Shown here: positions 1-64,000 of the stretch, piece by piece
Position numbering within the stretch: the first letter of the stretch is position 1
How the letters are laid out: each line of letters opens with the position of its first letter
From: Actinopolymorphaceae bacterium
Lineage (GTDB): Bacteria; Actinomycetota; Actinomycetes; Propionibacteriales; DAIQRJ01
Direction: 5' to 3'
Assembly (NCBI GenBank): GCA_036786375.1
Contig: DAIQRJ010000012.1
Location: 12,267 to 76,266, forward strand
Length of the DNA stretch: 64,000 nt
Notes under the pieces: model-generated
What the model was told of the DNA's origin: nothing
Database searches by the model: none
Seen by the model: only the letters and a program-made list of their open reading frames with translations
Position numbers and translations under genes: made by a program

Positions 1-2
1 AC

Positions 3-1832
3 GGTGATCAGTTCGTCCGCGGCGGCGACGAGCACCGCATCGTGTCCGGTGTCGTGCACTACTTCCGGGTACTGCCGCAGCTGTGGGAGGACCGGCTGCG
101 GCGCGTCTCGGCGATGGGGTGCAACACGGTCGAGACGTACGTCGCGTGGAACGTCCACCAGCCGCGGCATCCCTCGCTCGCCCCGGCGGACTTCGCCGGC
201 GGGGCGGACCTCCCCGCGTTCTGCCGGCTCGCCGACGAGGTCGGTCTCGACGTGATCGTGCGGCCCGGTCCCTACATCTGCGCGGAGTGGGAGTTCGGTG
301 GCCTGCCGGCGTGGCTGCTCGCCGACCCCGGCATGCAACTGCGCTGCGCGTACCCGGGATTCCTGGCCGCTGTGGACGAGTGGTGGGACATCCTGCTTCC
401 GCGGCTCGTCCCGCTGCTGGCGACCAACGGCGGCCCGATCGTCGCCATGCAGATCGAGAACGAGTACGGCAGCTACGGCAATGACAAGACCTACCTGGCG
501 CATCTTCGTGCCGGCTACGAGCGGCACGGGGTGGACGTGCTGATGTTCACCTCCGACGGGCCGACTGACCTGATGCTCGCCGGCGGGACCCTGCCCGACG
601 TGCTGGCGACGGTCAATTTCGGCTCGGAGCCGGAGTCGGCGTTCGACCTCCTGCGGCGATACCGGCCCGGAACGCCCTTGTTCTGCGTCGAATTCTGGAA
701 CGGCTGGTTCGACCACTGGGGCGAGCCGCATCACGTCCGTGCGGCCGACGATGCGGCCGATACGTTGCGACGCATGCTCGACGCCGGCGCATCGGTGAAC
801 TTCTACGTCGGGCACGGCGGCACGAACTTCGGCTTCTACGCCGGTGCGAACCACACTCCCGGGCCGGCGGGTTATCAGCCCACGATCACCAGCTACGACT
901 ACGACGCGCCGATCGGCGAGGCGGGCGAGCTGACGCCGAAGTTCCATGCCTTCCGGGAGATCCTGGCGTCGCGATCGACGACGCCGCTGCCCGACCCGCC
1001 CGCCGATCTGCCGCGGCAGGTGCCGCAGTCGATCGATCTGGTGGTGGCGCGCGCCGTGACGTTCCGCGGGTTGCTCGACGCCTTGTCGACGCCGGTCCGG
1101 CTGGCCGCGCCGGTGCCGATGGAGCAGCTCGGACAGGCCTACGGCTACACCCACTACCAGAGCGTCGTCCCCGCGCCGGCCGTCGGGGACGGCATCACCG
1201 GCACGCTCCGATTCGTCGGCCTGGCAGATCGTGCGCACGTGTTCGTGGACGGCCGGCTGGCCGGCATCGTGGCACGGCAGGACGAGAATCCCGCACTGGA
1301 GCTGCGGATTCCGGCCGGTGGCGCCGTGCTCGAGATCCTCGTGGAGAACACCGGTCGGGTGAACTACGGGCCCTACCTGCACGACCGCAAGGGTGTCGAG
1401 CAGGTCTGGTTCGACTATCAGCAGCTCTTCGACTGGCAGGCGCGGACTCTGCCGCTGGACGACATCTCCCTGGTCGAACGAGCCGTCGAGGAGTCCGCCG
1501 AGGCGGCAATGGCCGGTGCGCTCGGCGAACCGACGTTCGTCGGGCTCGACGTGTTCGTCGGCGCGTCTCCCGCTCCCGCTTCTGGCGCACGGGCGGCCGG
1601 CGACGCCTTCATCGCCCTGCCCGGCTGGACCCGCGGACGTGTGTGGCTCAACGGCTTCAACCTCGGCGCCTACCGGGCCGAGGGTCCCCAGGTCACTCTC
1701 TACGCGCCCGCGCCGTTGTGGCAGGTGGGCCGGAATCGCCTGCTGGTGCTGGAACTCGACGACGTCGGCGACGCGATCGAGATCCGTGACCGCCCCGACC
1801 TGGGACGCGTGCGTTCCGACGACGAGAGCTGA
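3..1832 (+). CDS. Beta-galactosidase, glycoside hydrolase family 35 (5' partial)
   Basis: HYFRV..W.DRL, NTVETYVAWNVH, RPGPYICAEWEFGGLP, QIENEYGSYG, EFWNGWFDHWG and TSYDYDAP are GH35 motifs. The frame is open to the window edge (GDQFVRGGDEHRIVSG). Confidence 0.93.
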   Translation, partial: GDQFVRGGDEHRIVSGVVHYFRVLPQLWEDRLRRVSAMGCNTVETYVAWNVHQPRHPSLAPADFAGGADLPAFCRLADEVGLDVIVRPGPYICAEWEFGGLPAWLLADPGMQLRCAYPGFLAAVDEWWDILLPRLVPLLATNGGPIVAMQIENEYGSYGNDKTYLAHLRAGYERHGVDVLMFTSDGPTDLMLAGGTLPDVLATVNFGSEPESAFDLLRRYRPGTPLFCVEFWNGWFDHWGEPHHVRAADDAADTLRRMLDAGASVNFYVGHGGTNFGFYAGANHTPGPAGYQPTITSYDYDAPIGEAGELTPKFHAFREILASRSTTPLPDPPADLPRQVPQSIDLVVARAVTFRGLLDALSTPVRLAAPVPMEQLGQAYGYTHYQSVVPAPAVGDGITGTLRFVGLADRAHVFVDGRLAGIVARQDENPALELRIPAGGAVLEILVENTGRVNYGPYLHDRKGVEQVWFDYQQLFDWQARTLPLDDISLVERAVEESAEAAMAGALGEPTFVGLDVFVGASPAPASGARAAGDAFIALPGWTRGRVWLNGFNLGAYRAEGPQVTLYAPAPLWQVGRNRLLVLELDDVGDAIEIRDRPDLGRVRSDDES

Positions 1833-1842
1833 GGTTCGACCC

Positions 1843-2913
1843 ATGACCACGCCCACCGGCACGACCTCGTCTGCCGCGAGCGGCCCCGGCCGGCTGAACG
1901 TCGTCCAGGCGATGTCCGCGGTATCGGCCGGCCGCCTTCTCGATGCGCGCAGCGCGGACGCGTTGCGGGCGGTCGCGAACGTCGACCTCGACCTGGTGGT
2001 GTCGGACTGGGGACAGGCCGCGGACCCGTCGGTGGCCGCTGCGCTGGCCCAGGCCGACGTGCTGCTGACGTGCTGGGGCTGCCCGCCGATCACCGCCGAT
2101 CAGCTGGGGTTGATGCCCCGGCTGCGGGCGATCGTGCACGGCGCCGGTTCGGTGAAAAGGCATGTGACGCAGGACTGCTGGGACGCGGGCCTGCTGGTGA
2201 GCACGGCGGCGGACGCCAACGCGGTGCCGGTCGCGGAGTACACGATGGCGATGATCACCCTTGCCACCAAGCGGGTCTTCGCCGTCATCGACGACGCGCG
2301 GACGCCCGATGGGCGTGCCGGCCGGCGGCACGACTTCGGCCGGCAGGAGCCGCGGACCGGGATGTACCGCACGGTGATCGGGCTCATCGGCGCCTCCCGG
2401 GTCGGTCGGGCGACAGCGGCCTTGCTGCGGCCGCTCGACGTGCGGGTGCTGATAGCCGATCCCACGATCACCGCGGCCGACGCAGCCGACCTCGGCGCGA
2501 CGCTGGTCGAGGTGGACGAGCTGATGCAGCGGAGCGAGATCGTCAGCATGCACGCGCCGAACATTCCGGCGACCCGGCACATGATCGACACCCGCCGGCT
2601 CGCCCTGATGCGTGATGGCGCGACCCTGATCAACACCTCGCGCGGCGCGCTGCTCGACCACGACGCGCTGATCGCCGAGACCCGTACCGGCCGGCTGTGG
2701 GCGATCCTCGACGTGACCGACCCGGAGCCGCTGCCGGCGGATTCCCCCTTGTGGGATATGCCGAACGTCGTGTTGACCCCGCACATCGCCGGGTCGACCG
2801 GAGGTGAGATCTACCGGATGGGCGCGGACGCGGTGCAGGAGATCGCGCGGCTCGCAGCCGGGCAGCCGCTGGCTCACGGGATCAGCGAAGCCCAGGTGGC
2901 GACGCAAGCCTGA
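1843..2913 (+). CDS. D-isomer-specific 2-hydroxyacid dehydrogenase family protein
   Basis: GLIGASRVGR Rossmann motif, LINTSRGALLD, AILDVTDPEPLP, LTPHIAGS. ATG at 1843 chosen inside the longer ORF. Confidence 0.9.
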   Translation: MTTPTGTTSSAASGPGRLNVVQAMSAVSAGRLLDARSADALRAVANVDLDLVVSDWGQAADPSVAAALAQADVLLTCWGCPPITADQLGLMPRLRAIVHGAGSVKRHVTQDCWDAGLLVSTAADANAVPVAEYTMAMITLATKRVFAVIDDARTPDGRAGRRHDFGRQEPRTGMYRTVIGLIGASRVGRATAALLRPLDVRVLIADPTITAADAADLGATLVEVDELMQRSEIVSMHAPNIPATRHMIDTRRLALMRDGATLINTSRGALLDHDALIAETRTGRLWAILDVTDPEPLPADSPLWDMPNVVLTPHIAGSTGGEIYRMGADAVQEIARLAAGQPLAHGISEAQVATQA

Positions 2914-2940
2914 TCGGGCGCGCCCCCTAGGCTCGACCGT

Positions 2941-4657
2941 GTGACCACAGCCTCGCCGTTGCGCGACCCCCCGCCGTTACGCAACACATGGACGACCATG
3001 CTCTGCGACTCGCTCGAGAAGGTGTTCCCGGACACGAGTCCGCGTCCGATGGACGCGACGATCGGGTTCCACGCCTTCAGGGGTGAGACCGTCTCGGTCC
3101 AGATCGCCTTCCTGCCGCCGTCACTCGTCGACGGTGGGCGTCTCCCGCACGTCGTCGTCGACGAGATCGCCGTGCCGCCGGGTGTCCGCGCCGAGGTCGG
3201 CCTGGTCGATCTCGTCCCTGCCACCTTCCTGGCGTTCGACGATCACGACGCCGGCTACCTGCGCGACACCGCGGGTCCTCTACCCCGACCCGATCCGGCC
3301 GCTCGGTCACGACGCCGTCCAGCCCTTCGTCGGGCAGTGGCGCGCGATCTGGATCGACGTCGTGGTGGCCGAGAACGCCGACGCGGCCACGGTCCCGCTG
3401 ACCGTCACCCTGCGGACCACCGACGGGACGGAGATCGGCACCCATCTCGTCGAACTCGAGGTCGTCGCCGCGACCCTGCCGCCGCTCGGCCTAGTGAACA
3501 CCCACTGGTTCCACTGCGACGGGCTCGCCCTGCACTACGGCGTCGACGTGTTCTCCGAGGAGCACTGGGCGATCATCGACAGATTCCTGGGCATCGCGGC
3601 CGAGGTGGGGATCAACTCGATCCTCACGCCGGTGTGGACACCCCCGCTCGACACCCCGCGCGGGGCGGTCCGGCTGCCGGTCCAACTGCTGGGGATCCGC
3701 GAGTCCGACGACGGCGGGTACGTCTTCGACTTCGCCAACGTCCGCCGCTGGATCTCCCTCGCCCGCAACCACGGCATCGCCTACCTCGAGATCGCCCACC
3801 TGTTCACCCAATGGGGCGCGACAGCCACGCCGGCGATCTACGTCGAGCGCGACGGCGTCACCGAGCGACGGTTCGGCTGGGACGTCCCTGCGACCGACTC
3901 GTCCTACCGCCGCCTCCTCGAAGCGCTGGTGCCCGAATTACGGGCCGTGCTGGACGAGGCGTGGGGGAGCGACGTCTTCTTTCATATTTCCGACGAGCCG
4001 CACGGCGACCAGGCGACCACGTACCGCGTGGCGCGGCAGGTCGTCGACGACCTGCTGGACGGCTGCACCATCATCGATGCGCTCAGCGACTTCGAGCTCT
4101 ACACGTCGGGCACGGTCCCGATCCCGGTCGTGGCCACCGACGCCGCCGAGCCGTTCCTCGAGGCTGGCGTCGACCCGCTGTGGCTGTACTACTGCGTCGG
4201 CCAGAACCGTGACGTCGCGAACCGCTTCATCGGGATGCCGTCGAGCCGCAACCGTGCCCTGGGCGCCCAGCTCTATGTCACCGGTGCGGCCGGATTCCTC
4301 CAGTGGGGCTTCAACTTCTACCTGTCGTGGGACTCGAGCCGGGTCGTCGACCCGTTCCAGACCCCGGATGCGGCCGGCGGGTTCCCGGCCGGCGACCCGT
4401 TCCTCGTCTACCCGGGGCCGGACGGTGTGCCGTGGCATTCGCTGCGTTCGCGGGTCTTCGCCGAAGCGGTCAACGACGTCCGGCTGATGCAGATGCTCCG
4501 TGACCTCGCCGGTGACGACGCCGTGCGCGGCATCGTCGATCCGGACGCGACGCTGACGCTCAAGCACTACAGCCTGGACCCCGACCACTACCGTCGGATG
4601 CGTGCGTCGCTGGTCGAGCGGCTCACCGCAGTCGTCAGGGGTCGACGGGCGCGCTGA
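2941..4657 (+). pseudogene. DUF4091 / GH123-like glycoside hydrolase gene with a single frameshift near 3277
   Basis: The N-terminal frame (DSLEKVFPD...GYLRDTAG) continues in another frame (LYPDPIRP...THWFHCDGLA...WLYYC...GFLQWGFNFY...GDPFLVYPG..SLRSRVF). Removing one base from ggtcctctac restores G-L-Y-P-D-P. Confidence 0.8.
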
Positions 4658-4671
4658 CGGGTCGAGGGGCG

Positions 4672-5346
4672 TCAGGCCATCGCGGCGGTGTTGCGTGCGA
4701 CGACGATGTCGCAGTCCGAGCTCCAGCTGATCGCCTCGTAGAGAGCGTGCCCCTCGACGGAGGCGATCAGCAGTCCGTAGGTCGCGCCGGCCGCCTGCGC
4801 TGCCGAGCCCAGCTCGGTCATCATGTAGCGACCGAAGCCCCGGCGGCGGAAGCCCTCCTCGGTCACGATCCGGTCGGCCACCGCGCCGCCGCGGGGTGTG
4901 AGCGCCATCCGGCCCGAGCAGGCGAGCTCGTTGGCCGGACCCCGCACCTCGCCGGTGAGAACGCCGTCGCGCAACTCGATCGTCGATGTGAAACCGTTCG
5001 GGCAGGCCGCCTGATCGTGCAGCCCGAGTTCGGTGCTCATGAGCCACTCGGGCCAGCCGGCTGGGACGACACCGCGTTCGGCGAGGATGCCCTGGGTGCT
5101 CGAGACGTCGTGCGTCGCCACCGTCGCCCATGTCGGCCGGGACCAGGCGCCGATGGTCGCCAGCAGGTCGGCGTCGATCACGGTGCCGGGATCGGGCCAC
5201 AGCAGCTCACGCTCGCGGCCGTCCTCGTTCGGGTACGACCAGAACGCGACGCCGGACTGTTGTGGTGCATCGAAGCCGCGGGACGCACACCAGCCGTACA
5301 CCCACTCGGCGCACCGCTGGGCCGTGGACAGGGAACTGAAGGTCAC
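4672..5346 (-). CDS. GNAT family N-acetyltransferase
   Basis: IVTEEGFRRRGFGR acetyl-CoA motif and GHALYEAISW. GTG start at 5346 inferred. Confidence 0.8.
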   Translation of the reverse strand: MTFSSLSTAQRCAEWVYGWCASRGFDAPQQSGVAFWSYPNEDGRERELLWPDPGTVIDADLLATIGAWSRPTWATVATHDVSSTQGILAERGVVPAGWPEWLMSTELGLHDQAACPNGFTSTIELRDGVLTGEVRGPANELACSGRMALTPRGGAVADRIVTEEGFRRRGFGRYMMTELGSAAQAAGATYGLLIASVEGHALYEAISWSSDCDIVVARNTAAMA

Positions 5347-5503
5347 GGCGCGAGAGCCTAACCGGTCGGGACGCTCCACCGGCCCCGGGTGACGTCCGGG
5401 ACGTATGCCTTCGTGCTGATGTGCGAGGTTTTCGGGCCCGCCACCGCCCATGACCGCAGGCGGTCACAGGCGACTGTCGTCGGTCCTGTCGTATCCTCCG
5501 GAC

Positions 5504-6244
5504 GTGAGCGACCTCATCGACACCACCGAGATGTATCTGCGCACGATCTATGAGCTCGAGGAAGAGGGAGTCGTCCCGCTTCGCGCCCGGATCGCCGAGC
5601 GCCTGCACCAGTCCGGACCCACGGTGTCGCAGACGGTCGCCCGGATGGCACGCGACGGGCTCGTGACGGTCGAGGGTGACCGCCACCTCGAGCTCACCCC
5701 GCAGGGACAGCGCCTCGCCACCCGGGTGATGCGCAAGCACCGGCTGGCCGAGCGGCTCCTCGTCGACGTCATCGGCCTCGACTGGGAGCTCGTGCACGAA
5801 GAGGCCTGCCGCTGGGAGCACGTGATGAGCGAGACCGTCGAGCGGCGGTTGATCGAGCTGCTCGAGCACCCCACCGAGTCTCCCTACGGCACGCCTATCC
5901 CCGGCCTGGACGAACTCGGTGAGCACGCTCCGGTCGAAGACTTCCGCGAAGGTGTGGAGTCCCTGCGTGCCCGGATCGAGCAGACGTCCGACGCGAAGCT
6001 GACCGTGACCGTCCGCCGCATCGGCGAGCCGGCCCAGACCGACCCGGCGACGATGAAGCTCCTGCGCCGCGCGGGCGTCCTCCCGGGCAAGGTCATCGAG
6101 GTCGTCCCAACCGACGCCGGCGTGCTGCTCGGCAGCGGCGGCGAGGCGGTCGAGATGGGTCTCGACGAAGCCGCGCACATCTTCGTCAGCGTCTCCGTGA
6201 GCGCAGCGGTGGCCGCGGCGCCGGTCAGCTCAACTCTCGTTTGA
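5504..6244 (+). CDS. ideR: DtxR/IdeR family iron-dependent repressor
   Basis: DLIDTTEMYLRTIYELEEEGVVPLRARIAERL, MRKHRLAERLL and HEEACRWEHVMSE are IdeR/DtxR hallmarks; FeoA/SH3-like C-terminus. Confidence 0.93.
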   Translation: MSDLIDTTEMYLRTIYELEEEGVVPLRARIAERLHQSGPTVSQTVARMARDGLVTVEGDRHLELTPQGQRLATRVMRKHRLAERLLVDVIGLDWELVHEEACRWEHVMSETVERRLIELLEHPTESPYGTPIPGLDELGEHAPVEDFREGVESLRARIEQTSDAKLTVTVRRIGEPAQTDPATMKLLRRAGVLPGKVIEVVPTDAGVLLGSGGEAVEMGLDEAAHIFVSVSVSAAVAAAPVSSTLV

Positions 6245-7775
6245 GCACCTTGCCGGTCGCCGTCATCGGCAGCGCATCGAGGAACTCGACGGTCCGCGGA
6301 TACTTGTAGGGCGCCATGTTCTCGCGCGCCCAGGCGACCAGTTCGTCGGCCTCGATCTCGACGCCGGGGACGCGGATGACGAACGCCTTGACCTCCTCGC
6401 CGACGGACTCCGACGGCACGCCGATCACGGCGGCGAGCGAGACGGCCGGGTGCGTGATGAGCACTTCCTCGATCTCGCGCGGGTACACGTTGAAGCCGTT
6501 GCGGACGATCATGTCCTTGGCCCGGTCGACGATGAAGTAGAAGCCGTCGGCGTCGCGGGTGGCCAGGTCGCCGGTGTGGAACCAGCCGTCTTTCATCACC
6601 GCGGCGGTCTCCGCCGGCCGCTGCAGATAGCCCTTCATCACGTTGTGCCCGCGGACGGCGATCTCACCGACCGTGTCGACCGCGGTGATCTCGGCACCGG
6701 CCACATCGACGAGGCGGACCTCGACGCCCCAGATCGGGAGCCCGATCGAGCCGGGTTTCGGTGCGCGATGCATCGGGTTGAACGTCGCCACCGGCGAGGT
6801 CTCGGAGAGCCCGTAGCCCTCCCGTATCCCGACGCCGAACCGGGCCGCGAACGAGGTGATGATCTCCACCGGCAGCGGCGCCCCACCCGCGACGGCGATG
6901 CGCATCCGGGCCGCGAGCGACGCGGTGTCGACGTGGGCGTCGAGGGCACCGAGCAACGCCCAGTACATCGGCGGCACGCCGGCGAAGAACGTCACCTCGT
7001 GCCGCTGCATGAGCGCCAGCGCCGTCCTGGGCTCGAAGCGGGGGAGCAGCACGAGCGTGTCGCCGCAGGCGAATCCGTAGTTCTGCTGGACGGTCTGCCC
7101 GAACGAGTGGAACAGCGGCAGCGTCACAAGATGGACGTCCTGGCTGCCGTCCTTGCGGCCGAGCAGTTGCTGCATGGCGACCACGTTGAGAACCATGTTG
7201 GCGTGCGTGAGCTCGGCACCCTTGGGCTGGCCGGTCGTGCCGCTGGTGTAGAGGATCACCGCGGTGTCGTCCGCGTCGGTGACCGCCGGGTCGAACGCGG
7301 TCGACCGTCCCGCACAGGCCTGCGCGAAGGTGACGGCCCCCGGGATCGGCCCCGCAGCGGCGGGGTCCGCGGTAATCACCACGAAGTGCTCGCACGTGTC
7401 CGTCGCCTCGAAGCCGGCGAATCCCTGGGCGCCCATCGCCAGCTCGGCGGTTCCCTCGAAGCACAGGTAGGCCCGGGCACCGGAGTCGGCGAGGTGATAC
7501 GCCACCTCGCGGGCGCGGAGCAGGACGTTGAGCGGGACGACGGTCGCACCCACCTTGAGGATCCCGTAGTAGGCGATCGGGAAATAGGGCAGGTTCGGAC
7601 ACGTCAGCGCCACCCGCTCGCCCCGTCCGATACCGAGACCGGACAGGTAGTCCGCAACCTGTGACGCGGCGGCGTCCACCTGCCGGTAGGTGAGGCGCGC
7701 GTCCCCGAGGACGACCGCAACGGTCTCCGGCGTGCGCCGGGCAGTGCTCTCGAGCAGCATCGACAGGTTGAGCAT
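6225..7775 (-). CDS. Long-chain fatty acid--CoA ligase (AMP-binding family)
   Basis: YTSGTTGQPKG, YGLSETSP, WFHTGDLA, DRAKDMIVRNGFNVYPREIE, TGKVLK. Confidence 0.92.
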   Translation of the reverse strand: MLNLSMLLESTARRTPETVAVVLGDARLTYRQVDAAASQVADYLSGLGIGRGERVALTCPNLPYFPIAYYGILKVGATVVPLNVLLRAREVAYHLADSGARAYLCFEGTAELAMGAQGFAGFEATDTCEHFVVITADPAAAGPIPGAVTFAQACAGRSTAFDPAVTDADDTAVILYTSGTTGQPKGAELTHANMVLNVVAMQQLLGRKDGSQDVHLVTLPLFHSFGQTVQQNYGFACGDTLVLLPRFEPRTALALMQRHEVTFFAGVPPMYWALLGALDAHVDTASLAARMRIAVAGGAPLPVEIITSFAARFGVGIREGYGLSETSPVATFNPMHRAPKPGSIGLPIWGVEVRLVDVAGAEITAVDTVGEIAVRGHNVMKGYLQRPAETAAVMKDGWFHTGDLATRDADGFYFIVDRAKDMIVRNGFNVYPREIEEVLITHPAVSLAAVIGVPSESVGEEVKAFVIRVPGVEIEADELVAWARENMAPYKYPRTVEFLDALPMTATGKVLKRELS

Positions 7776-7904
7776 GGTTCATCCTCTGCTCGCGGGGGTG
7801 CCGCGTACAGGTGGAATACCGGACACCCTGCCGACACGTGCGCAAACGGGCCGACGGCGAAGGACCGACCCCGGCCGGTCCGGCCGGTCGCTAGGCTGCC
7901 GCAC

Positions 7905-8662
7905 ATGCGTGCCGAGCTGTTCGTGACGTGTCTGGGGGACACGCTGTTCCCCGACGTCGGCATCCACACCGTCACCCTGCTCGAACGTCTCGGCGTCGAG
8001 GTGTCGTTCGACCCGCGGGCCACCTGCTGCGGGCAGATGCACATGAACACCGGCTACGCCGACGCCGCCCGGTCCCTTGCCACCACCTTCGTCGAGACCT
8101 ACCGCGGCAGCAGCGCGGACGCGATCGTCGTCCCGTCCGGATCGTGCGCGGCCACCATCCGGCACCACTTCGCGCGCCTCGGCGTCGGCGACACCGCCGA
8201 CCTCGGGCTGCCGCCGGTCTACGAGCTGTCGGAGTTCCTCGTCGACGCGCTCGACGTCACCGACGTCGGTGCGGTGTTCCCGCACCGCGTCACCTACCAC
8301 CCGACCTGCCACTCGCTGCGCCTGCTCGGCGTCGGCGACCGGCCCTACCGGCTCCTGCGTTCCGTCGAAGGACTCGAGCTGATCGACCTGCCCGACTCCG
8401 AGCAGTGCTGCGGCTTCGGCGGGACGTTCGCGCTCAAGAACGCGGACACGTCCACGGCGATGTGCATCGACAAGGTCGAGCGGGTCCGCCGGACCGGCGC
8501 CGAGGTGCTCGTGGCCGGCGATTCGTCCTGCCTCATGCACATCGGCGGCATGCTGACGAAGACCGGCGCCCCGGTGCGGGTCCTGCACCTGGCCGAGGTG
8601 CTCGCGAGCACGGAGTTCCGGCCGGTGCCCGCTTACGCCGGCCGGCCGGCGTGGGAGCGCGC

Positions 8663-8666
<4 letters not shown>
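7905..8666 (+). CDS. lutA: Lactate utilization protein A (Fe-S oxidoreductase, LutA/LldE)
   Basis: LFVTCLGD, CCGQMH, YHPTCHSLR, CCGFGGTF and DSSCLMHI (two CCG domains). TAGGCT -10-like hexamer just upstream suggests a leaderless mRNA. Confidence 0.9.
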
Positions 8667-13706
<5,040 letters not shown>

Positions 13707-13725
13707 CGCAACCTGGACGCGACAG

Positions 13726-14745
13726 TCAGCGCCGGGCGGCCGAGGAGGCCCGGACCACCAGCTCCGGCTGATAACGGACCTGGCGGTGCACGTGGGTGCC
13801 GTTGCTGGACGCCTCGGCCAGCAGGAGATCGGCGGCGGTCCGGCCGAGCGCGTAACGCGGTTGGGCCACCGAGCTCAGCGGCGTCGACAGCTCGGAGGCG
13901 AACTCGACGTCGTCGTAGCCGATGACGGCGATGTCCTCCGGCACGGCCACCCCGTGCCGGTTCAGCGCGCGCAGGACCCCGAGTGCCACCAGGTCGTTCA
14001 CACAGGCGATCGCGGTGACCGGCTCGTCGATGGCGAGCAGTTCCTCTGCGCCGCGTTCACCGGCCGCGGAATTCAAGCCGGGCGTGAGTTCGACGAGGGA
14101 GGTGGCGATGTCGAGGCCGGCCTTGCGGCACGCGGCCCGGAAGCCCTTGCCTCGGTCGACGCACGCCTGCGTCGTCGCCGGCCCGTTGAGGAATCCGATC
14201 CGGCGGTGGCCCTGCTCGAACAGGTGCGAGCCGGCGAGCTGACCCCCCTTCACGTCGTCGACGGCGACCGAGCAGAAGTCGCGTTCGCCCGCATGACGAT
14301 CGAGCAGCACCACCGGAACACCACTCGAGGCGACGACCCGCAGGTCGTCCAGGCCGCCGGTCGGAGTCACCAGCAGGCCGTGCAGATCCTGCTCACGCAA
14401 CAGATCCAGATACCGCTTCGTGCGCGCCGGATCGCCGTCGCTGGAGCACAGCACGAGCACGCGGCCGGCTTCGGCGAGCCGGTCCTCGACGCCGCGCGCC
14501 ACGTCGGTGAAGAACGGGTTCCCGATGTCGAGCACGATGGCGCCGACGATGCGGGACTCGCCGGCCCGCAGGGACCGGGCCGCTCCATTGCGGATGAAGC
14601 CGAGCTCGGCCACCGCAGCCAGGACCCGATCCCTTGTGCTCGGCGTCACCAACTCGGGTTTGTTCAGGACGTTCGACACCGTTCCGACCGACACCGCGGC
14701 GAGCACGGCGACATCGCGGATGCTGTTGCGATGGACTGTCGACAT
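13726..14745 (-). CDS. LacI family transcriptional regulator (probable rhamnose regulator)
   Basis: SIRDVAVLAAVSVGTVSNVLN HTH, NPFFTDVARG, VIGYDD, LSSVAQP. Divergent from the rhamnosidase gene. Confidence 0.9.
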   Translation of the reverse strand: MSTVHRNSIRDVAVLAAVSVGTVSNVLNKPELVTPSTRDRVLAAVAELGFIRNGAARSLRAGESRIVGAIVLDIGNPFFTDVARGVEDRLAEAGRVLVLCSSDGDPARTKRYLDLLREQDLHGLLVTPTGGLDDLRVVASSGVPVVLLDRHAGERDFCSVAVDDVKGGQLAGSHLFEQGHRRIGFLNGPATTQACVDRGKGFRAACRKAGLDIATSLVELTPGLNSAAGERGAEELLAIDEPVTAIACVNDLVALGVLRALNRHGVAVPEDIAVIGYDDVEFASELSTPLSSVAQPRYALGRTAADLLLAEASSNGTHVHRQVRYQPELVVRASSAARR

Positions 14746-14892
14746 CGGCGTCCCCCTCCCACGCTGGCTGGCTCTGGCTCCGGATGATCCCACCAGCGTC
14801 GACTTTCTGACAGAAGGTGTCTGGCTTCGGCCCCGGGACCGTTCGCAGGCGGCCGGGAGCGGACTGCTCGCACCGCCGTCACGGTCGTCGCA

Positions 14893-14943
14893 TTGACGCT
14901 GTCCGCCCGGCGCTCCTAGCGTGAGTGGGCCTGAAACCTTTCA
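14893..14943 (+). promoter_or_regulatory. Sigma-70-type promoter TTGACG-N18-TAGCGT followed by LacI-type operator TGAAACCTTTCA (14932-14943)
   Basis: Read directly from the sequence upstream of the GH78 gene. The near-palindrome is of the LacI-family type. Confidence 0.7.
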
Positions 14944-14966
14944 CTGGCCGGACTCGAGGAGCCCAC

Positions 14967-17900
14967 GTGCCCGCATCGACCGATACCACTACTGCAGCCG
15001 TCACCGATCTGCGTACCGAGCGGCTGGTCGACCCGATCGGTGTGGCCGACGCGCGACCGCTGCTGTCCTGGCGGCTGACCGGCACGGGCGCGCACCGGCA
15101 GACATCGTTCCGCATCCGCGTCACCGCCGATCCCGACGATCCGCGCGACGAGTCCGCGCCGGCCCTGTGGGAGTCCGGCCGGATCGCCGGCTGGGCGAGC
15201 GTCGACGTCCCGTATTCGGGCAGCGCGCTCGCGCCCCGTGGTCGCTACCGCTGGAGCGTGCAGGTCACGACCGACGACGGGACGACGACCGCGTGGGCGG
15301 AGCCGGCGAGCTTCGAGCTGGCGCGGACGTTGCATGCCGGCGACGACTTCGGGGCGACGTGGATCACCAGCGCGGACGAACGGTCCGGCGGATCGGCGCC
15401 GACGCTCGACCCGAACCGCTGGACGCCGAAGCTGCGGCGCATCTGGCTGCCGGGCGGCGCGACGGCCGGTGCGGCGGCGACGTTCCGGACGACGGTCCGG
15501 CTCGGTGACGGCGTCCGTGTGAGCGCGGTCCAGCTGCTGGCCGTCGGCGCCGCGACCATCGACGTAACGGTGAACGGTCGCAAGGTCTCGCACGACGGCG
15601 GTCAGGCCGCGGCGGACATCCCGGCGTGGACGCAGGGCGACAACGTGCTCGAGATCCGGGCTGCGGCGGGCACCGGCGAGATCCCCGGTCTGCTGGTGTC
15701 CGGTGTCGTCTGGCCGAGTGTCGGCGAGCCGGTGCGGTTCGGCACCGACGACACCTGGACCGTGAGCGCAGGCGGGACCAGGTGGGCGCTGGCAGCGTCC
15801 TTCGGCGCCAACGGCGACGCGCCGCGCGGCCGTGAGCCGGAGTCGCACCGGCCGAGTCCCTACCTGCGCAAGGACTTCAGCGTTCCGGCCGCCACGTCGT
15901 CGGTTGTCCGGGCGCGCCTGTACGCAACCGCGCTCGGCGTCTACCAGGTGAGCATCAACGGCAACCGCGTCGGACGACACGAGCTGGCCCCGGGCTGGAC
16001 CGACTACCGCCAGCGGCTGCCCTACCAGACCTACGATGTCAGTGAGCTGATAACCGACGGCGACAATGCGATCGGGGTCGTCCTCGGTGACGGCTGGTAC
16101 GCCGGCCACATCGGCTGGATCGGCCCGTTCCGTTACGGAACCGAGCGTGCTTTCCTTGCCCGCCTGGAGATCGAGCACGCGGACGGGTCGACGACGGTCG
16201 TGACCACCGACGACTCCTGGACCGCCGGCACCGGCGCCATCCGGTACTCCGACCAGCAGATGGGCGAGGTGGTCGAGCCGGCCGCGGGCGTGCCCGGCTG
16301 GGATCGCACCGGGTTCGCAGCTGACGGTTGGGCACCGGTCGTCGCCGTCAGTCCGGTGCACGGCCCCCTCGAGGCCGAGGTGAACCCGCCCGTCTCGGTC
16401 CAGCACACCCTCTCGCCGGTGTCGGTCACCCGTCGCGACGACGGCCGCTACCTGGTCGACTTCGGCCAGAACCTGGTCGGCCGTGTACGGCTGCGGGTGT
16501 CACAGGCGCCTACCGGCAAGGTCATCGTCGCCCACGCCGAACGGCTGGACGACCGTGGCGAGCTGTACGTCGAGGCGTTGCGCAGCGCCCGGTGCACGGA
16601 CGAATTCCTCGTCCAGGAAGCGGATCTGCCGGTGGAGCTCGCTCCCACGTTCGCCTGGCGCGGCTTCCAGTACGCCGAGATCACCGGGCTGTCCACGCTC
16701 TCGACCGACGACATCACCGCCGAGGTACTGCACGCGGCGATGGAGCCGATCGGTGATTTCGCCTGCTCGGATGAGAACCTGACGCAACTGCAGGCGAACA
16801 TCGTCTGGGGTCAGCGCGGCAACTTCCTCTCGGTCCCCACCGACTGCCCGCAGCGCGACGAGCGGCTCGGCTGGACCGGTGACGCCCAGGCGTTCGCGAG
16901 CACGGCGGCCTTCAACTACGACGTCCGCGGGTTCTTCCGCAAGTGGATGCGCGACGTGCGCGATGCGCAGGGCGGCAACGGCGCCGTCACCCACGTCGCG
17001 CCCGACCCGTTGAGTGCGACCAACGGCATCGGCAGCCCGTTCGCACCCGCGTCGGCCGGCTCGGCCGGCTGGGGTGACGCCGTCGTCATCGTGCCGGACG
17101 CGCTCTACCGCACCTACGGTGATGCCCGCATCGCGCACGAATCCCTCGACGCCATCGGCGCGTGGTTGCGCTATCTCGACGAGACCAGCGCGGACGGCAT
17201 CCGCGGCAAGGTCGCCGGCGTCGGGCCTGCCGACGGGTTCGGGGACTGGCTCGCCATCACCGACACCCCGAAGGACCTCATCGCGACCGCGTTCGTGGCC
17301 TACGCGGCCAAGGTCGCGGCCGAACTCGCCGCGGACCTGGGCGAGCCCGAGCGGGTCGCCGACTGGGCGGCACAGTACGGGCGGGTGCGCTCGGCGTTCC
17401 GGGCCCGGTGGGTGCGCGGCGGTGGTCGTCTGGACCCCGGCACCCAGACGGCCTACGTGCTCGCCCTGCACGTCGAGCTCCTCGAGCCCGACGAAGAGGA
17501 CGGTGCCGTGGAGCACCTCGTCCGCGACATCAAATCCCGCAACACCCACCTGGCAACGGGATTCCTCGGGACGCCGTACCTGCTCAAGGTGCTCGCCGAC
17601 CGCGGCCGGGCCGACGTCGCATTCGACCTGCTCATGCAGGACACCTACCCGTCGTGGCTCTACCCGGTGGTGCACGGCGGGGCGACGACGATGTGGGAAC
17701 GCTGGGATTCCTGGAGCGACTCGCGCGGATTCCAGGACCCGGGCATGACGTCGTTCAACCACTACGCGTACGGCTGCGTCGGTGAGTGGCTCTATCGCAG
17801 CGTGGCCGGGCTGGCCCCGGGATCCCCCGGTTACGGCCACACCGTCGTCAAGCCGTTCGTCGGCGGTGGCCTGACGTGGGCCGCCGGATCGCTCGCGACG

Positions 17901-18086
17901 GTGCACGGCCGGCTCGCGTCCCGCTGGGAGATCTCCGGCGACCGGCTGACGCTCGCGCTCACGGTGCCGTCCAACACGACCGCGGAGGTCTGGCTGCCGA
18001 CGCCCGACGGCGGCCATGCGGGCACGCCCGTCTCCGTCGGCGGCGGCGACCACACGTTCGAGGTCGACTGGACCCCGGCGAGCTGA
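14967..18086 (+). CDS. Alpha-L-rhamnosidase, GH78
   Basis: ARLYATALGVY, LAPGWTDY, YQTYDV, DFGQNLVG, RGFQYAEI, PTDCPQRDERLGWTGDAQ, GATTMWERWD, SFNHYAYG. GTG start after a GAGGA RBS. Confidence 0.94.
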   Translation: MPASTDTTTAAVTDLRTERLVDPIGVADARPLLSWRLTGTGAHRQTSFRIRVTADPDDPRDESAPALWESGRIAGWASVDVPYSGSALAPRGRYRWSVQVTTDDGTTTAWAEPASFELARTLHAGDDFGATWITSADERSGGSAPTLDPNRWTPKLRRIWLPGGATAGAAATFRTTVRLGDGVRVSAVQLLAVGAATIDVTVNGRKVSHDGGQAAADIPAWTQGDNVLEIRAAAGTGEIPGLLVSGVVWPSVGEPVRFGTDDTWTVSAGGTRWALAASFGANGDAPRGREPESHRPSPYLRKDFSVPAATSSVVRARLYATALGVYQVSINGNRVGRHELAPGWTDYRQRLPYQTYDVSELITDGDNAIGVVLGDGWYAGHIGWIGPFRYGTERAFLARLEIEHADGSTTVVTTDDSWTAGTGAIRYSDQQMGEVVEPAAGVPGWDRTGFAADGWAPVVAVSPVHGPLEAEVNPPVSVQHTLSPVSVTRRDDGRYLVDFGQNLVGRVRLRVSQAPTGKVIVAHAERLDDRGELYVEALRSARCTDEFLVQEADLPVELAPTFAWRGFQYAEITGLSTLSTDDITAEVLHAAMEPIGDFACSDENLTQLQANIVWGQRGNFLSVPTDCPQRDERLGWTGDAQAFASTAAFNYDVRGFFRKWMRDVRDAQGGNGAVTHVAPDPLSATNGIGSPFAPASAGSAGWGDAVVIVPDALYRTYGDARIAHESLDAIGAWLRYLDETSADGIRGKVAGVGPADGFGDWLAITDTPKDLIATAFVAYAAKVAAELAADLGEPERVADWAAQYGRVRSAFRARWVRGGGRLDPGTQTAYVLALHVELLEPDEEDGAVEHLVRDIKSRNTHLATGFLGTPYLLKVLADRGRADVAFDLLMQDTYPSWLYPVVHGGATTMWERWDSWSDSRGFQDPGMTSFNHYAYGCVGEWLYRSVAGLAPGSPGYGHTVVKPFVGGGLTWAAGSLATVHGRLASRWEISGDRLTLALTVPSNTTAEVWLPTPDGGHAGTPVSVGGGDHTFEVDWTPAS

Positions 18087-18113
18087 ATCCGCAGAGCCGA
18101 TAGGTTCCCGGAC

Positions 18114-18794
18114 ATGACTTCTGCACAGACGTCCCCAGGTCCGCGTCGCGCTCTCGTCGTCCGAGGAGGCTGGGACGGGCACGTTCCCGTCGAGGCGACC
18201 GACCGCTACGTCCCCGTTCTCGAGAGCCAGGGCTTCGACGTGACCGTCTCGGACACTCTCGATTCCTACCTCGACGCCGACGCGCTCGCCGCCACCGACC
18301 TGATCGTGAACTGCTGGACGATGGGCACCATCACCGGCGACCAGGCGCGCGGCCTCGCCGGCGCCGTCGCGGCCGGCACGGGCCTCGCCGGTTGGCACGG
18401 CGGCATCGTCGACTCGTTCCGCGACCAGACGCTCTACCAGCTGATGACCGGTGGGCAGTTCGTCCATCACCCGCGCGGTTTCGTCGAGTACCAGGTCGAC
18501 ATCGTGCCCGCCCGGTCCGACCATCCGATCGTGGCCGGGCTCGGATCGTTCTCCGTCACCACCGAGCAGTACTACCTGCACGTCGACCCGTCGAACGACG
18601 TCCTCGCCACCACCGCCTACATCGACGACCCGGACGTACCGGGTCTCGTCGGACGTCTGACGCCGGTTGTGTGGACCCGGCTCTGGGGCGCCGGGCGCGT
18701 GTTCGTCAACGCGATCGGCCACAAGATGGACGACTTCGACGTCCCCGAGGTCGACGCGATCATCACCCGCGGTTTCGCCTGGGCGAGCCGATGA
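18114..18794 (+). CDS. ThuA-like domain protein (class I GATase-like fold)
   Basis: ALVVRGGWDGHVP, GLAGWHGG, GGQFVHHP, EQYY, WGAGRVFVNAIGH. Confidence 0.85.
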   Translation: MTSAQTSPGPRRALVVRGGWDGHVPVEATDRYVPVLESQGFDVTVSDTLDSYLDADALAATDLIVNCWTMGTITGDQARGLAGAVAAGTGLAGWHGGIVDSFRDQTLYQLMTGGQFVHHPRGFVEYQVDIVPARSDHPIVAGLGSFSVTTEQYYLHVDPSNDVLATTAYIDDPDVPGLVGRLTPVVWTRLWGAGRVFVNAIGHKMDDFDVPEVDAIITRGFAWASR

Positions 18795-19888
18795 GTGCCC
18801 CGATGCGCGTCGGCATCGTCGGCCTCGGCAACATCAGCGGCGCCTACCTGTCCACGCTCCCGAAGCTGCCCAACCTCGCGCTCACCGCCGTCGCCGATAT
18901 CGACCAGACCCGTGTCGCGCGGGTCGTCGCCGAGCAGCCGGGCGTCGCCGGGCTCATCCCCGAGCAGCTGTACGCCTCCGCCGACGTCGACGTCGTGCTC
19001 AACCTGACGATCCCGGCCGTGCACTCGCTGGTGGCGAAGTCGGCGATCGCGGCCGGTAAGCACGTCTACGGCGAGAAGCCCCTCGCGCTGGCCACGACCG
19101 ACGCCGTCGAGGTCCTGGCGGCGGCCACCGCGGCCGGGCTGCTCGTAGGCTGCGCGCCTGACACCGTCCTCGGTACCGGCACGCAGACGGCCCGCGCCGT
19201 CCTCGACGCCGGCGACATCGGCACCGCGGTGGCGGCCACGGCCTTCATGACGACGGCCGGGCACGAGCGCTGGCATCCTGACCCGGAGTTCTACTACAAG
19301 CCGGGTGGCGGCCCGCTGCTGGACATGGGGCCCTACTACCTGACCGCCCTCGTCACACTGCTCGGCCCGGTTCGACGGGTGGTCGGGCTGTCCTCGCGGC
19401 CCAAGCAGTCGCGCACGATCGGCAGCGGTCCGCGGGCCGGCACCGACTTCGGTGTCGAGGTGCAGACCCACGTCAGCGGCATCCTCGAACACGAGAACGG
19501 CGCGCTCTCGACGCTGATCATGTCCTTCGACGTCTGGGCGGCCGAACTGCCCCGGATCGAGGTCTACGGCAGCACCGGCTCGCTGTCGGTGCCCGACCCG
19601 AACGGGTTCGACGGGCAGGTCAAGCTCTTCCGTGGCGCCGACGGTGAGTGGGTCGACGTCCCGGTGGCGGGCGGCTTCGCCGGTGCCAGCCGCGGGTTCG
19701 GGCTGTCCGAGCTGGCCGACGCGGCCGAGCACGGCTGCACCCCCCGCGCGTCCGGTGAGCTCGCCTACCACGTCCTCGACGTGATGGAGCAGGTGCTGCG
19801 TGCCGGCGACGAGGGGCGTGCCATCGATATCGAGAGCACGTGCGCGCGACCCGCGGCGATCCCGCTGGGCGCCCGGCCGTTCGCCTGA
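18791..19888 (+). CDS. Gfo/Idh/MocA family oxidoreductase
   Basis: VGIVGLGNISGAY, HVYGEKPLA, CAPDTVLG, GGGPLLDMGPYY. ATGA overlap with the ThuA gene. Confidence 0.9.
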   Translation: MSAPMRVGIVGLGNISGAYLSTLPKLPNLALTAVADIDQTRVARVVAEQPGVAGLIPEQLYASADVDVVLNLTIPAVHSLVAKSAIAAGKHVYGEKPLALATTDAVEVLAAATAAGLLVGCAPDTVLGTGTQTARAVLDAGDIGTAVAATAFMTTAGHERWHPDPEFYYKPGGGPLLDMGPYYLTALVTLLGPVRRVVGLSSRPKQSRTIGSGPRAGTDFGVEVQTHVSGILEHENGALSTLIMSFDVWAAELPRIEVYGSTGSLSVPDPNGFDGQVKLFRGADGEWVDVPVAGGFAGASRGFGLSELADAAEHGCTPRASGELAYHVLDVMEQVLRAGDEGRAIDIESTCARPAAIPLGARPFA

Positions 19889-20056
19889 CGGGTTCGGCTG
19901 TTTGCTGACGGGTTCGGCGCTGACCGGTTCTGCCGGCCGGTTCGGCCGGCCGCTCGCCGACTTCCGGCCGGACTGAAAGATCCGGCAGGAATCACGCAAA
20001 CTCCTGCGAATCCGCGCAGGCCTTTGTCAGGTTCTGTCCGCTCGGGCCCGAGCGGA
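19885..20056. repeat. Short degenerate direct repeats (CTGACGGGTTCGGC x2 plus CTGACCGGTTCTGC) and GC-rich palindromes, including perfect 20-bp TCCGCTCGGGCCCGAGCGGA (20037-20056)
   Basis: Seen directly in the intergenic region after the Gfo stop codon. Confidence 0.6.
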
Positions 20057-20096
20057 GATTTCCCTGTGATTTCAGGAGATTCCGGCCCGGCAATCG

Positions 20097-20146
20097 TTGA
20101 CCTCGGCCGCTGACGGCCATAGCGTTAATGCGGTTGAAACGAATCA
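20097..20146 (+). promoter_or_regulatory. Promoter TTGACC-N17-TAGCGT with LacI-type operator TGAAACGAATCA (20135-20146)
   Basis: Same -10 hexamer and same operator placement as the promoter at 14893. Confidence 0.7.
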
Positions 20147-20326
20147 TCGAGGCTCGCCGTGGAACAGAACGGGTTTCAAGACCCGCCCATCCTCCGGCCA
20201 GACCACCCTCGCACAGCTCGGCGGAAGGTCGTCGGGATTCGTGCGCAGGCGCCTCAGCACCCGTGGGTTCATAGCCCGAATCCGCGACACAAACTACTTG
20301 TCCTCATACGGACGAAAGGCGACGGT

Positions 20327-20641
20327 ATGACCGATCTGGATGTCGGCACGATGCATCGCGCGACCCAACGGACGATGCCTGAATTGCATCCCCTGAGCCC
20401 GCGGGTCCCGCTCCAGCGCGATGCACTTCCCTATCGCGAACCGGTGGCCCGCCACGTCAGCTCCGAAGAGCTGCGGCTGCTGTCGCTGTTGGCCGAGGGA
20501 CTCCCGCTCGAGACCATCGCACGCCGGCTGTCGTTGTCCGACCGCACCGTCCGGCGCCGGTCCAAGGCGTTGTGCGACCGGATGGGTGCCCGTGCGCCGA
20601 TCCAGGTCGTTGCCTGGGCCGCCCGTAACGGGCTCATCTAG
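20327..20641 (+). CDS. Stand-alone LuxR-type HTH protein
   Basis: EELRLLSLLAEGLPLETIARRLSLSDRTVRRR...VAWAARNGLI. RBS-like GAAAGG before the ATG at 20327; no receiver or ligand domain. Confidence 0.8.
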   Translation: MTDLDVGTMHRATQRTMPELHPLSPRVPLQRDALPYREPVARHVSSEELRLLSLLAEGLPLETIARRLSLSDRTVRRRSKALCDRMGARAPIQVVAWAARNGLI

Positions 20642-20720
20642 CGCCACCGCACGTCTTCCCCGGGGCTGGCCGTACCGGGATCCATTCGGGTCCTGGTGCG
20701 GCCAGCCCTCGTCGTGGATC

Positions 20721-20775
20721 TTGGGCCGGCCGCAATCCGGGCGTACGGTGGACGTCGATCGGTTGAAACGATTCA
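20721..20775 (+). promoter_or_regulatory. Putative promoter TTGGGC-N17-TACGGT and LacI-type operator TGAAACGATTCA (20764-20775) upstream of rhaM
   Basis: The operator shares CGGTTGAAACGA with the 20135 site. Confidence 0.65.
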
Positions 20776-20797
20776 CCCAGGCCGCAGGGGAGCGTCC

Positions 20798-21118
20798 GTG
20801 GAACGTATCTGCTTCAGGCTGCAGGTCAGGCCGGACCGGTTGGACGAATACCGAGCCCGGCACCGTGAGGTGTGGCCGGACATGCAGCAGGCGCTGCGCG
20901 ACACCGGCTGGCGCAATTACTCCCTCTTCCTCGCCGGCGACGGTCAGCTGATCGGCTACCTCGAGTGCGACGACTTCGAGAAGTCCCGCGACGCGATGGC
21001 CGCCACCGAGGTCAATACGGCCTGGCAGACCGAGATGGCCGAGTTCTTCCTCGATCCGGACGGGCGGCACGCGGATGACGCGATGGCCCCGCTCGTCGAG
21101 GTCTTCCACCTCGACTGA
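20798..21118 (+). CDS. rhaM: L-rhamnose mutarotase
   Basis: EYRARHREVWPDM, GWRNYSLFL, WQTEMAEFF, EVFHLD; heads the rha operon. Confidence 0.88.
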   Translation: MERICFRLQVRPDRLDEYRARHREVWPDMQQALRDTGWRNYSLFLAGDGQLIGYLECDDFEKSRDAMAATEVNTAWQTEMAEFFLDPDGRHADDAMAPLVEVFHLD

Positions 21119-21187
21119 CCCGACCGGGTCGACGCTGCCCGAAACGTCCAGCAAGGATCAGTCGCACGAACGAACCAACGGAGGGAC

Positions 21188-22384
21188 ATGTCCATGAGCA
21201 TCAGCAACGAGATCCTCACCCTGCTCGAGGCCCAGGAGATCGAGCTCCCGTCATGGGCGTTCGGCAACTCGGGGACCCGCTTCAAGGTGTTCGCGCAGGC
21301 GGGTGTCCCGCGTGATCCGCGCGAGAAGCTGGCCGACGCCGCCAAGGTCAACGAATTGACCGGGCTGGCGCCGCGGGTGGCGCTGCACATCCCCTGGGAC
21401 AAGGTCGATGACTACGCCGCCCTCCGCACCTACGCCCTCGATCTCGGCGTCGACCTGGGCACGATCAACTCGAATACCTTCCAGGACGACGAATACAAGC
21501 TCGGCAGTGTCACGCACACGGATCCGAAGATGCGGCAGCGGGCCATCGACCACCACTACGAGTGCATCGAGATCATGAACGCGACGGGGTCGCGCGACCT
21601 CAAGATCTGGCTGGCCGACGGAACCAACTACCCCGGCCAGGACGACATCCGGTCCCGGCAGGACCGGCTCGCCGATTCGCTGGCGAAGATCTACGCCCGG
21701 CTCGGCGACGGCCAGCGGCTGGTGCTCGAGTACAAGTTCTTCGAACCGGCGTTCTATCACACCGATGTTCCCGACTGGGGCACGTCGTATGCGCACTGCG
21801 TCGCGCTGGGTGAGAAGGCCGTCGTCTGTCTCGACACCGGCCACCACGCTCCGGGGACGAACATCGAGTTCATCGTCGCTCAGCTGCTGCGGTTGGGGAA
21901 ACTCGGATCGTTCGACTTCAATTCGCGTTTCTACGCGGACGACGATCTGATCGTCGGTGCCGCGGATCCGTTCCAGCTGTTCCGGATCCTCGTCGAGGTC
22001 GTCCGCGGCGGCGGGTACGCGCCCGCCAACGCCGACAAGGACAGCGCAGGCAGTTCCGTGGCATTCATGCTCGACCAGTGCCACAACATCGAGAAGAAGA
22101 TCCCCGGCCAGATCCGCTCCGTCCTCAACGTCCAGGAGATGACCGCCCGTGCGCTGATCGTCGACCGCTTGGCCCTGGGTGAGGCCCAGGAAGCCGGGGA
22201 TGTCCTTGCTGCCAACGGGATTCTGATGGATGCGTTCTACACCGACGTCCGTGCCGACCTGGCCGACTGGCGGGTGTCGCGCAGCCTGCCCGCCGACCCG
22301 CTGGCCGCCTACGCCGCCAGCGGGTACCAGGAGAAGATCGAGTCCGATCGCGTCGGCGGCACCCAAGCGGGGTGGGGAGCCTGA
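21188..22384 (+). CDS. rhaI: L-rhamnose isomerase (RhaI type)
   Basis: IELPSWAFGNSGTRFKVF, LHIPWD, NSNTFQDD.YKLGS, EYKFFEP, DTGHHAPGTNIE, DQCHNIE. Confidence 0.93.
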   Translation: MSMSISNEILTLLEAQEIELPSWAFGNSGTRFKVFAQAGVPRDPREKLADAAKVNELTGLAPRVALHIPWDKVDDYAALRTYALDLGVDLGTINSNTFQDDEYKLGSVTHTDPKMRQRAIDHHYECIEIMNATGSRDLKIWLADGTNYPGQDDIRSRQDRLADSLAKIYARLGDGQRLVLEYKFFEPAFYHTDVPDWGTSYAHCVALGEKAVVCLDTGHHAPGTNIEFIVAQLLRLGKLGSFDFNSRFYADDDLIVGAADPFQLFRILVEVVRGGGYAPANADKDSAGSSVAFMLDQCHNIEKKIPGQIRSVLNVQEMTARALIVDRLALGEAQEAGDVLAANGILMDAFYTDVRADLADWRVSRSLPADPLAAYAASGYQEKIESDRVGGTQAGWGA

Positions 22385-24441
22385 TGACCGCGTCGACCAG
22401 CGGGAGTGCCCTATCCGTCCCGGCCGAGTTGATCGCGCGGTCGAACCGGCTCGGTGCCGACCCGAAGAACACGAACTATGCCGGCGGGAACACCTCCGCG
22501 AAGGGCTCCGCCATCGATCCGGTCACGGGCGAACCCGTCGACCTGCTGTGGGTGAAGGGCTCGGGCGGTGACCTCGGGACGCTGACCGAGGGGGGGCTCG
22601 CGGTCCTGCGGCTCGACCGCCTCCGTGCTCTTGCGGGCGTCTATCCCGGCGTGGATCGCGAGGACGAGATGGTCGCGGCCTTCGACTACACGTTGCACGG
22701 GAAGGGTGGTGCCGCGCCGTCCATCGACACCGCCATGCACGGCCTGCTCGACTCCGCGCACGTCGACCACCTGCATCCCGACTCGGGTATCGCCATCGCG
22801 ACGTCGACCGACGGCGAGGCGATCACGTCGGCGGCGTTCGGCGGTGCCGTGGTGTGGGTGCCGTGGCGCCGACCTGGGTTCCAGCTCGGCCTGGAGATCG
22901 CTGCCGTCAAGGGGGCGAATCCGACCGCCCGTGGATGCATTCTCGGTGGCCACGGCATCACCGCGTGGGGCGACACCAGCGACGAGGCGGAAGCCAATTC
23001 GCTGTGGATCATCGCCACGGCGCAGGCCTACATCGACGCACACCGCCGGCCCGACCCGTTCGGTCCCGTCGTTCCGGGCTACGAGGCGTTGCCGGTCGAC
23101 GCGCGGCGCGCGAAGGCGGCCGCGCTGGCCCCGACGATTCGCGGGCTCGCCTCGACCGACCGGATCCAGCTCGGGCACTTCACCGACAGCGATGTCGTCC
23201 TGGACTTCCTGGCGCGCGACCAGCATCCGCGGCTGGCGGCGCTCGGAACCAGCTGCCCGGACCATTTCCTGCGTACGAAGGTCAGACCCCTCGTCGTCGA
23301 CCTGCCGGCCGGCGCCTCCGTCGAGGACACGCTCGGTCGGCTCCGTGCCCTGCACGCCGACTACCGCGCGGAGTACCAAGCCTATTACGACCGGCACGCC
23401 GAGCCCGCCAGCCCGGCCATCCGCGGCGCCGATCCGGCGATCGTGCTCGTGCCCGGCGTCGGCATGTTCTCGTTCGGGACGAACAAGCAGACCGCGCGGG
23501 TGGCGGGGGAGTTCTACGTCAACGCGATCAACGTGATGCGCGGTGCGGAGGCGCTCTCGACCTATCACCCGATCGACGAGTCGGAGAAGTTCCGGATCGA
23601 GTACTGGGCACTGGAAGAGGCGAAACTGGCCCGGCTGCCGAAGCCCAAGCCGCTCGCCGGGCGGATCGCGTTCGTCACCGGTGGGGGTTCGGGCATCGGC
23701 CGGGCGACGGCGATCCGACTGGCGGCCGAGGGTGCGTGCGTCGTGGTGGCCGACCGCAACGTCGACGCCGCGACCGCGGTCGCAACCGAACTGGGTGGAC
23801 CCGACGTCGCGGTCGCGGCCGGTGCCGACGTAACCGACGAGGCGGGCGTCGTCGACGCGATCCGCGAAGCGGGGTTGGCGTTCGGGGGTATCGACCTCGT
23901 CGTCAACAACGCCGGGCTGTCGATCAGCAAGTCGCTGTTCGAGACGACGCTCGGAGACTGGGATCTCCAGCACGACGTGATGGCGCGAGGGTCATTCCTC
24001 GTGAGCCGTGAGGCTGCGCGAGTGATGCGCGATCAGGGCATCGGCGGCGACATCGTCTACATCAGCAGCAAGAACTCGGTCTTCGCCGGCCCGAACAACA
24101 TCGCCTACAGCGCCGCGAAGGCCGACCAGGCACACCAGGTGCGTCTGCTCGCTGCCGAACTCGGGGAGTTCGGCATCCGCGTGAACGGCATCAACCCCGA
24201 TGGCGTCGTCCGCGGGTCCGGCATCTTCGCCAGCGGGTGGGGGGCCAACCGCGCCAAGGTCTACGGCGTCGAGGAGCAGGACCTCGGCCAGTTCTACGCA
24301 CAGCGCACCCTGCTCAAGCAGGAGGTCCTCCCCGAGCACGTCGCCGCCGCCGTGGTTGCGCTGGTGTCCGGAGACCTGTCCCAGACGACGGGCCTGCACG
24401 TCCCGGTCGACTCCGGCGTCGCGGCGGCCTTCCTCCGGTGA
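22384..24441 (+). CDS. rhaD: Bifunctional rhamnulose-1-phosphate aldolase / short-chain dehydrogenase (RhaEW/RhaD type)
   Basis: NYAGGNTSAK, SIDTAMHG, DHLHPD, GTSCPDHFLRTK aldolase class II part fused to an SDR (TGGGSGIG, NNAG, YSAAK). Confidence 0.93.
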   Translation: MTASTSGSALSVPAELIARSNRLGADPKNTNYAGGNTSAKGSAIDPVTGEPVDLLWVKGSGGDLGTLTEGGLAVLRLDRLRALAGVYPGVDREDEMVAAFDYTLHGKGGAAPSIDTAMHGLLDSAHVDHLHPDSGIAIATSTDGEAITSAAFGGAVVWVPWRRPGFQLGLEIAAVKGANPTARGCILGGHGITAWGDTSDEAEANSLWIIATAQAYIDAHRRPDPFGPVVPGYEALPVDARRAKAAALAPTIRGLASTDRIQLGHFTDSDVVLDFLARDQHPRLAALGTSCPDHFLRTKVRPLVVDLPAGASVEDTLGRLRALHADYRAEYQAYYDRHAEPASPAIRGADPAIVLVPGVGMFSFGTNKQTARVAGEFYVNAINVMRGAEALSTYHPIDESEKFRIEYWALEEAKLARLPKPKPLAGRIAFVTGGGSGIGRATAIRLAAEGACVVVADRNVDAATAVATELGGPDVAVAAGADVTDEAGVVDAIREAGLAFGGIDLVVNNAGLSISKSLFETTLGDWDLQHDVMARGSFLVSREAARVMRDQGIGGDIVYISSKNSVFAGPNNIAYSAAKADQAHQVRLLAAELGEFGIRVNGINPDGVVRGSGIFASGWGANRAKVYGVEEQDLGQFYAQRTLLKQEVLPEHVAAAVVALVSGDLSQTTGLHVPVDSGVAAAFLR

Positions 24442-25892
24442 GCTTCGTTGGGGCACACCCGGAGATCGCCGCCGCTGCGATCGACCTCGGGGCGACGTCC
24501 GGGCGTGTCGTGGTCGGGCGCGTCGCCGCGGATCGGCTCGACCTCACCGAAGTGGCGCGGTTCGCCAACACGCCCCACGAGGTCGACGGTGTCTGGCGGT
24601 GGGATCTCGCGTCGCTGTGGCGTGAGATCGGTGCCGGTGTCCGGGTCGCGGTGCTCGAGCACGGTGCGACGACGGTGGGAATCGATTCGTGGGCTGTCGA
24701 TTACGGCCTGCTCGATGCCGGCGGACGACTCCTGGCCGACCCGGCCTGCTACCGCGATCCGCGCACCGAGCGCGTGCTCGAGCCGGCCGGTGCGATCGTC
24801 GGGCGTGCCGCGCACTACCGGATCACCGGCCTGCAGTACCAGCCGTTCAACTCCGTCTACCAGTTGCTCGCCGAACCGCCGGATGTGCTCGGGGCCAAGG
24901 CCGAGCGGATGCTGCTGCTGCCCGATCTTCTGAGCTACCTGATGACCGGGGTGCAGGGCGCGGAGCGGACGAACGCGTCGACGACGGGTCTCTACGACGC
25001 CGTCTCGGGCACGTGGTCGAGTGAGCTGTGTGACCGGCTGGGGATCCCGACGTCGCTGCTCGCGCCGTTGGTCGAGCCCGGGTCGTCCGCAGGCTGGATC
25101 CGCCCCGAGGTGGCGCAGGCATGGGGAATCGACGCGGACGCACAGATCGAGGTCGTGCGGGTCGGCTCGCACGACACGGCCTCGGCCGTCGCCGCGGTGC
25201 CGGCCGACGGTGACCGGTTCGCCTACGTCTCGTGCGGGACCTGGTCACTCGTCGGCCTCGAACTCGACGCCCCCGTGCTCACCGAAGCGAGCCGGGCGGC
25301 GAACTTCACCAATGAGGTCGGCACCGACTCGACGATCCGCTACCTGCGCAACCTGACCGGGCTGTGGCTGTTGTCGGAATGCCTGCGTGCGTGGGCCGAC
25401 GCGGGCAGCCCACATGACCGCGACGAGCTGATCGCGCGTGCCGTGGAGTTGCCGGCCGGACGGTGGCGGATCGACGCCGAGTCCGCCGGGTTCGTCCCCG
25501 CGGGCGACATGCCGGCCCGGATCCAAGCGGCGGCCGCCCGACGAGGTCCGGCGCCGACCGAGCCTGCGGAGGTGGTGCGCTGCATCGTCGACAGCCTCGC
25601 CGTCGCGCATGCGGACAGCGTCGCGCTCGCCGGCCGGCTCGCGGATCGTCGCGTCGATGTCGTCCACATGGTCGGCGGGGGTAGCGCGATGGGCCTGCTG
25701 TGCCAGGCAACGGCCGATGCATGCGGTCTGCCGGTGGTGGCCGGGCCCGTTGAGGCGACCGCCATCGGCAACCTGCTCATGCAGGCACGCGCGGCCGGTG
25801 TCCTGCCGACCGGTGCCGAGGGGCACGCGGCGGGTCGGGCGCTCGTCCGCGCCACGCAACCGCTCACCCGGTACGAACCCGGCGGGCGGTAG
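24438..25892 (+). CDS. rhaB: Rhamnulokinase (FGGY family)
   Basis: AIDLGATSGRV, GIDSWAVDYGLLD, ERTNASTTGL, SHDTASAV, SCGTWSLVG, GPVEATAIGN. Confidence 0.92.
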   Translation: MSFVGAHPEIAAAAIDLGATSGRVVVGRVAADRLDLTEVARFANTPHEVDGVWRWDLASLWREIGAGVRVAVLEHGATTVGIDSWAVDYGLLDAGGRLLADPACYRDPRTERVLEPAGAIVGRAAHYRITGLQYQPFNSVYQLLAEPPDVLGAKAERMLLLPDLLSYLMTGVQGAERTNASTTGLYDAVSGTWSSELCDRLGIPTSLLAPLVEPGSSAGWIRPEVAQAWGIDADAQIEVVRVGSHDTASAVAAVPADGDRFAYVSCGTWSLVGLELDAPVLTEASRAANFTNEVGTDSTIRYLRNLTGLWLLSECLRAWADAGSPHDRDELIARAVELPAGRWRIDAESAGFVPAGDMPARIQAAAARRGPAPTEPAEVVRCIVDSLAVAHADSVALAGRLADRRVDVVHMVGGGSAMGLLCQATADACGLPVVAGPVEATAIGNLLMQARAAGVLPTGAEGHAAGRALVRATQPLTRYEPGGR

Positions 25893-25916
25893 CCGACCGT
25901 CCGCAACACCTAGCGC

Positions 25917-27104
25917 TCAGCCGCGCACGTCACTCCACGGTCGCGCCATGATCTCGGCGAAACCGTCCTCGTCGATCTCGACGCCGAGCCCGGGCCTGGT
26001 CGGAACCGCGACGCAGCCGTCGTCGCCGAGCACGAACGGCTCGCGCAGATAACCCCGGCCGATGATCGTCTCGCCGTGCATCCGCGAGTCGTTGACCTCG
26101 TTGTGCTCCTGCACGAGGAAGTTCGGGATCACGGCATCGAGCTGGATCGACGCGGCCAGCGCGAGCGGGCTCAACGGGCAGTGCAGGGCGACTTTCGCGT
26201 AGCCGGCTTCGGCGATGGCCGCGATCTTGCGGCACTCGGTGATGCCGCCGGCGTGGGCGAGGTCGGGCTGGACGACGGCGAGGGCACCACTTCTGACGGC
26301 GTCGAAGAACACCCACTTGCCCATCCAGCGCTCACCCGCGGCCAGGGGCGCGGTGGTGTGCCGGGCGATGTCGGCCAGCGTCTCCGTCCGTTCGATCGGC
26401 ATCGGCTCCTCGACGAACAGCGGACGGTGCGGCGTGAGCGCCTCGATCAGCTGCATCCCTATGCGGGGATGCGGATTGTGGATGTCGATGGCGACGTCCA
26501 CGTCGGGTCCGGCGCCTTCGCGGACGGCCGCGAACAGATCCGCGATGCGGTCGACGTCCGAGGTCGTCTCGAGCCCGCCACCAGGGGCGACATGCGCCTT
26601 CAACGCACGGAATCCCCACTCCTGCACGAGAATCCGGGCACAGTCGGCCCAGGCGTCGCGGTTCCAGCGGTCGCCCAACGGTGGCCGGTAGCCGGCGCGG
26701 TAGGGCTGGCCGGGCTCGACGCAGTGCGGTGGCGCGTGCCCGACGGCGCGGTACATCTTGATGCGATCGCGGGTCGCGCCGCCGAGAAGCTGATGGACCG
26801 GCAGACCCGCCGCTTTTCCGGCGATGTCCCACAACGCCATGTCGATGCCGCTGATCGCACTCATCGTGACCGCGCCGCCTTTGTAGCCCAGGCCACCCTC
26901 GTACATGGATGCCCAGAGGGCTTCGATGCGGAGCGGGTCCTGGCCGATCAGCAGCGGCTCGAGCCGCTTCACCTCGGCGATCACGCTGTCGCCGTGGTTC
27001 TCCAGGTAGGGCTCGCCCGAGCCCACCAGCCCGTCGTCGGTGTGCACCCGCAGCCAGACCCATGACGGCGGCACCTTCAGAAACTCGAGCCGGGTGATCT
27101 TCAT
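25917..27104 (-). CDS. Mandelate racemase/enolase superfamily dehydratase, galactonate dehydratase-like
   Basis: MKITRLEFLKVPPSWVWLRVHTDDG..G.GE, AISGIDMALWDI.GK, AIDIH, FVEEP, AAGER, QPDLAHAGGITE, HCPLSP. Confidence 0.85.
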   Translation of the reverse strand: MKITRLEFLKVPPSWVWLRVHTDDGLVGSGEPYLENHGDSVIAEVKRLEPLLIGQDPLRIEALWASMYEGGLGYKGGAVTMSAISGIDMALWDIAGKAAGLPVHQLLGGATRDRIKMYRAVGHAPPHCVEPGQPYRAGYRPPLGDRWNRDAWADCARILVQEWGFRALKAHVAPGGGLETTSDVDRIADLFAAVREGAGPDVDVAIDIHNPHPRIGMQLIEALTPHRPLFVEEPMPIERTETLADIARHTTAPLAAGERWMGKWVFFDAVRSGALAVVQPDLAHAGGITECRKIAAIAEAGYAKVALHCPLSPLALAASIQLDAVIPNFLVQEHNEVNDSRMHGETIIGRGYLREPFVLGDDGCVAVPTRPGLGVEIDEDGFAEIMARPWSDVRG

Positions 27105-27170
27105 GGGTGTTGTCGCACTTCCGATCGAGTCGGTATATCGGGCCGGGCGGACGGCGGCGCGCGCGCCAAA

Positions 27171-27227
27171 CGAGACTGCAGAAGAACCGCACCCAGCGAC
27201 AACCGCGACCGGTTCTTCTGCAGTTCG
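27171..27227. repeat. REP-like hairpin, left copy
   Basis: Perfect 15-bp arms ACTGCAGAAGAACCG (27175-27189) / CGGTTCTTCTGCAGT (27210-27224) with a 20-nt loop. Confidence 0.85.
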
Positions 27228-27244
27228 ACGCCAGGGAACCCGTG

Positions 27245-27281
27245 TTGTCCACAGTTGCATGCGCGTCCGTGGTCGTCCACA
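27245..27281 (+). promoter_or_regulatory. Two directly oriented DnaA-box-like 9-mers: TTGTCCACA (27245-27253) and TCGTCCACA (27273-27281)
   Basis: The first matches the actinobacterial consensus TTGTCCACA exactly; the second has one mismatch. Both are followed by G and are 28 bp apart. Confidence 0.55.
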
Positions 27282-27333
27282 GATCGGACCGGCAACGGTC
27301 GGATCCGTCCGCTCCTGGCTCAGGCTGCGGTGC

Positions 27334-28206
27334 ATGACCGCGAGAGAACCCGTTCCCGAACGCCTGGCGCGAGGTCCCTTCACCACCCGCGACGGACTGC
27401 GTCACGGCATCGGGCGGCACGTGCTGGAAGGCCGTGCGATCGCGAGGGTCACCCGCGGCGTCCATGTCGTCGGCCACGTCGATGAGACGGCTCTGCTCAA
27501 AGGCCTCCTGCTGGTGCTTCCCGCGGGATCGGTGTTCAGCTGCCACACGTCCGCCCGCCTGTGGTCCCTTCCCGCCGGCTGGACGAACTCGACGCACGTG
27601 CACGTCCAGGCGCCGGGGCAGGTGCGACGAGCGGGCGTCGTCGCGCATGTCGGTGTGCCCGATGACGTCGTTCGTCGTCATGGCCTGCCTGTCACCTCGC
27701 CCGTCGCAACCTTTGTCGATCTCGCTGTGCATCTCGACGACGCTGAGTTGCTCGCGTGCGGCGATGCGATCGTGCGACGTGGCTTCACGACGGTCGATGG
27801 ACTCGTCGCGGCAACGGCTACGGCGACACGGCGTCGAGGGTCCGCTCGCGCCCGTCGGGTGGCCTCGCTCGTCCGTCCCGGTGTCGATTCGCCGATGGAG
27901 TCGCTCCTTCGGCACGTGCTGACGACCGCCGGCCTGCCGGAGCCGGAGGTCAACCTCGACGTCGTCGACAGCCACGGCGGGTGGATCGCCCGACCCGACC
28001 TCAGCTATCCCGACCGACGCATCGCGATTGAGTACGACGGACGGCACCACTTCGACGACCGCCGCCAGTGGGAGAACGACATCGCCCGACGGCACAACCT
28101 CGAGGACGAGGGTTGGGTCGTCCGGATCGCGACCGACCGCGATGTGTTCGTGCAGGCGGACCGGTTCGGCGCGGAGATGCGCGCCCTGTGGCGCCGCCGC
28201 GCGTGA
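27334..28206 (+). CDS. DUF559-type (Vsr/PD-(D/E)XK-like) nuclease with AbiEi-like N-terminal region
   Basis: SCHTSARLWSLP, PVTSPVATFVDL, DSPMESLLRHVL..AGLPEPEVN, ARPDLSY...IAIEYDGRHH, DIARRHNLEDEGW. Confidence 0.85.
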   Translation: MTAREPVPERLARGPFTTRDGLRHGIGRHVLEGRAIARVTRGVHVVGHVDETALLKGLLLVLPAGSVFSCHTSARLWSLPAGWTNSTHVHVQAPGQVRRAGVVAHVGVPDDVVRRHGLPVTSPVATFVDLAVHLDDAELLACGDAIVRRGFTTVDGLVAATATATRRRGSARARRVASLVRPGVDSPMESLLRHVLTTAGLPEPEVNLDVVDSHGGWIARPDLSYPDRRIAIEYDGRHHFDDRRQWENDIARRHNLEDEGWVVRIATDRDVFVQADRFGAEMRALWRRRA

Positions 28207-28263
28207 GACTGCAGGAGAACCGCATCAGCGAGCGATGGGACGCGGTTGTTCTGCAGTCTCACG
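28202..28263. repeat. REP-like hairpin, right copy; overlaps the DUF559 stop codon
   Basis: 22-bp arms CGTGAGACTGCAGGAGAACCGC / GCGGTTGTTCTGCAGTCTCACG (2 non-Watson-Crick positions) with an 18-nt loop. Shares GAGACTGCAGRAGAACCGCA with the left copy, in the same orientation. Confidence 0.85.
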
Positions 28264-28294
28264 TCCCTCCAGGCCGCGGTAGACGCCGGCGGGG

Positions 28295-30088
28295 TCAGCC
28301 CTCGATCGCTGCCTTCTTCGACTGTGCTGAGCGGATCCGCTCCATCTCGACCTTCTCGGAGCGGTCGAACATGTAGATCCCGTTCTGCTCCTGGAACACG
28401 TCGGTCAGCTGCGTGTAGCAGTAGCCGAACATCAGCGGGTCGTCCAGCAGCGCCGCAACCAGGCCCTCGAAGCGTGTGTAGAACTCCTCCAGCGACGCCG
28501 GACGCTGCCCGTAGCCCCACGAGACGCTGCGGTCGTCGCGGGCGCCGGGCTGCCACCAGATGCCGCCGAACTCGCTGCAGAAGTAGGGCTGTCCCGCATA
28601 CGGCGTCGACCAGCCGGTCTCGCCCTGGTCCCGCCCGTTCTCGTACGGCATCCCGTCGGCCAACGGAGCCATCACCGCGGCGAACGCGGCCGGGTCCTGC
28701 TCGTAGTTGTGCGAGTCCCAGACGTCGGTCTCGCGAACCCGGTGTGAGTAGCCGGACGCGTCGAGCACCGGCCGGGTCGAGTCGATGGCCTTGGTGGCAA
28801 GGAACATCCCGGTCGTCACGTCGTCGAGCTGGGTGATCCGGTCGTGCAGATCCTGGTGCGTCTCGTTCAGCGGGCACCAGCCGACGATGGCCGGATGCGA
28901 GTAGTCGCGCTCGACCGCCTCCAGCCACTGGGTGATGTAGCTCGCCGTCGGCTGCTGGTTGTCGGAGTGATGACCGCCCACGTTGCTGCCCCAGTCGCCG
29001 AACTCGCCCCAGACCAGGTAGCCGAGCCGATCCGCGTGGAACAGGAAGCGCTCCTCGAACACCTTCTGGTGCAGGCGCGCCCCGTTGAAGCCCGCTGCCA
29101 TCGACAACTCGATGTCGCGGACGAGCGCGGCATCCGACGGTGCGGTGAGGATGCCGTCGCGGTAGAAGCCCTGGTCGAGCACGAGCCGCTGGAAGACGGG
29201 TTTCCCGTTCAGCAGAACGGCTTTCCCGTCGATGCCGACACTGCGCAGCCCTCCATAGGAGGTGACCGTGTCCAGGACGGAGCCATCCGCACCGAGGAGC
29301 TCGAGCACGAGGTCGTAGAGGAACGGGTCGGCCGGGCTCCACAACCGGACCGAGTCCTCGGCGGACAGGCGCAGCCGCACGGACAGGTCGAGATCGGCGC
29401 GCACGGTGACCGAGTCGAGCATCGTCCCATCGGCCGACAACGTCGCACGCACCGATGTCCCGGCACGATCCCCGCGGAGCGGGACGACGACATCGAACAC
29501 CGACTCGCCGACGTTCGGCGTCACCCGGGCGCGTTCGAGATGCACCTTGTGCGGAACGGGTTCCATCCACACGGTCTGCCAGATGCCGGTCGTCCTGGTG
29601 TAGTCGCAGTCGTGGTTCGCGTACTTGCGTGACTGCTTGCCGCCCGCCCGCACCATGTGCCGGCTGTCGCGCGCCCGGACGACGACCGTGACGGTGGACC
29701 CGCCGACATCACCCAGGTCGGCCGTGATCGGCGTCCAGCCGCCGCGGTGGCGGGCCACCTCGACACCGTCGGCCCAGATGGTCGTGTCGTGGTCGGACGC
29801 TTGCAGGTGCAGAAGCACGCGCTGACCCGACCAGGCCGCCGGGACCTCGACGTCACGCCGGTACCAGACGGCCTCGTGGAAGTCGACGTCGCCGATGCCC
29901 GAGAGTTCGGACTCGGGCGTGAACGGAACGATGATCTCGCCGTCCAGGGCAGCGCCGACGAGGCCTCGCTCGAACCCGGAATCTCCCGGGTCGAAGGCGA
30001 ATCCCCACACTCCGTTGAGGTTCACCCACGGCTCGCGGACGAAGGACGGGCGGGGGTATTCGGGTCGAGGCGTCTGGTCGGTGCTCAC
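28295..30088 (-). CDS. Glycoside hydrolase family 2 (beta-galactosidase/glucuronidase-like)
   Basis: PRPEYPRP..VR..WVNLNG.W.F, YTRTTGIWQTVWME, RLVLDQG, NGARLHQK, NHPS-like SHPAIVGWCPLNE, SEFGG, GYCYTQLTDVFQEQNG. Confidence 0.9.
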   Translation of the reverse strand: MSTDQTPRPEYPRPSFVREPWVNLNGVWGFAFDPGDSGFERGLVGAALDGEIIVPFTPESELSGIGDVDFHEAVWYRRDVEVPAAWSGQRVLLHLQASDHDTTIWADGVEVARHRGGWTPITADLGDVGGSTVTVVVRARDSRHMVRAGGKQSRKYANHDCDYTRTTGIWQTVWMEPVPHKVHLERARVTPNVGESVFDVVVPLRGDRAGTSVRATLSADGTMLDSVTVRADLDLSVRLRLSAEDSVRLWSPADPFLYDLVLELLGADGSVLDTVTSYGGLRSVGIDGKAVLLNGKPVFQRLVLDQGFYRDGILTAPSDAALVRDIELSMAAGFNGARLHQKVFEERFLFHADRLGYLVWGEFGDWGSNVGGHHSDNQQPTASYITQWLEAVERDYSHPAIVGWCPLNETHQDLHDRITQLDDVTTGMFLATKAIDSTRPVLDASGYSHRVRETDVWDSHNYEQDPAAFAAVMAPLADGMPYENGRDQGETGWSTPYAGQPYFCSEFGGIWWQPGARDDRSVSWGYGQRPASLEEFYTRFEGLVAALLDDPLMFGYCYTQLTDVFQEQNGIYMFDRSEKVEMERIRSAQSKKAAIEG

Positions 30089-30205
30089 GATCCCCAAGCT
30101 TGACCGAGCCGACCGCCACCTGCGCCCGCGGGTCCGCAGGACGGGACGAATTGGCCGCTGGTGGACGCAGCCGCCCGGCCGCCCGGTACCAGCCAGTGCA
30201 ACGCG

Positions 30206-30700
30206 TCAGGCGAACAGGAGCTCGCCGCCACGTCGGTGTTCGAGATCGAGCAGTGCCCGCTTGAGGGGCAGCCCGCCCCCGTAGCCGGTGAGCGATCCGT
30301 CGCTGCCGATGACCCGGTGGCAGGGGAGCACGATCGGGATCGGGTTCCGTCCGTTGGTGGCTCCGACGGCACGGGTGGCCGTCGGCCGCCCGACTCGCTC
30401 GGCGAGCCAGCGGTAGGACTCCGTCCGGCCGTAGGGGATCTCGGCGAGGGCGAACCACACCTCGCGCTGGAAGGCCGTGCCGGCCGGATCCAGTGGCAGG
30501 TCGAAGTCCTCGCGCGTACCGGCAAGGTATTCCCGGAGTTGCTCGATCGCCCTGTCCGCCACGGCATTCGTGGCGTCGTCGTCGGAATCGCAGGTCGCGA
30601 TGGCGGTGCCGTTGGGCAGCACGATCGTGGTGATGTGGGCGTGCTCGGCGACGACGTGCAGGACGCCCAGGTCGGTGTCGAGTCGGCGGACGGCGGTCAT
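30206..30700 (-). CDS. ogt: Methylated-DNA--protein-cysteine methyltransferase
   Basis: [34 protein letters not shown] active site. Confidence 0.93.
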
Positions 30701-32211
30701 GAGGCAACCTCGAGTTCAGCGGCAGCGGGGGTCGGCGGAGCGACCACGGGCAGAACGGCAGCGGGTTCGTAGCGGGAGTTCGTCCACAGCAGCTGTGCGG
30801 TCCAGCTGCGGAGCGGGCTCCAGCCGGCCGCGTGCGCAGCCAGCTCACGGGTCGTGGACGGAAGCCCGAGTCGGCCGGCCTCCCGCCGCAGGATCAGGTC
30901 GCCGGCCGGGAACGCGTCCGGGTCACCGAGCGCCCGCAGCCGGATGTAGTCGAGCGTCCACGCGCCGATGCCCGGGAGTCCCACGAGGGCCGCGGCGGAC
31001 GCCTGGAACGACGCAGCCGGATCAAGCGGGACGGTGCCGTCGAGAACGCCTGCGGTCAGTGCCTGCAGCGTGCGGTTTCGTGAACCCGGCATGGGAAGGG
31101 GCTCGCTGGCCCGGACTGCGTCGGGGGAAGGGAATGCGTGCGTGAGCGAGCCGCCGGTGTCCTCGACCGGCGTACCTGCCCGCGCGACGAGCAGCCCGGC
31201 GAGCCGTGCGGCGGCGGCGACCGACACCTGCTGCCCCAGCACGGCGCGAACCGCGGTCTCGTAGGTGTTGGTGCTGCCCGGTAACCGCAGCCCGGCGAAG
31301 CGTTCGGCCAGCGGCACGAGTACCGGGTCGTGCTCGAACACCTGTGCCCGGCCAACCGGGTCAGCGTCGAGGTCGAGCAAACGCCGGCACCGTGCCACCG
31401 CGGCCGACAGGTCACGCAGATCCGTCAGCTCGAGGTGGGCCTCGACGAAGCCGGACCGTGGCGTGAGCTCGACGATGCCGTGGCCGCTGGGCAGCGAAAG
31501 CACCCGGCGGTACGTGCCGTCGACGATCTCCTCCAGGCCCGAAATCAGCCGGGACTCAAGGAACGCCCAGAGATCGACGGCGTCGAACGGCTCCCGGTAG
31601 GCCAGCCGCAGTCGGAGACCAGGATGGGTGTCAGCGGTCCGCCCGGACCCGCCCCGCCGCTCGCGCAGCTCGCTGGGTGTGCAGCCGAAGACCTCGCGCA
31701 CGGTGTCGTTGAACTGCCGGATGCTGCCGAACCCGGCGGCGAACGCGACGTCGGCGAACGCAAGCTCGGTCGTCTGGGCCAGGATCCGGGCGGCGTGCGC
31801 GCGACGCGCCCGAGCGAGTTGCAGCGGACCTGCCCCCAGCTCACCGGTGAGGATGCGGTTCAGCTGTCGTGAGCTGTAGCCGAGCCGGTCGGACAATCCT
31901 TCGATGCCGTGCCGCTCGACATAACCGTCGTCGACCAGCCGTACGGCCCGGGCGGCGACGTGGGCCGCGTGATCGTAGGCGGGGGAGCCGGGTACAGCGT
32001 CGGGTCGGCAGCGCCGGCACGCGCGGAACCCGGCGAGCTGTGCGGCCGCCGACGTCGGATAGAACCGCACGTTGCCGCGTAGCGGCGTCCGCGCCGGGCA
32101 CGACGGCCGGCAGTAGATCCCGGTCGTGCGCACACCGGTGAAGAACCAGCCGTCGAAGCGTGGATCGCGGGTGGTGACGGCGGTGTAGCAGGCGTCCTGA
32201 TCAAGCTCCAT
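30697..32211 (-). CDS. alkA: AdaA-AlkA fusion: Ada metal-binding/AraC domain plus DNA-3-methyladenine glycosylase II
   Basis: [52 protein letters not shown]. Confidence 0.93.
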
Positions 32212-32283
32212 GGCCCTACAGTGCCACGCCGGACGACCGGCGACTAGCGGTTTCCGGACAACGCGGTGGGTCGGGATGAAGCG

Positions 32284-33345
32284 TCAGTCGAACGTCAGCG
32301 GCGCGGCCAGGGTGCAACCGGGACTGGGGATAGCGAGCGTGAACGACGTTGCCGCTGGGATGCCGGTGGTGGCGTCGAGGTCGAAAACGGTGACGTCGTG
32401 GGAGCGCTCGTTCGCCACGTACAGGTGGGTGCCGATGACCGCGAGATGGCGTGGCCACGCGCCGCCGGTCGGCGTGTCCGCCACCGGGGTGACCGACGCA
32501 CCGTCGAGTGCGATCGTGCCCACGAGATCGGCGCCGCGGTTCGCGACGTAAGCGAACTTCCCGTCGATGTCGACGGCGATCTCGGACGGGTAGTTCTCCT
32601 GCCCGACAGGCTGGACGGTCGATCCGCCGACGGCCGCGGCCGCCAGCGTCCCGTCGCTGTCGTCGAACGAGTAGCTCGCGACAGTCGAGTTGAGTTCGTT
32701 CGCGACGTAGACCCAGCCGTGTGAGAGCGACACGAGGTGCCGTGGGCCGGCACCCGGAGCGGTGGCGACGATCGGGGTGGCGCCCGGCTTCAGCGTGCCC
32801 GTCTCGAGGTCGAGGGAGTACACGTAGACCGCGTCGGTGCCCAGGTCGTTGACGAGCAGCCAGCGCCCGGACGCGTCGAACTTGGCCTGGTGGGCATGCG
32901 CGTGGTCCTGCCGGGCCTTGTTCGGGCCCAACGGCTCGGTGTGGCTGACGAGATCGGTCTGCTCGCCGAGGCTGCCGTCGGCACCGATCCGGTGCACGAC
33001 GACGGTTCCGTTGCCGTAGTTGGCCGCCACGAGGAACGTGCCGGACGGGTCGACGCTGAGGTGACACGGGCCCTCGCCGCCGTCGGGCACGGTTCCGAGG
33101 TCGGTCAGGGTGCCGTCCTCGGCCACCCGGAATGCCTGCATCGTCGACGTCGACTCGTTCACGGCGTAGAGGGTGTGGCCGTCCGGGTGCCAGGCGAGGA
33201 ATGCGGGTGACGAGGTGGTGGCGACGAGCCGCGGGTTGACCAGCTCGCCGGTCTCGACGTCCTGGTCGACCAGCGTGATTCCGGCACCGGTGCCACCAGG
33301 TGGAGTGAACGATCCGATGTACACGCGGCGGGTGGGACTCGACAT
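32284..33345 (-). CDS. Lactonase family protein (6-phosphogluconolactonase-like beta-propeller)
   Basis: VYIGSFT, GPCHLSVD, AANYGNG, HAHQ, DLGTD, GAGPRH, ELNST, WPRH. Confidence 0.88.
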   Translation of the reverse strand: MSSPTRRVYIGSFTPPGGTGAGITLVDQDVETGELVNPRLVATTSSPAFLAWHPDGHTLYAVNESTSTMQAFRVAEDGTLTDLGTVPDGGEGPCHLSVDPSGTFLVAANYGNGTVVVHRIGADGSLGEQTDLVSHTEPLGPNKARQDHAHAHQAKFDASGRWLLVNDLGTDAVYVYSLDLETGTLKPGATPIVATAPGAGPRHLVSLSHGWVYVANELNSTVASYSFDDSDGTLAAAAVGGSTVQPVGQENYPSEIAVDIDGKFAYVANRGADLVGTIALDGASVTPVADTPTGGAWPRHLAVIGTHLYVANERSHDVTVFDLDATTGIPAATSFTLAIPSPGCTLAAPLTFD

Positions 33346-33406
33346 CGGATGCCTCCAGGCTGACGCGGACAATGCCGCGCCAGCCTAGCGAGGGACGAGG
33401 CCCGAC

Positions 33407-33829
33407 CTACCCGGCGACGACATTCGTGCCGCTGACCTTGACCTTGACGGCCGCGAGTGGCTTGGTCGCCGGCCCACCGAGTACCGCTCCGGTGAACGCA
33501 TCGAAGCGTGAGCCGTGGCACGGGCAGTCGATCTCCTTGCCCGTCGGGGCGGCCGTGCATCCCATGTGCGTGCAGATCGCGGTGAAGGCGGTGATGTCGC
33601 CCTTGGTCGCCTGCGAGATCACGATCGGGGCGTCACCGATCTTCGCTGCGACCGCACCGCCGACGGGGACTTCGCTCAGTGCCATCAGCACGGCGCTGCC
33701 GGCGGCGGGAGCCTCGGTCGTCGAGGTCTTGGATTTGGATCCGCACGCCGCGAGGACGACCAGGGCTCCGCTCGCGCCTGCGCCCAGGAGGATCTGACGT
33801 CGGGTCGTGTCTGCTCGGCTATCGCTCAT
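33407..33829 (-). CDS. Rieske (2Fe-2S) domain lipoprotein with Tat-like signal
   Basis: CTHMGC and CPCHGSRF boxes; TRRQILLG...LAAC signal and lipobox. Confidence 0.9.
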   Translation of the reverse strand: MSDSRADTTRRQILLGAGASGALVVLAACGSKSKTSTTEAPAAGSAVLMALSEVPVGGAVAAKIGDAPIVISQATKGDITAFTAICTHMGCTAAPTGKEIDCPCHGSRFDAFTGAVLGGPATKPLAAVKVKVSGTNVVAG

Positions 33830-33837
33830 GCCGTTGA

Positions 33838-33863
33838 AACGAACACAGTTCTGGATCGGTTCA
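33838..33863 (-). promoter_or_regulatory. ECF (SigL-type) promoter TGAACC-N16-CGTT facing the Rieske gene
   Basis: The minus strand reads TGAACC GATCCAGAACTGTGTT CGTT, ending 8 nt before the ATG. Confidence 0.65.
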
Positions 33864-33894
33864 CCGAATGCTTCGAACGTGTGTAACGAGAATG

Positions 33895-33920
33895 TGAACC
33901 GATCGGCGTGCAGATCCGTG
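33895..33920 (+). promoter_or_regulatory. ECF (SigL-type) promoter TGAACC-N16-CGTG facing the sigma gene
   Basis: TGAACC GATCGGCGTGCAGATC CGTG read directly; shares TGAACCGATC with the divergent promoter. Confidence 0.65.
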
Positions 33921-33989
33921 GTGAAAAGCGGGACCATGGTGGTCCCGGGCCGGTTGTCGTGAGGCGATGTGCGGGTACGAGGAGGCGGA

Positions 33990-34499
33990 GTGAACGACCG
34001 GAGTGCCGAGCTCGTCCGCACCCTGCACGACGAGCACGCCGGTCCGTTGTGGTCGTACACGCTCCGGCTCACCCATGGTGACCGCGGCCGTGCCGAGGAC
34101 ATCGTCCAGGAGACGTTGATCCGTGCGTGGCGCAACCCGGGCGCGCTGGATGAGCGGAAGGGCTCGCCGCGCGCGTGGCTGTTCGCCGTGGCGCGCAACC
34201 TGGTCGTCGACGACTGGCGGGCCCGACGTGTCCGCCCGGCACTTGCTCCGGAGAACGCGCCGGAGCCCACGACCGACGACGAGTCCGACGCGGTGTTGCA
34301 GTCGTTGCTGGTGGAAGAGGCGTTGGGACGGTTGACGAACCCGCATCGAGAGGTCCTGCTCGAGTGCTACTTCCGGGGGTCGAGCGTCGCGCAGGCGGCG
34401 GCGGTGCTCGGGATCCCGGCCGGGACGGTGAAATCGCGTGCGCACTACGCGCTGCACGCGCTCAAGCTCGTGCTGGAGGAGATGGGGGTGGTGATGTGA
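33990..34499 (+). CDS. ECF sigma-70 factor, SigL-like
   Basis: LHDEHAGPLWSY.LRL..DRGRAEDIVQETLIRAW, RAWLFAVARN.VVD.WR, GIPAGTVKSRAHYAL. Confidence 0.9.
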   Translation: MNDRSAELVRTLHDEHAGPLWSYTLRLTHGDRGRAEDIVQETLIRAWRNPGALDERKGSPRAWLFAVARNLVVDDWRARRVRPALAPENAPEPTTDDESDAVLQSLLVEEALGRLTNPHREVLLECYFRGSSVAQAAAVLGIPAGTVKSRAHYALHALKLVLEEMGVVM

Positions 34500-35173
34500 G
34501 CAGCGCGGACGAGTACTACTCGTGGGACGCGGCCTACGTTCTTGGCGCGCTGTCGACCATCGACCGCCAGGCGTTCGAGCGGCACATGGCCGGGTGCGGG
34601 GAGTGCCGACGTTCGGTGCAGTCCCTCGCGGGGCTCCCGGGTTTGCTGGCACCCAGCCGGAGCCACGTGCTCAGGGCGGGATCCGATCCGGACGACGGCG
34701 TGCCCGACACGCTGTTGCCGGCTCTGCTCGCCGACGTCGGCCGCGAGCGTCGTCGCCGGCGTTGGCTCACGACCGTCGGGACAGCTGTCGCCGCCGCGTC
34801 GCTCGCCATCCTGGGAACGCTCACGGTCCAGGCGAGCAACACCCCGGTCGCACCTCCGACGGCCGCGGTCACCCAGCTTCCGCTGGCGCCGCTCGTGAAC
34901 GGCCCGATGACCGCGTCGGTCGACCTCACCCGCAAGGCGTGGGGTACGGGTATCACGATCCACTGCACGTACGAGGCCGGCAGCTGGGGTCAGCCGACCT
35001 ATGCGCTGGTCGTCATCGACCGGTCCGGCGTCAAGCAGCAGGCGGCGTCCTGGATCGGCGTGCCCGGCACGTCGGCGACGGTGCAGGCGTCGACGTCCTA
35101 CCACCCGGAGGACATCAGCTCGGTCGAGGTGACCGTGGCCGGCGGGCAGCCGATCCTCGAGGGCAAGCCGTAA
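34496..35173 (+). CDS. Membrane-anchored zinc-binding anti-sigma factor (zf-HC2, RslA-like)
   Basis: DAAYVLGALS, FERHMAGCGEC (HxxxCxxC), one TM helix; GTGA overlap with the sigma gene. Confidence 0.88.
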   Translation: MSSADEYYSWDAAYVLGALSTIDRQAFERHMAGCGECRRSVQSLAGLPGLLAPSRSHVLRAGSDPDDGVPDTLLPALLADVGRERRRRRWLTTVGTAVAAASLAILGTLTVQASNTPVAPPTAAVTQLPLAPLVNGPMTASVDLTRKAWGTGITIHCTYEAGSWGQPTYALVVIDRSGVKQQAASWIGVPGTSATVQASTSYHPEDISSVEVTVAGGQPILEGKP

Positions 35174-35184
35174 CGGCAGATCGG

Positions 35185-35832
35185 CTAGCCGTCGAACGAC
35201 GACCGGAAGAAGCTCTCGGTGGCCGAGAGGCGTCGCGCCTTGAGGGTGCCCAGGGTGAGCGTGCCGACGAAGCGGATGAGCGGGCCGTCGTCGCCGGAAC
35301 TGCCGCCGGTGACCTGCGACTTCCCGAGCGGGGTGGACAGCCCGCTGATGTCCACGCGCATACCGGCCGGCACGAAGACGTCGATCGAGGCGAGGATCCC
35401 GGTCACCTCGACATCGACCGTCGGCGTGGTGAGCTTCGCCTGGGTGAAGTCGAGGACGACCTTGCCGAGCGTGACGTTCACCTGCAGCCGTCCGGGCACC
35501 TCCCAGTAGCCCTGACGCCGGGTCTTCGAGAGTGTCGCGCCGACGATCGCCGGTGCGCTGACCACGGCCGAGCCCGGCGCCGGGAGGTCGGCCGTCAGCG
35601 GCTCGAGCTCGGCGCGGGTCTTGGCGGCCGAGGCGAGCTCGATACGGCTCTCGAGTTCTTCGATCGTCAGGAAGCCCCGGCCGGCCGCATCCTGGATGAG
35701 GTCGATGACAGCATTGCGGTCGTCGTCGGACACCCGCACCGCGGGGACCGCCGGGACAGCGGGAACCCCGGACCGAGCGGGCTGTGCGGGGTGATCGTCA
35801 GCCGCGTCGGGCACGTTCGGGAAGTCGTCCAT
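35185..35832 (-). CDS. DUF1707 domain protein with LiaF-like C-terminus
   Basis: RVSDDDRNAVIDLIQDAAGRGFLTIEELESR...AKTRAEL..LTADLP. Confidence 0.8.
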   Translation of the reverse strand: MDDFPNVPDAADDHPAQPARSGVPAVPAVPAVRVSDDDRNAVIDLIQDAAGRGFLTIEELESRIELASAAKTRAELEPLTADLPAPGSAVVSAPAIVGATLSKTRRQGYWEVPGRLQVNVTLGKVVLDFTQAKLTTPTVDVEVTGILASIDVFVPAGMRVDISGLSTPLGKSQVTGGSSGDDGPLIRFVGTLTLGTLKARRLSATESFFRSSFDG

Positions 35833-35894
35833 CCGGCCAACGATAGCGAGCGGGATCGGTTCGATCGCCGAGTCGATCCGGAACCTTCGCGGTG

Positions 35895-36641
35895 TCAGCG
35901 CGGAGCGAGGATGTAGCTCATTCCGTGGATGTCCTTGACGGTGCGGGTGCTCCATACCCCGAGCCCGTGCCAGTTCATCTCGACGATGTCGACGTACACG
36001 CCGTCGCGACGGTGTTCGACCGCGGTGACCCATCCCATGTGCCCGTACCTGCTGTTCGCGCGGTCGACGCCGGGCTGGAAGACGACGATCGAGTTGGCCT
36101 GGGCGGGCAGGACGACGGTCCAGCCGTTCGCCTTGGCCGACGCGGCGACGTCTTTCGCGTTTCCGCGGACCAACGGATACACACCGGTCCGTTTGTGGAA
36201 GTACTCGTATGCGCCCCACGTGCAGTTGCCGCTCGCCCCGCTGTTGTAGGTCCGAGTCTTTCCCCACGTCCGCCCCGTTTCGCTGGCACACGTCCTGGTG
36301 ATGGACCCGTTCGATCCGGTGCGCAGGAAGGCATCGCTGACGTATCCGCCTTTTTTCGTGCGGTACCAGAGCTTTGTCTTCAGCCCGGCCGGGCTCTTCA
36401 CCGACATCCCGCTTATCGAGCAGTCGAGGGCGACGGACGACTTGTTCTTCAGCCGGCGCAGGACCGGCGACGCCGTGTTGGGCGCCTGCCGGACGTTGAG
36501 GGCCGAGCCGCTCGTCCGGACGACGCCGGTCGGTACGGCGGCGTCGACGCTCGCGGCCACGGTGACACCGGCCCCTGCGACGAGCATCGCGGCGACGCCG
36601 ATTGTCGAGAGGCGGCGAATCAAGAGTCTCTTGTGTGTCAT
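35895..36641 (-). CDS. Secreted CHAP-domain cell-wall amidase with SH3-like domain
   Basis: Signal peptide, LNVRQAPNT..GYVSDAF SH3-like segment, GNCTW (Cys), YGHMGWV (His), VEMNW. Confidence 0.85.
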   Translation of the reverse strand: MTHKRLLIRRLSTIGVAAMLVAGAGVTVAASVDAAVPTGVVRTSGSALNVRQAPNTASPVLRRLKNKSSVALDCSISGMSVKSPAGLKTKLWYRTKKGGYVSDAFLRTGSNGSITRTCASETGRTWGKTRTYNSGASGNCTWGAYEYFHKRTGVYPLVRGNAKDVAASAKANGWTVVLPAQANSIVVFQPGVDRANSRYGHMGWVTAVEHRRDGVYVDIVEMNWHGLGVWSTRTVKDIHGMSYILAPR

Positions 36642-36678
36642 GTCTCTGTATTCACTCTTCTCCCTCGGGCCGATAATC

Positions 36679-36710
36679 GTCACATGCGTCACTATCGTCA
36701 CCACAGACAC
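36679..36710. promoter_or_regulatory. Four G(T/A)CAC direct repeats with exact 9-bp periodicity (MtrA-box-like) upstream of the CHAP gene
   Basis: GTCAC at 36679, 36688 and 36697; GACAC at 36706. Confidence 0.55.
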
Positions 36711-37025
36711 GGGAATATGCAAGCAAAATGACCAGATAGTGGGCATCACAACACCGAGAGTGAGGTTCAAAGAAAGTGACGCCGGTGTAATTACAAAGAT
36801 GTATTTCATTGCTTTCCTGCCGCCCGTTTCGGCCGTCCGTCGGGCGCTCCCGGGCTCGTTACACGCTTGTGATCAATGGCAGGAACAGGCCAGATCTGTC
36901 CGTCCAGACGGCTCTGCGGTCCTTGCCCGCCGGTGGTTCGCCGTGTTCGATCTCACACACAGCACGACGCGCCTGCGTGCTCCGCCAGACCGGCGCAAAC
37001 TCCCCTTGTCCCTCCGGAGGCCGTT

Positions 37026-39146
37026 GTGTCCATCTCCACTTCCCGCCGCACCATCCTCAAAGTCGCCGCCATCTCCGCCGGCGGCGTTGCGCTCGCCGCG
37101 TGCGGCAGTTCGAAGTCCAGCACCGGAAGCAAGTCGACCGACGCGTCGACCGGCGCCAGCACGGGTAAGGGGTCGGCAAAGGAGCCGCTCCCCAAGCCCG
37201 CGGCGTTCCAGGAGTCACCGCTCCTGACGAAGCAGGCCGAGGCGGGCACGATCCCGAAGCTCGCCGACCGGCTCCCCGAAGAGCCTTACGTCATCCCGCA
37301 CAACTGGGTGCAGAAGGGCAAGTACGGCGGCAAGCTGAAGATGAACATCAGCAGCACGAACGACGGCTGGGTCGGTGAGTGGTTCTACAGCCACGGCATG
37401 CTGCGATACCTCAACGACGGGCAGACCATCGGTCCCGGCGTCATCACCAAGTGGACCTCGAACGCGGACGCGTCGGAGTGGAACTTCACCCTGCGCAAGG
37501 GTCTGAAGTGGTCCGACGGTGAGCCGGTGACCACGGCCGACATCCTGTTCTGGTGGAACGACCTGGTGAACTACCCGGACTCGCTCAAGACCGCGCCCGA
37601 CGAGGCCAAGTCGGGCAAGGGCACGCTCTGCAAGCTGACCGCGAAGGACGACCTGACCTTCACGATGAAGTTCGACGCGCCGGCGCCGTTGACCGCGGAC
37701 CGGATGGCGATGTGGACCAACGGCTCCGCGGGAAGCGGCCCGATCTGGATCGTCCCGGCGCACTACGCCAAGCAGTTCCACCCGAGATACGCGAAGGTGC
37801 CGGCGAGCTGGGCCGGGGTCGGCGGGCTCTGGGAGCGGAGCATGTCGCAGCGTGTCAATCCGAAGTGCCCGACGTTGCTGCCGTTCAAGCTCACCAAGTA
37901 CAACGAGGGCCGCTCGCTCACCTGGGAGCGCAATCCCTACGCCTATGAGGTCACGAAGGAGGGCGACCAGCTGCCCTACATCGACGGCATCACGATGACC
38001 GTCGTGCAGGACTTCCAGGTCGGCAAGATCCAGATCGCCGCCGGCAAGGTCGATATCGTGCACGGCCCGCAGAGCTCGCTCATTCTCGCCGACGTGTCGA
38101 CGCTCAACAAGGCGAAGGCCAAGGCGGACATCGACATCTTCCTGTGGGACGGCGGCGCCGGTGCGGCCGGCACGTTCATCGCGTCCCTCGACTACTACGA
38201 AAAGCCCTACCGTGATCTGTTCCGCGAACCGAAGTTCCGCCAGGCGATCTCGCTGTGCATCAATCGGGCCGAAGCCAAGAAGTCGGTCTACTTCGAGCAG
38301 GGCGAGCTCACGACCGGCACGATGAGCCCCAAGGCGATCGAATACCTCGTCAACGACACGGGCAAGGCCGCGTATGTCTCGTGGCGCGACTCGTTCGTGA
38401 AGTACGACCCGGACGCAGCCAAAGCCCTGCTCGACGGACTCGGCCTCAAAGATACGAACAAGGACGGCTTCCGCGAGTTCCCCGACGGGACCCGACTTCG
38501 GCTCCGTTCCGACCGGTCGGCGACCACCGGTGATGACACGAAAGCCAAGGACACTCTGCTCATCCGCGACATGAAGGCCGTCGGCATCGAGATGATCATC
38601 AACCCGGTCGACCCGCTGTCCTTCGACTCTCACTGGACGTACGGAAAGTACATGGTCCGCACCGACTGGGGTATCGGTGACGGCCCGAACCACCTCGTCT
38701 ACCCACAATGGGTCGTGCCGATCGAATCGACTCGCTGGTCACCGCTGGTCGGCGCCATGTACAACGCGCGGGGAACGAAGGTGTACACGAGCGAACTCGA
38801 TCTCGACCCCTGGAAGCGGCACCCCCCGCGGGTCATGCCCGAGAAGGGCAGCGCGATCCAGAAGTTGTGGGATCTCTACGACACCACGAAGGTCGAGCCC
38901 GACTTCATGAAGCGCACCGCGACGGTCTGGGAGATGATCAAGGTGCACGTCGAGAACGGTCCTTACACGATCGGCACCGTCGCCAATATCCCCGATATCG
39001 TGGTGAAGAAGACCGACCTGAAGAACGTCCCCAGCAAAGAGAACCTCGCGCTCGGTGGATTCGCCGATCCGTGGATCCACCCGACCCCGGCCGTCTACGA
39101 CCCAGAGGCCTACTACTGGGATCACCCCGAACAGCACACCCTCTGA
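37026..39146 (+). CDS. ABC transporter substrate-binding lipoprotein, family 5 (peptide/oligosaccharide type)
   Basis: Tat-lipoprotein signal SRRTILK...LAAC, ESPLL..Q.EAG.IP.LADRLP, FTLRKGLKWSDGEP.TTAD, LPYID, FRQAIS..INR. Confidence 0.9.
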   Translation: MSISTSRRTILKVAAISAGGVALAACGSSKSSTGSKSTDASTGASTGKGSAKEPLPKPAAFQESPLLTKQAEAGTIPKLADRLPEEPYVIPHNWVQKGKYGGKLKMNISSTNDGWVGEWFYSHGMLRYLNDGQTIGPGVITKWTSNADASEWNFTLRKGLKWSDGEPVTTADILFWWNDLVNYPDSLKTAPDEAKSGKGTLCKLTAKDDLTFTMKFDAPAPLTADRMAMWTNGSAGSGPIWIVPAHYAKQFHPRYAKVPASWAGVGGLWERSMSQRVNPKCPTLLPFKLTKYNEGRSLTWERNPYAYEVTKEGDQLPYIDGITMTVVQDFQVGKIQIAAGKVDIVHGPQSSLILADVSTLNKAKAKADIDIFLWDGGAGAAGTFIASLDYYEKPYRDLFREPKFRQAISLCINRAEAKKSVYFEQGELTTGTMSPKAIEYLVNDTGKAAYVSWRDSFVKYDPDAAKALLDGLGLKDTNKDGFREFPDGTRLRLRSDRSATTGDDTKAKDTLLIRDMKAVGIEMIINPVDPLSFDSHWTYGKYMVRTDWGIGDGPNHLVYPQWVVPIESTRWSPLVGAMYNARGTKVYTSELDLDPWKRHPPRVMPEKGSAIQKLWDLYDTTKVEPDFMKRTATVWEMIKVHVENGPYTIGTVANIPDIVVKKTDLKNVPSKENLALGGFADPWIHPTPAVYDPEAYYWDHPEQHTL

Positions 39147-39214
39147 TCGATCCCGGCCGGCGCAGCCCGGGCCCAACCCAGAACGACCCGTAGCCCGGAA
39201 AGAGGCACTGCTCC

Positions 39215-40003
39215 ATGACTTCCCCCGCCAAGCTGTCAACCGACGGTCTCGACGACAAGAGCCTTGCGCAAGCCCTGCGCAGTCTCCACGACTCGGGTAT
39301 GGCAACAATCGAGAACCCTTACACCGCGGACGAGGTCGCGACGTTGAGGGACGCGTACGACGCGTTGCTCGACGCACGGCCCGAAGGCAAGGTGCAGCCG
39401 ACCGACGGTGAGCGCCATGTCCAGATGCAGATGCCGCTGGTGCCGCCGTTCTCCGACCCCACCACGGTCGCGCATCCCGTGGTGACACAGATCCTCTCCA
39501 TCGTTCTCGGGCCGGATTTCGAGTGCAGTTACTACAACTCCAACACGGCGTACCCGGGCTCGACGTACCAGCGGGTGCACCGTGATTCGGGGCTGATCTT
39601 CGGCACCGAGCAGAGTGGGGCGACGCCGCCGACCGGCATCGTCGTCAACATCCCGCTCTGCGACTTCACCGTCGAGAACGGCAGCACCGAGGTGTGGCCG
39701 GCGACCCACCTGATCGTCGACACCCCCGACGATGTCGAGGTGGCGCTGGACGATCGGACGAAGGTGCTCGCGTCCTCACGGCTCAACGTGACGGCGGGCT
39801 CGATCGTCCTGCGTGACCTGCGGGTCTGGCACCGCGGGGTTCCGAACAACTCCGACCACCAGCGCTCCATGCTGGCGATCGTCTACAAGCGCCACTTCCT
39901 CGGGTGGCGGCACAAGTCGCTGCGTGTGCCTGCGAGCACGTGGGACTCGTGGCCGGCCGACGTCCGGTCGATCTTCGAGAGCGCACCCAAGGACGCCGAC
40001 TGA
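39215..40003 (+). CDS. Phytanoyl-CoA dioxygenase (PhyH) family Fe(II)/2-oxoglutarate oxygenase, KanJ-like
   Basis: Facial triad HRD...H (QRVHRD, VWHRG), NIPLCDFTVENGSTEVWPATH, GSIVLRDLRVWHRGVPN. Confidence 0.85.
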   Translation: MTSPAKLSTDGLDDKSLAQALRSLHDSGMATIENPYTADEVATLRDAYDALLDARPEGKVQPTDGERHVQMQMPLVPPFSDPTTVAHPVVTQILSIVLGPDFECSYYNSNTAYPGSTYQRVHRDSGLIFGTEQSGATPPTGIVVNIPLCDFTVENGSTEVWPATHLIVDTPDDVEVALDDRTKVLASSRLNVTAGSIVLRDLRVWHRGVPNNSDHQRSMLAIVYKRHFLGWRHKSLRVPASTWDSWPADVRSIFESAPKDAD

Positions 40004-42681
40004 GCTTCGGCGCCTGGAGCATCCGCCGCGCCGGTGAACCGGCGCGGCAGATTGCTGTCCCAGGAGGTTGGGAGGACGCGGGCTACGCCAAGGACGACGC
40101 CGGCCCGTTCACGTACTCGACGACCTTCGAAGTCGGCTCGCGGAGCCCCGACACCCTTGTCTCGTTGAGGTTCGGGGCGGTCAGCTATGCGTGCACGGTC
40201 CTCGTCGACGGCGTCGAGGTCGGGCGGCACGTCGGCATGTGGACGCCGTTCGACGTCGACATCACCTCGGTGGTTCGGCATGCCGGCGACACCGCCGGTG
40301 ACACGGCCGGATCGCATCGTCTCGAGGTGATCGTCGAGAAGCCGGCGAGCCTCACCGCCGGCCCCGATTCTGCGAGCGGTCCCGGCCGGTACCCGGTCCG
40401 CAGCACGCTCGCGGGATTCCTTCCTTACGTATGGGGTCACAGTCACGGCGGCATCTGGCAGGCCGTCGAAGTCGTGCTGACCCCTGCTCTGCACATCACC
40501 GAGCTCGACTGCTGGGGCGATCCCGACGGCGGGGTGCACGTCGTCGTCACCGCGTCGGGCGACACCGACGGGCAGGTGGTCGTGAGTGACGACGACGGCG
40601 TCGCTGTTGCCGCCGCCGGCTTCCGGGCCGGTGTCTCGCCCGTGCAGGTCGTGGTCCCGGTCCGCGCGCCACTACCGTGGTCGCCCGCGGATCCACACCT
40701 GTACACGGTGTCCGCGCGGCTGGCCAACGGCGTGGTCGCCACCGCACGTATCGGTCTGCGCGCGCTGCGCGTGGGTCCCGACGTCGCGGGCAGCCGGAAC
40801 GCGCTGTGGCTGAACGGGGAACCGTTCTATCCGCGGATGCTGCTGTCCTGGGGCTGGTATCCCGATCGCCTCGTGCCGGATCCGGGCCCGCACCGTGTCC
40901 GCGAGGATCTGGAGCTCGTGCGCAGTCTCGGTTTCAACGGCGTGAAACTCTGCCTCTGGTTCCCGCCGCCGTACTACTTCGACATCGCCGACGAGCTCGG
41001 GATCGCCTTGTGGGTGGAGCTTCCGATGTGGCTGCCGCAACCGGGGGAGAGCTTCGGCGAGCAGCTGCGGGCCGAGACCGACGACCTGGTCCGGCTTGCC
41101 CGCGCACATCCCTGCGTGCTGCTGTACACGCTGGGCTGCGAGCTGGATGCCACCGTCGGCGAGGAGATCCTCGCGCCGCAGTACCGGCAGGTGAAGTCGC
41201 TCGTGCGGGATGCGCTGGTGTGCGACAACTCCGGCTCGGGGGAGGCGTACGGCGGCGTCGGGACTGTGCCGACGGATTTCTACGACCACCATCTCTACTG
41301 CGAACTCGAGCATGCCGAGGAGACGTTCGACTACTTCGCACCAGGCTGGCGAGCCCCGAAACCCTGGCTCTTAGGGGAGTTCTGCGATCTCGACACCTAT
41401 CGGGACCTTCGCCGGAGCTCGGCGTGGTGGATCAGTGCCGATGCGCGGGTCAACCCGCAGGGAGCTCGCTGGCAGTTCGACGTCCTTGAGCTGCCGGAAC
41501 GGCTCAAGTCCGGAGGCTGGTGGGAGCGCGGCGAGCAGCTCGAGCGGATCAGCCGGCACGCCGCGTTGCTGCATCGCAAGGCCACGTTGGAGATCGTGCG
41601 TGCACGAGCCGATGTCGCGGGCTATGTCGTGACCGGCGAACGGGACACCCCGATCAGCACGGCGGGACTTCTCGACGACGACGGCCGGCTGAAGGTCGAT
41701 CCCCGCGAGTTCGCCCGGGCCAACGCCGACACCGTGTTCCTCCTCGCGGGTGACCGGCGCCGGGAGTGGACGGCCGGTGGTGACCGGCCCGCGCCACCGG
41801 ACATGTGGTGTCATCCCTGCGGCGCGGTCGTGCGGATGCACCTGCTGGTGGCCAACGCCGGGCCGGTCGAGCTCGACCCGATGGTCAGGTGGCGGATGAC
41901 CGACATCGGCACCGGGGCGGTGCTCGGGGTCGGCGTCTGCCTGCCGTCGGATCACCTGCGTGGGAACGGCATTCACGAACTGACCGGCATCGAGGTGATG
42001 CTCCCGGCCGGGGATCGGCCGGGTGTTCTCGAGCTGGCCGTCGACGGCAGTGTCGGCGGCACGCCCAGCGGGAACCGCTGGCGGCTGTGGCAGTTCCCGA
42101 CGCCCACCTGGGGCAGTGACCCCGCGTTCACCCTGCTCGACCCGGGCCGGCGGTTCGACGAGCTCCGCGGAGTCGCCACGTCGGGCCTGCAGGCCGGACG
42201 CGTTGCGCTCGCAACCCGATGGAGCCCCGAACTCGAGTTGTTCGTCCGCGCCGGTGGGGACGCGCTGCTCGCGCTCGATGACGCCGCGGACGCGCCGGTG
42301 CCGTTGGTCGCCGAGCCGTTCTGGCGCGAGGCGGTGAAGGTGATCGAGCCGCACCGGTGGTGGGGGAGCTTCCCGCACGAGGGTGTCGTGGACCTGCAGT
42401 TCCTCGGTTGCGCGACCGACCGCGCGATGGACCTCGGCGGGGTCGGGGGCGTGCGGCCGTTGCTGCGGCGCATCGACGCCCGGACCGGCCGAACGCACGA
42501 CTATGCCGCGGAAGTCGCCGTGGGCAAGGGAAAAGTCCTCATGACGACACTGCGCTTCGAGGGTGGCCGGGGTTCGCAGCCGCGCGGCCTTACTGCGAAT
42601 GTCGGCGCGGCGTACCTGCTGGCGACGTGGATGCGGGGCCTCGCCGCCGATCAGCTGCGCTCGGCGAGCCCACGCAGGTAG
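40000..42681 (+). CDS. GH2-like glycoside hydrolase with long C-terminal extension
   Basis: AVPGGW sugar-binding domain, RFGAVSY, GGIWQ.V, PWSPADPHLY, GFNGVKLCLW, HPCVLLYTLGCE, LGEF. Start uncertain; CTG overlapping the upstream TGA assumed. Confidence 0.75.
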   Translation: MSFGAWSIRRAGEPARQIAVPGGWEDAGYAKDDAGPFTYSTTFEVGSRSPDTLVSLRFGAVSYACTVLVDGVEVGRHVGMWTPFDVDITSVVRHAGDTAGDTAGSHRLEVIVEKPASLTAGPDSASGPGRYPVRSTLAGFLPYVWGHSHGGIWQAVEVVLTPALHITELDCWGDPDGGVHVVVTASGDTDGQVVVSDDDGVAVAAAGFRAGVSPVQVVVPVRAPLPWSPADPHLYTVSARLANGVVATARIGLRALRVGPDVAGSRNALWLNGEPFYPRMLLSWGWYPDRLVPDPGPHRVREDLELVRSLGFNGVKLCLWFPPPYYFDIADELGIALWVELPMWLPQPGESFGEQLRAETDDLVRLARAHPCVLLYTLGCELDATVGEEILAPQYRQVKSLVRDALVCDNSGSGEAYGGVGTVPTDFYDHHLYCELEHAEETFDYFAPGWRAPKPWLLGEFCDLDTYRDLRRSSAWWISADARVNPQGARWQFDVLELPERLKSGGWWERGEQLERISRHAALLHRKATLEIVRARADVAGYVVTGERDTPISTAGLLDDDGRLKVDPREFARANADTVFLLAGDRRREWTAGGDRPAPPDMWCHPCGAVVRMHLLVANAGPVELDPMVRWRMTDIGTGAVLGVGVCLPSDHLRGNGIHELTGIEVMLPAGDRPGVLELAVDGSVGGTPSGNRWRLWQFPTPTWGSDPAFTLLDPGRRFDELRGVATSGLQAGRVALATRWSPELELFVRAGGDALLALDDAADAPVPLVAEPFWREAVKVIEPHRWWGSFPHEGVVDLQFLGCATDRAMDLGGVGGVRPLLRRIDARTGRTHDYAAEVAVGKGKVLMTTLRFEGGRGSQPRGLTANVGAAYLLATWMRGLAADQLRSASPRR

Positions 42682-43163
42682 GCGGCCTGACCGATGTGCT
42701 GGGCGTCGTCGTCGATGACGCTGACGAGCCGCACGGCCAGCGTCACCGGCGGCGTCCACGATTCGTCCACCACCCGCGCCAGGTCCGCATCTGTCAGCGT
42801 GCCGACATAGGCGACCGTCCGGTCGAACACCGCGTCGTGATAGCCGGCGAGCAGGGCGCCGGAGTCCATCTCGACGGCAGCGACCTCGTCGGCCGACTGC
42901 CCATAGCCGGTCGCGGCCGGGTCGAACGGGAAACCGAGGCGATGGAACCAGCCGTCGCTCGTCCACACCTGCTCGGCGCCCTCGACGTCGGCGAGGTGGT
43001 CGTCCTGGACCCGGGTCAGGTGCCAGACCAGCCAGGCGATCGAGTTCGCGCCCGGGTCGGGTCGGAACGTGAGCTCGGCGGCGCCGAGGCCGTCCAGGAC
43101 GGCGTGCACGTTGTCGCGGACACGGCCGAATCCGTCGATCAGCAGGTCGGTTGCTGCGGACAT
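42651..43163 (-). CDS. DinB/DUF664 family (mycothiol transferase-like) protein
   Basis: RPDPGANSIAWLVWHLTRVQDDH, VRLVSVIDDDAQHIGQAAY. Confidence 0.85.
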   Translation of the reverse strand: MSAATDLLIDGFGRVRDNVHAVLDGLGAAELTFRPDPGANSIAWLVWHLTRVQDDHLADVEGAEQVWTSDGWFHRLGFPFDPAATGYGQSADEVAAVEMDSGALLAGYHDAVFDRTVAYVGTLTDADLARVVDESWTPPVTLAVRLVSVIDDDAQHIGQAAYLRGLAERS

Positions 43164-43300
43164 GGCATTCACCTCGGGACTCGGATGTGGACGGGCGGGA
43201 TCGCCTGCCCACCTGCTTACCACGTGGGTGTCTTGCCCTCGTGGTCGGCGTCTGGTCTGCTGGCATGGACGTGTTGCCACCTGTACCGGAAGGACGTCCG

Positions 43301-43660
43301 ATGATCATCGCCCCCTGGCTCTCGGTTGTCGACGCGACCGCTGCGGTCGCCTTCTACAAGGCTGCATTCGACGCGGCCGAGCTGTACCTGCTCGAGGAGG
43401 GCGGGATCGTCGCGGTGGCGCAGCTGTCGATCGGCGGCGCCGATGTGTGGCTGTCCGACGATCCGGACTCCGCGCCCGTCGACGGCAAGCCGGGCGCGGT
43501 GCGGATGATCGTCACCGTCGACGACCCGGACTCGCTGTTCGACCAGGTGGTGGCCGCCGGTGCCAAGGTCGTTGCGGCCATCCACGAGGACTTCGGCTGG
43601 CGGATCGGACGCGTCGTCGACCCGTTCGGGCACCACTGGGAGATCGGCAAGCAGCTATAG
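43301..43660 (+). CDS. VOC/glyoxalase (PhnB-like) family protein
   Basis: PWLSVVDATAAVAFYKAAF, VAAGAKVV, WRIGRVVDPFGHHWEI. Confidence 0.85.
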   Translation: MIIAPWLSVVDATAAVAFYKAAFDAAELYLLEEGGIVAVAQLSIGGADVWLSDDPDSAPVDGKPGAVRMIVTVDDPDSLFDQVVAAGAKVVAAIHEDFGWRIGRVVDPFGHHWEIGKQL

Positions 43661-43712
43661 GCGTCGAACGATTCCCGCAGGTCGCGGTTGATCAGTTCGC
43701 CCAGCCTGCGGC

Positions 43713-43987
43713 GAAGGTGTCGCAGAACCTGGCTGGACGGATCCGCGCTTCCTGGTCATCGACCGATCGCTCACCTGCATCGACGGCGTCGACGTCACCT
43801 ACCGCCAGGCCGGCCGGCTCTGGACCCAGCGCATGAGCACCTGCTTCGACTACGGCACCGGCCTCGGGACGGCGGGCGCGCCCTGTTCGTGAGCGCAGGG
43901 GAGGGTGGGACCCGTGCGGTCGCCGCAGGGCCGGGGTTCTTCGTCGGCTTCCTCATCTACCTCGCGCTGCACGAGCTCATCCGCTGA
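43713..43987 (+). pseudogene. Possible small gene remnant with a frameshift
   Basis: A high-GC3 reading (RFLVIDRSLTCIDGVDVTYRQAGRLWTQRMSTCFDYG) stops early; a hydrophobic tail (GFFVGFLIYLALHELIR) follows in another frame. No family recognised. Confidence 0.3.
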
Positions 43988-43994
43988 CGACGTG

Positions 43995-44631
43995 TCACCC
44001 CTCTCCGGGGACGTGCTCGGTCAGCCAGTCGATCAGCGTGCGGATGAGGTCGTAGGTCTCGAGCACGCGGTCGGTCGCCGCCGACGTGTGCAGGACGGCC
44101 TCGTCGTCGATCAGCCGAACCGCCGCGAAGCTCCGGTGGCGGAGCAGATCGGCCCGCCGATGGTCGGCTGGATAGCCCTTCGGTACGCGCTTGAGCATCG
44201 TGCAGATCGTCGAAACCCAAGCCGCGCAGGGTTTCGACGATCTGCACGAGCTCAGGTCCGCTCGTGTTGTCGTCGACGGCGCGCCGGTGCCGTTCGACCT
44301 CGCCTCTCGCCGGATAGCCCCAGCCGCCGCCGATCCACAGCCCGTCCAGATCGAACCGCAGGCTGAGTTGGACGGGTGGCTCGACGCGGACGATCCCGCA
44401 CTGGTGCTGCCACCACCACGCCGTCTTGCCGTAACCCCAGACCGAGAAGCGCTCGTACGCCTCGTCCGCGGCCGCGACATCGGTGAGGAGATCGACCATC
44501 GGCCGGCGGAGCAGCTGTTCGCGGTCGTGTCGCAGCCGCTCGCGGGTCTGGCTCGACGGTTCGCCTTCGAGTTGCAGCAGGACGTCGACCGCCGCCGCCG
44601 GCCAGCCGTCGAACGCTCGCTCCGTGGTCAC
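43995..44631 (-). pseudogene. DUF2461 family gene with a frameshift near 44200
   Basis: The N-terminal frame (AFDGWP...LWIGGGW...ETLRGLGF) switches to LKRVPKGYPADHRRADLLRHRS..WL in another frame. Confidence 0.7.
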
Positions 44632-44785
44632 CTGACCATCATCACCGCGCCCACCGACAGCCGGCGACCCGCGATCCGCTGATATTCCCGCACTCGAATC
44701 GATCAGGCTCGGTCAGCTGAGCGTGAACGATCACCGGCGCGTGCATCGAGTGCGGGAATATCAGCGCACGTCAGATCAGCGGACG

Positions 44786-45541
44786 TCAGCTGTACATGAG
44801 CGAGCCGGGCGTCGTCAGCACGTCACCGGTCTCGAGCCAGGTCTTGAGGCTCGACAGGATCATCGGCCAACCTCCGTAGACCTCCGGGTTCGCGTTCTCG
44901 CGGAGCTCGTCGTGGGTGACGGTCAGCTGGCAGGAGTCGCCGACCGGGACGATCTCCCAGGTGACCCGCGACGTCCCCTCGCGCTTCACATGCTCACTCC
45001 ACAAGTTCGTCATCGTCTGTACGAGGCGGCGCGGCGGGTCGACCTCGAGGTTCACGCCTTCGCCCAGCAGCATGCCGGGCGCCCCCGGGTTCGTGATCTC
45101 GAGCCGCGAGCCGGCCGTCCAGTCGGAATCGATCCGGTTGCCGAAGTGGAACTTGCCGCGGATGACGGGATCGGTGATCGCCTCCCACAATCGTTCGGGT
45201 GTGGTCCGGATGTAGATCTCGTAGATCTTCTCCATGGTCGTCTCCAGTCTGGTCTTGAGGTCGCTGAGGCCGGCGACCCGCGGCTCTGCGTACTTGCTCA
45301 CCCACCGGTCGTGGACGAGCCGGATGGGGACCGGGTTGAGGTAGTGCAATTTCTCCCGCCCCCGGCGGCGGGCCACGACGAGGCCGGCCTCCTCGAGCAG
45401 CTTGAGGTGCTTCATCACGCCGAAGCGGGTGATGTCGAACTGCGCCTCGAGCGCGTTGAGCGTCTGGCCGTCTTCACGGAAGAGCTCGTCGAGCAGGCGT
45501 CGCCGCGTCGGGTCCGCCAACGCCCGGAACACCTCGTCCAT
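44786..45541 (-). CDS. ArsR-family HTH fused to SRPBCC/AHSA1 domain
   Basis: VFRALADPTRRRLLDEL, GVMKHLKLLEEAGLV, YEIYIRTTPERLWEAITDP, GGWPMILSSLKTWLETG. Confidence 0.9.
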   Translation of the reverse strand: MDEVFRALADPTRRRLLDELFREDGQTLNALEAQFDITRFGVMKHLKLLEEAGLVVARRRGREKLHYLNPVPIRLVHDRWVSKYAEPRVAGLSDLKTRLETTMEKIYEIYIRTTPERLWEAITDPVIRGKFHFGNRIDSDWTAGSRLEITNPGAPGMLLGEGVNLEVDPPRRLVQTMTNLWSEHVKREGTSRVTWEIVPVGDSCQLTVTHDELRENANPEVYGGWPMILSSLKTWLETGDVLTTPGSLMYS

Positions 45542-45549
45542 GCCGAGGG

Positions 45550-45579
45550 ACGATAGGTGACCGCGTGGTCACATGTCAA
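45550..45579 (-). promoter_or_regulatory. Promoter TTGACA-N18-TATCGT containing palindrome GTGACC-N4-GGTCAC (45557-45572)
   Basis: Read directly upstream of the ArsR-SRPBCC ATG; probably leaderless and autoregulated. Confidence 0.7.
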
Positions 45580-45718
45580 GAAATGTGCTCGGAGCTCGAC
45601 CGGCCGTTTCTGTCGCGGAATCGGAGACGCGACACTGGACGTCGGGCCGTCATCATCATCAGGCGGTGCCGAGGATCGCCCGACAGAGCCGAGGATCGCG
45701 TCACAGAGAGGATGCCGG

Positions 45719-46070
45719 ATGGCCGAGTTCGACCCGACGACGTTGAAGGACAGGCTCGAATCGCTGCGCGGTGAGCTGCCGTACGAGATCAGCACGCGGC
45801 CGATGATGGGCGGGTTCATCGGCTACGCGGACGGACGTGTCTTCGTGTCGATGTCGCGCGGTGGCGGATTCGGCGTCAAGCTGCTCCCGGCCGACCAGGA
45901 GCTCCTCCTCGGACGGCCGGGTTCGCGACGCATGCAACATGCGCCGAACCAGCCGGAGAGCAAGACCTACATCGCGTTGTCGGCCGGCGGATCTCGAGGA
46001 CGACGACGTTCTGCTGGCGTGGCTGCGGCGATCCGCCGAAACGGCGCCGGGCAAGACGAGACGCCGTTAG
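45719..46070 (+). pseudogene. TfoX N-terminal-like protein with a frameshift near 45983
   Basis: RPMMGGFIGYADGRVFVSM...KTYIALS continues as ADLEDDDVLLAWLRRS in another frame. Confidence 0.7.
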
Positions 46071-46087
46071 CCGGGCCGGCCGGGTGG

Positions 46088-46951
46088 TCAGCTCGCGCGG
46101 CCCGCCTTCGCGTCGCGCCGCTCGACCAGGATCGCGCCCGCGAGGGCCGCACCGAACACGATCGCGCTCCACACGACCAGCCAGATCGACAGGACGAACG
46201 TCGCACCGATGAGCCCGTACTCGTCCACCTGCTCGGTGATCTGGCCGGGCAGAACCAGCTGGGAGACGTTGAGCAGCGCGACGGTGCCGAGCGCGGTGAG
46301 CAGCGAGCCGGGCAGGAGGCGCCTGACACTGACCCGGCCGGCGAGCAGGAACGACTGCCCCGCAAGGAAGAACGCCACCGACACGACGCTCTGCGCGACG
46401 ATGCGGATCAGCAGGCTGACATGGAGATCGCGGCCGAGCTGGTGCCCGAGCCGGCCGGCGAACAGGACTGCGCTGATGTAGACCAGTAGGGCGACCACCC
46501 AGATCAGCTGGCGTCCGGTGGCGCCGAAGCCGGCACGTGGCTGCTCCCAGATCGCCTCGTAGCCGCGCTGGATCGTCGCCGCGATCCCGGTGCTGAACAC
46601 CGCGGTCAGGACGAGGCCGATCACCAGGCTCCGGGTCGTGACGCTGGCCGAGTTCACGAACAGAGCTCGCACGTCGGCCGCCGCGTCGCCGGAGAGCCCG
46701 AGCAGGTGCGCGAGCATCACTCCCATGTCGTTCCCGCTCACGCGCCGGACCACGGCCGACATCGCCACCAGCAAGGGCGCGGCGCACAACACCTGCTGCG
46801 CGCTGAGCGCGAGCGTCAGGATCACCAGCCCGGCCTCGTGCGCCTTGCGCCAGCTGTGACCCGGTAGCCCGTCAGTCCACCGGGCGGCGCCGGCACGGAG
46901 CCGATCCGGCAGCCGGACCCGATCACCGCGCACGGCTGTCGGATCGTCCAC
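46088..46951 (-). CDS. YihY/virulence factor BrkB family membrane protein
   Basis: Multiple TM segments, IQRGYEAIW, RRLLPGSLLTA, YGLIGATFVL.IW. Confidence 0.75.
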   Translation of the reverse strand: MDDPTAVRGDRVRLPDRLRAGAARWTDGLPGHSWRKAHEAGLVILTLALSAQQVLCAAPLLVAMSAVVRRVSGNDMGVMLAHLLGLSGDAAADVRALFVNSASVTTRSLVIGLVLTAVFSTGIAATIQRGYEAIWEQPRAGFGATGRQLIWVVALLVYISAVLFAGRLGHQLGRDLHVSLLIRIVAQSVVSVAFFLAGQSFLLAGRVSVRRLLPGSLLTALGTVALLNVSQLVLPGQITEQVDEYGLIGATFVLSIWLVVWSAIVFGAALAGAILVERRDAKAGRAS

Positions 46952-47059
46952 GCTGGCCCCCGTCCACGGAGTCGGACCGGTCGTCGGTCGTGCTCACCGG
47001 GTCTGTCCGAACGGTAGCCGTGCGGAGCTCAGAGCCGGCGCGCGTGCGAAGATCCGCAG

Positions 47060-47575
47060 ATGACCTGGATCGCTCCGACCCCCGACCCCGTCGACGGACC
47101 GCTCACCGGTGCCGATCGTCGCATCCTCGAGGGATTCCTTGCCTGGCAGCGAAGTACGTTGCTCAACATCTGCGCGGGACTCACCGCCGAGCAGCTTGCG
47201 AGCCGCCCGCTGGCCACCTCGAACCTCACCCTGCTCGGGCTTGTCCGGCACATGGGCAAGGTCGAACGGGTGTGGTTCCGCCACCGTGCGGCCCACGACC
47301 CGATCGGGCCGATGTACGACCCCGCCCTCGGCAAGGACGCCGACTTCGACGACATCGATGCGGCCGAAGCGGAGGTCGCTGTCCTGCGACTGCAGGACGA
47401 ATGGGTCGAGGCCGACCGCGCCGTCGCCGGCCTCTCCTTCGACGACACCCTTCAAGCTCGTGACGACGTGATGTCGCTGCGGATGACCTACGTCCACATG
47501 ATCGGCGAGTACGCGCGCCACAACGGGCATGCCGATCTGCTGCGCGAGGCCATCGACGGGGTCACCGCCCGCTAG
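47060..47575 (+). CDS. DinB/DUF664 family protein
   Basis: FLAWQRSTLLNICAGLT, LLGLVRHMGKVER.WF, HMIGEYARHNGHADLLREAIDG. Confidence 0.88.
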   Translation: MTWIAPTPDPVDGPLTGADRRILEGFLAWQRSTLLNICAGLTAEQLASRPLATSNLTLLGLVRHMGKVERVWFRHRAAHDPIGPMYDPALGKDADFDDIDAAEAEVAVLRLQDEWVEADRAVAGLSFDDTLQARDDVMSLRMTYVHMIGEYARHNGHADLLREAIDGVTAR

Positions 47576-48392
47576 CGACCGCACTGGTGCGGAAGATCGG
47601 CCAGCCGATCTCAGTGCGCCAGGCGGTCGCATCAGCGGTCTCACGCGGACCGACGAGATACGTCTCGCGCACCGGCTCGGCGACGGCCATGGCTTGTTCG
47701 GTGATGTAGGTGCCGAGGGCGCCGTAGGACTCGTCGATGTCGTCGTGAGCACCTCGGTGGACGGTGACGGCGAGCTCGGCTGCCGGGACGACGAACCGCT
47801 CGACCCGTCCGAGCGTCGGGGGACTGGCGACGGGCACATACACCACCGCGCCGCCCCGGTCCTCGGTGAACAGTTCGTTGTCGTAGAGGCCGCCGATCGG
47901 GCCGGTCGGGGTCAATCCGGCGTCGGCGACGGTCGAGTCCAATTCGGCCATCGCCTGCTCGTACCACGCGAACACCTCGTCGTGGCTCACGGTCGCGCGG
48001 ATCGCAGCCACCGTGATCGACGGCGACGCCCGGAGTTCGACGTCGATCGGCGCGAGGCCGGGCTCGAGCAGGCGCCGTAGTGACGACACCGCTGCCCGTG
48101 TCTCGTCCAGCTGGTTCTCCAGGCGCTCGAGGTGCCGCCCGATGAGCGCGCTCCGGGCGTCGGGGTCGGTAGTCGCCAGCACATCGGCGACCTCGCGGAC
48201 GGGCATACCCAGCTCACTGAAGCGACCGATCACCTGCGCCGTGGGCACCTGGTCGGTCGAGTAGTACCGGTACCCGGTCTGGCGGTCGACCTCGGCCGGT
48301 TCGAGCAGGCCGCCCTCGTGGTAGCGGCGCAGCGTCTTCACGCTCAGGTGGGTGATCTGGGAGAAGTCACCGATGCTCAGGACGACAGGCAT
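47562..48392 (-). CDS. MerR family regulator with GyrI-like effector domain
   Basis: LSIGDFSQITHLSVKTLRRYHEGGLLEP, TGYRYY, HRGAHDDI, RETYLVGP...RTEIGWP. Confidence 0.9.
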   Translation of the reverse strand: MPVVLSIGDFSQITHLSVKTLRRYHEGGLLEPAEVDRQTGYRYYSTDQVPTAQVIGRFSELGMPVREVADVLATTDPDARSALIGRHLERLENQLDETRAAVSSLRRLLEPGLAPIDVELRASPSITVAAIRATVSHDEVFAWYEQAMAELDSTVADAGLTPTGPIGGLYDNELFTEDRGGAVVYVPVASPPTLGRVERFVVPAAELAVTVHRGAHDDIDESYGALGTYITEQAMAVAEPVRETYLVGPRETADATAWRTEIGWPIFRTSAVASGR

Positions 48393-48398
48393 GCCACG

Positions 48399-48429
48399 AC
48401 TGTGAACCATCCCCCGCGGGGAGAGTCAA
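48399..48429 (-). promoter_or_regulatory. MerR-type promoter TTGACT-N19-CACAGT with CCCCGCGGGG dyad
   Basis: 19-bp spacer with a central palindrome, upstream of merR. Confidence 0.7.
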
Positions 48430-48477
48430 GCCGACCGGCGCCGGACTGCCACGGCGAGCAGAGCGACGAACCGGCTG

Positions 48478-48508
48478 TTGACTCTCCCCCCGCGGGAGCC
48501 TCCACCGT
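48478..48508 (+). promoter_or_regulatory. MerR-type promoter TTGACT-N19-CACCGT with CTCCC..CGCGGGAG dyad
   Basis: Same -35, spacer length and near-identical operator as the divergent merR promoter. Confidence 0.75.
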
Positions 48509-48570
48509 TGGAATCACCAGCCATGCCGCTGGATTCACCACGGATTCACCAACCACACCGGAGGATTGGC

Positions 48571-48924
48571 ATGACGATCACCCTGCCCGCACCCATCCAG
48601 ACCTACATCGACGCCGGCAACACGTTCGACCTCGAGACCCTCGCCGGTGCCTTCGCCGTCGGCGCTTTCGTCAACGACGCGAGGCACGAGTACTGGGGAA
48701 TCGAGGCGATCCACGACTGGCTGGCACGCGAGCTCGTCGGCGACAAGGTGACGATGGACGTCACCGAGGCCACCGAGCACTACGGGACGTTCACCGTCGC
48801 GGCCGTCATGGACGGGCTCTACGACAAGACCGGACTGCCCGACCCGCTGCTGCTCACGCACTACTTCACCGTCCGCGACGACCGGATCGTGCGGCTGATC
48901 AACATCCTGAACGAGTCCCGATGA
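48571..48924 (+). CDS. SnoaL-like / NTF2 family protein
   Basis: LPAPIQTYIDAGN, AFVND..HEYWG..AI..W, GxFDK-like GLYDKTGLPDP, YFTVRDDRIVRL. Confidence 0.8.
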   Translation: MTITLPAPIQTYIDAGNTFDLETLAGAFAVGAFVNDARHEYWGIEAIHDWLARELVGDKVTMDVTEATEHYGTFTVAAVMDGLYDKTGLPDPLLLTHYFTVRDDRIVRLINILNESR

Positions 48925-48991
48925 CGGAACTACCCGCCTCCTCTACACCGACTGGGCGGAGGAGGCGCGTCGGCAGGCGTGACCCGCCTCG

Positions 48992-49804
48992 TCAGAGCCG
49001 CTGGTAGCGCGACTGCGCGAAGGCGAACACGCCCGCGGCCGCCAGCCCGATGGCGACTGCGGTCAGGAGATATCGGCCGAACGGCTGTCCGAGGACCGTG
49101 TGCAGCGCACCGTCGAGCCCGTTGGCCTTCTTCGGATCCGCGGTGACCGCGGCATATCCGAGCAGGGTCCCGATCAGGACGAACGCCACGCCGCGCGCCG
49201 CATAGCCGACCGTCCCGATCGTGCGAACCGCCGTCCGGGTGCCGGATGACATCTCGCCGGTTGCCAGGTCTTCCTCGAACGAACCCTTGATTCCTTCGAC
49301 GATCGAGACGATGCCGATGACAACCACCACCGCCGCGGCGACCAGCACGATCACCTGACCGCCAGGCAACGACAGGACGCCCGACGCCGCCTTCTGCTCC
49401 GACTTCGTGCTGGACGAGCCGGCGCCCGCCGTGATTCTCAGTGCACTGACACCGATGACGGCGAACGCGACGGCCTTGCCGCCGGCCGCGACCCGCTTGC
49501 GGGCCCGTTTCGTGTCGTCGTACTGCCGGCATCCCACCGCTGCCTCGAAGCCCTGCCACACGGCGAGTGCAAGCAGGCCGATCGTCACGACGACGAGCAG
49601 CACCCGGCCGAGCGGCTGGTGAGCCAGGGTGTGCAGCGCGCCCGACGCATCGGCCGAGCCGCCGCGGTCGCCCCACGCCAACCGCAGGGCGAGCCAGCCG
49701 ATCAGGAGATAGACGATCCCATAGGCCAGGTAGCCCGCTCGGGCCCCTGCATGCAGGCCCTTGTTGAGCTGGGCCTGGCCGGTTGCGCGTGTGACGTCAT
49801 TCAC
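48992..49804 (-). CDS. DUF1206 domain membrane protein
   Basis: ARAGYLAYGIVYLLIG, GALHTLAHQPLG, GLDGAL..V..QPFG repeats. Confidence 0.85.
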   Translation of the reverse strand: MNDVTRATGQAQLNKGLHAGARAGYLAYGIVYLLIGWLALRLAWGDRGGSADASGALHTLAHQPLGRVLLVVVTIGLLALAVWQGFEAAVGCRQYDDTKRARKRVAAGGKAVAFAVIGVSALRITAGAGSSSTKSEQKAASGVLSLPGGQVIVLVAAAVVVVIGIVSIVEGIKGSFEEDLATGEMSSGTRTAVRTIGTVGYAARGVAFVLIGTLLGYAAVTADPKKANGLDGALHTVLGQPFGRYLLTAVAIGLAAAGVFAFAQSRYQRL

Positions 49805-49816
49805 GCCGCAAGGATG

Positions 49817-50263
49817 TCAGGTCGCTGCCCGGAGCAGCCGGAAGAACTCGTCGGCGAGCACCACTTCGAGCTCGTCCGGTAGCGACTCCACCAGCGTGAC
49901 GACGTCGGTGGGTGTCCACGACCAGGCGTTGATCGCGCCCGCGACGAAGTGCGGAGCATCGGTCGACCAGCCGTCGACGTGAGCGAGCAGCGCGGTCTTG
50001 TAGTCGGCCGCGCCGCCGACCGGGGCGAACGTCCCGACCACCGGGATCGCCCCGGAAGTATCGATCAACCCGCCCTTCTCCCAGGTCTGGATGATCCCGC
50101 GGACCTCGGTGTGGGCGGCGTAGGAATCGATGACCCTCGCGGGGAGCTTCGTCCATCCGCCATCGACCGGCGTGCTGTACGAGAACACGAGATCGGTCCC
50201 GACGCGACGCAGGTACCGACCGGAGAGCGATCGACCGCCTTTCGCTGACAGTTTGGTCGGCAT
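49817..50263 (-). pseudogene. C-terminal fragment resembling GxGYxYP-family putative glycoside hydrolase
   Basis: The tail HFVAGAINAWSWTPTD...EVVLADEFFRLLR resembles that family by recall; no N-terminal domains are present. Confidence 0.45.
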
Positions 50264-50365
50264 GTGTCATCCGAGCGGTCCCCGTGCTCACTGCTGTCCT
50301 GGTTCGTACACGTGTCGCTCGGGCAGGGTATGTCCAGGCGTCTGCGACTTGGCACACTGACTCCT

Positions 50366-51055
50366 ATGACACGAGCTCTGCTCGATGGCGACGAGGCCGG
50401 CATGCAGCTGTTGGCGACGCTGTACACCGACGACCCGGCTGTGCGCCGCGACGGGGACGAGTACTACCTGCACGCACAGGTGTTCGAGGACGGGCTGACC
50501 GACCACACCTACGCCGACATCGCCGAGAGCCTCATCCAGGTGATGAACGGAATCGCGCGGCTGCAGTTGCAGGGGCTGATGCTGCCGAGGCTCACCGGCG
50601 ACTGGGACGAGTTCCCCGAGGACTACGTGCCCAACAGCCGCGTCCGGCTGGAGGGATTGTCGGCGTCCGCGGTGAATGCGGAGGCGTTGAGCCCCAAGGA
50701 GGCCCGGTACGCGCTTGCGCTGGCTGCTCAGCGCACCGACGTGGCGCTTGTGCTCGGATTCCTGGCCACGCCCGACGACTGGGACATCACCTGGTTCGAC
50801 CTGGCCAAGGTGTACGAGATCCTGCGTGACGATATGGGCAACAAGTCGTTCGCCAAGTCATGGCCTGAGCATCCGGAGGACGCGCAGAGCGCGTTCGCGG
50901 TGTCGGCGAACAGGTTCAGCGTAAGCGGCAAAGCGGCACGACACGCTCCCCACAAGACCAACCCGGCCAAGCACATGATGTCCAAGGGCGAGGCCAAGAG
51001 CATCCTCTACCCGATGGTGCGCGAGTGGTTGAAGGGACTCGAACTCAAGGCCTAG
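50366..51055 (+). CDS. Hypothetical protein, possibly HEPN-like
   Basis: Good GC3 coding pattern; WFDLAKVYEI and FAVSANRFSVSGKAARHA motifs. No neighbours of related function. Confidence 0.6.
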   Translation: MTRALLDGDEAGMQLLATLYTDDPAVRRDGDEYYLHAQVFEDGLTDHTYADIAESLIQVMNGIARLQLQGLMLPRLTGDWDEFPEDYVPNSRVRLEGLSASAVNAEALSPKEARYALALAAQRTDVALVLGFLATPDDWDITWFDLAKVYEILRDDMGNKSFAKSWPEHPEDAQSAFAVSANRFSVSGKAARHAPHKTNPAKHMMSKGEAKSILYPMVREWLKGLELKA

Positions 51056-51060
51056 GTTGC

Positions 51061-51123
51061 TCAACCCAACGGTTGACAAACCTCGCCGTCCGGGTGCAGC
51101 CTTGTGGTCAACCCAACGGTTGA
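51061..51123. promoter_or_regulatory. Two identical operators TCAACCCAACGGTTGA (51061-51076, 51108-51123) around a TTGACA -35
   Basis: Exact 16-bp direct repeat, each a TCAACC-N4-GGTTGA palindrome, upstream of arsR. Confidence 0.8.
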
Positions 51124-51138
51124 ACACAAGGAGGGGCG

Positions 51139-51513
51139 ATGCCGGCCGACGCGCTGTCCAGGGTCTTCGCCGCTCTGGCCGATCCGACCCGCCGTGACAT
51201 CGTGGCCAGGCTCGCCGACGAGGACAGCACGGTGAACGAGCTCGCCGAGCCGTACGCGGTGAGTCTGCAGGCGGTCTCGAAGCACCTGAAGGTGCTCGAG
51301 GACGCCGGTCTGGTCAGCCGGACCCGTGAGGCACAGCGCCGGCCGGCCCACCTCGAGGCGGAGGTGTTCGACCTGATGACCAAGTGGATCGAGCGGTACC
51401 GCCTGGCCGCCGACGAGCGTTACCGCCGTCTCGACGACGTCCTGCGCGCCATGCCGGACGACGCCGACGCACTCCCATCACCCCACCCACCCGAGGCTGG
51501 AGCAGCACCATGA
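51139..51513 (+). CDS. ArsR/SmtB family regulator
   Basis: VFAALADPTRRDIVARL, QAVSKHLKVLEDAGLV. Confidence 0.9.
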   Translation: MPADALSRVFAALADPTRRDIVARLADEDSTVNELAEPYAVSLQAVSKHLKVLEDAGLVSRTREAQRRPAHLEAEVFDLMTKWIERYRLAADERYRRLDDVLRAMPDDADALPSPHPPEAGAAP

Positions 51514-51992
51514 CGAGTACGCACACCAACCAGACCGTGATCAGCGCCGACGCCGACGTGCCTATCGTCCGCATCGTCCGCGAGTTCGACGCTCCGCCGA
51601 CGAAGGTCTTCAAGGCCCACGTCGATCCCGAGCTGCTTGTCCGGTGGCTCGGGCCGAGCCGTCACGAGACCCACGTCGACTACTGGGATGCCCGCACCGG
51701 CGGCTCGTTCCGCTATGTGATGAGCAGCGGGGGCAACGAATTCGGCTTCCGCGGCTCGTTCCACGAGGTCCGGCCGTCGGAGCTGATCGTGCAGACGATG
51801 ACGTTCGAGGGGGAGCCCGACGGTGTGGCCCTGGAGCGGCTCGTGCTGGAGGATCTCGGCGGCGGGCGGACGCGATTGACCTCGACGTCGCTGGTCGACT
51901 CGTTCGAGAGCCGCGATGCATGGGTCGCCAGCGGGATGGAGAGCGGCGTCGTCGAGGGCTACGAGCGTCTCGACGCGTTGATCACCGACTGA
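51510..51992 (+). CDS. SRPBCC/AHSA1 family protein
   Basis: REFDAPPTKVFKAHVDPELL.RWLGP, QTMTFEG.PD, SGMESGV.EGYERLD; ATGA overlap with arsR. Confidence 0.88.
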   Translation: MTSTHTNQTVISADADVPIVRIVREFDAPPTKVFKAHVDPELLVRWLGPSRHETHVDYWDARTGGSFRYVMSSGGNEFGFRGSFHEVRPSELIVQTMTFEGEPDGVALERLVLEDLGGGRTRLTSTSLVDSFESRDAWVASGMESGVVEGYERLDALITD

Positions 51993-52001
51993 TCGGCGGG
52001 C

Positions 52002-52405
52002 TCAGACAAGCGGTGCAAAGCCGAGCTTTGACAGAGTGGCCGTGATCGTGTTGTGGCCCCGCTGCGATGGATGGGTGTGGTCATCAGCGACGTAAGGGCC
52101 GTCGAACCGGGTGCCGTCCGGGCCGTTGATCGCATGGTAGATGGCTGCGCAGGGAGCCTTGTGCTTGCGCGCCGCGGAGCAAATGGCGGCGCTATAGGTG
52201 TCGACGACGTATTTCGCCGGGCCCAGGGTCCGCGGTCGGGTCGTTGATGTCGTCGTTGTAGAAGTTCGTGATCCGGATGAGCGTCGGCTTTCCCTTTCGC
52301 AGGCTCGTGATCTGGGTGAGAATGGCGTCGACGTTCTTGCCGAGCTTCGCTGCGAGTGGAGTGCCGCACGCGGGCGTGCACTTCGCCCAGTGCGCGTGCC
52401 CGGTC
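52002..52405 (-). pseudogene. 3' fragment of an SGNH/GDSL hydrolase gene with a frameshift near 52228
   Basis: NVDAILTQI...LIRITNFYND, then in another frame IYHAINGPDG...DDHTHPSQRGH (DxxHP catalytic motif). The N-terminal GDS block is absent. Confidence 0.65.
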
Positions 52406-52429
52406 GGGCCGCCGCATCTCCTGGTCGGC

Positions 52430-53197
52430 CTAGAAGACGGTGAAGCCGCCATCGATGGTGACGACCGATCCCGTCATGAAGCTGGATCCACTGCCGGCCA
52501 GGAAGACCGCTGCCGCACCGAGTTCCGGCGGCAGGCCGAAGCGCTTCATGGCGGCGGGGTCGACGCACCATTCCTTGAACTGGGGTTGGTCGACCGGCGA
52601 CATCTCGGTGAGGAAGTAGCCGGGCGCGATGGCGTTCACTCGGATGCCGCTCGGGGCCCACTCCGCGGCCAGCGCTTTCGTCAACTGGTGCACGGCGGCC
52701 TTCGACGCGAGGTAGGCGGGCTGCCACAGTGGGCGGTTGACGATGGTCGCCGACATCGAGCCCACGTTGATGATCGAGCCGCCGCCGCGCTCGGCCATCT
52801 GCCTGGCGACCGCCCGGCTGCAGAACCACAGCCCGTCGACGTTCGTGGCGAAGACCGACCGCCAGTCGGCGTCGTCGATCTCGAATGCCGGTGCGGGGAT
52901 GGAGATTCCCGCGTTGTTGAGCAGCACGTCGATGGGGCCGAGCGCGCCGGTGATCTCGGCGACGGCGCGGCCGACGTCAGCGACGTCGGTGACCTCGAGG
53001 TCGAGCCCGAACGCGGTGATGCCGAGATCGGTCAGCTCCTGCGCCGCGGCTTCGGCGGATGCCCTTGTCCTGCTGGTGATGGCGACGGCCGCCCCGGCCT
53101 CGCCGAGGGCCTGCGCCATCGCGCGTCCCAGGCCGCGGTTGCCGCCGGTGACGACGGCGACCTTCCCGCTGAGATCGAAGCTGTCGAGAACGGTCAT
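52430..53197 (-). CDS. SDR family oxidoreductase
   Basis: TGGNRGLG, LNNAG, YLASK, RVNAIAPG, GSVVTIDGG. Confidence 0.92.
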   Translation of the reverse strand: MTVLDSFDLSGKVAVVTGGNRGLGRAMAQALGEAGAAVAITSRTRASAEAAAQELTDLGITAFGLDLEVTDVADVGRAVAEITGALGPIDVLLNNAGISIPAPAFEIDDADWRSVFATNVDGLWFCSRAVARQMAERGGGSIINVGSMSATIVNRPLWQPAYLASKAAVHQLTKALAAEWAPSGIRVNAIAPGYFLTEMSPVDQPQFKEWCVDPAAMKRFGLPPELGAAAVFLAGSGSSFMTGSVVTIDGGFTVF

Positions 53198-53268
53198 ACG
53201 TGATCTCCCATGGAGTGTGATGGAGCCGGAGCCGAGTGGCGTGAGACGAACTGGGATCGGGCGGACGG

Positions 53269-54288
53269 TCAGAGCGGCTGCGGTTGCCCGGTGTCGAGGC
53301 TGCGGTGGACGGCTTCGATCGCGCGAGTGACGAGCAGCCCATACGACGCATCCGGGGCGTCCAGTTCGGCGCCGTCGCTCCAGGCGATGAAGTCGTCGGC
53401 CATGTCGATGGGGATGCCCCTCAGTCGCCCGTGCTGCTCGTACACGCCGAACTGGAGCCAGTTCACGCCGCTCGGGTCGTAGCGCGTGACGCCGCTGTCG
53501 GAGATCCCGAGGCGGAAGCTGCTGGTCTCGGTGTTGACCTCGTAGCGGAAGTCGAACACAGCCGGCGCCGTCATCGGCAGCACCCACTGCGAATTGAGCA
53601 CCACGATCGAGCCGTCCGACATCGCGAACGAGGCGGTGATCGCGTCCCAGGTGTCGACGCCGAGGCTCGGCAGGAGTCGCTTCGTCCCGCGGGCGAACAC
53701 GCTGGTCGGAGTGGCGTCGGAGAGCCACATCGTCAGGTCGAGGCTGTGCGGCATCAGGAACCAGGCCGGCGAACTGCGTGCGGCCCACGACAGCATCGTG
53801 GTCGGGACGAACAGCGTGTCATTCAGATCGGCCACCTGGTTGACGATCCGCCCGCCGGACTGGTCTGTCAGCTGCCGGCGCACCTCGATGAACTTCTGGT
53901 TCCAGCGGTTCTCGAAGCCGACCATCACCCGTGCGCCGCCGGCAGCGACCGCTGTGACGATCGCCTCGGCGTCGGCGCCGCTCGTCGCCAGCGGCTTCTC
54001 GACCAGCAGATCGAGGCCACGCTCGGCGCAGCGGATCGTCGGGTCCCGATGTGCGAAGTCCGGTGTGGCGATGATGGCCGCGGTCAGGTCGGGGTGCGCG
54101 TCGAGCATCGTGTCGAGGTCGGCGTACGCCGGCACGCCCAGCGCGTGCGCGTTTCGTTCGCGGACGGCATCGGCGGGTTCGCACATCGCCACCAGGGTTG
54201 CGCCCGGATGTTGTGCGACGGCGCGGGCGAACATCGAGCCGCGGATCCCGCCTCCGACGACGCCGACCCGGGGATGACTGGAGGACAC
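53269..54288 (-). CDS. Gfo/Idh/MocA family oxidoreductase
   Basis: VGVVGGGIRG, IATPDFAH, LLVEKPLA, MVGFENRW, HSLDL. Confidence 0.9.
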   Translation of the reverse strand: MSSSHPRVGVVGGGIRGSMFARAVAQHPGATLVAMCEPADAVRERNAHALGVPAYADLDTMLDAHPDLTAAIIATPDFAHRDPTIRCAERGLDLLVEKPLATSGADAEAIVTAVAAGGARVMVGFENRWNQKFIEVRRQLTDQSGGRIVNQVADLNDTLFVPTTMLSWAARSSPAWFLMPHSLDLTMWLSDATPTSVFARGTKRLLPSLGVDTWDAITASFAMSDGSIVVLNSQWVLPMTAPAVFDFRYEVNTETSSFRLGISDSGVTRYDPSGVNWLQFGVYEQHGRLRGIPIDMADDFIAWSDGAELDAPDASYGLLVTRAIEAVHRSLDTGQPQPL

Positions 54289-54431
54289 CTGAGATACCGC
54301 CTGTTCAACGGGGGTGGGGACATCTGCGGATCGGTGGCGATGGAGGTCGTCGTCTGCCAGGCCAAGTTAGTAGTCTCAACCTACATACCTCGTCTCGAGG
54401 GCGTCAACCAGCCCCGCGAAAGGAGTCGACG

Positions 54432-55622
54432 ATGGCCGAGAGCGCTCCGACGACGACGGCGCCGCGGCTGCTCGGTCCGACTGCCGTCGGGCAGACGAAC
54501 CGGCGGCGGGTGCTCGAGCTCCTGCACCAGAACGGTCCGTCCAGCCGTGCCCAGCTCGCGCGTGCGTTGAGTGTCAGCCGCGCCACCATCGCCACGATTG
54601 TCCAACCCTTCATCGACGATCGCACGCTGGTCGAGGGCGACCCGGTCGCGGCGTCGCCCGCCGGCGGTAAACCGGCGCGGCCGCTGTGGTTCAACTCCGA
54701 CGGCGTGGAGCTCGGCGCGATGCGGATCTCCGCGACCGCCGTCACCGTCGCGCGGATGGGCATGGACGGGACGATTCATCAGCAGGGGCACGGTGATCTC
54801 GATCCGGGCGCCCCGATCGACGAGGTCCGGACCTCGCTGCTCGAGCTGGCGTCGAGCTGCTTCGAGGATCGGCCGTTGCTCGGCATCGGGGTCGCCGCGT
54901 CCGGGATGGTGGACACCACCGAGGGCGTGATCATCTCCCTGCACCTGGCGCCGGTTCTCAACGGCTTCCCGCTGGCGGCCGTCCTGCGGCGTCGATTCGC
55001 AACACCGGTGAGCGTCGACCACCACCCACGCGTGCAGGCATTGGGGGACAGGTGGTTCGGCCACGGCCGCCACCAGCCCAGCTTCGCGTCGGTCTACACC
55101 GGCGAGGCGCTGGGCTTCGGCATCGTCTACGACGGCGAGATCGTCCGTGGCGTGGACGGGGCCGGCGGCGAGTACGGCCACACCGTCGTCGACATGAACG
55201 GCGACGAGTGCATGTGTGGTCGCCGGGGCTGCTGGGAGACGGTGGCGACGTCGGGCTGGCTGCGTCGGGAAGCGCTGCGGCTGGGTCTTCCCGGCGCGGC
55301 CGGCATCGACTGCGCCACGCTCACCGCGATGGCCGGGCAGCGTGTCCCAGCGGCTGCGGAGCTGCTCGACCGGTACGCACGGAACCTCGCCATCGGCATG
55401 GCGAACAACGAGCACATGCTCGGCTCGGGCGTCTACATCATGCACGGAGACGTCTGTGCCGGCGGGGAAGCGATGCGGGAACGGCTGCAGCGCTGGATGG
55501 TCGAATACAGCCCGCGGCGCGGTGTGGCACCGCAGGTGATCCTGGGGGACTTCGGCGACGAGATCACCCTTCTGGGCGGTGGCGGGCTGGTGTTGTCGAG
55601 CGTTCTCGCCACCGCTGTGTGA
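54432..55622 (+). CDS. ROK family transcriptional regulator
   Basis: NRRRVLELL..NGPSSRAQLAR HTH, GGEYGH, CMCGRRGCWE zinc motif. Confidence 0.9.
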   Translation: MAESAPTTTAPRLLGPTAVGQTNRRRVLELLHQNGPSSRAQLARALSVSRATIATIVQPFIDDRTLVEGDPVAASPAGGKPARPLWFNSDGVELGAMRISATAVTVARMGMDGTIHQQGHGDLDPGAPIDEVRTSLLELASSCFEDRPLLGIGVAASGMVDTTEGVIISLHLAPVLNGFPLAAVLRRRFATPVSVDHHPRVQALGDRWFGHGRHQPSFASVYTGEALGFGIVYDGEIVRGVDGAGGEYGHTVVDMNGDECMCGRRGCWETVATSGWLRREALRLGLPGAAGIDCATLTAMAGQRVPAAAELLDRYARNLAIGMANNEHMLGSGVYIMHGDVCAGGEAMRERLQRWMVEYSPRRGVAPQVILGDFGDEITLLGGGGLVLSSVLATAV

Positions 55623-55634
55623 GGCCGACGGCCG

Positions 55635-56099
55635 TCAGCCGGCCGCGCAGGGCACGTCCCCGGTCACTCGCGCCAGGATGCGGTCGGCGACGGTCCGAAG
55701 CTGACGCAACTGCTGCCTCGTCAGACTGTCGATCACGAGCGAACGTGCGGTCGCGACATGGCCCGGAGCTGCCGCGACCACCTTCGCCAGCCCGGCGTCG
55801 GTGAGGACCGCGTTCGTGTAGCGGCCGTCCACGGCATCGTTCTCGCGTTCGAGGAAGTGCTGGACTTCGAGCCGGCGGGCCACGTGCGACAGGCGTGACG
55901 GCGAGCCGTTCGTCACTGCCGCCAGTTCGCTCATGCGCATCCGCCGCTCGGGCTGCTCCGCCAGCAGCGCCAGCACCATGTATTCGAAGAAAGTCAGCCC
56001 GGCGTCACGCTGGAGCTGCGCGTCGAGTGCCGACGGCACCAGCGTCATCATGGCCCGCAACGACAGCCAGGTGGAGCGTTCCTCGGTGTCCAGCCACAT
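55635..56099 (-). CDS. MarR family transcriptional regulator
   Basis: LDAQLQRDAGLTFFEYMVL, RMSELA, SPSRLSHVARRLE, DGRYTNAVLTDAG. Confidence 0.9.
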   Translation of the reverse strand: MWLDTEERSTWLSLRAMMTLVPSALDAQLQRDAGLTFFEYMVLALLAEQPERRMRMSELAAVTNGSPSRLSHVARRLEVQHFLERENDAVDGRYTNAVLTDAGLAKVVAAAPGHVATARSLVIDSLTRQQLRQLRTVADRILARVTGDVPCAAG

Positions 56100-56493
56100 G
56101 GGCTCGATCGATGCCGGCGCTCCGGTGGATGCGTTCGATCGTTTGGCTGTTCTGGAGGGGGTCTCGCGGTGTCGTTCGCCGTCGCCTTCGTGGTCGCCGT
56201 TCCGGTCAACCGCGCGTTTGATCGCTCGTGGCAAGGGACCCACTCTGGATCCACGACCGATCAGGTGTTACCGATCTCCTGAGCCCCGACCCGTTACCGA
56301 TCCGACGAGCCTTCACACATGGCAGCATGATTCCCCAACGGCTGACGGGTACCAGTGCTCGTCAGCCGGGTCGTTCGATGGCATCGATGTCCCAGTACTG
56401 GGCCGTTGTCGGCTCGACCCGTTGTCCTGCTGCCGATCGGCTTCTACCGTCAGTGCTGAGGGGACGGTGCCAGCTTCGAAGGGGCGGTGCGCG

Positions 56494-57069
56494 ATGTCAG
56501 CCAAAGGACAACCTGATGTGATCCACGGCGTCCTACCGGCCCGCCCTGACGGCCTGCGCCCGACCTGGCGGAGCCGCCTGCGAACGCGAGCCGAGGTTCG
56601 CGACGCCGAGCAGGACCGTGCCTTCCGCGCCCGCATCGACGCGGCCCGCGTCGTCATCGCCGCCGCTTCAGACGTCGTCGCCGACGGGTGGATCCAGAAC
56701 GCCTGGTACCAGGTTCGCGACGAGACCGACGCTGTCCGCACCGTCACCGCACGCACCCTCGAGTTGCTCGAGCGCGGCCCTGTCGTCGCCGCATGTCTGG
56801 TCGGTGCTGTCGTGCAGACCGCAGGCGGACGGTACGCCGCGCACGACCAGGTCACGGGTGACTCGCTCGACCTGGTGTGGCACGCGGCGTTCGCCGACGA
56901 TCCGCGGTTCGGTGTCGGGTTCTGCCCACCACCGTCCGTCCGATCTCTGCGGGTGCTCGACCTGACGCGTTGGAACGATCGGCCGGGCCGTTGCATCGGC
57001 GAGGTCCTCGAACTCCTCGACGCCGCCGACGACCGGGCCATCGTCGAGGCGACGTACGCCCGGCGCTGA
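56494..57069 (+). CDS. Hypothetical protein, DUF6197-like
   Basis: GWIQNAW, CLVGAV and WNDRPGR...EVLELLD pattern, recalled from that family. Confidence 0.6.
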   Translation: MSAKGQPDVIHGVLPARPDGLRPTWRSRLRTRAEVRDAEQDRAFRARIDAARVVIAAASDVVADGWIQNAWYQVRDETDAVRTVTARTLELLERGPVVAACLVGAVVQTAGGRYAAHDQVTGDSLDLVWHAAFADDPRFGVGFCPPPSVRSLRVLDLTRWNDRPGRCIGEVLELLDAADDRAIVEATYARR

Positions 57070-57079
57070 CGTTTCCCGG

Positions 57080-57459
57080 ATGGCTCGATACGCCGGTGTG
57101 CTCGTCCTTCGCGGTGACGAGGTCTCGTCGTCACGCCGGATCGGCCACGGCTGATCGCCAACGTCCAGGTCGTCGGTCAGGACGGGTCGCTGCTCACCAC
57201 AGCCGGTAACCACGTCGCCGACGACGTGACCGGACCGTTCGTGATCGACGATCCCGACGGCAGCGTTCAGGAAGCTCGATGGTTCCCGCGTGCGGAGGCG
57301 GTCGAGCTTCTGCGCCAGGTGCCGTACCCGCCGATCGCGATAACGGCCGTCGCCTACCTGACGGGTGTCGTGGGTGCCGTCACGACGTGGGTGTTCACCC
57401 TTCCGGTCGATGCGGCCGACGGTGAATGGATCTGGACCTGTGAGCCGCAGGTGACCTGA
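57080..57459 (+). pseudogene. NUDIX-hydrolase-like remnant with internal deletion/frameshift
   Basis: MARYAGVLVLRGDEV start and DPDGSVQEARWF..EAVELL end are NUDIX-like, but the Nudix box is missing and the frames differ. Confidence 0.5.
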
Positions 57460-57566
57460 GCGAACGCTCACCGGCGCCGGCGGGTGCCGTCTGTGGCACG
57501 TCGGGCCATGATGTCTCGAGGGTTCAGCGCGAGCGGGCTGACGATGTCGAGCCGAGGAGATCTGCG

Positions 57567-58472
57567 ATGAAGGCTGTTCAGTTCGCCGAGTACGGCGGCC
57601 CCGAGGTGCTGAAGCTGGTCGAGGTCGACGAGCCGCATGCAGGAGCAGGTCAGGTGCGCATCGCTGTCCGCGCTGCCGGCGTGAACGGGATGGACTGGAA
57701 GATCCGCGCCGGCTACATGAGCGCGCAGATGCCGATCCCGCTGCCGTCCGGGACCGGAATCGATGCGGCGGGTGTTGTCGACGAGGTCGGCGACGGTGTC
57801 AGTGGTGTGGCGGTCGGCGACCCCGTCTTCGGGTCGGGCTCCGCGACGCTGGCCGAGTACGCGGTGCTCGCGAACTGGGCGACGAAGCCTGCTGAGCTGT
57901 CGTTCGAGGAGGCGGCAGGCTACCCGATTCCGGTCGAGACCTCGATCCGGATACTTGACCAGCTGGGCGTGCAGCCGGGCGAGACGTTGCTGGTGAGCGG
58001 AGCATCCGGGGGCGTCGGCTCCGCCACGCTCCAGATCGCACGCGATCGTGGGATCACCGTCATCGGAACGGCCAGCGAACGCAACCACGACTACCTCCGC
58101 TCGCTCGGTGCCATTCCCACGACCTACGGCGACGGCCTCGTCGAGCGGGTCGGTGCCCTTGCCCCGGACGGGATCGACGCCGCGCTCGACATCGCCGGCT
58201 CCGGCGTCATCCCCGAGCTGATCGAGCTCACCGGCGATCCATCGAAGGTGCTCTCGATCGCCGATTTCAGCGCACCGGAGCACGGTGCCCAGGTGCCGAT
58301 GTCGGGCACCGGCGCAGCGGCGGCTCTTGCCGAGGCGGCGCGGCTGTTCAGTGCCGGCAAGTTCAGCATCCCGGTTGAGAAGACGTTCCCCCTCGAGGCG
58401 GCAGCGCAGGCGCAGGCGGAGGGCGCGGCCGGACACGCCGCGGGCCGGATCGTGGTGACGGTCTCCTCTTAG
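57567..58472 (+). CDS. NADP-dependent oxidoreductase (MDR/quinone reductase family)
   Basis: EYGGPEVL, AAGVN..DWK, GIDAAGVVDEVG, GASGGVG, GRIVVTV. Confidence 0.92.
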   Translation: MKAVQFAEYGGPEVLKLVEVDEPHAGAGQVRIAVRAAGVNGMDWKIRAGYMSAQMPIPLPSGTGIDAAGVVDEVGDGVSGVAVGDPVFGSGSATLAEYAVLANWATKPAELSFEEAAGYPIPVETSIRILDQLGVQPGETLLVSGASGGVGSATLQIARDRGITVIGTASERNHDYLRSLGAIPTTYGDGLVERVGALAPDGIDAALDIAGSGVIPELIELTGDPSKVLSIADFSAPEHGAQVPMSGTGAAAALAEAARLFSAGKFSIPVEKTFPLEAAAQAQAEGAAGHAAGRIVVTVSS

Positions 58473-58495
58473 AACGCCCTCGCTGGCTCGCTGTG

Positions 58496-58989
58496 GGTGA
58501 GCCGGTCGTCGTGGGTTCGGTGGCGCTCGACGTGGTCGTGCGCCCCGACATCGACATCGAGGTCTACGCGGACGAGCTGTCGCCGACGGCAGGTTTCGAC
58601 GTCATGGTCCCGCTGTCCGAACTCCCGCACGTGCGGCGAATCCGCTATCTCGATGCGCGCGACTCGCAGATGTCAGGCCTGTACTGGAAGGTCGAGTACG
58701 AGGTTCCCGGTGGCGAGCGATGGAGCATCGACAACTGGGTGTTCCCTCGTTCCGAAGCGAGCATTCGGCCGTCCACGGCGCTCATCCATGCCGTCATCGA
58801 CGAGGACGGCGATGTCCGTGACGCGATCCTTGCCATCAAGGAAGCTGCGGTCGAGCGGGCGAGCGCGCCCACGGTCGGTGGGTGTACGAGGCGGTCCTGG
58901 ACGCCGGCGTCCGCTCCTATCCCGAATACCTTGACTGGCTTGGAGATCGCGACGTGTGGGAGCGGAGCGAGTGGACGCCGGCCCGTTGA
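58496..58989 (+). pseudogene. Nucleotidyltransferase-like (pol-beta fold) remnant, 5'-truncated, frameshift near 58860
   Basis: VGSVALDVVVRPDIDIEV (GS..DxD motif). Adding one G at gagcgggcgag restores GERAHGRWVYEAVLDAGVRSYPEYLDWL to a TGA at 58987. Confidence 0.55.
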
Positions 58990-59011
58990 GGCAGCAGCCC
59001 GAAGTCAGTGG

Positions 59012-59287
59012 CTACGTTCGGTCCTCAACCGTCGGCGTCCGTGCACTGATCCGTCGCCAGTCGATCGTCGTGACGGCGACGAGCGCGACGAAGACGACGC
59101 CGAGGCAGCCGACGATGAGCCATTCGACGGTGCCGTTGCCGTTGTCGGGATCGACACCGAACACCGCCTCGATCCAGTCCGGCACCACGAGCGTCAGGAT
59201 CAGCAGGAATCCGCAGACGCCGGCGAGGATGCCCTGGATCCGCAGGTGTCGTGGAATCTGTCGTCGATTCCGGTTGAGGTCGGTCAT
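59012..59287 (-). CDS. Small two-TM membrane protein
   Basis: Two hydrophobic helices around DWIEAVFGVDPDNGNGTVEW; ATGA overlap with the upstream large gene. Confidence 0.7.
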   Translation of the reverse strand: MTDLNRNRRQIPRHLRIQGILAGVCGFLLILTLVVPDWIEAVFGVDPDNGNGTVEWLIVGCLGVVFVALVAVTTIDWRRISARTPTVEDRT

Positions 59288-62190
59288 GGCGTCTCCTGCC
59301 TGATCTGCTGCGGTGATGGAGCGAGTCTTGTCATCGTCGCCGGCGCGGACAGGACCGCCCGGTCGAGTTTCGCGGCGGCAGCAGCATGCTCGACGGATGC
59401 GGCCACTACGGTGTGCACGGCTGTCGCCAGGGTCGCCGGCAGCTTCAGCGCTTTGCCGGCCGCGGCGAGCCGATCGGCAGCCTGGCTGACGAGGGCGGTG
59501 GCTTCCACGCTTGCTCGTTCGAGGTCGCGCACCGGCCACGATTGGGGCGACTCGCTGATGGTGGTGAGCGTGCCGAGTCCGCGGGCAAGTTGGTTGTGCA
59601 GTGCCTCGACATGCGCGAGCGCGGCGGCGGCGGACGGGTTGGTGCCGTCGGCGTCGTTCAGGCGTTCGCCGGTCTGCCAGATCGTGTTGTGAAGTGCGGC
59701 GACGCTGCCGACGAGGGTCGCGCCGGCGGCCCGCGCTGCGCGTTCGAGTTCGGGGTCGATCGGGCCGACCGGGTGGAGGCCACCATGGGTCAGGTTGTAG
59801 AGACGTCCGTCAGCGAGGCTGCCGATGAGGTGGTTGTAGGTCAGGCCCGGGCCACTGCCGCGACCGGGCTGCTTCGGTGGTTGGGGTCGGTACCAGGTCG
59901 CCTTCCACGCCGACCGTCCCCACGTTCCCGCGAACAGTGCGATACCGCCGTTGTCGTACCGGGCAAAGCGAAGGTGGCCGAGGTGGGCGCGACGCGGAAG
60001 CCCGACCGACATGTCGTGCCAGGGCTGGCCGACGCCGTTCGCAACGTAGATCTTGTCGTCGGTGGACGCGTACAGAACGCCCCAAGGATCGGCCTCGAGG
60101 CCGAAGATCGGGACGTTGTCGAGTCCGGTGCCCGGTCCGCTGAGCCGGGTCCAGGTGCCCGCAACCGGGTCGAAGTGGAGAACCTGGCCGAGAGTGCAGC
60201 CGCCCGTGTACGGGGATTCGTTGTAGGCGACGAGAAGCGAGCCGTCGGGCAGGACGACGATGCGTGTCACGGTGCCGCTCACATCCGGCTGGCCGGCGAC
60301 GAGTGTGGGCATCGCGGCCAGGTCGGTTGGTGTCCAACCGCGTTCGCTCAGATCAAGCCGGAAGACGTGCGGTGGGGTTGTGCCGACGTAGAGGGCGGCG
60401 TCGTCGGCCGCTCCCGCGCTCCAGAAGGCGACGTCCGCGGGGAGCGACGCGAGCCGTGCCCAGATCGAATCTGAACCGTCAGGATTGTTGTAGCGAAGGC
60501 CGAACACGGTTGTCTGGTCCGGCCCGTTGCCACCGAGTGCCATCACCGGAGGGCCGGCGTGGCCCGGGTGAGCGACGGCTTCGGTGATGGAATCGGGCAG
60601 TCCCGCGGGGTTGCCGGTGTCGTTGCCGCTCCCGTCGATGACCGTCGCGAGGGTGCCGTCTGGCTTGGGGTAGCGGGGGAGTCGCGGGTCGGAATAGCCC
60701 GTGGACGTTGACAAGTAGAGCTCGGCGCCGCCGCCCTGAGCAACGCTGAGCACATTGTCGTCGCTCAGCACGATCGCCACTGCGCCGTCGCCGTAGCCGA
60801 TGGTGCGCCATGGTCCACTGCCCGAGCCCCACACGATGCCGTTGTCCTGCAGGCCGGCAACGAGCCGGCCCGCCTGGACCGGGCTGACGCTCATGCCCCC
60901 GTAGCCGTTGTGACACGGCACGCTGGCGAACTGCAGATCGGCGAGCGAGCGATTCCAGCTGCTGGAGAAGGTGCGGCCGAGGTCGGTGCTGCTGGCCAGG
61001 CCGCCGTCGGATCCGATGAACAGCGTGTTTCCGGTCGGATCGCGCGGATCGAAGTAGAGCGCGTGCAGGTCCTTGTGCAGATTCACGATGTTGCCACTCC
61101 ACCGTCGGTACGTGACGCCGGCGTCCGTGCTGACCAGAATCCCGTTCTGCCAACCGATCATGAGGATTCGCGCATCGACCGGGTTCACGGCGATGCAGTT
61201 GTTGTACGAGCCCTGGCTGCCACCGGAGGCAGCCAACGTCGTCGGGTCGGGCTCACCCTCGTTGCCGCCGACAACACTGCCGTCGACCTGCGTCCACGAC
61301 GCACCGGCATCCGCGGAGGAGAACACACCAGCGATGGGACCGCCGCCGCCCGCTGCGACACACCACAGGCGAGTCGGTTGGCCGGTGCAGATTGCCAAAG
61401 ACGATCGTCCAGCGCCGGCGAGACCGCGGTACGCCTGCGTCATGACCAGCGCACCGCGGCTGTCCCACGCGCCGGTCCAGATCGTCGCTCCGGCCCCGGC
61501 CGACACGACAGGCCGCCCGTTCGCGATGACCACCGACGTGCAGCCCACCGTCCCCGTCATGCCACCTGGCCACTGCGCCGCCTGCCAGCTGTAGGCCCGG
61601 GAGTTCAACGGCGTACCGGGTAAGGGGATTGCCGACCACCAGACGCCGCTCGTGGTGGCGGCGACGATGCGTCGGCCGTCCGCGATCCCAATGCCGTAGA
61701 CACTTCCGAAGCCGACACTGTCCAGGATGGGTGCCCACGAACCGGGGGAGTTCGGCGCGGCTTCGTACACGACCGGCATGCCGGTGTAGACCAGCGGGAG
61801 CGATTCCGACAGCGATCGACAGCCCGCATAGGCGTGGCCGTCGCCGTCGGGTCCGGCCGTCAGACACAACACGTCCGGGTTGTCCCAGTCGTCGCTCAGC
61901 GGATAGGCACGCACGTTGTCGACGCCGGGAGTCGGAGCCAGGTGCCAGACACCCCCCGTATCGGTGCCGACGAGCACGTCGCGCGCGCCGAGAGCGATGA
62001 CCGCGTTGACATGCCCGCCGATGTGGACGGACCCGGTTCCGCCTGGGTCCGCGCTCGGCGCGATGCCGCGCGTGTTGTAAGGCGTCCAGCCGATCACCGC
62101 GGGCGGCACACTCGGTCGCGACCACCGTGGCTGGACGGGTCGCGGGACTGCTCTCGTTCGTGCCGGACCGAACTTCGGAGTACGACTCAT
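59284..62190 (-). CDS. Large multi-bladed beta-propeller protein (BNR/Asp-box, VPS10/GH74-like) with helical C-terminal extension
   Basis: Asp-box-like repeats (SSADAGASW, STDAGVTY, STDLGRTF), GTDTGGVW, LHKDLHAL, GLQDNG, GTWGRSAW; AGAGAAGG RBS. Confidence 0.7.
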   Translation of the reverse strand: MSRTPKFGPARTRAVPRPVQPRWSRPSVPPAVIGWTPYNTRGIAPSADPGGTGSVHIGGHVNAVIALGARDVLVGTDTGGVWHLAPTPGVDNVRAYPLSDDWDNPDVLCLTAGPDGDGHAYAGCRSLSESLPLVYTGMPVVYEAAPNSPGSWAPILDSVGFGSVYGIGIADGRRIVAATTSGVWWSAIPLPGTPLNSRAYSWQAAQWPGGMTGTVGCTSVVIANGRPVVSAGAGATIWTGAWDSRGALVMTQAYRGLAGAGRSSLAICTGQPTRLWCVAAGGGGPIAGVFSSADAGASWTQVDGSVVGGNEGEPDPTTLAASGGSQGSYNNCIAVNPVDARILMIGWQNGILVSTDAGVTYRRWSGNIVNLHKDLHALYFDPRDPTGNTLFIGSDGGLASSTDLGRTFSSSWNRSLADLQFASVPCHNGYGGMSVSPVQAGRLVAGLQDNGIVWGSGSGPWRTIGYGDGAVAIVLSDDNVLSVAQGGGAELYLSTSTGYSDPRLPRYPKPDGTLATVIDGSGNDTGNPAGLPDSITEAVAHPGHAGPPVMALGGNGPDQTTVFGLRYNNPDGSDSIWARLASLPADVAFWSAGAADDAALYVGTTPPHVFRLDLSERGWTPTDLAAMPTLVAGQPDVSGTVTRIVVLPDGSLLVAYNESPYTGGCTLGQVLHFDPVAGTWTRLSGPGTGLDNVPIFGLEADPWGVLYASTDDKIYVANGVGQPWHDMSVGLPRRAHLGHLRFARYDNGGIALFAGTWGRSAWKATWYRPQPPKQPGRGSGPGLTYNHLIGSLADGRLYNLTHGGLHPVGPIDPELERAARAAGATLVGSVAALHNTIWQTGERLNDADGTNPSAAAALAHVEALHNQLARGLGTLTTISESPQSWPVRDLERASVEATALVSQAADRLAAAGKALKLPATLATAVHTVVAASVEHAAAAAKLDRAVLSAPATMTRLAPSPQQIRQETP

Positions 62191-62317
62191 CGCGGTCGCG
62201 CCTTCTCTGGCCTCGGCATGAGGATGCTGAACGCCACCAGCGATTGTGAGCTTGACATCGCTGCAGCGCTAGAGGATGAACCATGCCAAACCGACCCGAT
62301 CGTCGTTGCCGACGGCG

Positions 62318-63142
62318 TTACGACTTCACGGCCTGCAATGTGTACGTGTGCGGCAGCCGGTTGGGCCGGTCGGTGATGCGGAACTCGTTGCGGGGTAGCC
62401 GATCCATCTGCCCTGGTAGTGCGTTCCACGGGACGCTGTCGTGCTCGACCAGCATCGTCAACCGCAGGCCGACGTCGAGCAGAGCCGTCACGACTTCGCC
62501 GATGCCGTGGTTCCAGGTGGCACTGACGGTGTTGGCGAACTCGTGCTGGGCGTCGACGTAGGTCCCGGGTTCGTCCCAGATCTCCGGCTCGGCCGTCTCG
62601 AAGTACGGGAACTCGAGCGCAAGCAGGCCGTCCGGGCGGGGGTCGGGCAGTGCCCACAGCACCGGATGCCCCTCACGCAGGAAGAGCCGGCCGCCGGGGG
62701 CCAGCAGCGTGGCGACCACGTCCGCCCACCGGCGGATGTGGGGCAACCAGCACAAGGCGCCGATTCCGGTGAAGACGAGGTCGAAGGCGCCGTGCTCGAG
62801 AACGTCGGGCGCGTCGTAGAGCTCGGCCTGGACGAAGTCGACGTCGGCCGCGGTCCGTTGGGCGAGCGATCGGGCCTGCGCGAGTGCCGGTGCCGAAAAG
62901 TCGAGGCCGGTCATCCGCGCCCCCAGCCGGTGCAGCGACACCGTGTCGGTGCCGATGTGGCACTGCAGGTGCACGCCTCGCGCCCCGCTCACGTCGCCGA
63001 GCCTCGGCAGGTCGAAGCGGACGACGTCGGACAGGAAGGTCGGATCGGCGATGAAGCGATCGATCGCGTAGTCAGGGGATTCGGCGTGCGGAGCGGCCCG
63101 CTCGTCCCAGTTGCTGCGGTTCAGCGCGGTCCAGTCGGTCAC
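62318..63142 (-). CDS. Class I SAM-dependent methyltransferase
   Basis: NRSNWDERA..H, HLQCHIGTDT, GLDFS, FDLVFTGIGALCWLP, EGHP. Confidence 0.9.
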   Translation of the reverse strand: MTDWTALNRSNWDERAAPHAESPDYAIDRFIADPTFLSDVVRFDLPRLGDVSGARGVHLQCHIGTDTVSLHRLGARMTGLDFSAPALAQARSLAQRTAADVDFVQAELYDAPDVLEHGAFDLVFTGIGALCWLPHIRRWADVVATLLAPGGRLFLREGHPVLWALPDPRPDGLLALEFPYFETAEPEIWDEPGTYVDAQHEFANTVSATWNHGIGEVVTALLDVGLRLTMLVEHDSVPWNALPGQMDRLPRNEFRITDRPNRLPHTYTLQAVKS

Positions 63143-63325
63143 GCCGACACCTTTCCACAGCGTCCGCCACGAACGCCTTCGAGTTCGAGGTCCAGGCAGA
63201 CGACGCCGTCCGCCTGGGTCATCGAGCGTGAGCGCGGGCACATGGTCGCGGGGTAGACACCGCGTGGCCTGCGGCGCACAGTCGATCACATTGCGCCACT
63301 ATCTAGTCCGCCAACCGGAGGTTCC

Positions 63326-64000
63326 ATGCGTCGTGTCCTGGTCGTCCTGTCCGCACTGCTGATCCTGGTCGTGTCCGTGTACGGGTCCGCCTCGGCCGCT
63401 CCCGCCGTGAGGGGAGCAACGCATCGCAACGTCAAAGTCTGCAGCATCGCTCCCGCCGGTGGAGCCGGCTGCGACGCCATCCGACATGACCTGCTCGACA
63501 GCTCCGGCAACCTGATCTCCAGCGGCAGGATCGCCCCGACCGCCACTCCTGCCAGCGGCAGGATCGCCCCGACCGCCACTCCTGCCGGCTTCGGTCCGGC
63601 GGACATCCGCTCTGCGTACTCGCTGACGTCGTCGGCATCCGGCGGCCGGACCGTCGCGATCGTCGATGCGTACAACGATCCGAATGCCGAGGTCGATCTG
63701 GCGACGTATCGCAGGCAGTACGGACTCCCCGCCTGCACGTCGGCAAGCGGCTGCTTCCGCAAGGTCGACCAGAACGGCGGGACGAAGTACCCAAGGTCCA
63801 ACGGCGGCTGGGCGCAGGAGATCTCCCTCGACCTGGACATGGTCTCGGCCGCCTGCCCGGACTGCAAGATCGTCCTGGTCGAGGCAAAGACCGCCTCGTT
63901 CGCCAACCTCGGTACCGCGGTGAACACCGCAGCCCGGCTCGGCGCTGTCGCCATCAGCAACAGCTACGGCGGCAGCGACACCTCGGCGACGTCGGCATAT
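63326..64000 (+). CDS. Secreted S53/S8 family serine peptidase (3' partial)
   Basis: Not in the ORF track because it runs off the window. Translation gives signal peptide MRRVLVVLSALL..., GFGPADIRSAY, TVAIVDAYNDP, EISLDLDMVSAACP, ISNSYG. Confidence 0.85.
   Translation, partial: MRRVLVVLSALLILVVSVYGSASAAPAVRGATHRNVKVCSIAPAGGAGCDAIRHDLLDSSGNLISSGRIAPTATPASGRIAPTATPAGFGPADIRSAYSLTSSASGGRTVAIVDAYNDPNAEVDLATYRRQYGLPACTSASGCFRKVDQNGGTKYPRSNGGWAQEISLDLDMVSAACPDCKIVLVEAKTASFANLGTAVNTAARLGAVAISNSYGGSDTSATSAY
63519..63584 (+). repeat. Exact 33-bp tandem duplication inside the peptidase gene (SGRIAPTATPA x2)
   Basis: CCAGCGGCAGGATCGCCCCGACCGCCACTCCTG occurs twice head-to-tail. Confidence 0.9.

Follow-up and report, generated by a model that had tools for sequence, protein, structure and literature searches.

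A Vsr-type nuclease gene bracketed by like palindromes recurs as a conserved module in Actinomycetota and may be an analogue of the REP/RAYT pair

Within the window, by which we mean the whole 64,000-nt stretch of DNA from an Actinopolymorphaceae bacterium analysed here, a single nuclease gene lies between two long palindromes that resemble each other, and this raises the question of whether the gene and its palindromes belong together and, if so, what joins them. To our knowledge, no chromosomal enzyme linked to dispersed palindromic repeats has been well characterised apart from that of REP/RAYT, and we know of no such pair described in Actinobacteria. Literature searches that combined DUF559 with palindromes, with repeats or with homing and selfish elements, and searches for MTES_1575, turned up no account of this architecture, and a search joining REP, RAYT and Actinobacteria found no paper. 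We find that positions 27171–28263 are one copy of a conserved actinobacterial module composed of a palindrome, a promoter region with one or more predicted DnaA boxes, the nuclease gene and a second palindrome, which looks like a previously undescribed nuclease-plus-palindrome partnership resembling REP/RAYT.

The left palindrome (hairpin H1, 27171–27227, unstranded; GAGACTGCAGAAGAACCG / CGGTTCTTCTGCAGT) has arms at 27175–27189 and 27210–27224 with 15 perfect pairs, extendable to 18, around a loop of about 20 nt, and its DNA fold has an energy of −20.8 kcal/mol (z = −6.2). The right palindrome (hairpin H2, 28202–28263, unstranded; CGTGAGACTGCAGGAGAACCGCATC / GACGCGGTTGTTCTGCAGTCTCACG) has arms of 25 nt that are 88% complementary and a DNA fold of −23.1 kcal/mol (z = −4.0). 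As an earlier note on this DNA had described, the two bracket one gene and share GAGACTGCAGRAGAACCGCA in the same orientation; it lies on the + strand at a spacing of 1033 bp, and CAGCGA is present in both loops, again in identical orientation. The note had also seen no target-site duplication, and none is claimed here, with the qualification that the hairpins themselves form a direct repeat of about 60 nt (27172–27231 versus 28205–28264). The gene, on the + strand at 27334–28206, encodes 290 amino acids from an ATG at 27334 to a TGA at 28204–28206, and this stop codon does fall inside the H2 arm as had been noticed. The same is seen in relatives, where the stop lies in or at the right hairpin at a distance of −17 to +86 nt. 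Both neighbours, an MR_MLE (enolase-superfamily) dehydratase gene (25917–27104, − strand) and a GH2 glycosidase gene (28295–30097, − strand), run opposite to the nuclease gene, in agreement with the earlier description of two co-directional sugar genes, and H1 is located between two divergent gene starts.

No further copy of the GAGACTGCAGRAGAACCGCA 20-mer with at most three mismatches was found in the 64-kb window (shuffling expectation 0), nor any solo hairpin copy, and the exact 20-mer has just two matches, both chance matches in Firmicutes, among 185,579 species genomes that do not include the window's organism. Rfam, searched in both gathering and E-value modes, has no family for any hairpin type. 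A consensus scan found no U-tract or consensus intrinsic terminator at either full hairpin; because many actinobacterial terminators lack U-tracts, the hairpins may still act as terminators. No transposase was called in the 20 kb around the module and no integrase in its 20-kb neighbourhood, and neither TnpA (Y1) nor TnpB occurs in the module or among the called genes of L003 and L004. An integron cassette with attC was also considered and rejected, as the unit is single, sits between sugar-metabolism genes and has neither integrase nor array.

Between H1 and the gene lie two DnaA-box-like motifs. Motif 1, TTGTCCACA (27245–27253, + strand), is the sole TTRTCCACA in the 64 kb and matches perfectly the high-affinity DnaA box of M. 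tuberculosis and S. coelicolor (consensus TTGTCCACA / TTATCCACA; PMC4285127). Motif 2, TCGTCCACA (27273–27281, + strand), is a direct repeat with one mismatch, 28 nt downstream of motif 1. Upstream of the gene, 57 of 75 relatives have the family-wide motif G-T-T-R-TCCACAG-S-C, which none of the coding controls contains, and the position matrix of this upstream motif reads T-T-R-TCCACA. The two-box arrangement recurs in five relatives (L014, L013, L015, L130 and L016), and L363 has three boxes. What the family as a whole conserves is the DnaA-box-like motif and not the hairpin, and the upstream boxes are predicted DnaA boxes. A RecA-NDp/PafBC promoter was considered for the TTGTC... motif and rejected, since the remaining bases misfit its consensus and fit the DnaA box.

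The protein consists of an AbiEi-like DNA-binding region (about residues 1–185) and a Vsr/DUF559 (MTES_1575-type) PD-(D/E)XK nuclease domain (about residues 186–290). PADLOC AbiEi models match residues 13–180 (E = 2.3 × 10−10), and a Foldseek search with the AlphaFold model (pLDDT 90.3) retrieves AbiEi 6y8q (E = 2.4 × 10−5, probability 1.0). For the nuclease domain, the closest solved folds are the homing endonuclease domain of I-Bth0305I (3r3p, TM 0.72, probability 1.0) and the NGO0050 protein (3hrl, TM 0.73), the latter also matched by the sequence profile (E = 0.011); the domain shows weak similarity to modification-dependent restriction enzymes as well (PvuRts1I; mREase_II). The sole Pfam match of the window protein, MTES_1575 (PF18741, Vsr-type REase), scores 25.1 bits and so falls short of the cut-off of 38.2; NCBIfam has no match for the protein, and PHROGs gives a marginal HNH match only. 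Because the aligned relatives match the profiles (E ≤ 0.01; 20 of 20 for MTES_1575 and 12 of 20 for DUF559) and the predicted fold agrees, we assign the protein to the Vsr/DUF559 type despite the sub-threshold score; the DUF559 label given earlier is an approximation. Seven residues are invariant among the 20 sequences (D222, E233 and D235 in the motif IAIEYDG, Q245, W246, D249 and R252), and the conserved acidic D222, E233 and D235 are candidate catalytic residues. Pfam, NCBIfam and PADLOC yield just MTES_1575/DUF559 and AbiEi, and an HUH/Y1 transposase is absent. An AbiE toxin–antitoxin system was also considered; the AbiEi fold is present, but the genes called over 10 kb to each side include no AbiEii nucleotidyltransferase, and this reading was rejected. 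The protein family is large (4,761 clusters at 50% identity, E ≤ 10−10) and annotated just as 'DUF559' or 'hypothetical'. It is chromosomal, was not found in the phage collection, and has three weak matches in plasmid records, all from Arthrobacter and 0.75–1.3 Mb in size; some genomes carry two copies of the gene.

To ask how far the hairpins accompany the gene, 80 relatives from many actinobacterial genera were surveyed. The density of strong hairpins is 1.8 per kb next to the gene and 0.17 per kb away from it, a difference of about 10-fold. A hairpin lies upstream in 36 of the 80, downstream in 38 and on both sides in 25, and in 31 neither flank has a strong one. Where the gene is flanked on both sides, its hairpins have a word of at least 12 nt in common in 23 of the 25 cases, as against 7% of cross-locus pairs. 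Among 73 hairpin loci there are five close hairpin pairs, and each of them has a family gene inside. Units of the window type with two like hairpins were found in two genomic contexts, and one paralog (L121) has no hairpin. Hairpin length is 57–62 nt in the window and 45–75 nt in the relatives. Across orthologous hairpins, 84.7% of cells are paired and 10 pairs show double changes (0 of 500 shuffles; 32–48% in slid controls). Judged from these compensatory changes, the hairpin stems are under selection for structure. The pairing of a non-HUH nuclease gene with REP-like hairpins, which the earlier note had put forward from one locus, recurs in homologues of many actinobacterial genera, and at the level of sequence comparison the pairing of the PD-(D/E)XK-type gene with such hairpins holds as specific and family-wide.

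The palindromes also occur away from the gene. A scan for an outer-stem pattern gave 103 loci, mostly in Actinomycetota, a count in which palindromic terminators raise the chance matches above the random-sequence estimate; several genomes are multi-copy, with 10 loci in one Cellulomonas MAG. Conservation lies in the outer stems of the hairpins and the inner stem is variable, although the scan that yielded the solo copies held the outer stem fixed by design. A consensus C-G pair just beyond the searched 10-mer is found in 63 of 74 hairpins, and inner-stem identity is 0.73 within a genome versus 0.34 between genomes (0 of 2000 permutations). Hairpins of the units are like the solo copies of their own genome (L022, L071/L051 and L066/L049), and copy number per genome appears to be in the tens, not the hundreds. 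Solo copies sit at gene 3' ends, a few nucleotides past stop codons and mostly between convergent genes, which is where terminators lie. In Kribbella the gene is flanked, in addition, by half-sites that are not palindromic, CCGCCGAGTCGTGGCGATTGG and its complement. The expectation that paralog phylogeny would track hairpin subtype failed at the outer-stem level: the Cellulomonas protein with GAGACTGCAG hairpins is nearer to Promicromonospora and Jiangella proteins that bear other hairpins. This mismatch between outer-stem type and protein phylogeny argues against tight protein–site co-evolution.

It is also evident that the unit is old at this locus. The window unit is co-linear with GH2 and/or MR_MLE in L014, L130/L066, L016/L017 and L363 at 70–83% nucleotide identity. 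Since it is syntenic in at least four lineages, it is a vertically inherited resident and not a recent insertion, and the earlier impression that the unit sits there 'as if inserted' has to be given up. Stable synteny of units throughout a genus is likewise seen in Kribbella (at least 13 species), Promicromonospora and Jiangella, so that mobility is rare at best. The empty arrangement sought in relatives, GH2 directly adjoining the dehydratase gene, was found in L362, at a comparable distance (about 76% nucleotide identity, the junction not being alignable), where GH2 is followed directly by MR_MLE with neither unit nor hairpin; all relatives closer than L362 carry the unit. Among contigs from genomes, no GH2 relative above 67% identity and none with MR_MLE or the unit downstream was found, and in metagenome contigs the best of the MR_MLE matches listed has 77% identity, with no GH2 or unit near any of them. 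The unit is flipped relative to its flanks between L013 and L015, with breakpoints within the hairpins, and flips are also seen between L158 and the L144 group and between L173 and L178. Within a unit, the left hairpin resembles the right one more closely than orthologous hairpins resemble each other. In L012, whose flanks are 93% identical to those of the window, the unit is identical, which could reflect a recent exchange; the alternative is a strain-chimeric assembly. Two genes were not scored as pseudogenes: that of L066/L130 has an apparent frameshift, possibly an assembly error, and that of L014 is called at 170 aa, yet its reading frame is open for 311 codons.

These results could be explained in several ways. 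We favour, tentatively and at somewhat less than an even chance, a partnership of the REP/RAYT kind, with the nuclease acting on its own palindromes by break-and-repair. In its favour are the family-wide recurrence of the pairing, the dispersed and genome-specific hairpin families, the covariation of the stems, the inversions and the left–right likeness at the hairpins, the AbiEi-like plus Vsr-like fold with its conserved acidic residues and, as an independent hint, the inversion enrichment reported for DUF559 genes. The main rival, possible though rather unlikely, is that the hairpins belong to a host REP-like terminator family and serve, with no U-tract, as terminators in both directions or as stabilisers of mRNA ends. 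They would insulate a dangerous nuclease gene under DnaA control, with a role in defence, repair or a restriction-like function, against read-through and would protect the genes next to it, while the nuclease acts on something else; the likeness of the left and right copies would then come from an insertion that duplicated a pre-existing terminator, or from ordinary gene conversion over 1 kb. Such insulation would agree with the terminator-like positions of the solo copies, with a right hairpin that begins at the stop codon, with a hairpin type that follows the host and not the protein, with stable and syntenic units, with the weak restriction-enzyme likeness of the nuclease domain (PvuRts1I, mREase_II), and with a family that is chromosomal, lacking from the phage collection and matched weakly by three Arthrobacter plasmid records. 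It does not explain why just one gene family is bracketed by like copies across genera whose hairpin sequences are unrelated, nor the 10-fold hairpin density beside the gene and the five close pairs that all enclose a family gene, and it leaves the 73% inner-stem sharing at unrelated loci of one genome unaccounted for. The hairpins also have no U-tract, and a terminator at H1, between divergent gene starts, would serve neither gene. The earlier note had reduced the hairpins to terminators in the event that the arm was unique, paralogs lacked hairpins and the gene was syntenic; the gene is indeed syntenic across relatives, but the arm is not unique and paralogs carry hairpins.

An operator function is improbable, although AbiEi is a DNA-binding autorepressor fold: the hairpin arms, with the Kribbella half-sites that flank the gene, would bind the AbiEi-like domain for autoregulation or looping, the palindromes would stay uncut and the nuclease would have a separate role. 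Conservation of the outer stems agrees with this, but operators have no need of stems that stay paired over 20–25 bp through compensatory changes while their inner part varies, operators are not expected solo at the 3' ends of unrelated genes, and the motif conserved family-wide is the DnaA-box-like sequence and not the hairpin. Two like subterminal hairpins in the same orientation also recall the LE/RE ends of IS200/IS605, and the solo hairpins look like MITE or REP copies, so that the nuclease gene might be mere cargo between ends used by an unlinked single-strand transposase (IS200/IS605 TnpA or RAYT, PATE-like) or within a palindromic MITE composite. We consider this quite improbable, for the cargo comes from one gene family in every genus and with every hairpin sequence, no transposase was called within 20 kb, the units are syntenic across genera and not patchy, and the family, not found in the phage collection, has only those three weak matches in large Arthrobacter plasmid records. 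That two unrelated terminators resemble each other by chance at this one locus would agree with the lack of another copy in the 64-kb window and with the synteny of the gene, but is hardly credible, given that the architecture recurs in dozens of genomes with differing hairpin sequences and that the hairpin arm is found elsewhere.

Under the break-and-repair partnership, the protein, read as a sequence-specific AbiEi-like DNA binder joined to a nicking-type Vsr nuclease, would recognise the palindromes of its genome, probably at the conserved outer stem and either as duplex or as an extruded hairpin or cruciform, and would nick or cut them, after which host recombinational repair would be templated from other copies. 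This would keep the flanking and solo copies of one genome alike (concerted evolution) and keep the gene linked to its substrate. Because the two palindromes repeat each other in direct as well as in inverted orientation, we propose that the same process could invert or delete the gene; occasionally it could also place a further palindrome copy, alone or together with the gene, at a new 3' intergenic site. Through the DnaA boxes, expression of the nuclease would be tied to replication status. Since the nuclease is not of the HUH/Y1 type, it should be unable alone to cut and rejoin single strands; as far as we know, a Vsr-type nuclease cannot perform HUH-style strand transfer, and break-and-repair copying is the only spreading route known to us for a homing-type nuclease. 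By analogy, the module may be a functional counterpart of the REP/RAYT pair that is homing-like rather than based on HUH transposition, to which we likewise give a little under an even chance.

Some observations count against break-and-repair: insertion breaks up a classical homing site, but here both flanking palindromes are intact; more than a third of the relatives surveyed (31 of 80) and paralog L121 are hairpin-less, synteny is stable and hairpin type departs from the protein tree. The lack of a solo copy in the 64-kb window and the terminator-like positions of solo hairpins elsewhere also count against it, as does the fixed outer stem of the scan that yielded them.

The comparison with known systems shows where the module agrees with each and where it departs. 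Like REP/REPIN–RAYT, it has a usually single-copy, vertically inherited chromosomal gene flanked by genome-specific palindromes, with further repeat copies dispersed at gene 3' ends and a repeat sequence that varies by genome. It differs in its enzyme (AbiEi-like plus Vsr-type PD-(D/E)XK versus the HUH/Y1 transposase of RAYT), in palindrome length (45–75 nt versus 20–40 nt for REP), in having no GTAG-type tag among the hairpin sequences read, in copies that are apparently tens where REP has hundreds, and in the DnaA box that belongs to the module. With I-Bth0305I (3r3p) and free-standing homing endonuclease genes it shares the Vsr-like nuclease fold and a stand-alone gene between host genes; unlike them, it lies outside an intron, its presumed palindrome target is intact on both sides and not split, and it is stably present across genera instead of patchy. 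The fold of AbiEi, the antitoxin of the type IV AbiE system (6y8q), is matched in full by residues 1–185, as are the PADLOC AbiEi profiles, whereas the AbiEi-like region is here fused to a nuclease, with no adjacent AbiEii nucleotidyltransferase. IS200/IS605 elements and PATEs also have two similar imperfect hairpins near their ends, in the same orientation and without classical inverted terminal repeats, but the module has no TnpA or TnpB, and its hairpins are far longer, full palindromes that also occur solo. 'DUF559 domain-containing protein' was reported to be enriched among predicted inversion targets, with an odds ratio of 14.3 (Milman et al. 2023, PMC9881135). Such inversion variation at the inverted repeats of DUF559 genes fits the orientation flips of the module; in the part of that report concerned with this enrichment, DUF559 is a product name in a table, and no palindrome pair, solo copies or DnaA box is described.

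The widest reading, that an unrecognised Actinomycetota-wide class of repeat plus enzyme exists in which a PD-(D/E)XK nicking nuclease, in place of an HUH transposase, generates, homogenises, inverts and spreads long palindromes of a genome-specific family through break-induced copying and under DnaA-coupled expression, is possible but doubtful; if true, the REP/RAYT lifestyle would have been invented a second time, by an independent mechanism. A large family so far annotated as DUF559 or hypothetical gains a reproducible cis-architecture of two cognate palindromes and a predicted DnaA box, and even if the hairpins are merely insulators, the flanking-hairpin rule is a useful annotation and boundary marker for the family. 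Should the nuclease indeed act on the palindromes, the family would gain a function, the origin and homogeneity of long palindromic repeats in high-G+C genomes would be explained, as would the reported DUF559 inversion signal, and a sequence- or structure-specific hairpin nuclease would become available as a potential tool.

The 290-aa nuclease gene of the window (ATG at 27334 to TGA at 28206) is the sole ORF between two hairpins, the left (27171-27227) with 15 perfect pairs extendable to 18 and the right (28202-28263) with arms of 25 nt and 88% complementarity, one arm including the stop codon of the gene. The two hairpins are direct repeats of ~60 nt with a spacing of 1033 bp and have CAGCGA in common in their loops; when folded as single-stranded DNA of either strand, they show z = -6.2 (left) and -4.0 (right), and 0 of 200 shuffles were as good. 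The 20-mer common to both has no further copy in the 64 kb (0 matches expected). The unit lies between an MR_MLE-type sugar-acid dehydratase gene (25917-27104) and a GH2 glycosidase gene (28295-30097), both on the minus strand opposite to the nuclease gene and adjoining a rhamnose-catabolism cluster. An earlier note had described this hairpin-bracketed gene, and its coordinates, arms, stop codon and strands are right in all particulars. By the gene calls of two fetched loci (L003 and L004), which cover window ~17300-38200, the unit lies at the edge of a rhamnose-utilisation cluster (rhamnosidase, RhaM mutarotase, aldolase/short-chain dehydrogenase fusion, FGGY kinase, MR_MLE dehydratase and GH2), and a pair of Ada/AlkA regulator-glycosylase and O6-alkylguanine methyltransferase genes is found close by, beyond GH2.

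The source organism is an uncultured actinomycete, and the window protein was found on 16 metagenomic or MAG contigs (permafrost and soil metagenomes; MAG GCA_036564665.1) with a constant context and an identical unit. A mosaic contig from a divergent strain (L012, covering window 24807-28228) is ~93% identical to the window in the flanks and identical over 27124-28228, the entire unit, with the contig end falling within the right hairpin; either the unit was recently exchanged between strains, or the assembly is a chimera of strains. P0010 (199 aa; JGI contig of 10,199 bp) is an allele of the window gene with 99% identity at residues 1-154 followed by divergence or truncation, so the population probably also carries a frameshifted copy.

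The layout and synteny of the window are both kept in L014 (73-79% aa identity) and in L130/L066, L016/L017 and L363 (51-74%); L013 and L015 (61-69%) keep the layout but adjoin another gene (VWA/Rv0959-like). All these closest homologues show the order of upstream hairpin, two TCCACAG motifs, ORF and hairpin at the stop codon. Among 80 further relatives from GTDB genomes, including Kribbella, Jiangella, Promicromonospora, Actinomadura, Angustibacter, Phycicoccus and Nocardioidaceae, hairpins with 13 or more pairs, no more than 2 mismatches and a loop of up to 40 nt were found upstream in 36, downstream in 38, on both sides in 25 and on neither side in 31. The left and right hairpins share an identical word of at least 12 nt in 23 of the 25 doubly flanked genes, versus 7% of different-locus pairs; in these 23 pairs the distance is 30-104 nt from the upstream hairpin end to the projected start, and -17 to +86 nt from the stop to the downstream hairpin start. 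Within the same 436 kb, strong hairpins occur at 1.8 per kb beside the gene versus 0.17 per kb elsewhere. The pairing of hairpins with the nuclease proposed in the earlier note is thus real, as the layout recurs across genera and hairpins are tenfold denser beside the gene.

The hairpin sequence differs by lineage (CGCCGAGTCGTGGA... in Kribbella, GTTGATCATGGAGAA... in Jiangella and CGTTGAGTGCTGGGTATTTG... in Promicromonospora). No flanking hairpins were found at L121 (2300-3480), a second family paralog in MAG MFD10113.bin.1.80 that is 62% identical to the window protein and has the TCCACAG motifs; because the same MAG bears a hairpin-flanked paralog, both kinds of member coexist in one genome. 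Kribbella units (L122-L189) carry extra non-palindromic half-sites besides the two full hairpins (e.g., L122 at ~2430-2460 and 3360-3390), with CCGCCGAGTCGTGGCGATTGG directly behind the stop codon and the reverse complement directly ahead of the DnaA box; the gene is thus framed by a long-range inverted repeat. Arms or hairpins in tandem were seen in L129, L143, L151, L177, L186, L189 and L194. In a Cellulomonas unit (L022, 2396-2408), the ORF continues past the outer stem and ends at a TAG within the hairpin, which reads CTGCAGTAG where solo copies, i.e., hairpins without the nuclease gene, read CTGCAGAAG; the opposite arm is changed to match, so that pairing is kept.

A scan of all species genomes with the pattern GAGACTGCAG-N16-46-CTGCAGTCTC, which fixes the outer stem and for which palindromic terminators lift the chance rate above the random-sequence estimate, gave 103 loci, ~73 of them in high-G+C Actinomycetota (Cellulomonas, Microbacterium, Arthrobacter, Leifsonia, Micrococcus, Mycobacterium and others). 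Several genomes are multi-copy (10 loci in Cellulomonas MAG RM44_bin.050 and 5 in C. endometrii), a C-G pair lies directly outside the searched 10-mer in 63 of 74 hairpins, and inner positions are paired at a rate of 62-82%, by pairs of all four types. The multi-copy genomes and the extended consensus indicate that these hairpin families are real. Among 47 hairpins in 15 genomes, inner-stem identity is 0.73 within a genome versus 0.34 between genomes (0 of 2000 permutations). The majority of copies are solo and lie a few nt past stop codons, typically between convergent genes. Unit hairpins belong to the solo family of their own genome in all three genomes where both were found (RM44, Micrococcus SUG2227 and MFD10113.bin.1.80), and all five hairpin pairs 1.0-1.2 kb apart enclose a family gene. 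Related species also keep solo hairpins at orthologous sites, in some cases with compensating changes (L019/L035, L023/L077, L070/L106, L073/L081, L080/L104 and L052/L069); next to its hairpin, L023 has an additional 134 bp (3342-3474), including a degenerate second arm, that are absent from L077. Eight pattern matches (L018, L025, L031, L044, L045, L056, L064 and L120) are a conserved non-palindromic 53-nt sequence (GAGACTGCAGCGAGTTTGT...TTTGGCTGCAGTCTC) in Paracoccaceae, Ruegeria among them, and have no relation to the hairpins of Actinobacteria.

In an alignment of nine hairpins from orthologous GH2-locus units, 84.7% of pairing cells are paired versus 32-48% in slid registers, 10 of 25 pairs have changes on both sides, and covariation as high as that observed appeared in 0 of 500 shuffles. 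These patterns point to selection on the hairpin structure. The left and right copies of one unit are more alike than orthologous copies: L014 has CGCTCAGGGGCGGTTCTTCTGCAGT, absent from the window, in both hairpins, and the outer stem of both hairpins in L016 is altered to AATWGTGCRG. The hairpin copies thus appear to evolve in concert.

Judged from sequence comparison, the module mostly stays in place. At the window locus the unit and its flanks are co-linear and have diverged equally fast; nucleotide identity to the window is 83% in L014 (over 25915-30167), 78% in L130 and 70-78% in L016. One chromosomal unit site is common to at least 13 Kribbella species, and sites are likewise shared by four Promicromonospora, four Jiangella and five Angustibacter-group loci. 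Often the unit has changed faster than the flanking DNA (e.g., 74% against 82-86% in the flanks, or 70% against 92% in a flank). At L362, about as distant as L016, GH2 and MR_MLE are separated by 250 bp and both the unit and the family hairpin are absent, so the unit is not intrinsic to the sugar operon.

The orientation of the unit also differs between loci. L013 and L015 are 90% identical in the unit and in the VWA gene; the unit is inverted hairpin to hairpin relative to the VWA gene, and the alignment breakpoints fall inside the hairpins. L158 is flipped relative to five loci with its flank (L144, L147, L157, L159 and L181), where the family proteins are only 47% identical, and a like flip separates L173 from L178. 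These comparisons indicate that the module recombines at its hairpins. The two palindromes repeat each other in both direct and inverted orientation, so recombination between them can either flip the gene or remove it and leave one hairpin solo. In an independent survey (PMC9881135), the entry 'DUF559 domain-containing protein' is enriched among predicted inversion targets (odds ratio 14.3). Units directly upstream of the rpsF-ssb-rpsR-rplI operon occur in either orientation (L071 at 3300-5160 in a Micrococcus MAG; L173 at 417-1776 and L178 at 3661-5412 in two Nocardioidaceae MAGs), and this site was either occupied very long ago or targeted repeatedly.

CTGTGGA is present in 57 of 75 upstream regions, usually ~50 nt before the start, and in 0 coding controls. 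The consensus of 61 distinct sites, G-T-T-R-TCCACAG-S-C, corresponds to the DnaA box TT[A/G]TCCACA by its sequence, and TTGTCCACA is a high-affinity DnaA box in M. tuberculosis and S. coelicolor (PMC4285127). In the window, TTGTCCACA at 27245-27253 is the sole perfect box in 64 kb and TCGTCCACA follows at 27273-27281; the candidate binder is either DnaA or the wHTH domain of the protein itself. In these 57 family members the motif is placed downstream of the left hairpin and ahead of the start codon and may face either way, with 2-3 copies in the clade of the window; the earlier note does not name it.

Pfam detects MTES_1575 (Vsr-type REase) alone, and weakly, in the window protein; among 20 relatives, MTES_1575 is found in all and DUF559 in 12. 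Residues 13-180 match AbiEi profiles in PADLOC (E 2e-10). In an AlphaFold model (pLDDT 90.3, pTM 0.85), Foldseek matches the N-terminal ~185 residues to the whole AbiEi antitoxin 6y8q (E 2e-5) and the C-terminal ~100 residues to the I-Bth0305I homing-endonuclease domain 3r3p and NGO0050 3hrl (TM 0.72-0.73). D222, E233, D235, Q245, W246, D249 and R252 are invariant in the 20-relative alignment. No AbiEii partner gene was found among the called genes near the unit. The family forms 14,369, 4,761 and 337 clusters at 50% identity (E <= 1e-3, 1e-10 and 1e-30, respectively) and is huge and fast-evolving. The family is chromosomal: the phage collection gave no match, and plasmids only three weak ones, on Arthrobacter records of 0.75-1.3 Mb.

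Pure coincidence of gene and hairpins is excluded. The explanation we favor, tentatively and at somewhat below an even chance, is that the protein would bind and nick the palindromes of its own genome, after which host repair would copy, homogenise, invert and delete them. Several observations speak against it: both palindromes beside the gene are intact, mobility is evidently rare, solo copies occupy exactly the positions of terminators, and the hairpin type does not follow the protein tree; the test proposed in the earlier note, of paralog phylogeny against hairpin subtype, is thus negative for the outer stem. The chief rival, somewhat less likely, sees the hairpins as terminators or insulators, REP-like and native to the host, that enclose a gene for a toxic nuclease with some other target; however, it gives no reason why one gene family is bracketed and leaves unexplained the common inner-stem sequence at unrelated loci of one genome. 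Below these two explanations we place an operator model, which is unlikely, and a passenger mobilised in trans, which is more unlikely still.

The gene family and its AbiEi and Vsr folds are already known; we found no description in the searchable literature or Rfam of the flanking cognate palindrome pair, its solo copies, the DnaA box with the family gene or the orientation flips of the unit. As in REP/RAYT systems, repeats flank the gene, the dispersed families are genome-specific and the gene is inherited vertically, whereas the enzyme here is of another kind, incapable of HUH transposition. It is conceivable, although we would not call it probable, that the system is a mechanistically independent example of a REP/RAYT-like partnership of repeat and enzyme.

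What the first reader, a model, noticed from the sequence alone, without database searches (positions are those of the whole stretch)
37026..42681. KanJ-like dioxygenase embedded in a binding-protein/glycosidase operon: possible oxidative amino-sugar or aminoglycoside catabolism
Seen: family-5 SBP, then PhyH oxygenase, then GH2-like hydrolase, co-directional, with the last two overlapping. The oxygenase segments HPVVTQILSIVLG, PGSTYQRVHRD, PLCDFTVENGSTEVWP and GSIVLRDLRVWHRGVPN closely resemble, by my recall, KanJ. Known: KanJ is the Fe(II)/2OG enzyme that oxidatively deaminates kanamycin B at C2'. No biosynthetic genes (DOI synthase, aminotransferases, glycosyltransferases) are nearby. Inference: a catabolic module that imports an amino-sugar-containing glycoside, removes the amine oxidatively and hydrolyses it. 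This could be an undescribed route for using or inactivating aminoglycoside-like molecules.
Basis: partly seen in the sequence, partly recalled or inferred. Interest (0 to 1): 0.62.

Follow-up and report, generated by a model that had tools for sequence, protein, structure and literature searches.

The report
KanJ-like dioxygenase, binding-protein, glycosidase operon
A soil actinobacterium carries a three-gene operon for a sugar-type uptake binding protein, an iron/2-oxoglutarate oxygenase whose only characterised close relative is the kanamycin-deaminating enzyme KanJ, and a GH2-type glycosidase. It looks like a nutrient-scavenging module for an unknown, possibly amine-bearing, glycoside, but only the binding-protein/oxygenase pair recurs in relatives and no substrate is established.

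Summary
Three co-directional genes lie at 37026-42681: a Tat-lipoprotein family-5 binding protein (SBP), a 262-aa PhyH-fold dioxygenase, and a 910-aa GH2-fold hydrolase whose only possible start codons lie inside or on the stop of the dioxygenase gene.

The recalled KanJ resemblance is real and specific. KanJ scores E 1e-27 by sequence against 2e-6 for the next solved PhyH enzyme, and TM 0.83 by fold. The iron triad, the 2OG arginine and three of four KanJ sugar contacts are kept.

It is not a KanJ orthologue:
- KanJ is equally distant (30-40%) from every member of a widespread, unnamed clade.
- There is no KanK-like reductase or biosynthetic cluster nearby.

The three-gene linkage is not conserved:
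- The SBP-dioxygenase pair recurs in five actinobacterial genomes, in both gene orders.
- The glycosidase is a clean 2.65-kb indel, absent from the syntenic relative.
- It adjoins a clade member in one other surveyed locus (Anaerolineae), and lies about 3 kb from a more distant PhyH gene in a second.
- At least 13 genomes carry both families unlinked.

Best reading: a catabolic uptake/oxidation/hydrolysis module. Amine removal is inferred, not shown. Antibiotic inactivation is unlikely. Interest is moderate.

The parts
36810..37025 (.). Divergent intergenic region between the CHAP-domain gene (- strand, start codon at 36809) and the SBP gene. It presumably holds the operon promoter. RBS GGAGG lies at 37016-37020.
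   Evidence: Sequence read; gene calls. The consensus scan found no sigma-70-like site here, so the promoter is inferred only.
37026..39146 (+). Family-5 (cluster C) solute-binding lipoprotein, 706 aa, with a Tat-type signal and a lipobox Cys. It is an 'orphan': no permease or ATPase genes are adjacent.
   Evidence: Pfam SBP_bac_5 E 4e-49. Closest solved structures: 5ipw (4e-51), pectin-oligosaccharide binder SPH1118 (6e-40), alpha-galactoside binder AgpA (4e-19). Gene call. N-terminus.
39215..40003 (+). KanJ-like Fe(II)/2-oxoglutarate dioxygenase (PhyH fold), 262 aa, no signal peptide. Proposed ligands: H122, D124, H206. Proposed 2OG-binding Arg: R217.
   Evidence: KanJ E 1e-27; these residues are invariant in 18 homologues. 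AF2 model, pLDDT 90.6. TM 0.78-0.83 to KanJ.
39949..40003 (+). Overlap junction. The only canonical start codons of the glycosidase frame (GTG 39904, 39940, 39949) lie inside the dioxygenase ORF. The alternative is CTG 40000, which overlaps the TGA stop (CTGA) and has AAGGA 7 nt upstream. Either way translation is coupled.
   Evidence: One search lists the in-frame starts. One search shows homologues begin about at LSFGAW, and the invariant W23 lies downstream.
39949..42681 (+). GH2-fold glycoside hydrolase of an uncharacterised subfamily, 910 aa, cytoplasmic. The candidate acid/base is E398, in an invariant LGCEL motif where Cys replaces the usual Asn. The candidate nucleophile is E477, in an invariant GEF/YxD motif. 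The 3' end overlaps the convergent DinB/MST gene by 31 nt.
   Evidence: GH2 beta-D-galactofuranosidase 9j6n, E 1e-26, with E398 aligned to its NE glutamate; invariant columns. AF2 pLDDT 77, pTM 0.80; 8u01 TM 0.70 over the full length; gene bounds.

Best explanation
This is a three-gene catabolic operon of an uncultured soil actinobacterium.

Step 1 is inferred from family and signal sequence. A Tat-exported lipoprotein of the large, carbohydrate-leaning branch of family-5 binding proteins captures a small glycoside or oligosaccharide-like nutrient outside the cell. It hands the nutrient to an ABC translocator encoded elsewhere.

Step 2: the fold and catalytic residues are shown, but the chemistry is inferred. 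In the cytoplasm an Fe(II)/2-oxoglutarate dioxygenase acts on the nutrient. It belongs to an unnamed clade whose nearest characterised relative is KanJ. It hydroxylates a ring carbon that carries a heteroatom substituent. The most likely substituent is an amine, which would leave as ammonia and give a keto-sugar, as KanJ does at C2' of kanamycin B.

Step 3: the fold and candidate catalytic glutamates are shown, but the specificity is unknown. A translationally coupled GH2-fold retaining glycosidase cleaves the glycosidic bond.

The conserved functional core is the binding-protein/dioxygenase pair. The glycosidase is a lineage-specific add-on that tailors the module to a glycosidic substrate in this organism.
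For: Gene order, overlaps and the absence of an internal terminator fit one transcript.

KanJ is by far the closest solved relative:
- E 1e-27 against 2e-6 for the next.
- TM 0.83 with E 1e-24, against 1e-16 for the next fold.
- H122/D124/H206, R217 and most polar pocket residues are invariant and aligned with KanJ.
- KanJ sugar contacts Gln80, Asn120 and Asp134 correspond to Q70, N110 and D124. The residue list is from my memory of the KanJ structure paper. All four residue types fit chain 6s0u at an offset of -2.

The SBP-dioxygenase adjacency recurs in L001, L005, L007, L008 and L009, in both gene orders. The adjacent SBPs fall in two SBP clades, and every sampled member of those clades is so paired.

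Links between the glycosidase and the dioxygenase:
- An independent adjacency in an Anaerolineae MAG: GH172-GH2L-KanJL (L055).
- A PhyH gene 3 kb from a GH2L gene in a Chthonomonadaceae MAG (L140).
- At least 13 assemblies carry both families unlinked (contig lists). About 0.1 would be expected if the two were independent across 185,579 genomes, but this is confounded by shared taxonomy.

Neighbours elsewhere in the clade echo KanJ/KanK logic and sugar or amine metabolism:
- Aldo-keto reductase (12 loci), GFO/IDH/MocA (9), SDR (7), DegT aminotransferase (4).
- Amidohydrolase, GNAT, GlnA-like and FMO-like genes in actinobacterial orthologue loci.

The SBP's best solved relatives include oligosaccharide binders. 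The window is rich in glycosidases: GH35, GH123, GH2, GH78 and rhamnose genes.
Against: - No substrate is known for any of the three families. NCBIfam has no model that names any of them.
- The glycosidase is missing from the syntenic relative. Its usual partners are LacI, family-1 SBPs and MGH1-like hydrolases, not dioxygenases.
- No reductase is in the operon to deal with a keto product.
- KanJ contact Cys150 is Val143 here, and KanJ's Asp two residues after Cys150 (6s0u Asp154) is an invariant Asn145.
- SBP paralogues also sit beside penicillin amidase and Opp-type permeases, so a sugar ligand is not assured.
- GntR/FCD regulators next to two orthologues usually sense carboxylates (my own knowledge).
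- Operonic neighbours of the clade are very heterogeneous: 102 Pfam families among 72 proteins.
Confidence: 0.4

Rival explanations
1. The conserved SBP-dioxygenase pair handles a non-glycosidic nitrogen compound, such as an amine, an amino-acid derivative or an acylated/peptidic molecule. The GH2-like gene landed next to it by an indel and is functionally unrelated, merely borrowing the operon's transcription.
For: - The glycosidase is a clean 2,654-bp indel, absent from the 80%-identical syntenic locus, and is rarely adjacent elsewhere.
- Orthologue loci carry Amidohydro_3, GNAT, GlnA-like and FMO-like genes and GntR/FCD regulators.
- The closest SBP paralogues sit with penicillin amidase plus Opp-type permeases.
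- Family-5 SBPs are classically peptide or opine binders.
Against: - The start codon lies inside or on the stop of the dioxygenase gene, so expression is obligatorily coupled.
- A second, independent GH2L-KanJL adjacency exists in another phylum.
- The two families co-occur in at least 13 genomes.
- The only characterised close relative acts on a glycoside.
Confidence: 0.28
2. The dioxygenase oxidises a neutral or acidic sugar rather than an amino sugar. Possible reactions are oxidative O-demethylation, de-esterification or direct ketone formation on an oligosaccharide from plant or microbial cell walls. The GH2-like enzyme removes the residue so exposed.
For: - Hydroxylation next to any heteroatom is generic Fe/2OG chemistry (established knowledge).
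- KanJ's amine-binding Cys150 is not conserved, and an invariant Arg (R123) sits in the HxD motif where KanJ has Leu.
- FCD-type regulators lie beside two orthologues.
- The SBP resembles the pectin-oligosaccharide binder SPH1118.
- GH2L's sequence hits include many beta-glucuronidases and beta-galacturonidases.
- The surrounding genes encode GH78, GH35 and rhamnose enzymes.
Against: - No characterised member of this subfamily does this.
- Nitrogen-metabolism neighbours in the orthologue loci and DegT aminotransferases in the wider clade point to amines.
Confidence: 0.2
3. The module detoxifies or consumes aminoglycoside antibiotics: a KanJ-type attack on the 2'-amine followed by deglycosylation.
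For: KanJ is the closest characterised enzyme, and several of its neamine contacts are conserved.
Against: - KanJ is equidistant from the whole widespread clade, which occurs in Latescibacterota, Poribacteria, Armatimonadota and Alphaproteobacteria in very varied contexts.
- Cys150 is replaced.
- The KanJ/KanK product, kanamycin A, is still an antibiotic (PMC5533434).
- No resistance genes are adjacent.
- GH2 enzymes are beta-retaining, whereas aminoglycoside linkages are mostly alpha (my own knowledge).
Confidence: 0.05

Closest known systems
KanJ, kanamycin B dioxygenase (EC 1.14.11.37; PDB 6S0R-6S0W, 7CL2-7CL6), with its partner reductase KanK
   Same: - PhyH-type double-stranded beta-helix fold: TM 0.78-0.83.
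- 36% identity over 232 residues.
- Shared HxD...H iron triad, 2OG arginine and the WHRGxPN, ENGSTExWP and PGS motifs.
- Counterparts of KanJ contacts Gln80, Asn120 and Asp134.
   Different: - Not orthologous: KanJ is 30-40% identical to every clade member, while the members are 35-84% identical to the window protein.
- Cys150 is Val. The HxD middle residue is Arg rather than Leu. KanJ's Asp two residues after Cys150 (6s0u Asp154) is Asn145 here.
- No KanK-type reductase and no aminoglycoside gene cluster. The partner here is a binding protein.
Generic PhyH-family Fe/2OG oxygenases (AndA, SptF, DhiD, and ectoine-hydroxylase-like proteins as annotated by JGI)
   Same: Pfam PF05721 membership. 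Many homologues carry the automatic label 'ectoine hydroxylase-related dioxygenase'.
   Different: They are far more distant than KanJ: E 2e-6 or worse by sequence and E 1e-16 by fold. The generic label says nothing about the substrate.
GH2 glycosidases: beta-D-galactofuranosidase ORF1110 of Streptomyces sp. JHA19 (9J6M/9J6N) and the uncharacterised Phocaeicola plebeius GH2 (8U01)
   Same: - N-terminal sugar-binding, Ig-like and TIM-barrel domains align with the galactofuranosidase: E 1e-26, about 25% identity.
- The full five-domain architecture matches 8U01 at TM 0.70.
- The acid/base Glu is aligned.
   Different: - Only about 16-25% identity.
- An invariant Cys replaces the Asn of the NE motif, and there is a family-specific DNSGSGEAYGG motif.
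- The C-terminal 450 residues have no sequence match in the PDB.
- Specificity is unknown.
Large carbohydrate-type cluster C binding proteins (5IPW; SPH1118, pectin oligosaccharides; AgpA, alpha-galactosides)
   Same: SBP_bac_5 fold with full-length sequence similarity: E 4e-51 to 4e-19.
   Different: - About 700 aa.
- It is encoded without permease or ATPase genes.
- It belongs to a multi-paralogue actinobacterial and chloroflexal family whose other members sit in unrelated contexts.

Membership tests
KanJ (kanamycin B dioxygenase) orthologue | Fe(II) facial triad HxD...H and 2OG-binding Arg on a PhyH-type DSBH fold | tested here: met
   H122, D124, H206 and R217 align with the KanJ residues and are invariant in 18 homologues. 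The model has TM 0.83 to KanJ.
KanJ (kanamycin B dioxygenase) orthologue | Conservation of the neamine-contacting residues Gln80, Asn120, Asp134 and Cys150 (list from my memory of the KanJ structure paper) | tested here: inconclusive
   Q70, N110 and D124 are conserved, but Cys150 corresponds to V143 (alignment). The paper itself was not available.
KanJ (kanamycin B dioxygenase) orthologue | Closer to KanJ than to other members of the superfamily, with KanJ nested among its nearest relatives | tested here: not met
   KanJ is the nearest solved structure. However, it is 30-40% identical to all 80 clade loci alike, and 36% to the window protein. It therefore lies outside the clade.
KanJ (kanamycin B dioxygenase) orthologue | Adjacent KanK-type NADPH reductase and an aminoglycoside biosynthetic cluster | tested here: not met
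   No reductase, DOI synthase, aminotransferase or glycosyltransferase lies within about 10 kb.
KanJ (kanamycin B dioxygenase) orthologue | Oxidative deamination of kanamycin B at C2' | not testable with these tools
   This needs an enzyme assay.
PhyH family (PF05721) | Score above Pfam's gathering threshold over the whole domain | tested here: met
   65.7 bits against a cut-off of 22, covering profile positions 2-212 of 213.
Family-5 ABC substrate-binding protein | SBP_bac_5 domain plus an export signal | tested here: met
   168 bits against a cut-off of 32.4. The SRRTILK Tat-like motif and LAAC lipobox are read from the translation.
Family-5 ABC substrate-binding protein | Encoded together with its permease and ATPase genes | tested here: not met
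   None lies within about 10 kb. Only 9 of the 30 closest family loci have permeases adjacent.
Glycoside hydrolase family 2 | GH2 multi-domain fold with a TIM-barrel catalytic domain | tested here: met
   PDB GH2 hits reach E 1e-26. Foldseek gives TM 0.70 over the full length to 8u01, and all top hits are GH2. The Pfam N-terminal domains are just below threshold, and the Ig-like domain scores 26 against a cut-off of 23.
Glycoside hydrolase family 2 | Catalytic acid/base Glu in an NE motif and a nucleophile Glu | tested here: inconclusive
   E398 aligns with the NE glutamate of 9j6n, but the preceding residue is an invariant Cys. E477, in the invariant GEF/YxD motif, is assigned as nucleophile by position only.

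The most novel reading that the evidence does not exclude
A widespread, unnamed sister clade of KanJ performs catabolic oxidative deamination of amino-sugar glycosides. Candidates include glucosamine- or galactosamine-containing oligosaccharides, and pseudodisaccharides resembling neamine or GlcN-inositol. In Actinomycetota each such dioxygenase would be paired with a dedicated orphan binding lipoprotein. In this organism it would also be paired with a GH2-type enzyme whose Cys-for-Asn active-site change suits a sugar modified at C2. This would be an O2/2OG-dependent route for stripping amines from sugars at the glycoside level. It would be distinct from the known deacetylase/deaminase pathways that act on phosphorylated monosaccharides.
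Probability: 0.2. Interest if true: 0.7.

Novelty: new variant of a known kind. Interest (0 to 1): 0.42.

Why it matters
KanJ is so far a one-off biosynthetic curiosity. Its fold and pocket also occur in a distinct, phylogenetically broad clade: 213 genome loci, found in Actinomycetota, Chloroflexota, Armatimonadota, Latescibacterota, Poribacteria, Gemmatimonadota and Alphaproteobacteria. Pipelines currently mislabel these proteins as 'kanJ' antibiotic biosynthesis (for example PMC12993501) or as 'ectoine hydroxylase-related'.

Showing what the clade does would correct those annotations. It could also reveal an oxygen-dependent way of removing amines or other substituents from sugars during soil carbon and nitrogen turnover. 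The recurring pairing with an orphan binding protein gives a direct experimental handle on the substrate through ligand screening.

Tried and rejected
1. Conservation of the trio was tested by fetching 80 dioxygenase loci, 79 GH2L loci and 80 SBP loci and searching each set with the other two proteins by tblastn. The trio as such occurs only in this organism's own contigs.
2. I looked for a universal partner gene by clustering all neighbouring ORFs and by Pfam census of operonic neighbours. There is none. The contexts are heterogeneous.
3. DinB/MST as a conserved partner seemed possible, because a DinB/MST gene is convergent with the operon here and with GH2L in Actinopolymorpha rutila. I rejected it: the two DinB genes are only distant paralogues, and no other locus shows the arrangement.
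4. Recent horizontal transfer was considered as the cause of the lower GC (0.64) of the SBP-dioxygenase segment. I rejected it: third-position GC is 0.88, as in neighbouring genes, so the difference comes from amino-acid composition.
5. Named families were sought in NCBIfam. None reaches its cut-off.
6. Literature searches found no characterised non-biosynthetic KanJ-like enzyme and no paper on this gene trio. The KanJ structure paper was not held.
8. Promoter and terminator scans found nothing informative inside the operon.
Full report
**What is there.** The window is about 70% GC. It matches contigs from several ENA and JGI metagenomes that encode the identical dioxygenase (19 contigs). An independent gene call on those contigs, third-position GC and Pfam all agree on three co-directional genes:
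- A family-5 solute-binding protein (SBP), 37026-39146, 706 aa, SBP_bac_5 E 4e-49.
- A PhyH-family dioxygenase, 39215-40003, 262 aa, E 9e-18.
- A 910-aa GH2-like protein, 39949-42681.

The unit is bounded upstream by a divergent CHAP/SH3 cell-wall hydrolase gene. Downstream a convergent DinB/mycothiol-S-transferase-like gene overlaps the GH2-like stop by 31 nt. No permease, ATPase, reductase or regulator belongs to the unit.

The SBP starts at a GTG behind GGAGG. It carries an SRRTILK...LAAC N-terminus, which I read as a Tat signal plus lipobox. The two enzymes have no signal peptide.

**The junction.** In the GH2-like frame the only canonical start codons (39904, 39940, 39949) lie inside the dioxygenase ORF. 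The only alternative is CTG 40000, which overlaps the TGA stop and has AAGGA 7 nt upstream. Homologues begin just before the invariant Trp encoded after that point. Translation of the glycosidase is therefore coupled to the dioxygenase, whichever start is used.

**Is it KanJ-like?** Yes, and specifically so.
- phmmer against all PDB sequences gives KanJ at E 1e-27. The next PhyH-type enzymes (DhiD, SptF, AndA) score 2e-6 or worse.
- An AlphaFold model (pLDDT 90.6) finds only KanJ chains in its first 37 Foldseek hits (TM 0.78-0.83, E about 1e-24). AndA and SptF follow at 1e-16.
- The iron ligands (H122, D124, H206), the 2OG arginine (R217) and the PGS, ENGSTEVWP and RDxRxWHRGxPN motifs are shared with KanJ. 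They are invariant among 18 diverse homologues.
- From memory, the KanJ structure paper names Gln80, Asn120, Asp134 and Cys150 as neamine contacts. All four residue types fit chain 6s0u at an offset of -2, which supports the recollection. They map to Q70, N110, D124 and V143, so three of four are kept.

**Is it KanJ?** No.
- The protein belongs to a clade with 213 loci in the species-representative genome set and 37 clusters (at 50% identity) with E 1e-30 or better in the 1.8-billion-protein library.
- The clade spans Actinomycetota, Chloroflexota, Armatimonadota, Latescibacterota, Poribacteria, Gemmatimonadota and Alphaproteobacteria.
- KanJ is 30-40% identical to every one of the 80 loci examined, and 36% to the window protein. 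The loci themselves are 35-84% identical to the window protein. KanJ is thus an outlier or sister, not a member.
- Sources label these proteins 'phytanoyl-CoA dioxygenase', 'ectoine hydroxylase-related' or, through KEGG, 'kanJ' (PMC12993501). None is characterised, and NCBIfam has no model for them.

**Is the linkage conserved?** Only in part.
- tblastn of the SBP and GH2-like proteins against the 80 dioxygenase loci finds the SBP adjacent in five actinobacterial genomes (L001, L005, L007, L008, L009). A weaker SBP hit lies about 4 kb away in L006.
- The order is SBP then dioxygenase in the window, L001 and L008. It is dioxygenase then SBP in L005, L007 and L009, again without permeases.
- In a neighbour-joining tree of the SBP family, the adjacent SBPs form two clades, and every sampled member of those clades is so paired.
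- The family as a whole is large (at least 558 loci) and multi-paralogous. Only 1 of the 80 sampled SBP-family loci has the dioxygenase adjacent (L191, the same locus as L007). Other paralogues lie next to penicillin amidase with Opp-type permeases, GH39, tandem SBPs or unrelated genes.

The glycosidase behaves differently.
- In the syntenic relative (84% identical dioxygenase), window 37041-40003 and 42658-43184 align at about 80%. The 2,654 bp between them, which is the whole body of the GH2-like gene, is replaced by 46 bp.
- Among the 80 dioxygenase loci the GH2-like gene is adjacent once, in an Anaerolineae MAG with the order DUF2961/GH172, GH2-like, dioxygenase (L055).
- Among 79 GH2-like loci, a more distant PhyH gene lies about 3 kb away once (L140).
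- The usual neighbours of the GH2-like family are LacI regulators, family-1 SBPs with sugar permeases, SDR and GFO/IDH/MocA enzymes, and above all an MGH1-like (alpha/alpha)6 hydrolase, which accounts for 14 of 98 nearest neighbours.
- On the other side, 13 assemblies appear in both the dioxygenase and the GH2-like lists. These include 9 of the 14 genomes with the closest dioxygenases. About 0.1 would be expected from independence, but shared taxonomy inflates this figure and I could not correct for it.

**The glycosidase.**
- Sequence hits are all GH2: beta-D-galactofuranosidase 9j6n at E 1e-26 over residues 52-451, then beta-glucuronidases and beta-galacturonidases.
- The AlphaFold model (pLDDT 77, pTM 0.80) matches the full five-domain GH2 architecture of the uncharacterised Phocaeicola plebeius protein 8u01 (TM 0.70).
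- E398 aligns with the acid/base Glu of the galactofuranosidase. The preceding residue is a Cys that is invariant across the family (LGCEL), where clan GH-A enzymes have Asn. E477, in an invariant GEF/YxD motif, is the likely nucleophile.
- In GH-A enzymes that Asn contacts the 2-hydroxyl of the sugar (established knowledge). Its replacement could fit a sugar modified at C2, but this is speculation.

**What the wider clade's neighbours say.** There is no universal partner: 102 Pfam families occur among 72 operonic neighbours. Recurrent ones include:
- Aldo-keto reductases: 12 loci, divergent, in Latescibacterota and Gemmatimonadota.
- GFO/IDH/MocA oxidoreductases: 9 loci, several immediately downstream.
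- SDRs: 7 loci.
- DegT-type sugar aminotransferases: 4 loci.
- GDSL esterases, GNATs, xylose-isomerase-like TIM barrels and MFS sugar transporters.

Actinobacterial orthologue loci add GntR/FCD regulators, an Amidohydro_3 enzyme, a GNAT, a GlnA-like protein and FMO-like flavoproteins. A dioxygenase next to an NAD(P)H reductase repeats the KanJ/KanK logic, in which oxidative deamination to a ketone is followed by reduction (PMC5533434). The remaining neighbours have a sugar/cyclitol and amine-metabolism flavour. This is suggestive, not decisive.

**Most likely mechanism.**
1. An exported binding lipoprotein captures a small glycoside and passes it to a translocator encoded elsewhere.
2. The cytoplasmic KanJ-like dioxygenase hydroxylates a carbon bearing a heteroatom substituent. 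An amine is the most likely substituent, giving ammonia and a keto-sugar.
3. The coupled GH2-type enzyme hydrolyses the glycosidic bond.

Shown: the gene structure, the folds, the catalytic residues, the specific kinship to KanJ, the recurrence of the SBP-dioxygenase pair, and the indel nature of the glycosidase. Inferred: the ligand class, the amine, the order of the steps, and any functional tie between dioxygenase and glycosidase beyond co-expression. I put this reading at about 0.4.

**Rivals.**
- A non-glycosidic nitrogen compound, with the glycosidase as a passenger: about 0.28.
- Oxidation of a neutral or acidic sugar without an amine: about 0.2.
- Aminoglycoside detoxification: about 0.05. 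It is disfavoured by the clade's breadth and varied contexts, by the lost Cys150, and because the KanJ/KanK product is itself an antibiotic.

**Verdict.** Its catabolic reading is reasonable but only partly supported, and it fails its own test that the three-gene linkage be conserved.

The finding is a new variant of a known kind: a KanJ-sister Fe/2OG dioxygenase recruited to a binding-protein-linked, probably catabolic, module. Interest is moderate. It is an uncharacterised, widely distributed and commonly mis-annotated enzyme clade with a clear experimental handle, but no surprising mechanism has yet been demonstrated.

Noticed in passing
window 3-1832 (+), 2945-4657 (+), 9993-13706 (+), 13726-14940 (-), 14925-18086 (+), 21119-24441 (+), 28295-30205 (-): The window is a saccharolytic neighbourhood. 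It holds GH35 beta-galactosidase, GH123, a LacZ-type GH2 (ORF up to 1237 aa), a LacI regulator, GH78 alpha-L-rhamnosidase, an RhaA-like isomerase, a class II aldolase-SDR fusion (rhamnose catabolism type) and a second GH2.
   Followed up: partly
window 39949-42681, residues C397-E398: The whole GH2-like family has an invariant Cys in place of the Asn of the clan GH-A 'NE' acid/base motif, plus an invariant DNSGSGEAYGG motif. No characterised GH2 with this change was found among the PDB hits.
   Followed up: partly
L089, L092, L096, L097, L101, L108, L120/L167, L136, L159 and others: The commonest immediate neighbour of the GH2-like family is an MGH1-like / rhamnosidase-six-hairpin (alpha/alpha)6 hydrolase of about 700 aa (14 of 98 nearest neighbours). 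In A. rutila it overlaps the GH2-like start by 31 nt. This looks like a conserved two-glycosidase pair of unknown substrate.
   Followed up: partly
L168-L197 (SBP family loci): The roughly 700-aa family-5 SBP has many paralogues per genome in Actinopolymorpha and related MAGs (at least 5 in A. rutila). Most lack adjacent permeases (only 9 of the 30 closest have them), which suggests several orphan SBPs share one translocator.
   Followed up: partly
L084 8138-9967: In the syntenic relative the SBP is called as four short fragments, although its DNA aligns without a break to the window's SBP at 80% identity. This is probably frameshift error in a long-read assembly rather than a pseudogene.
   Followed up: no
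window 30206-32283 (-): An Ada-AlkA fusion (Ada Zn-binding + AraC HTH + AlkA N-terminal domain) overlaps an O6-methylguanine methyltransferase gene. Together they form an adaptive-response alkylation-repair operon.
   Followed up: no
window 42651-43163 (-) and 47060-47575 (+): Two DinB/mycothiol-S-transferase-like paralogues flank the region. A distant paralogue also lies convergent to the GH2-like gene in A. rutila, but the link is not conserved.
   Followed up: yes
window 59284-62268 (-): A 994-aa ORF with coding-type GC pattern has no Pfam match at E 1e-4 or better.
   Followed up: no
window 36001-40000: The SBP-dioxygenase segment has GC 0.64, against about 0.70 around it. Third-position GC is unchanged at 0.88, so the dip reflects amino-acid composition, not obviously recent transfer.
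   Followed up: yes
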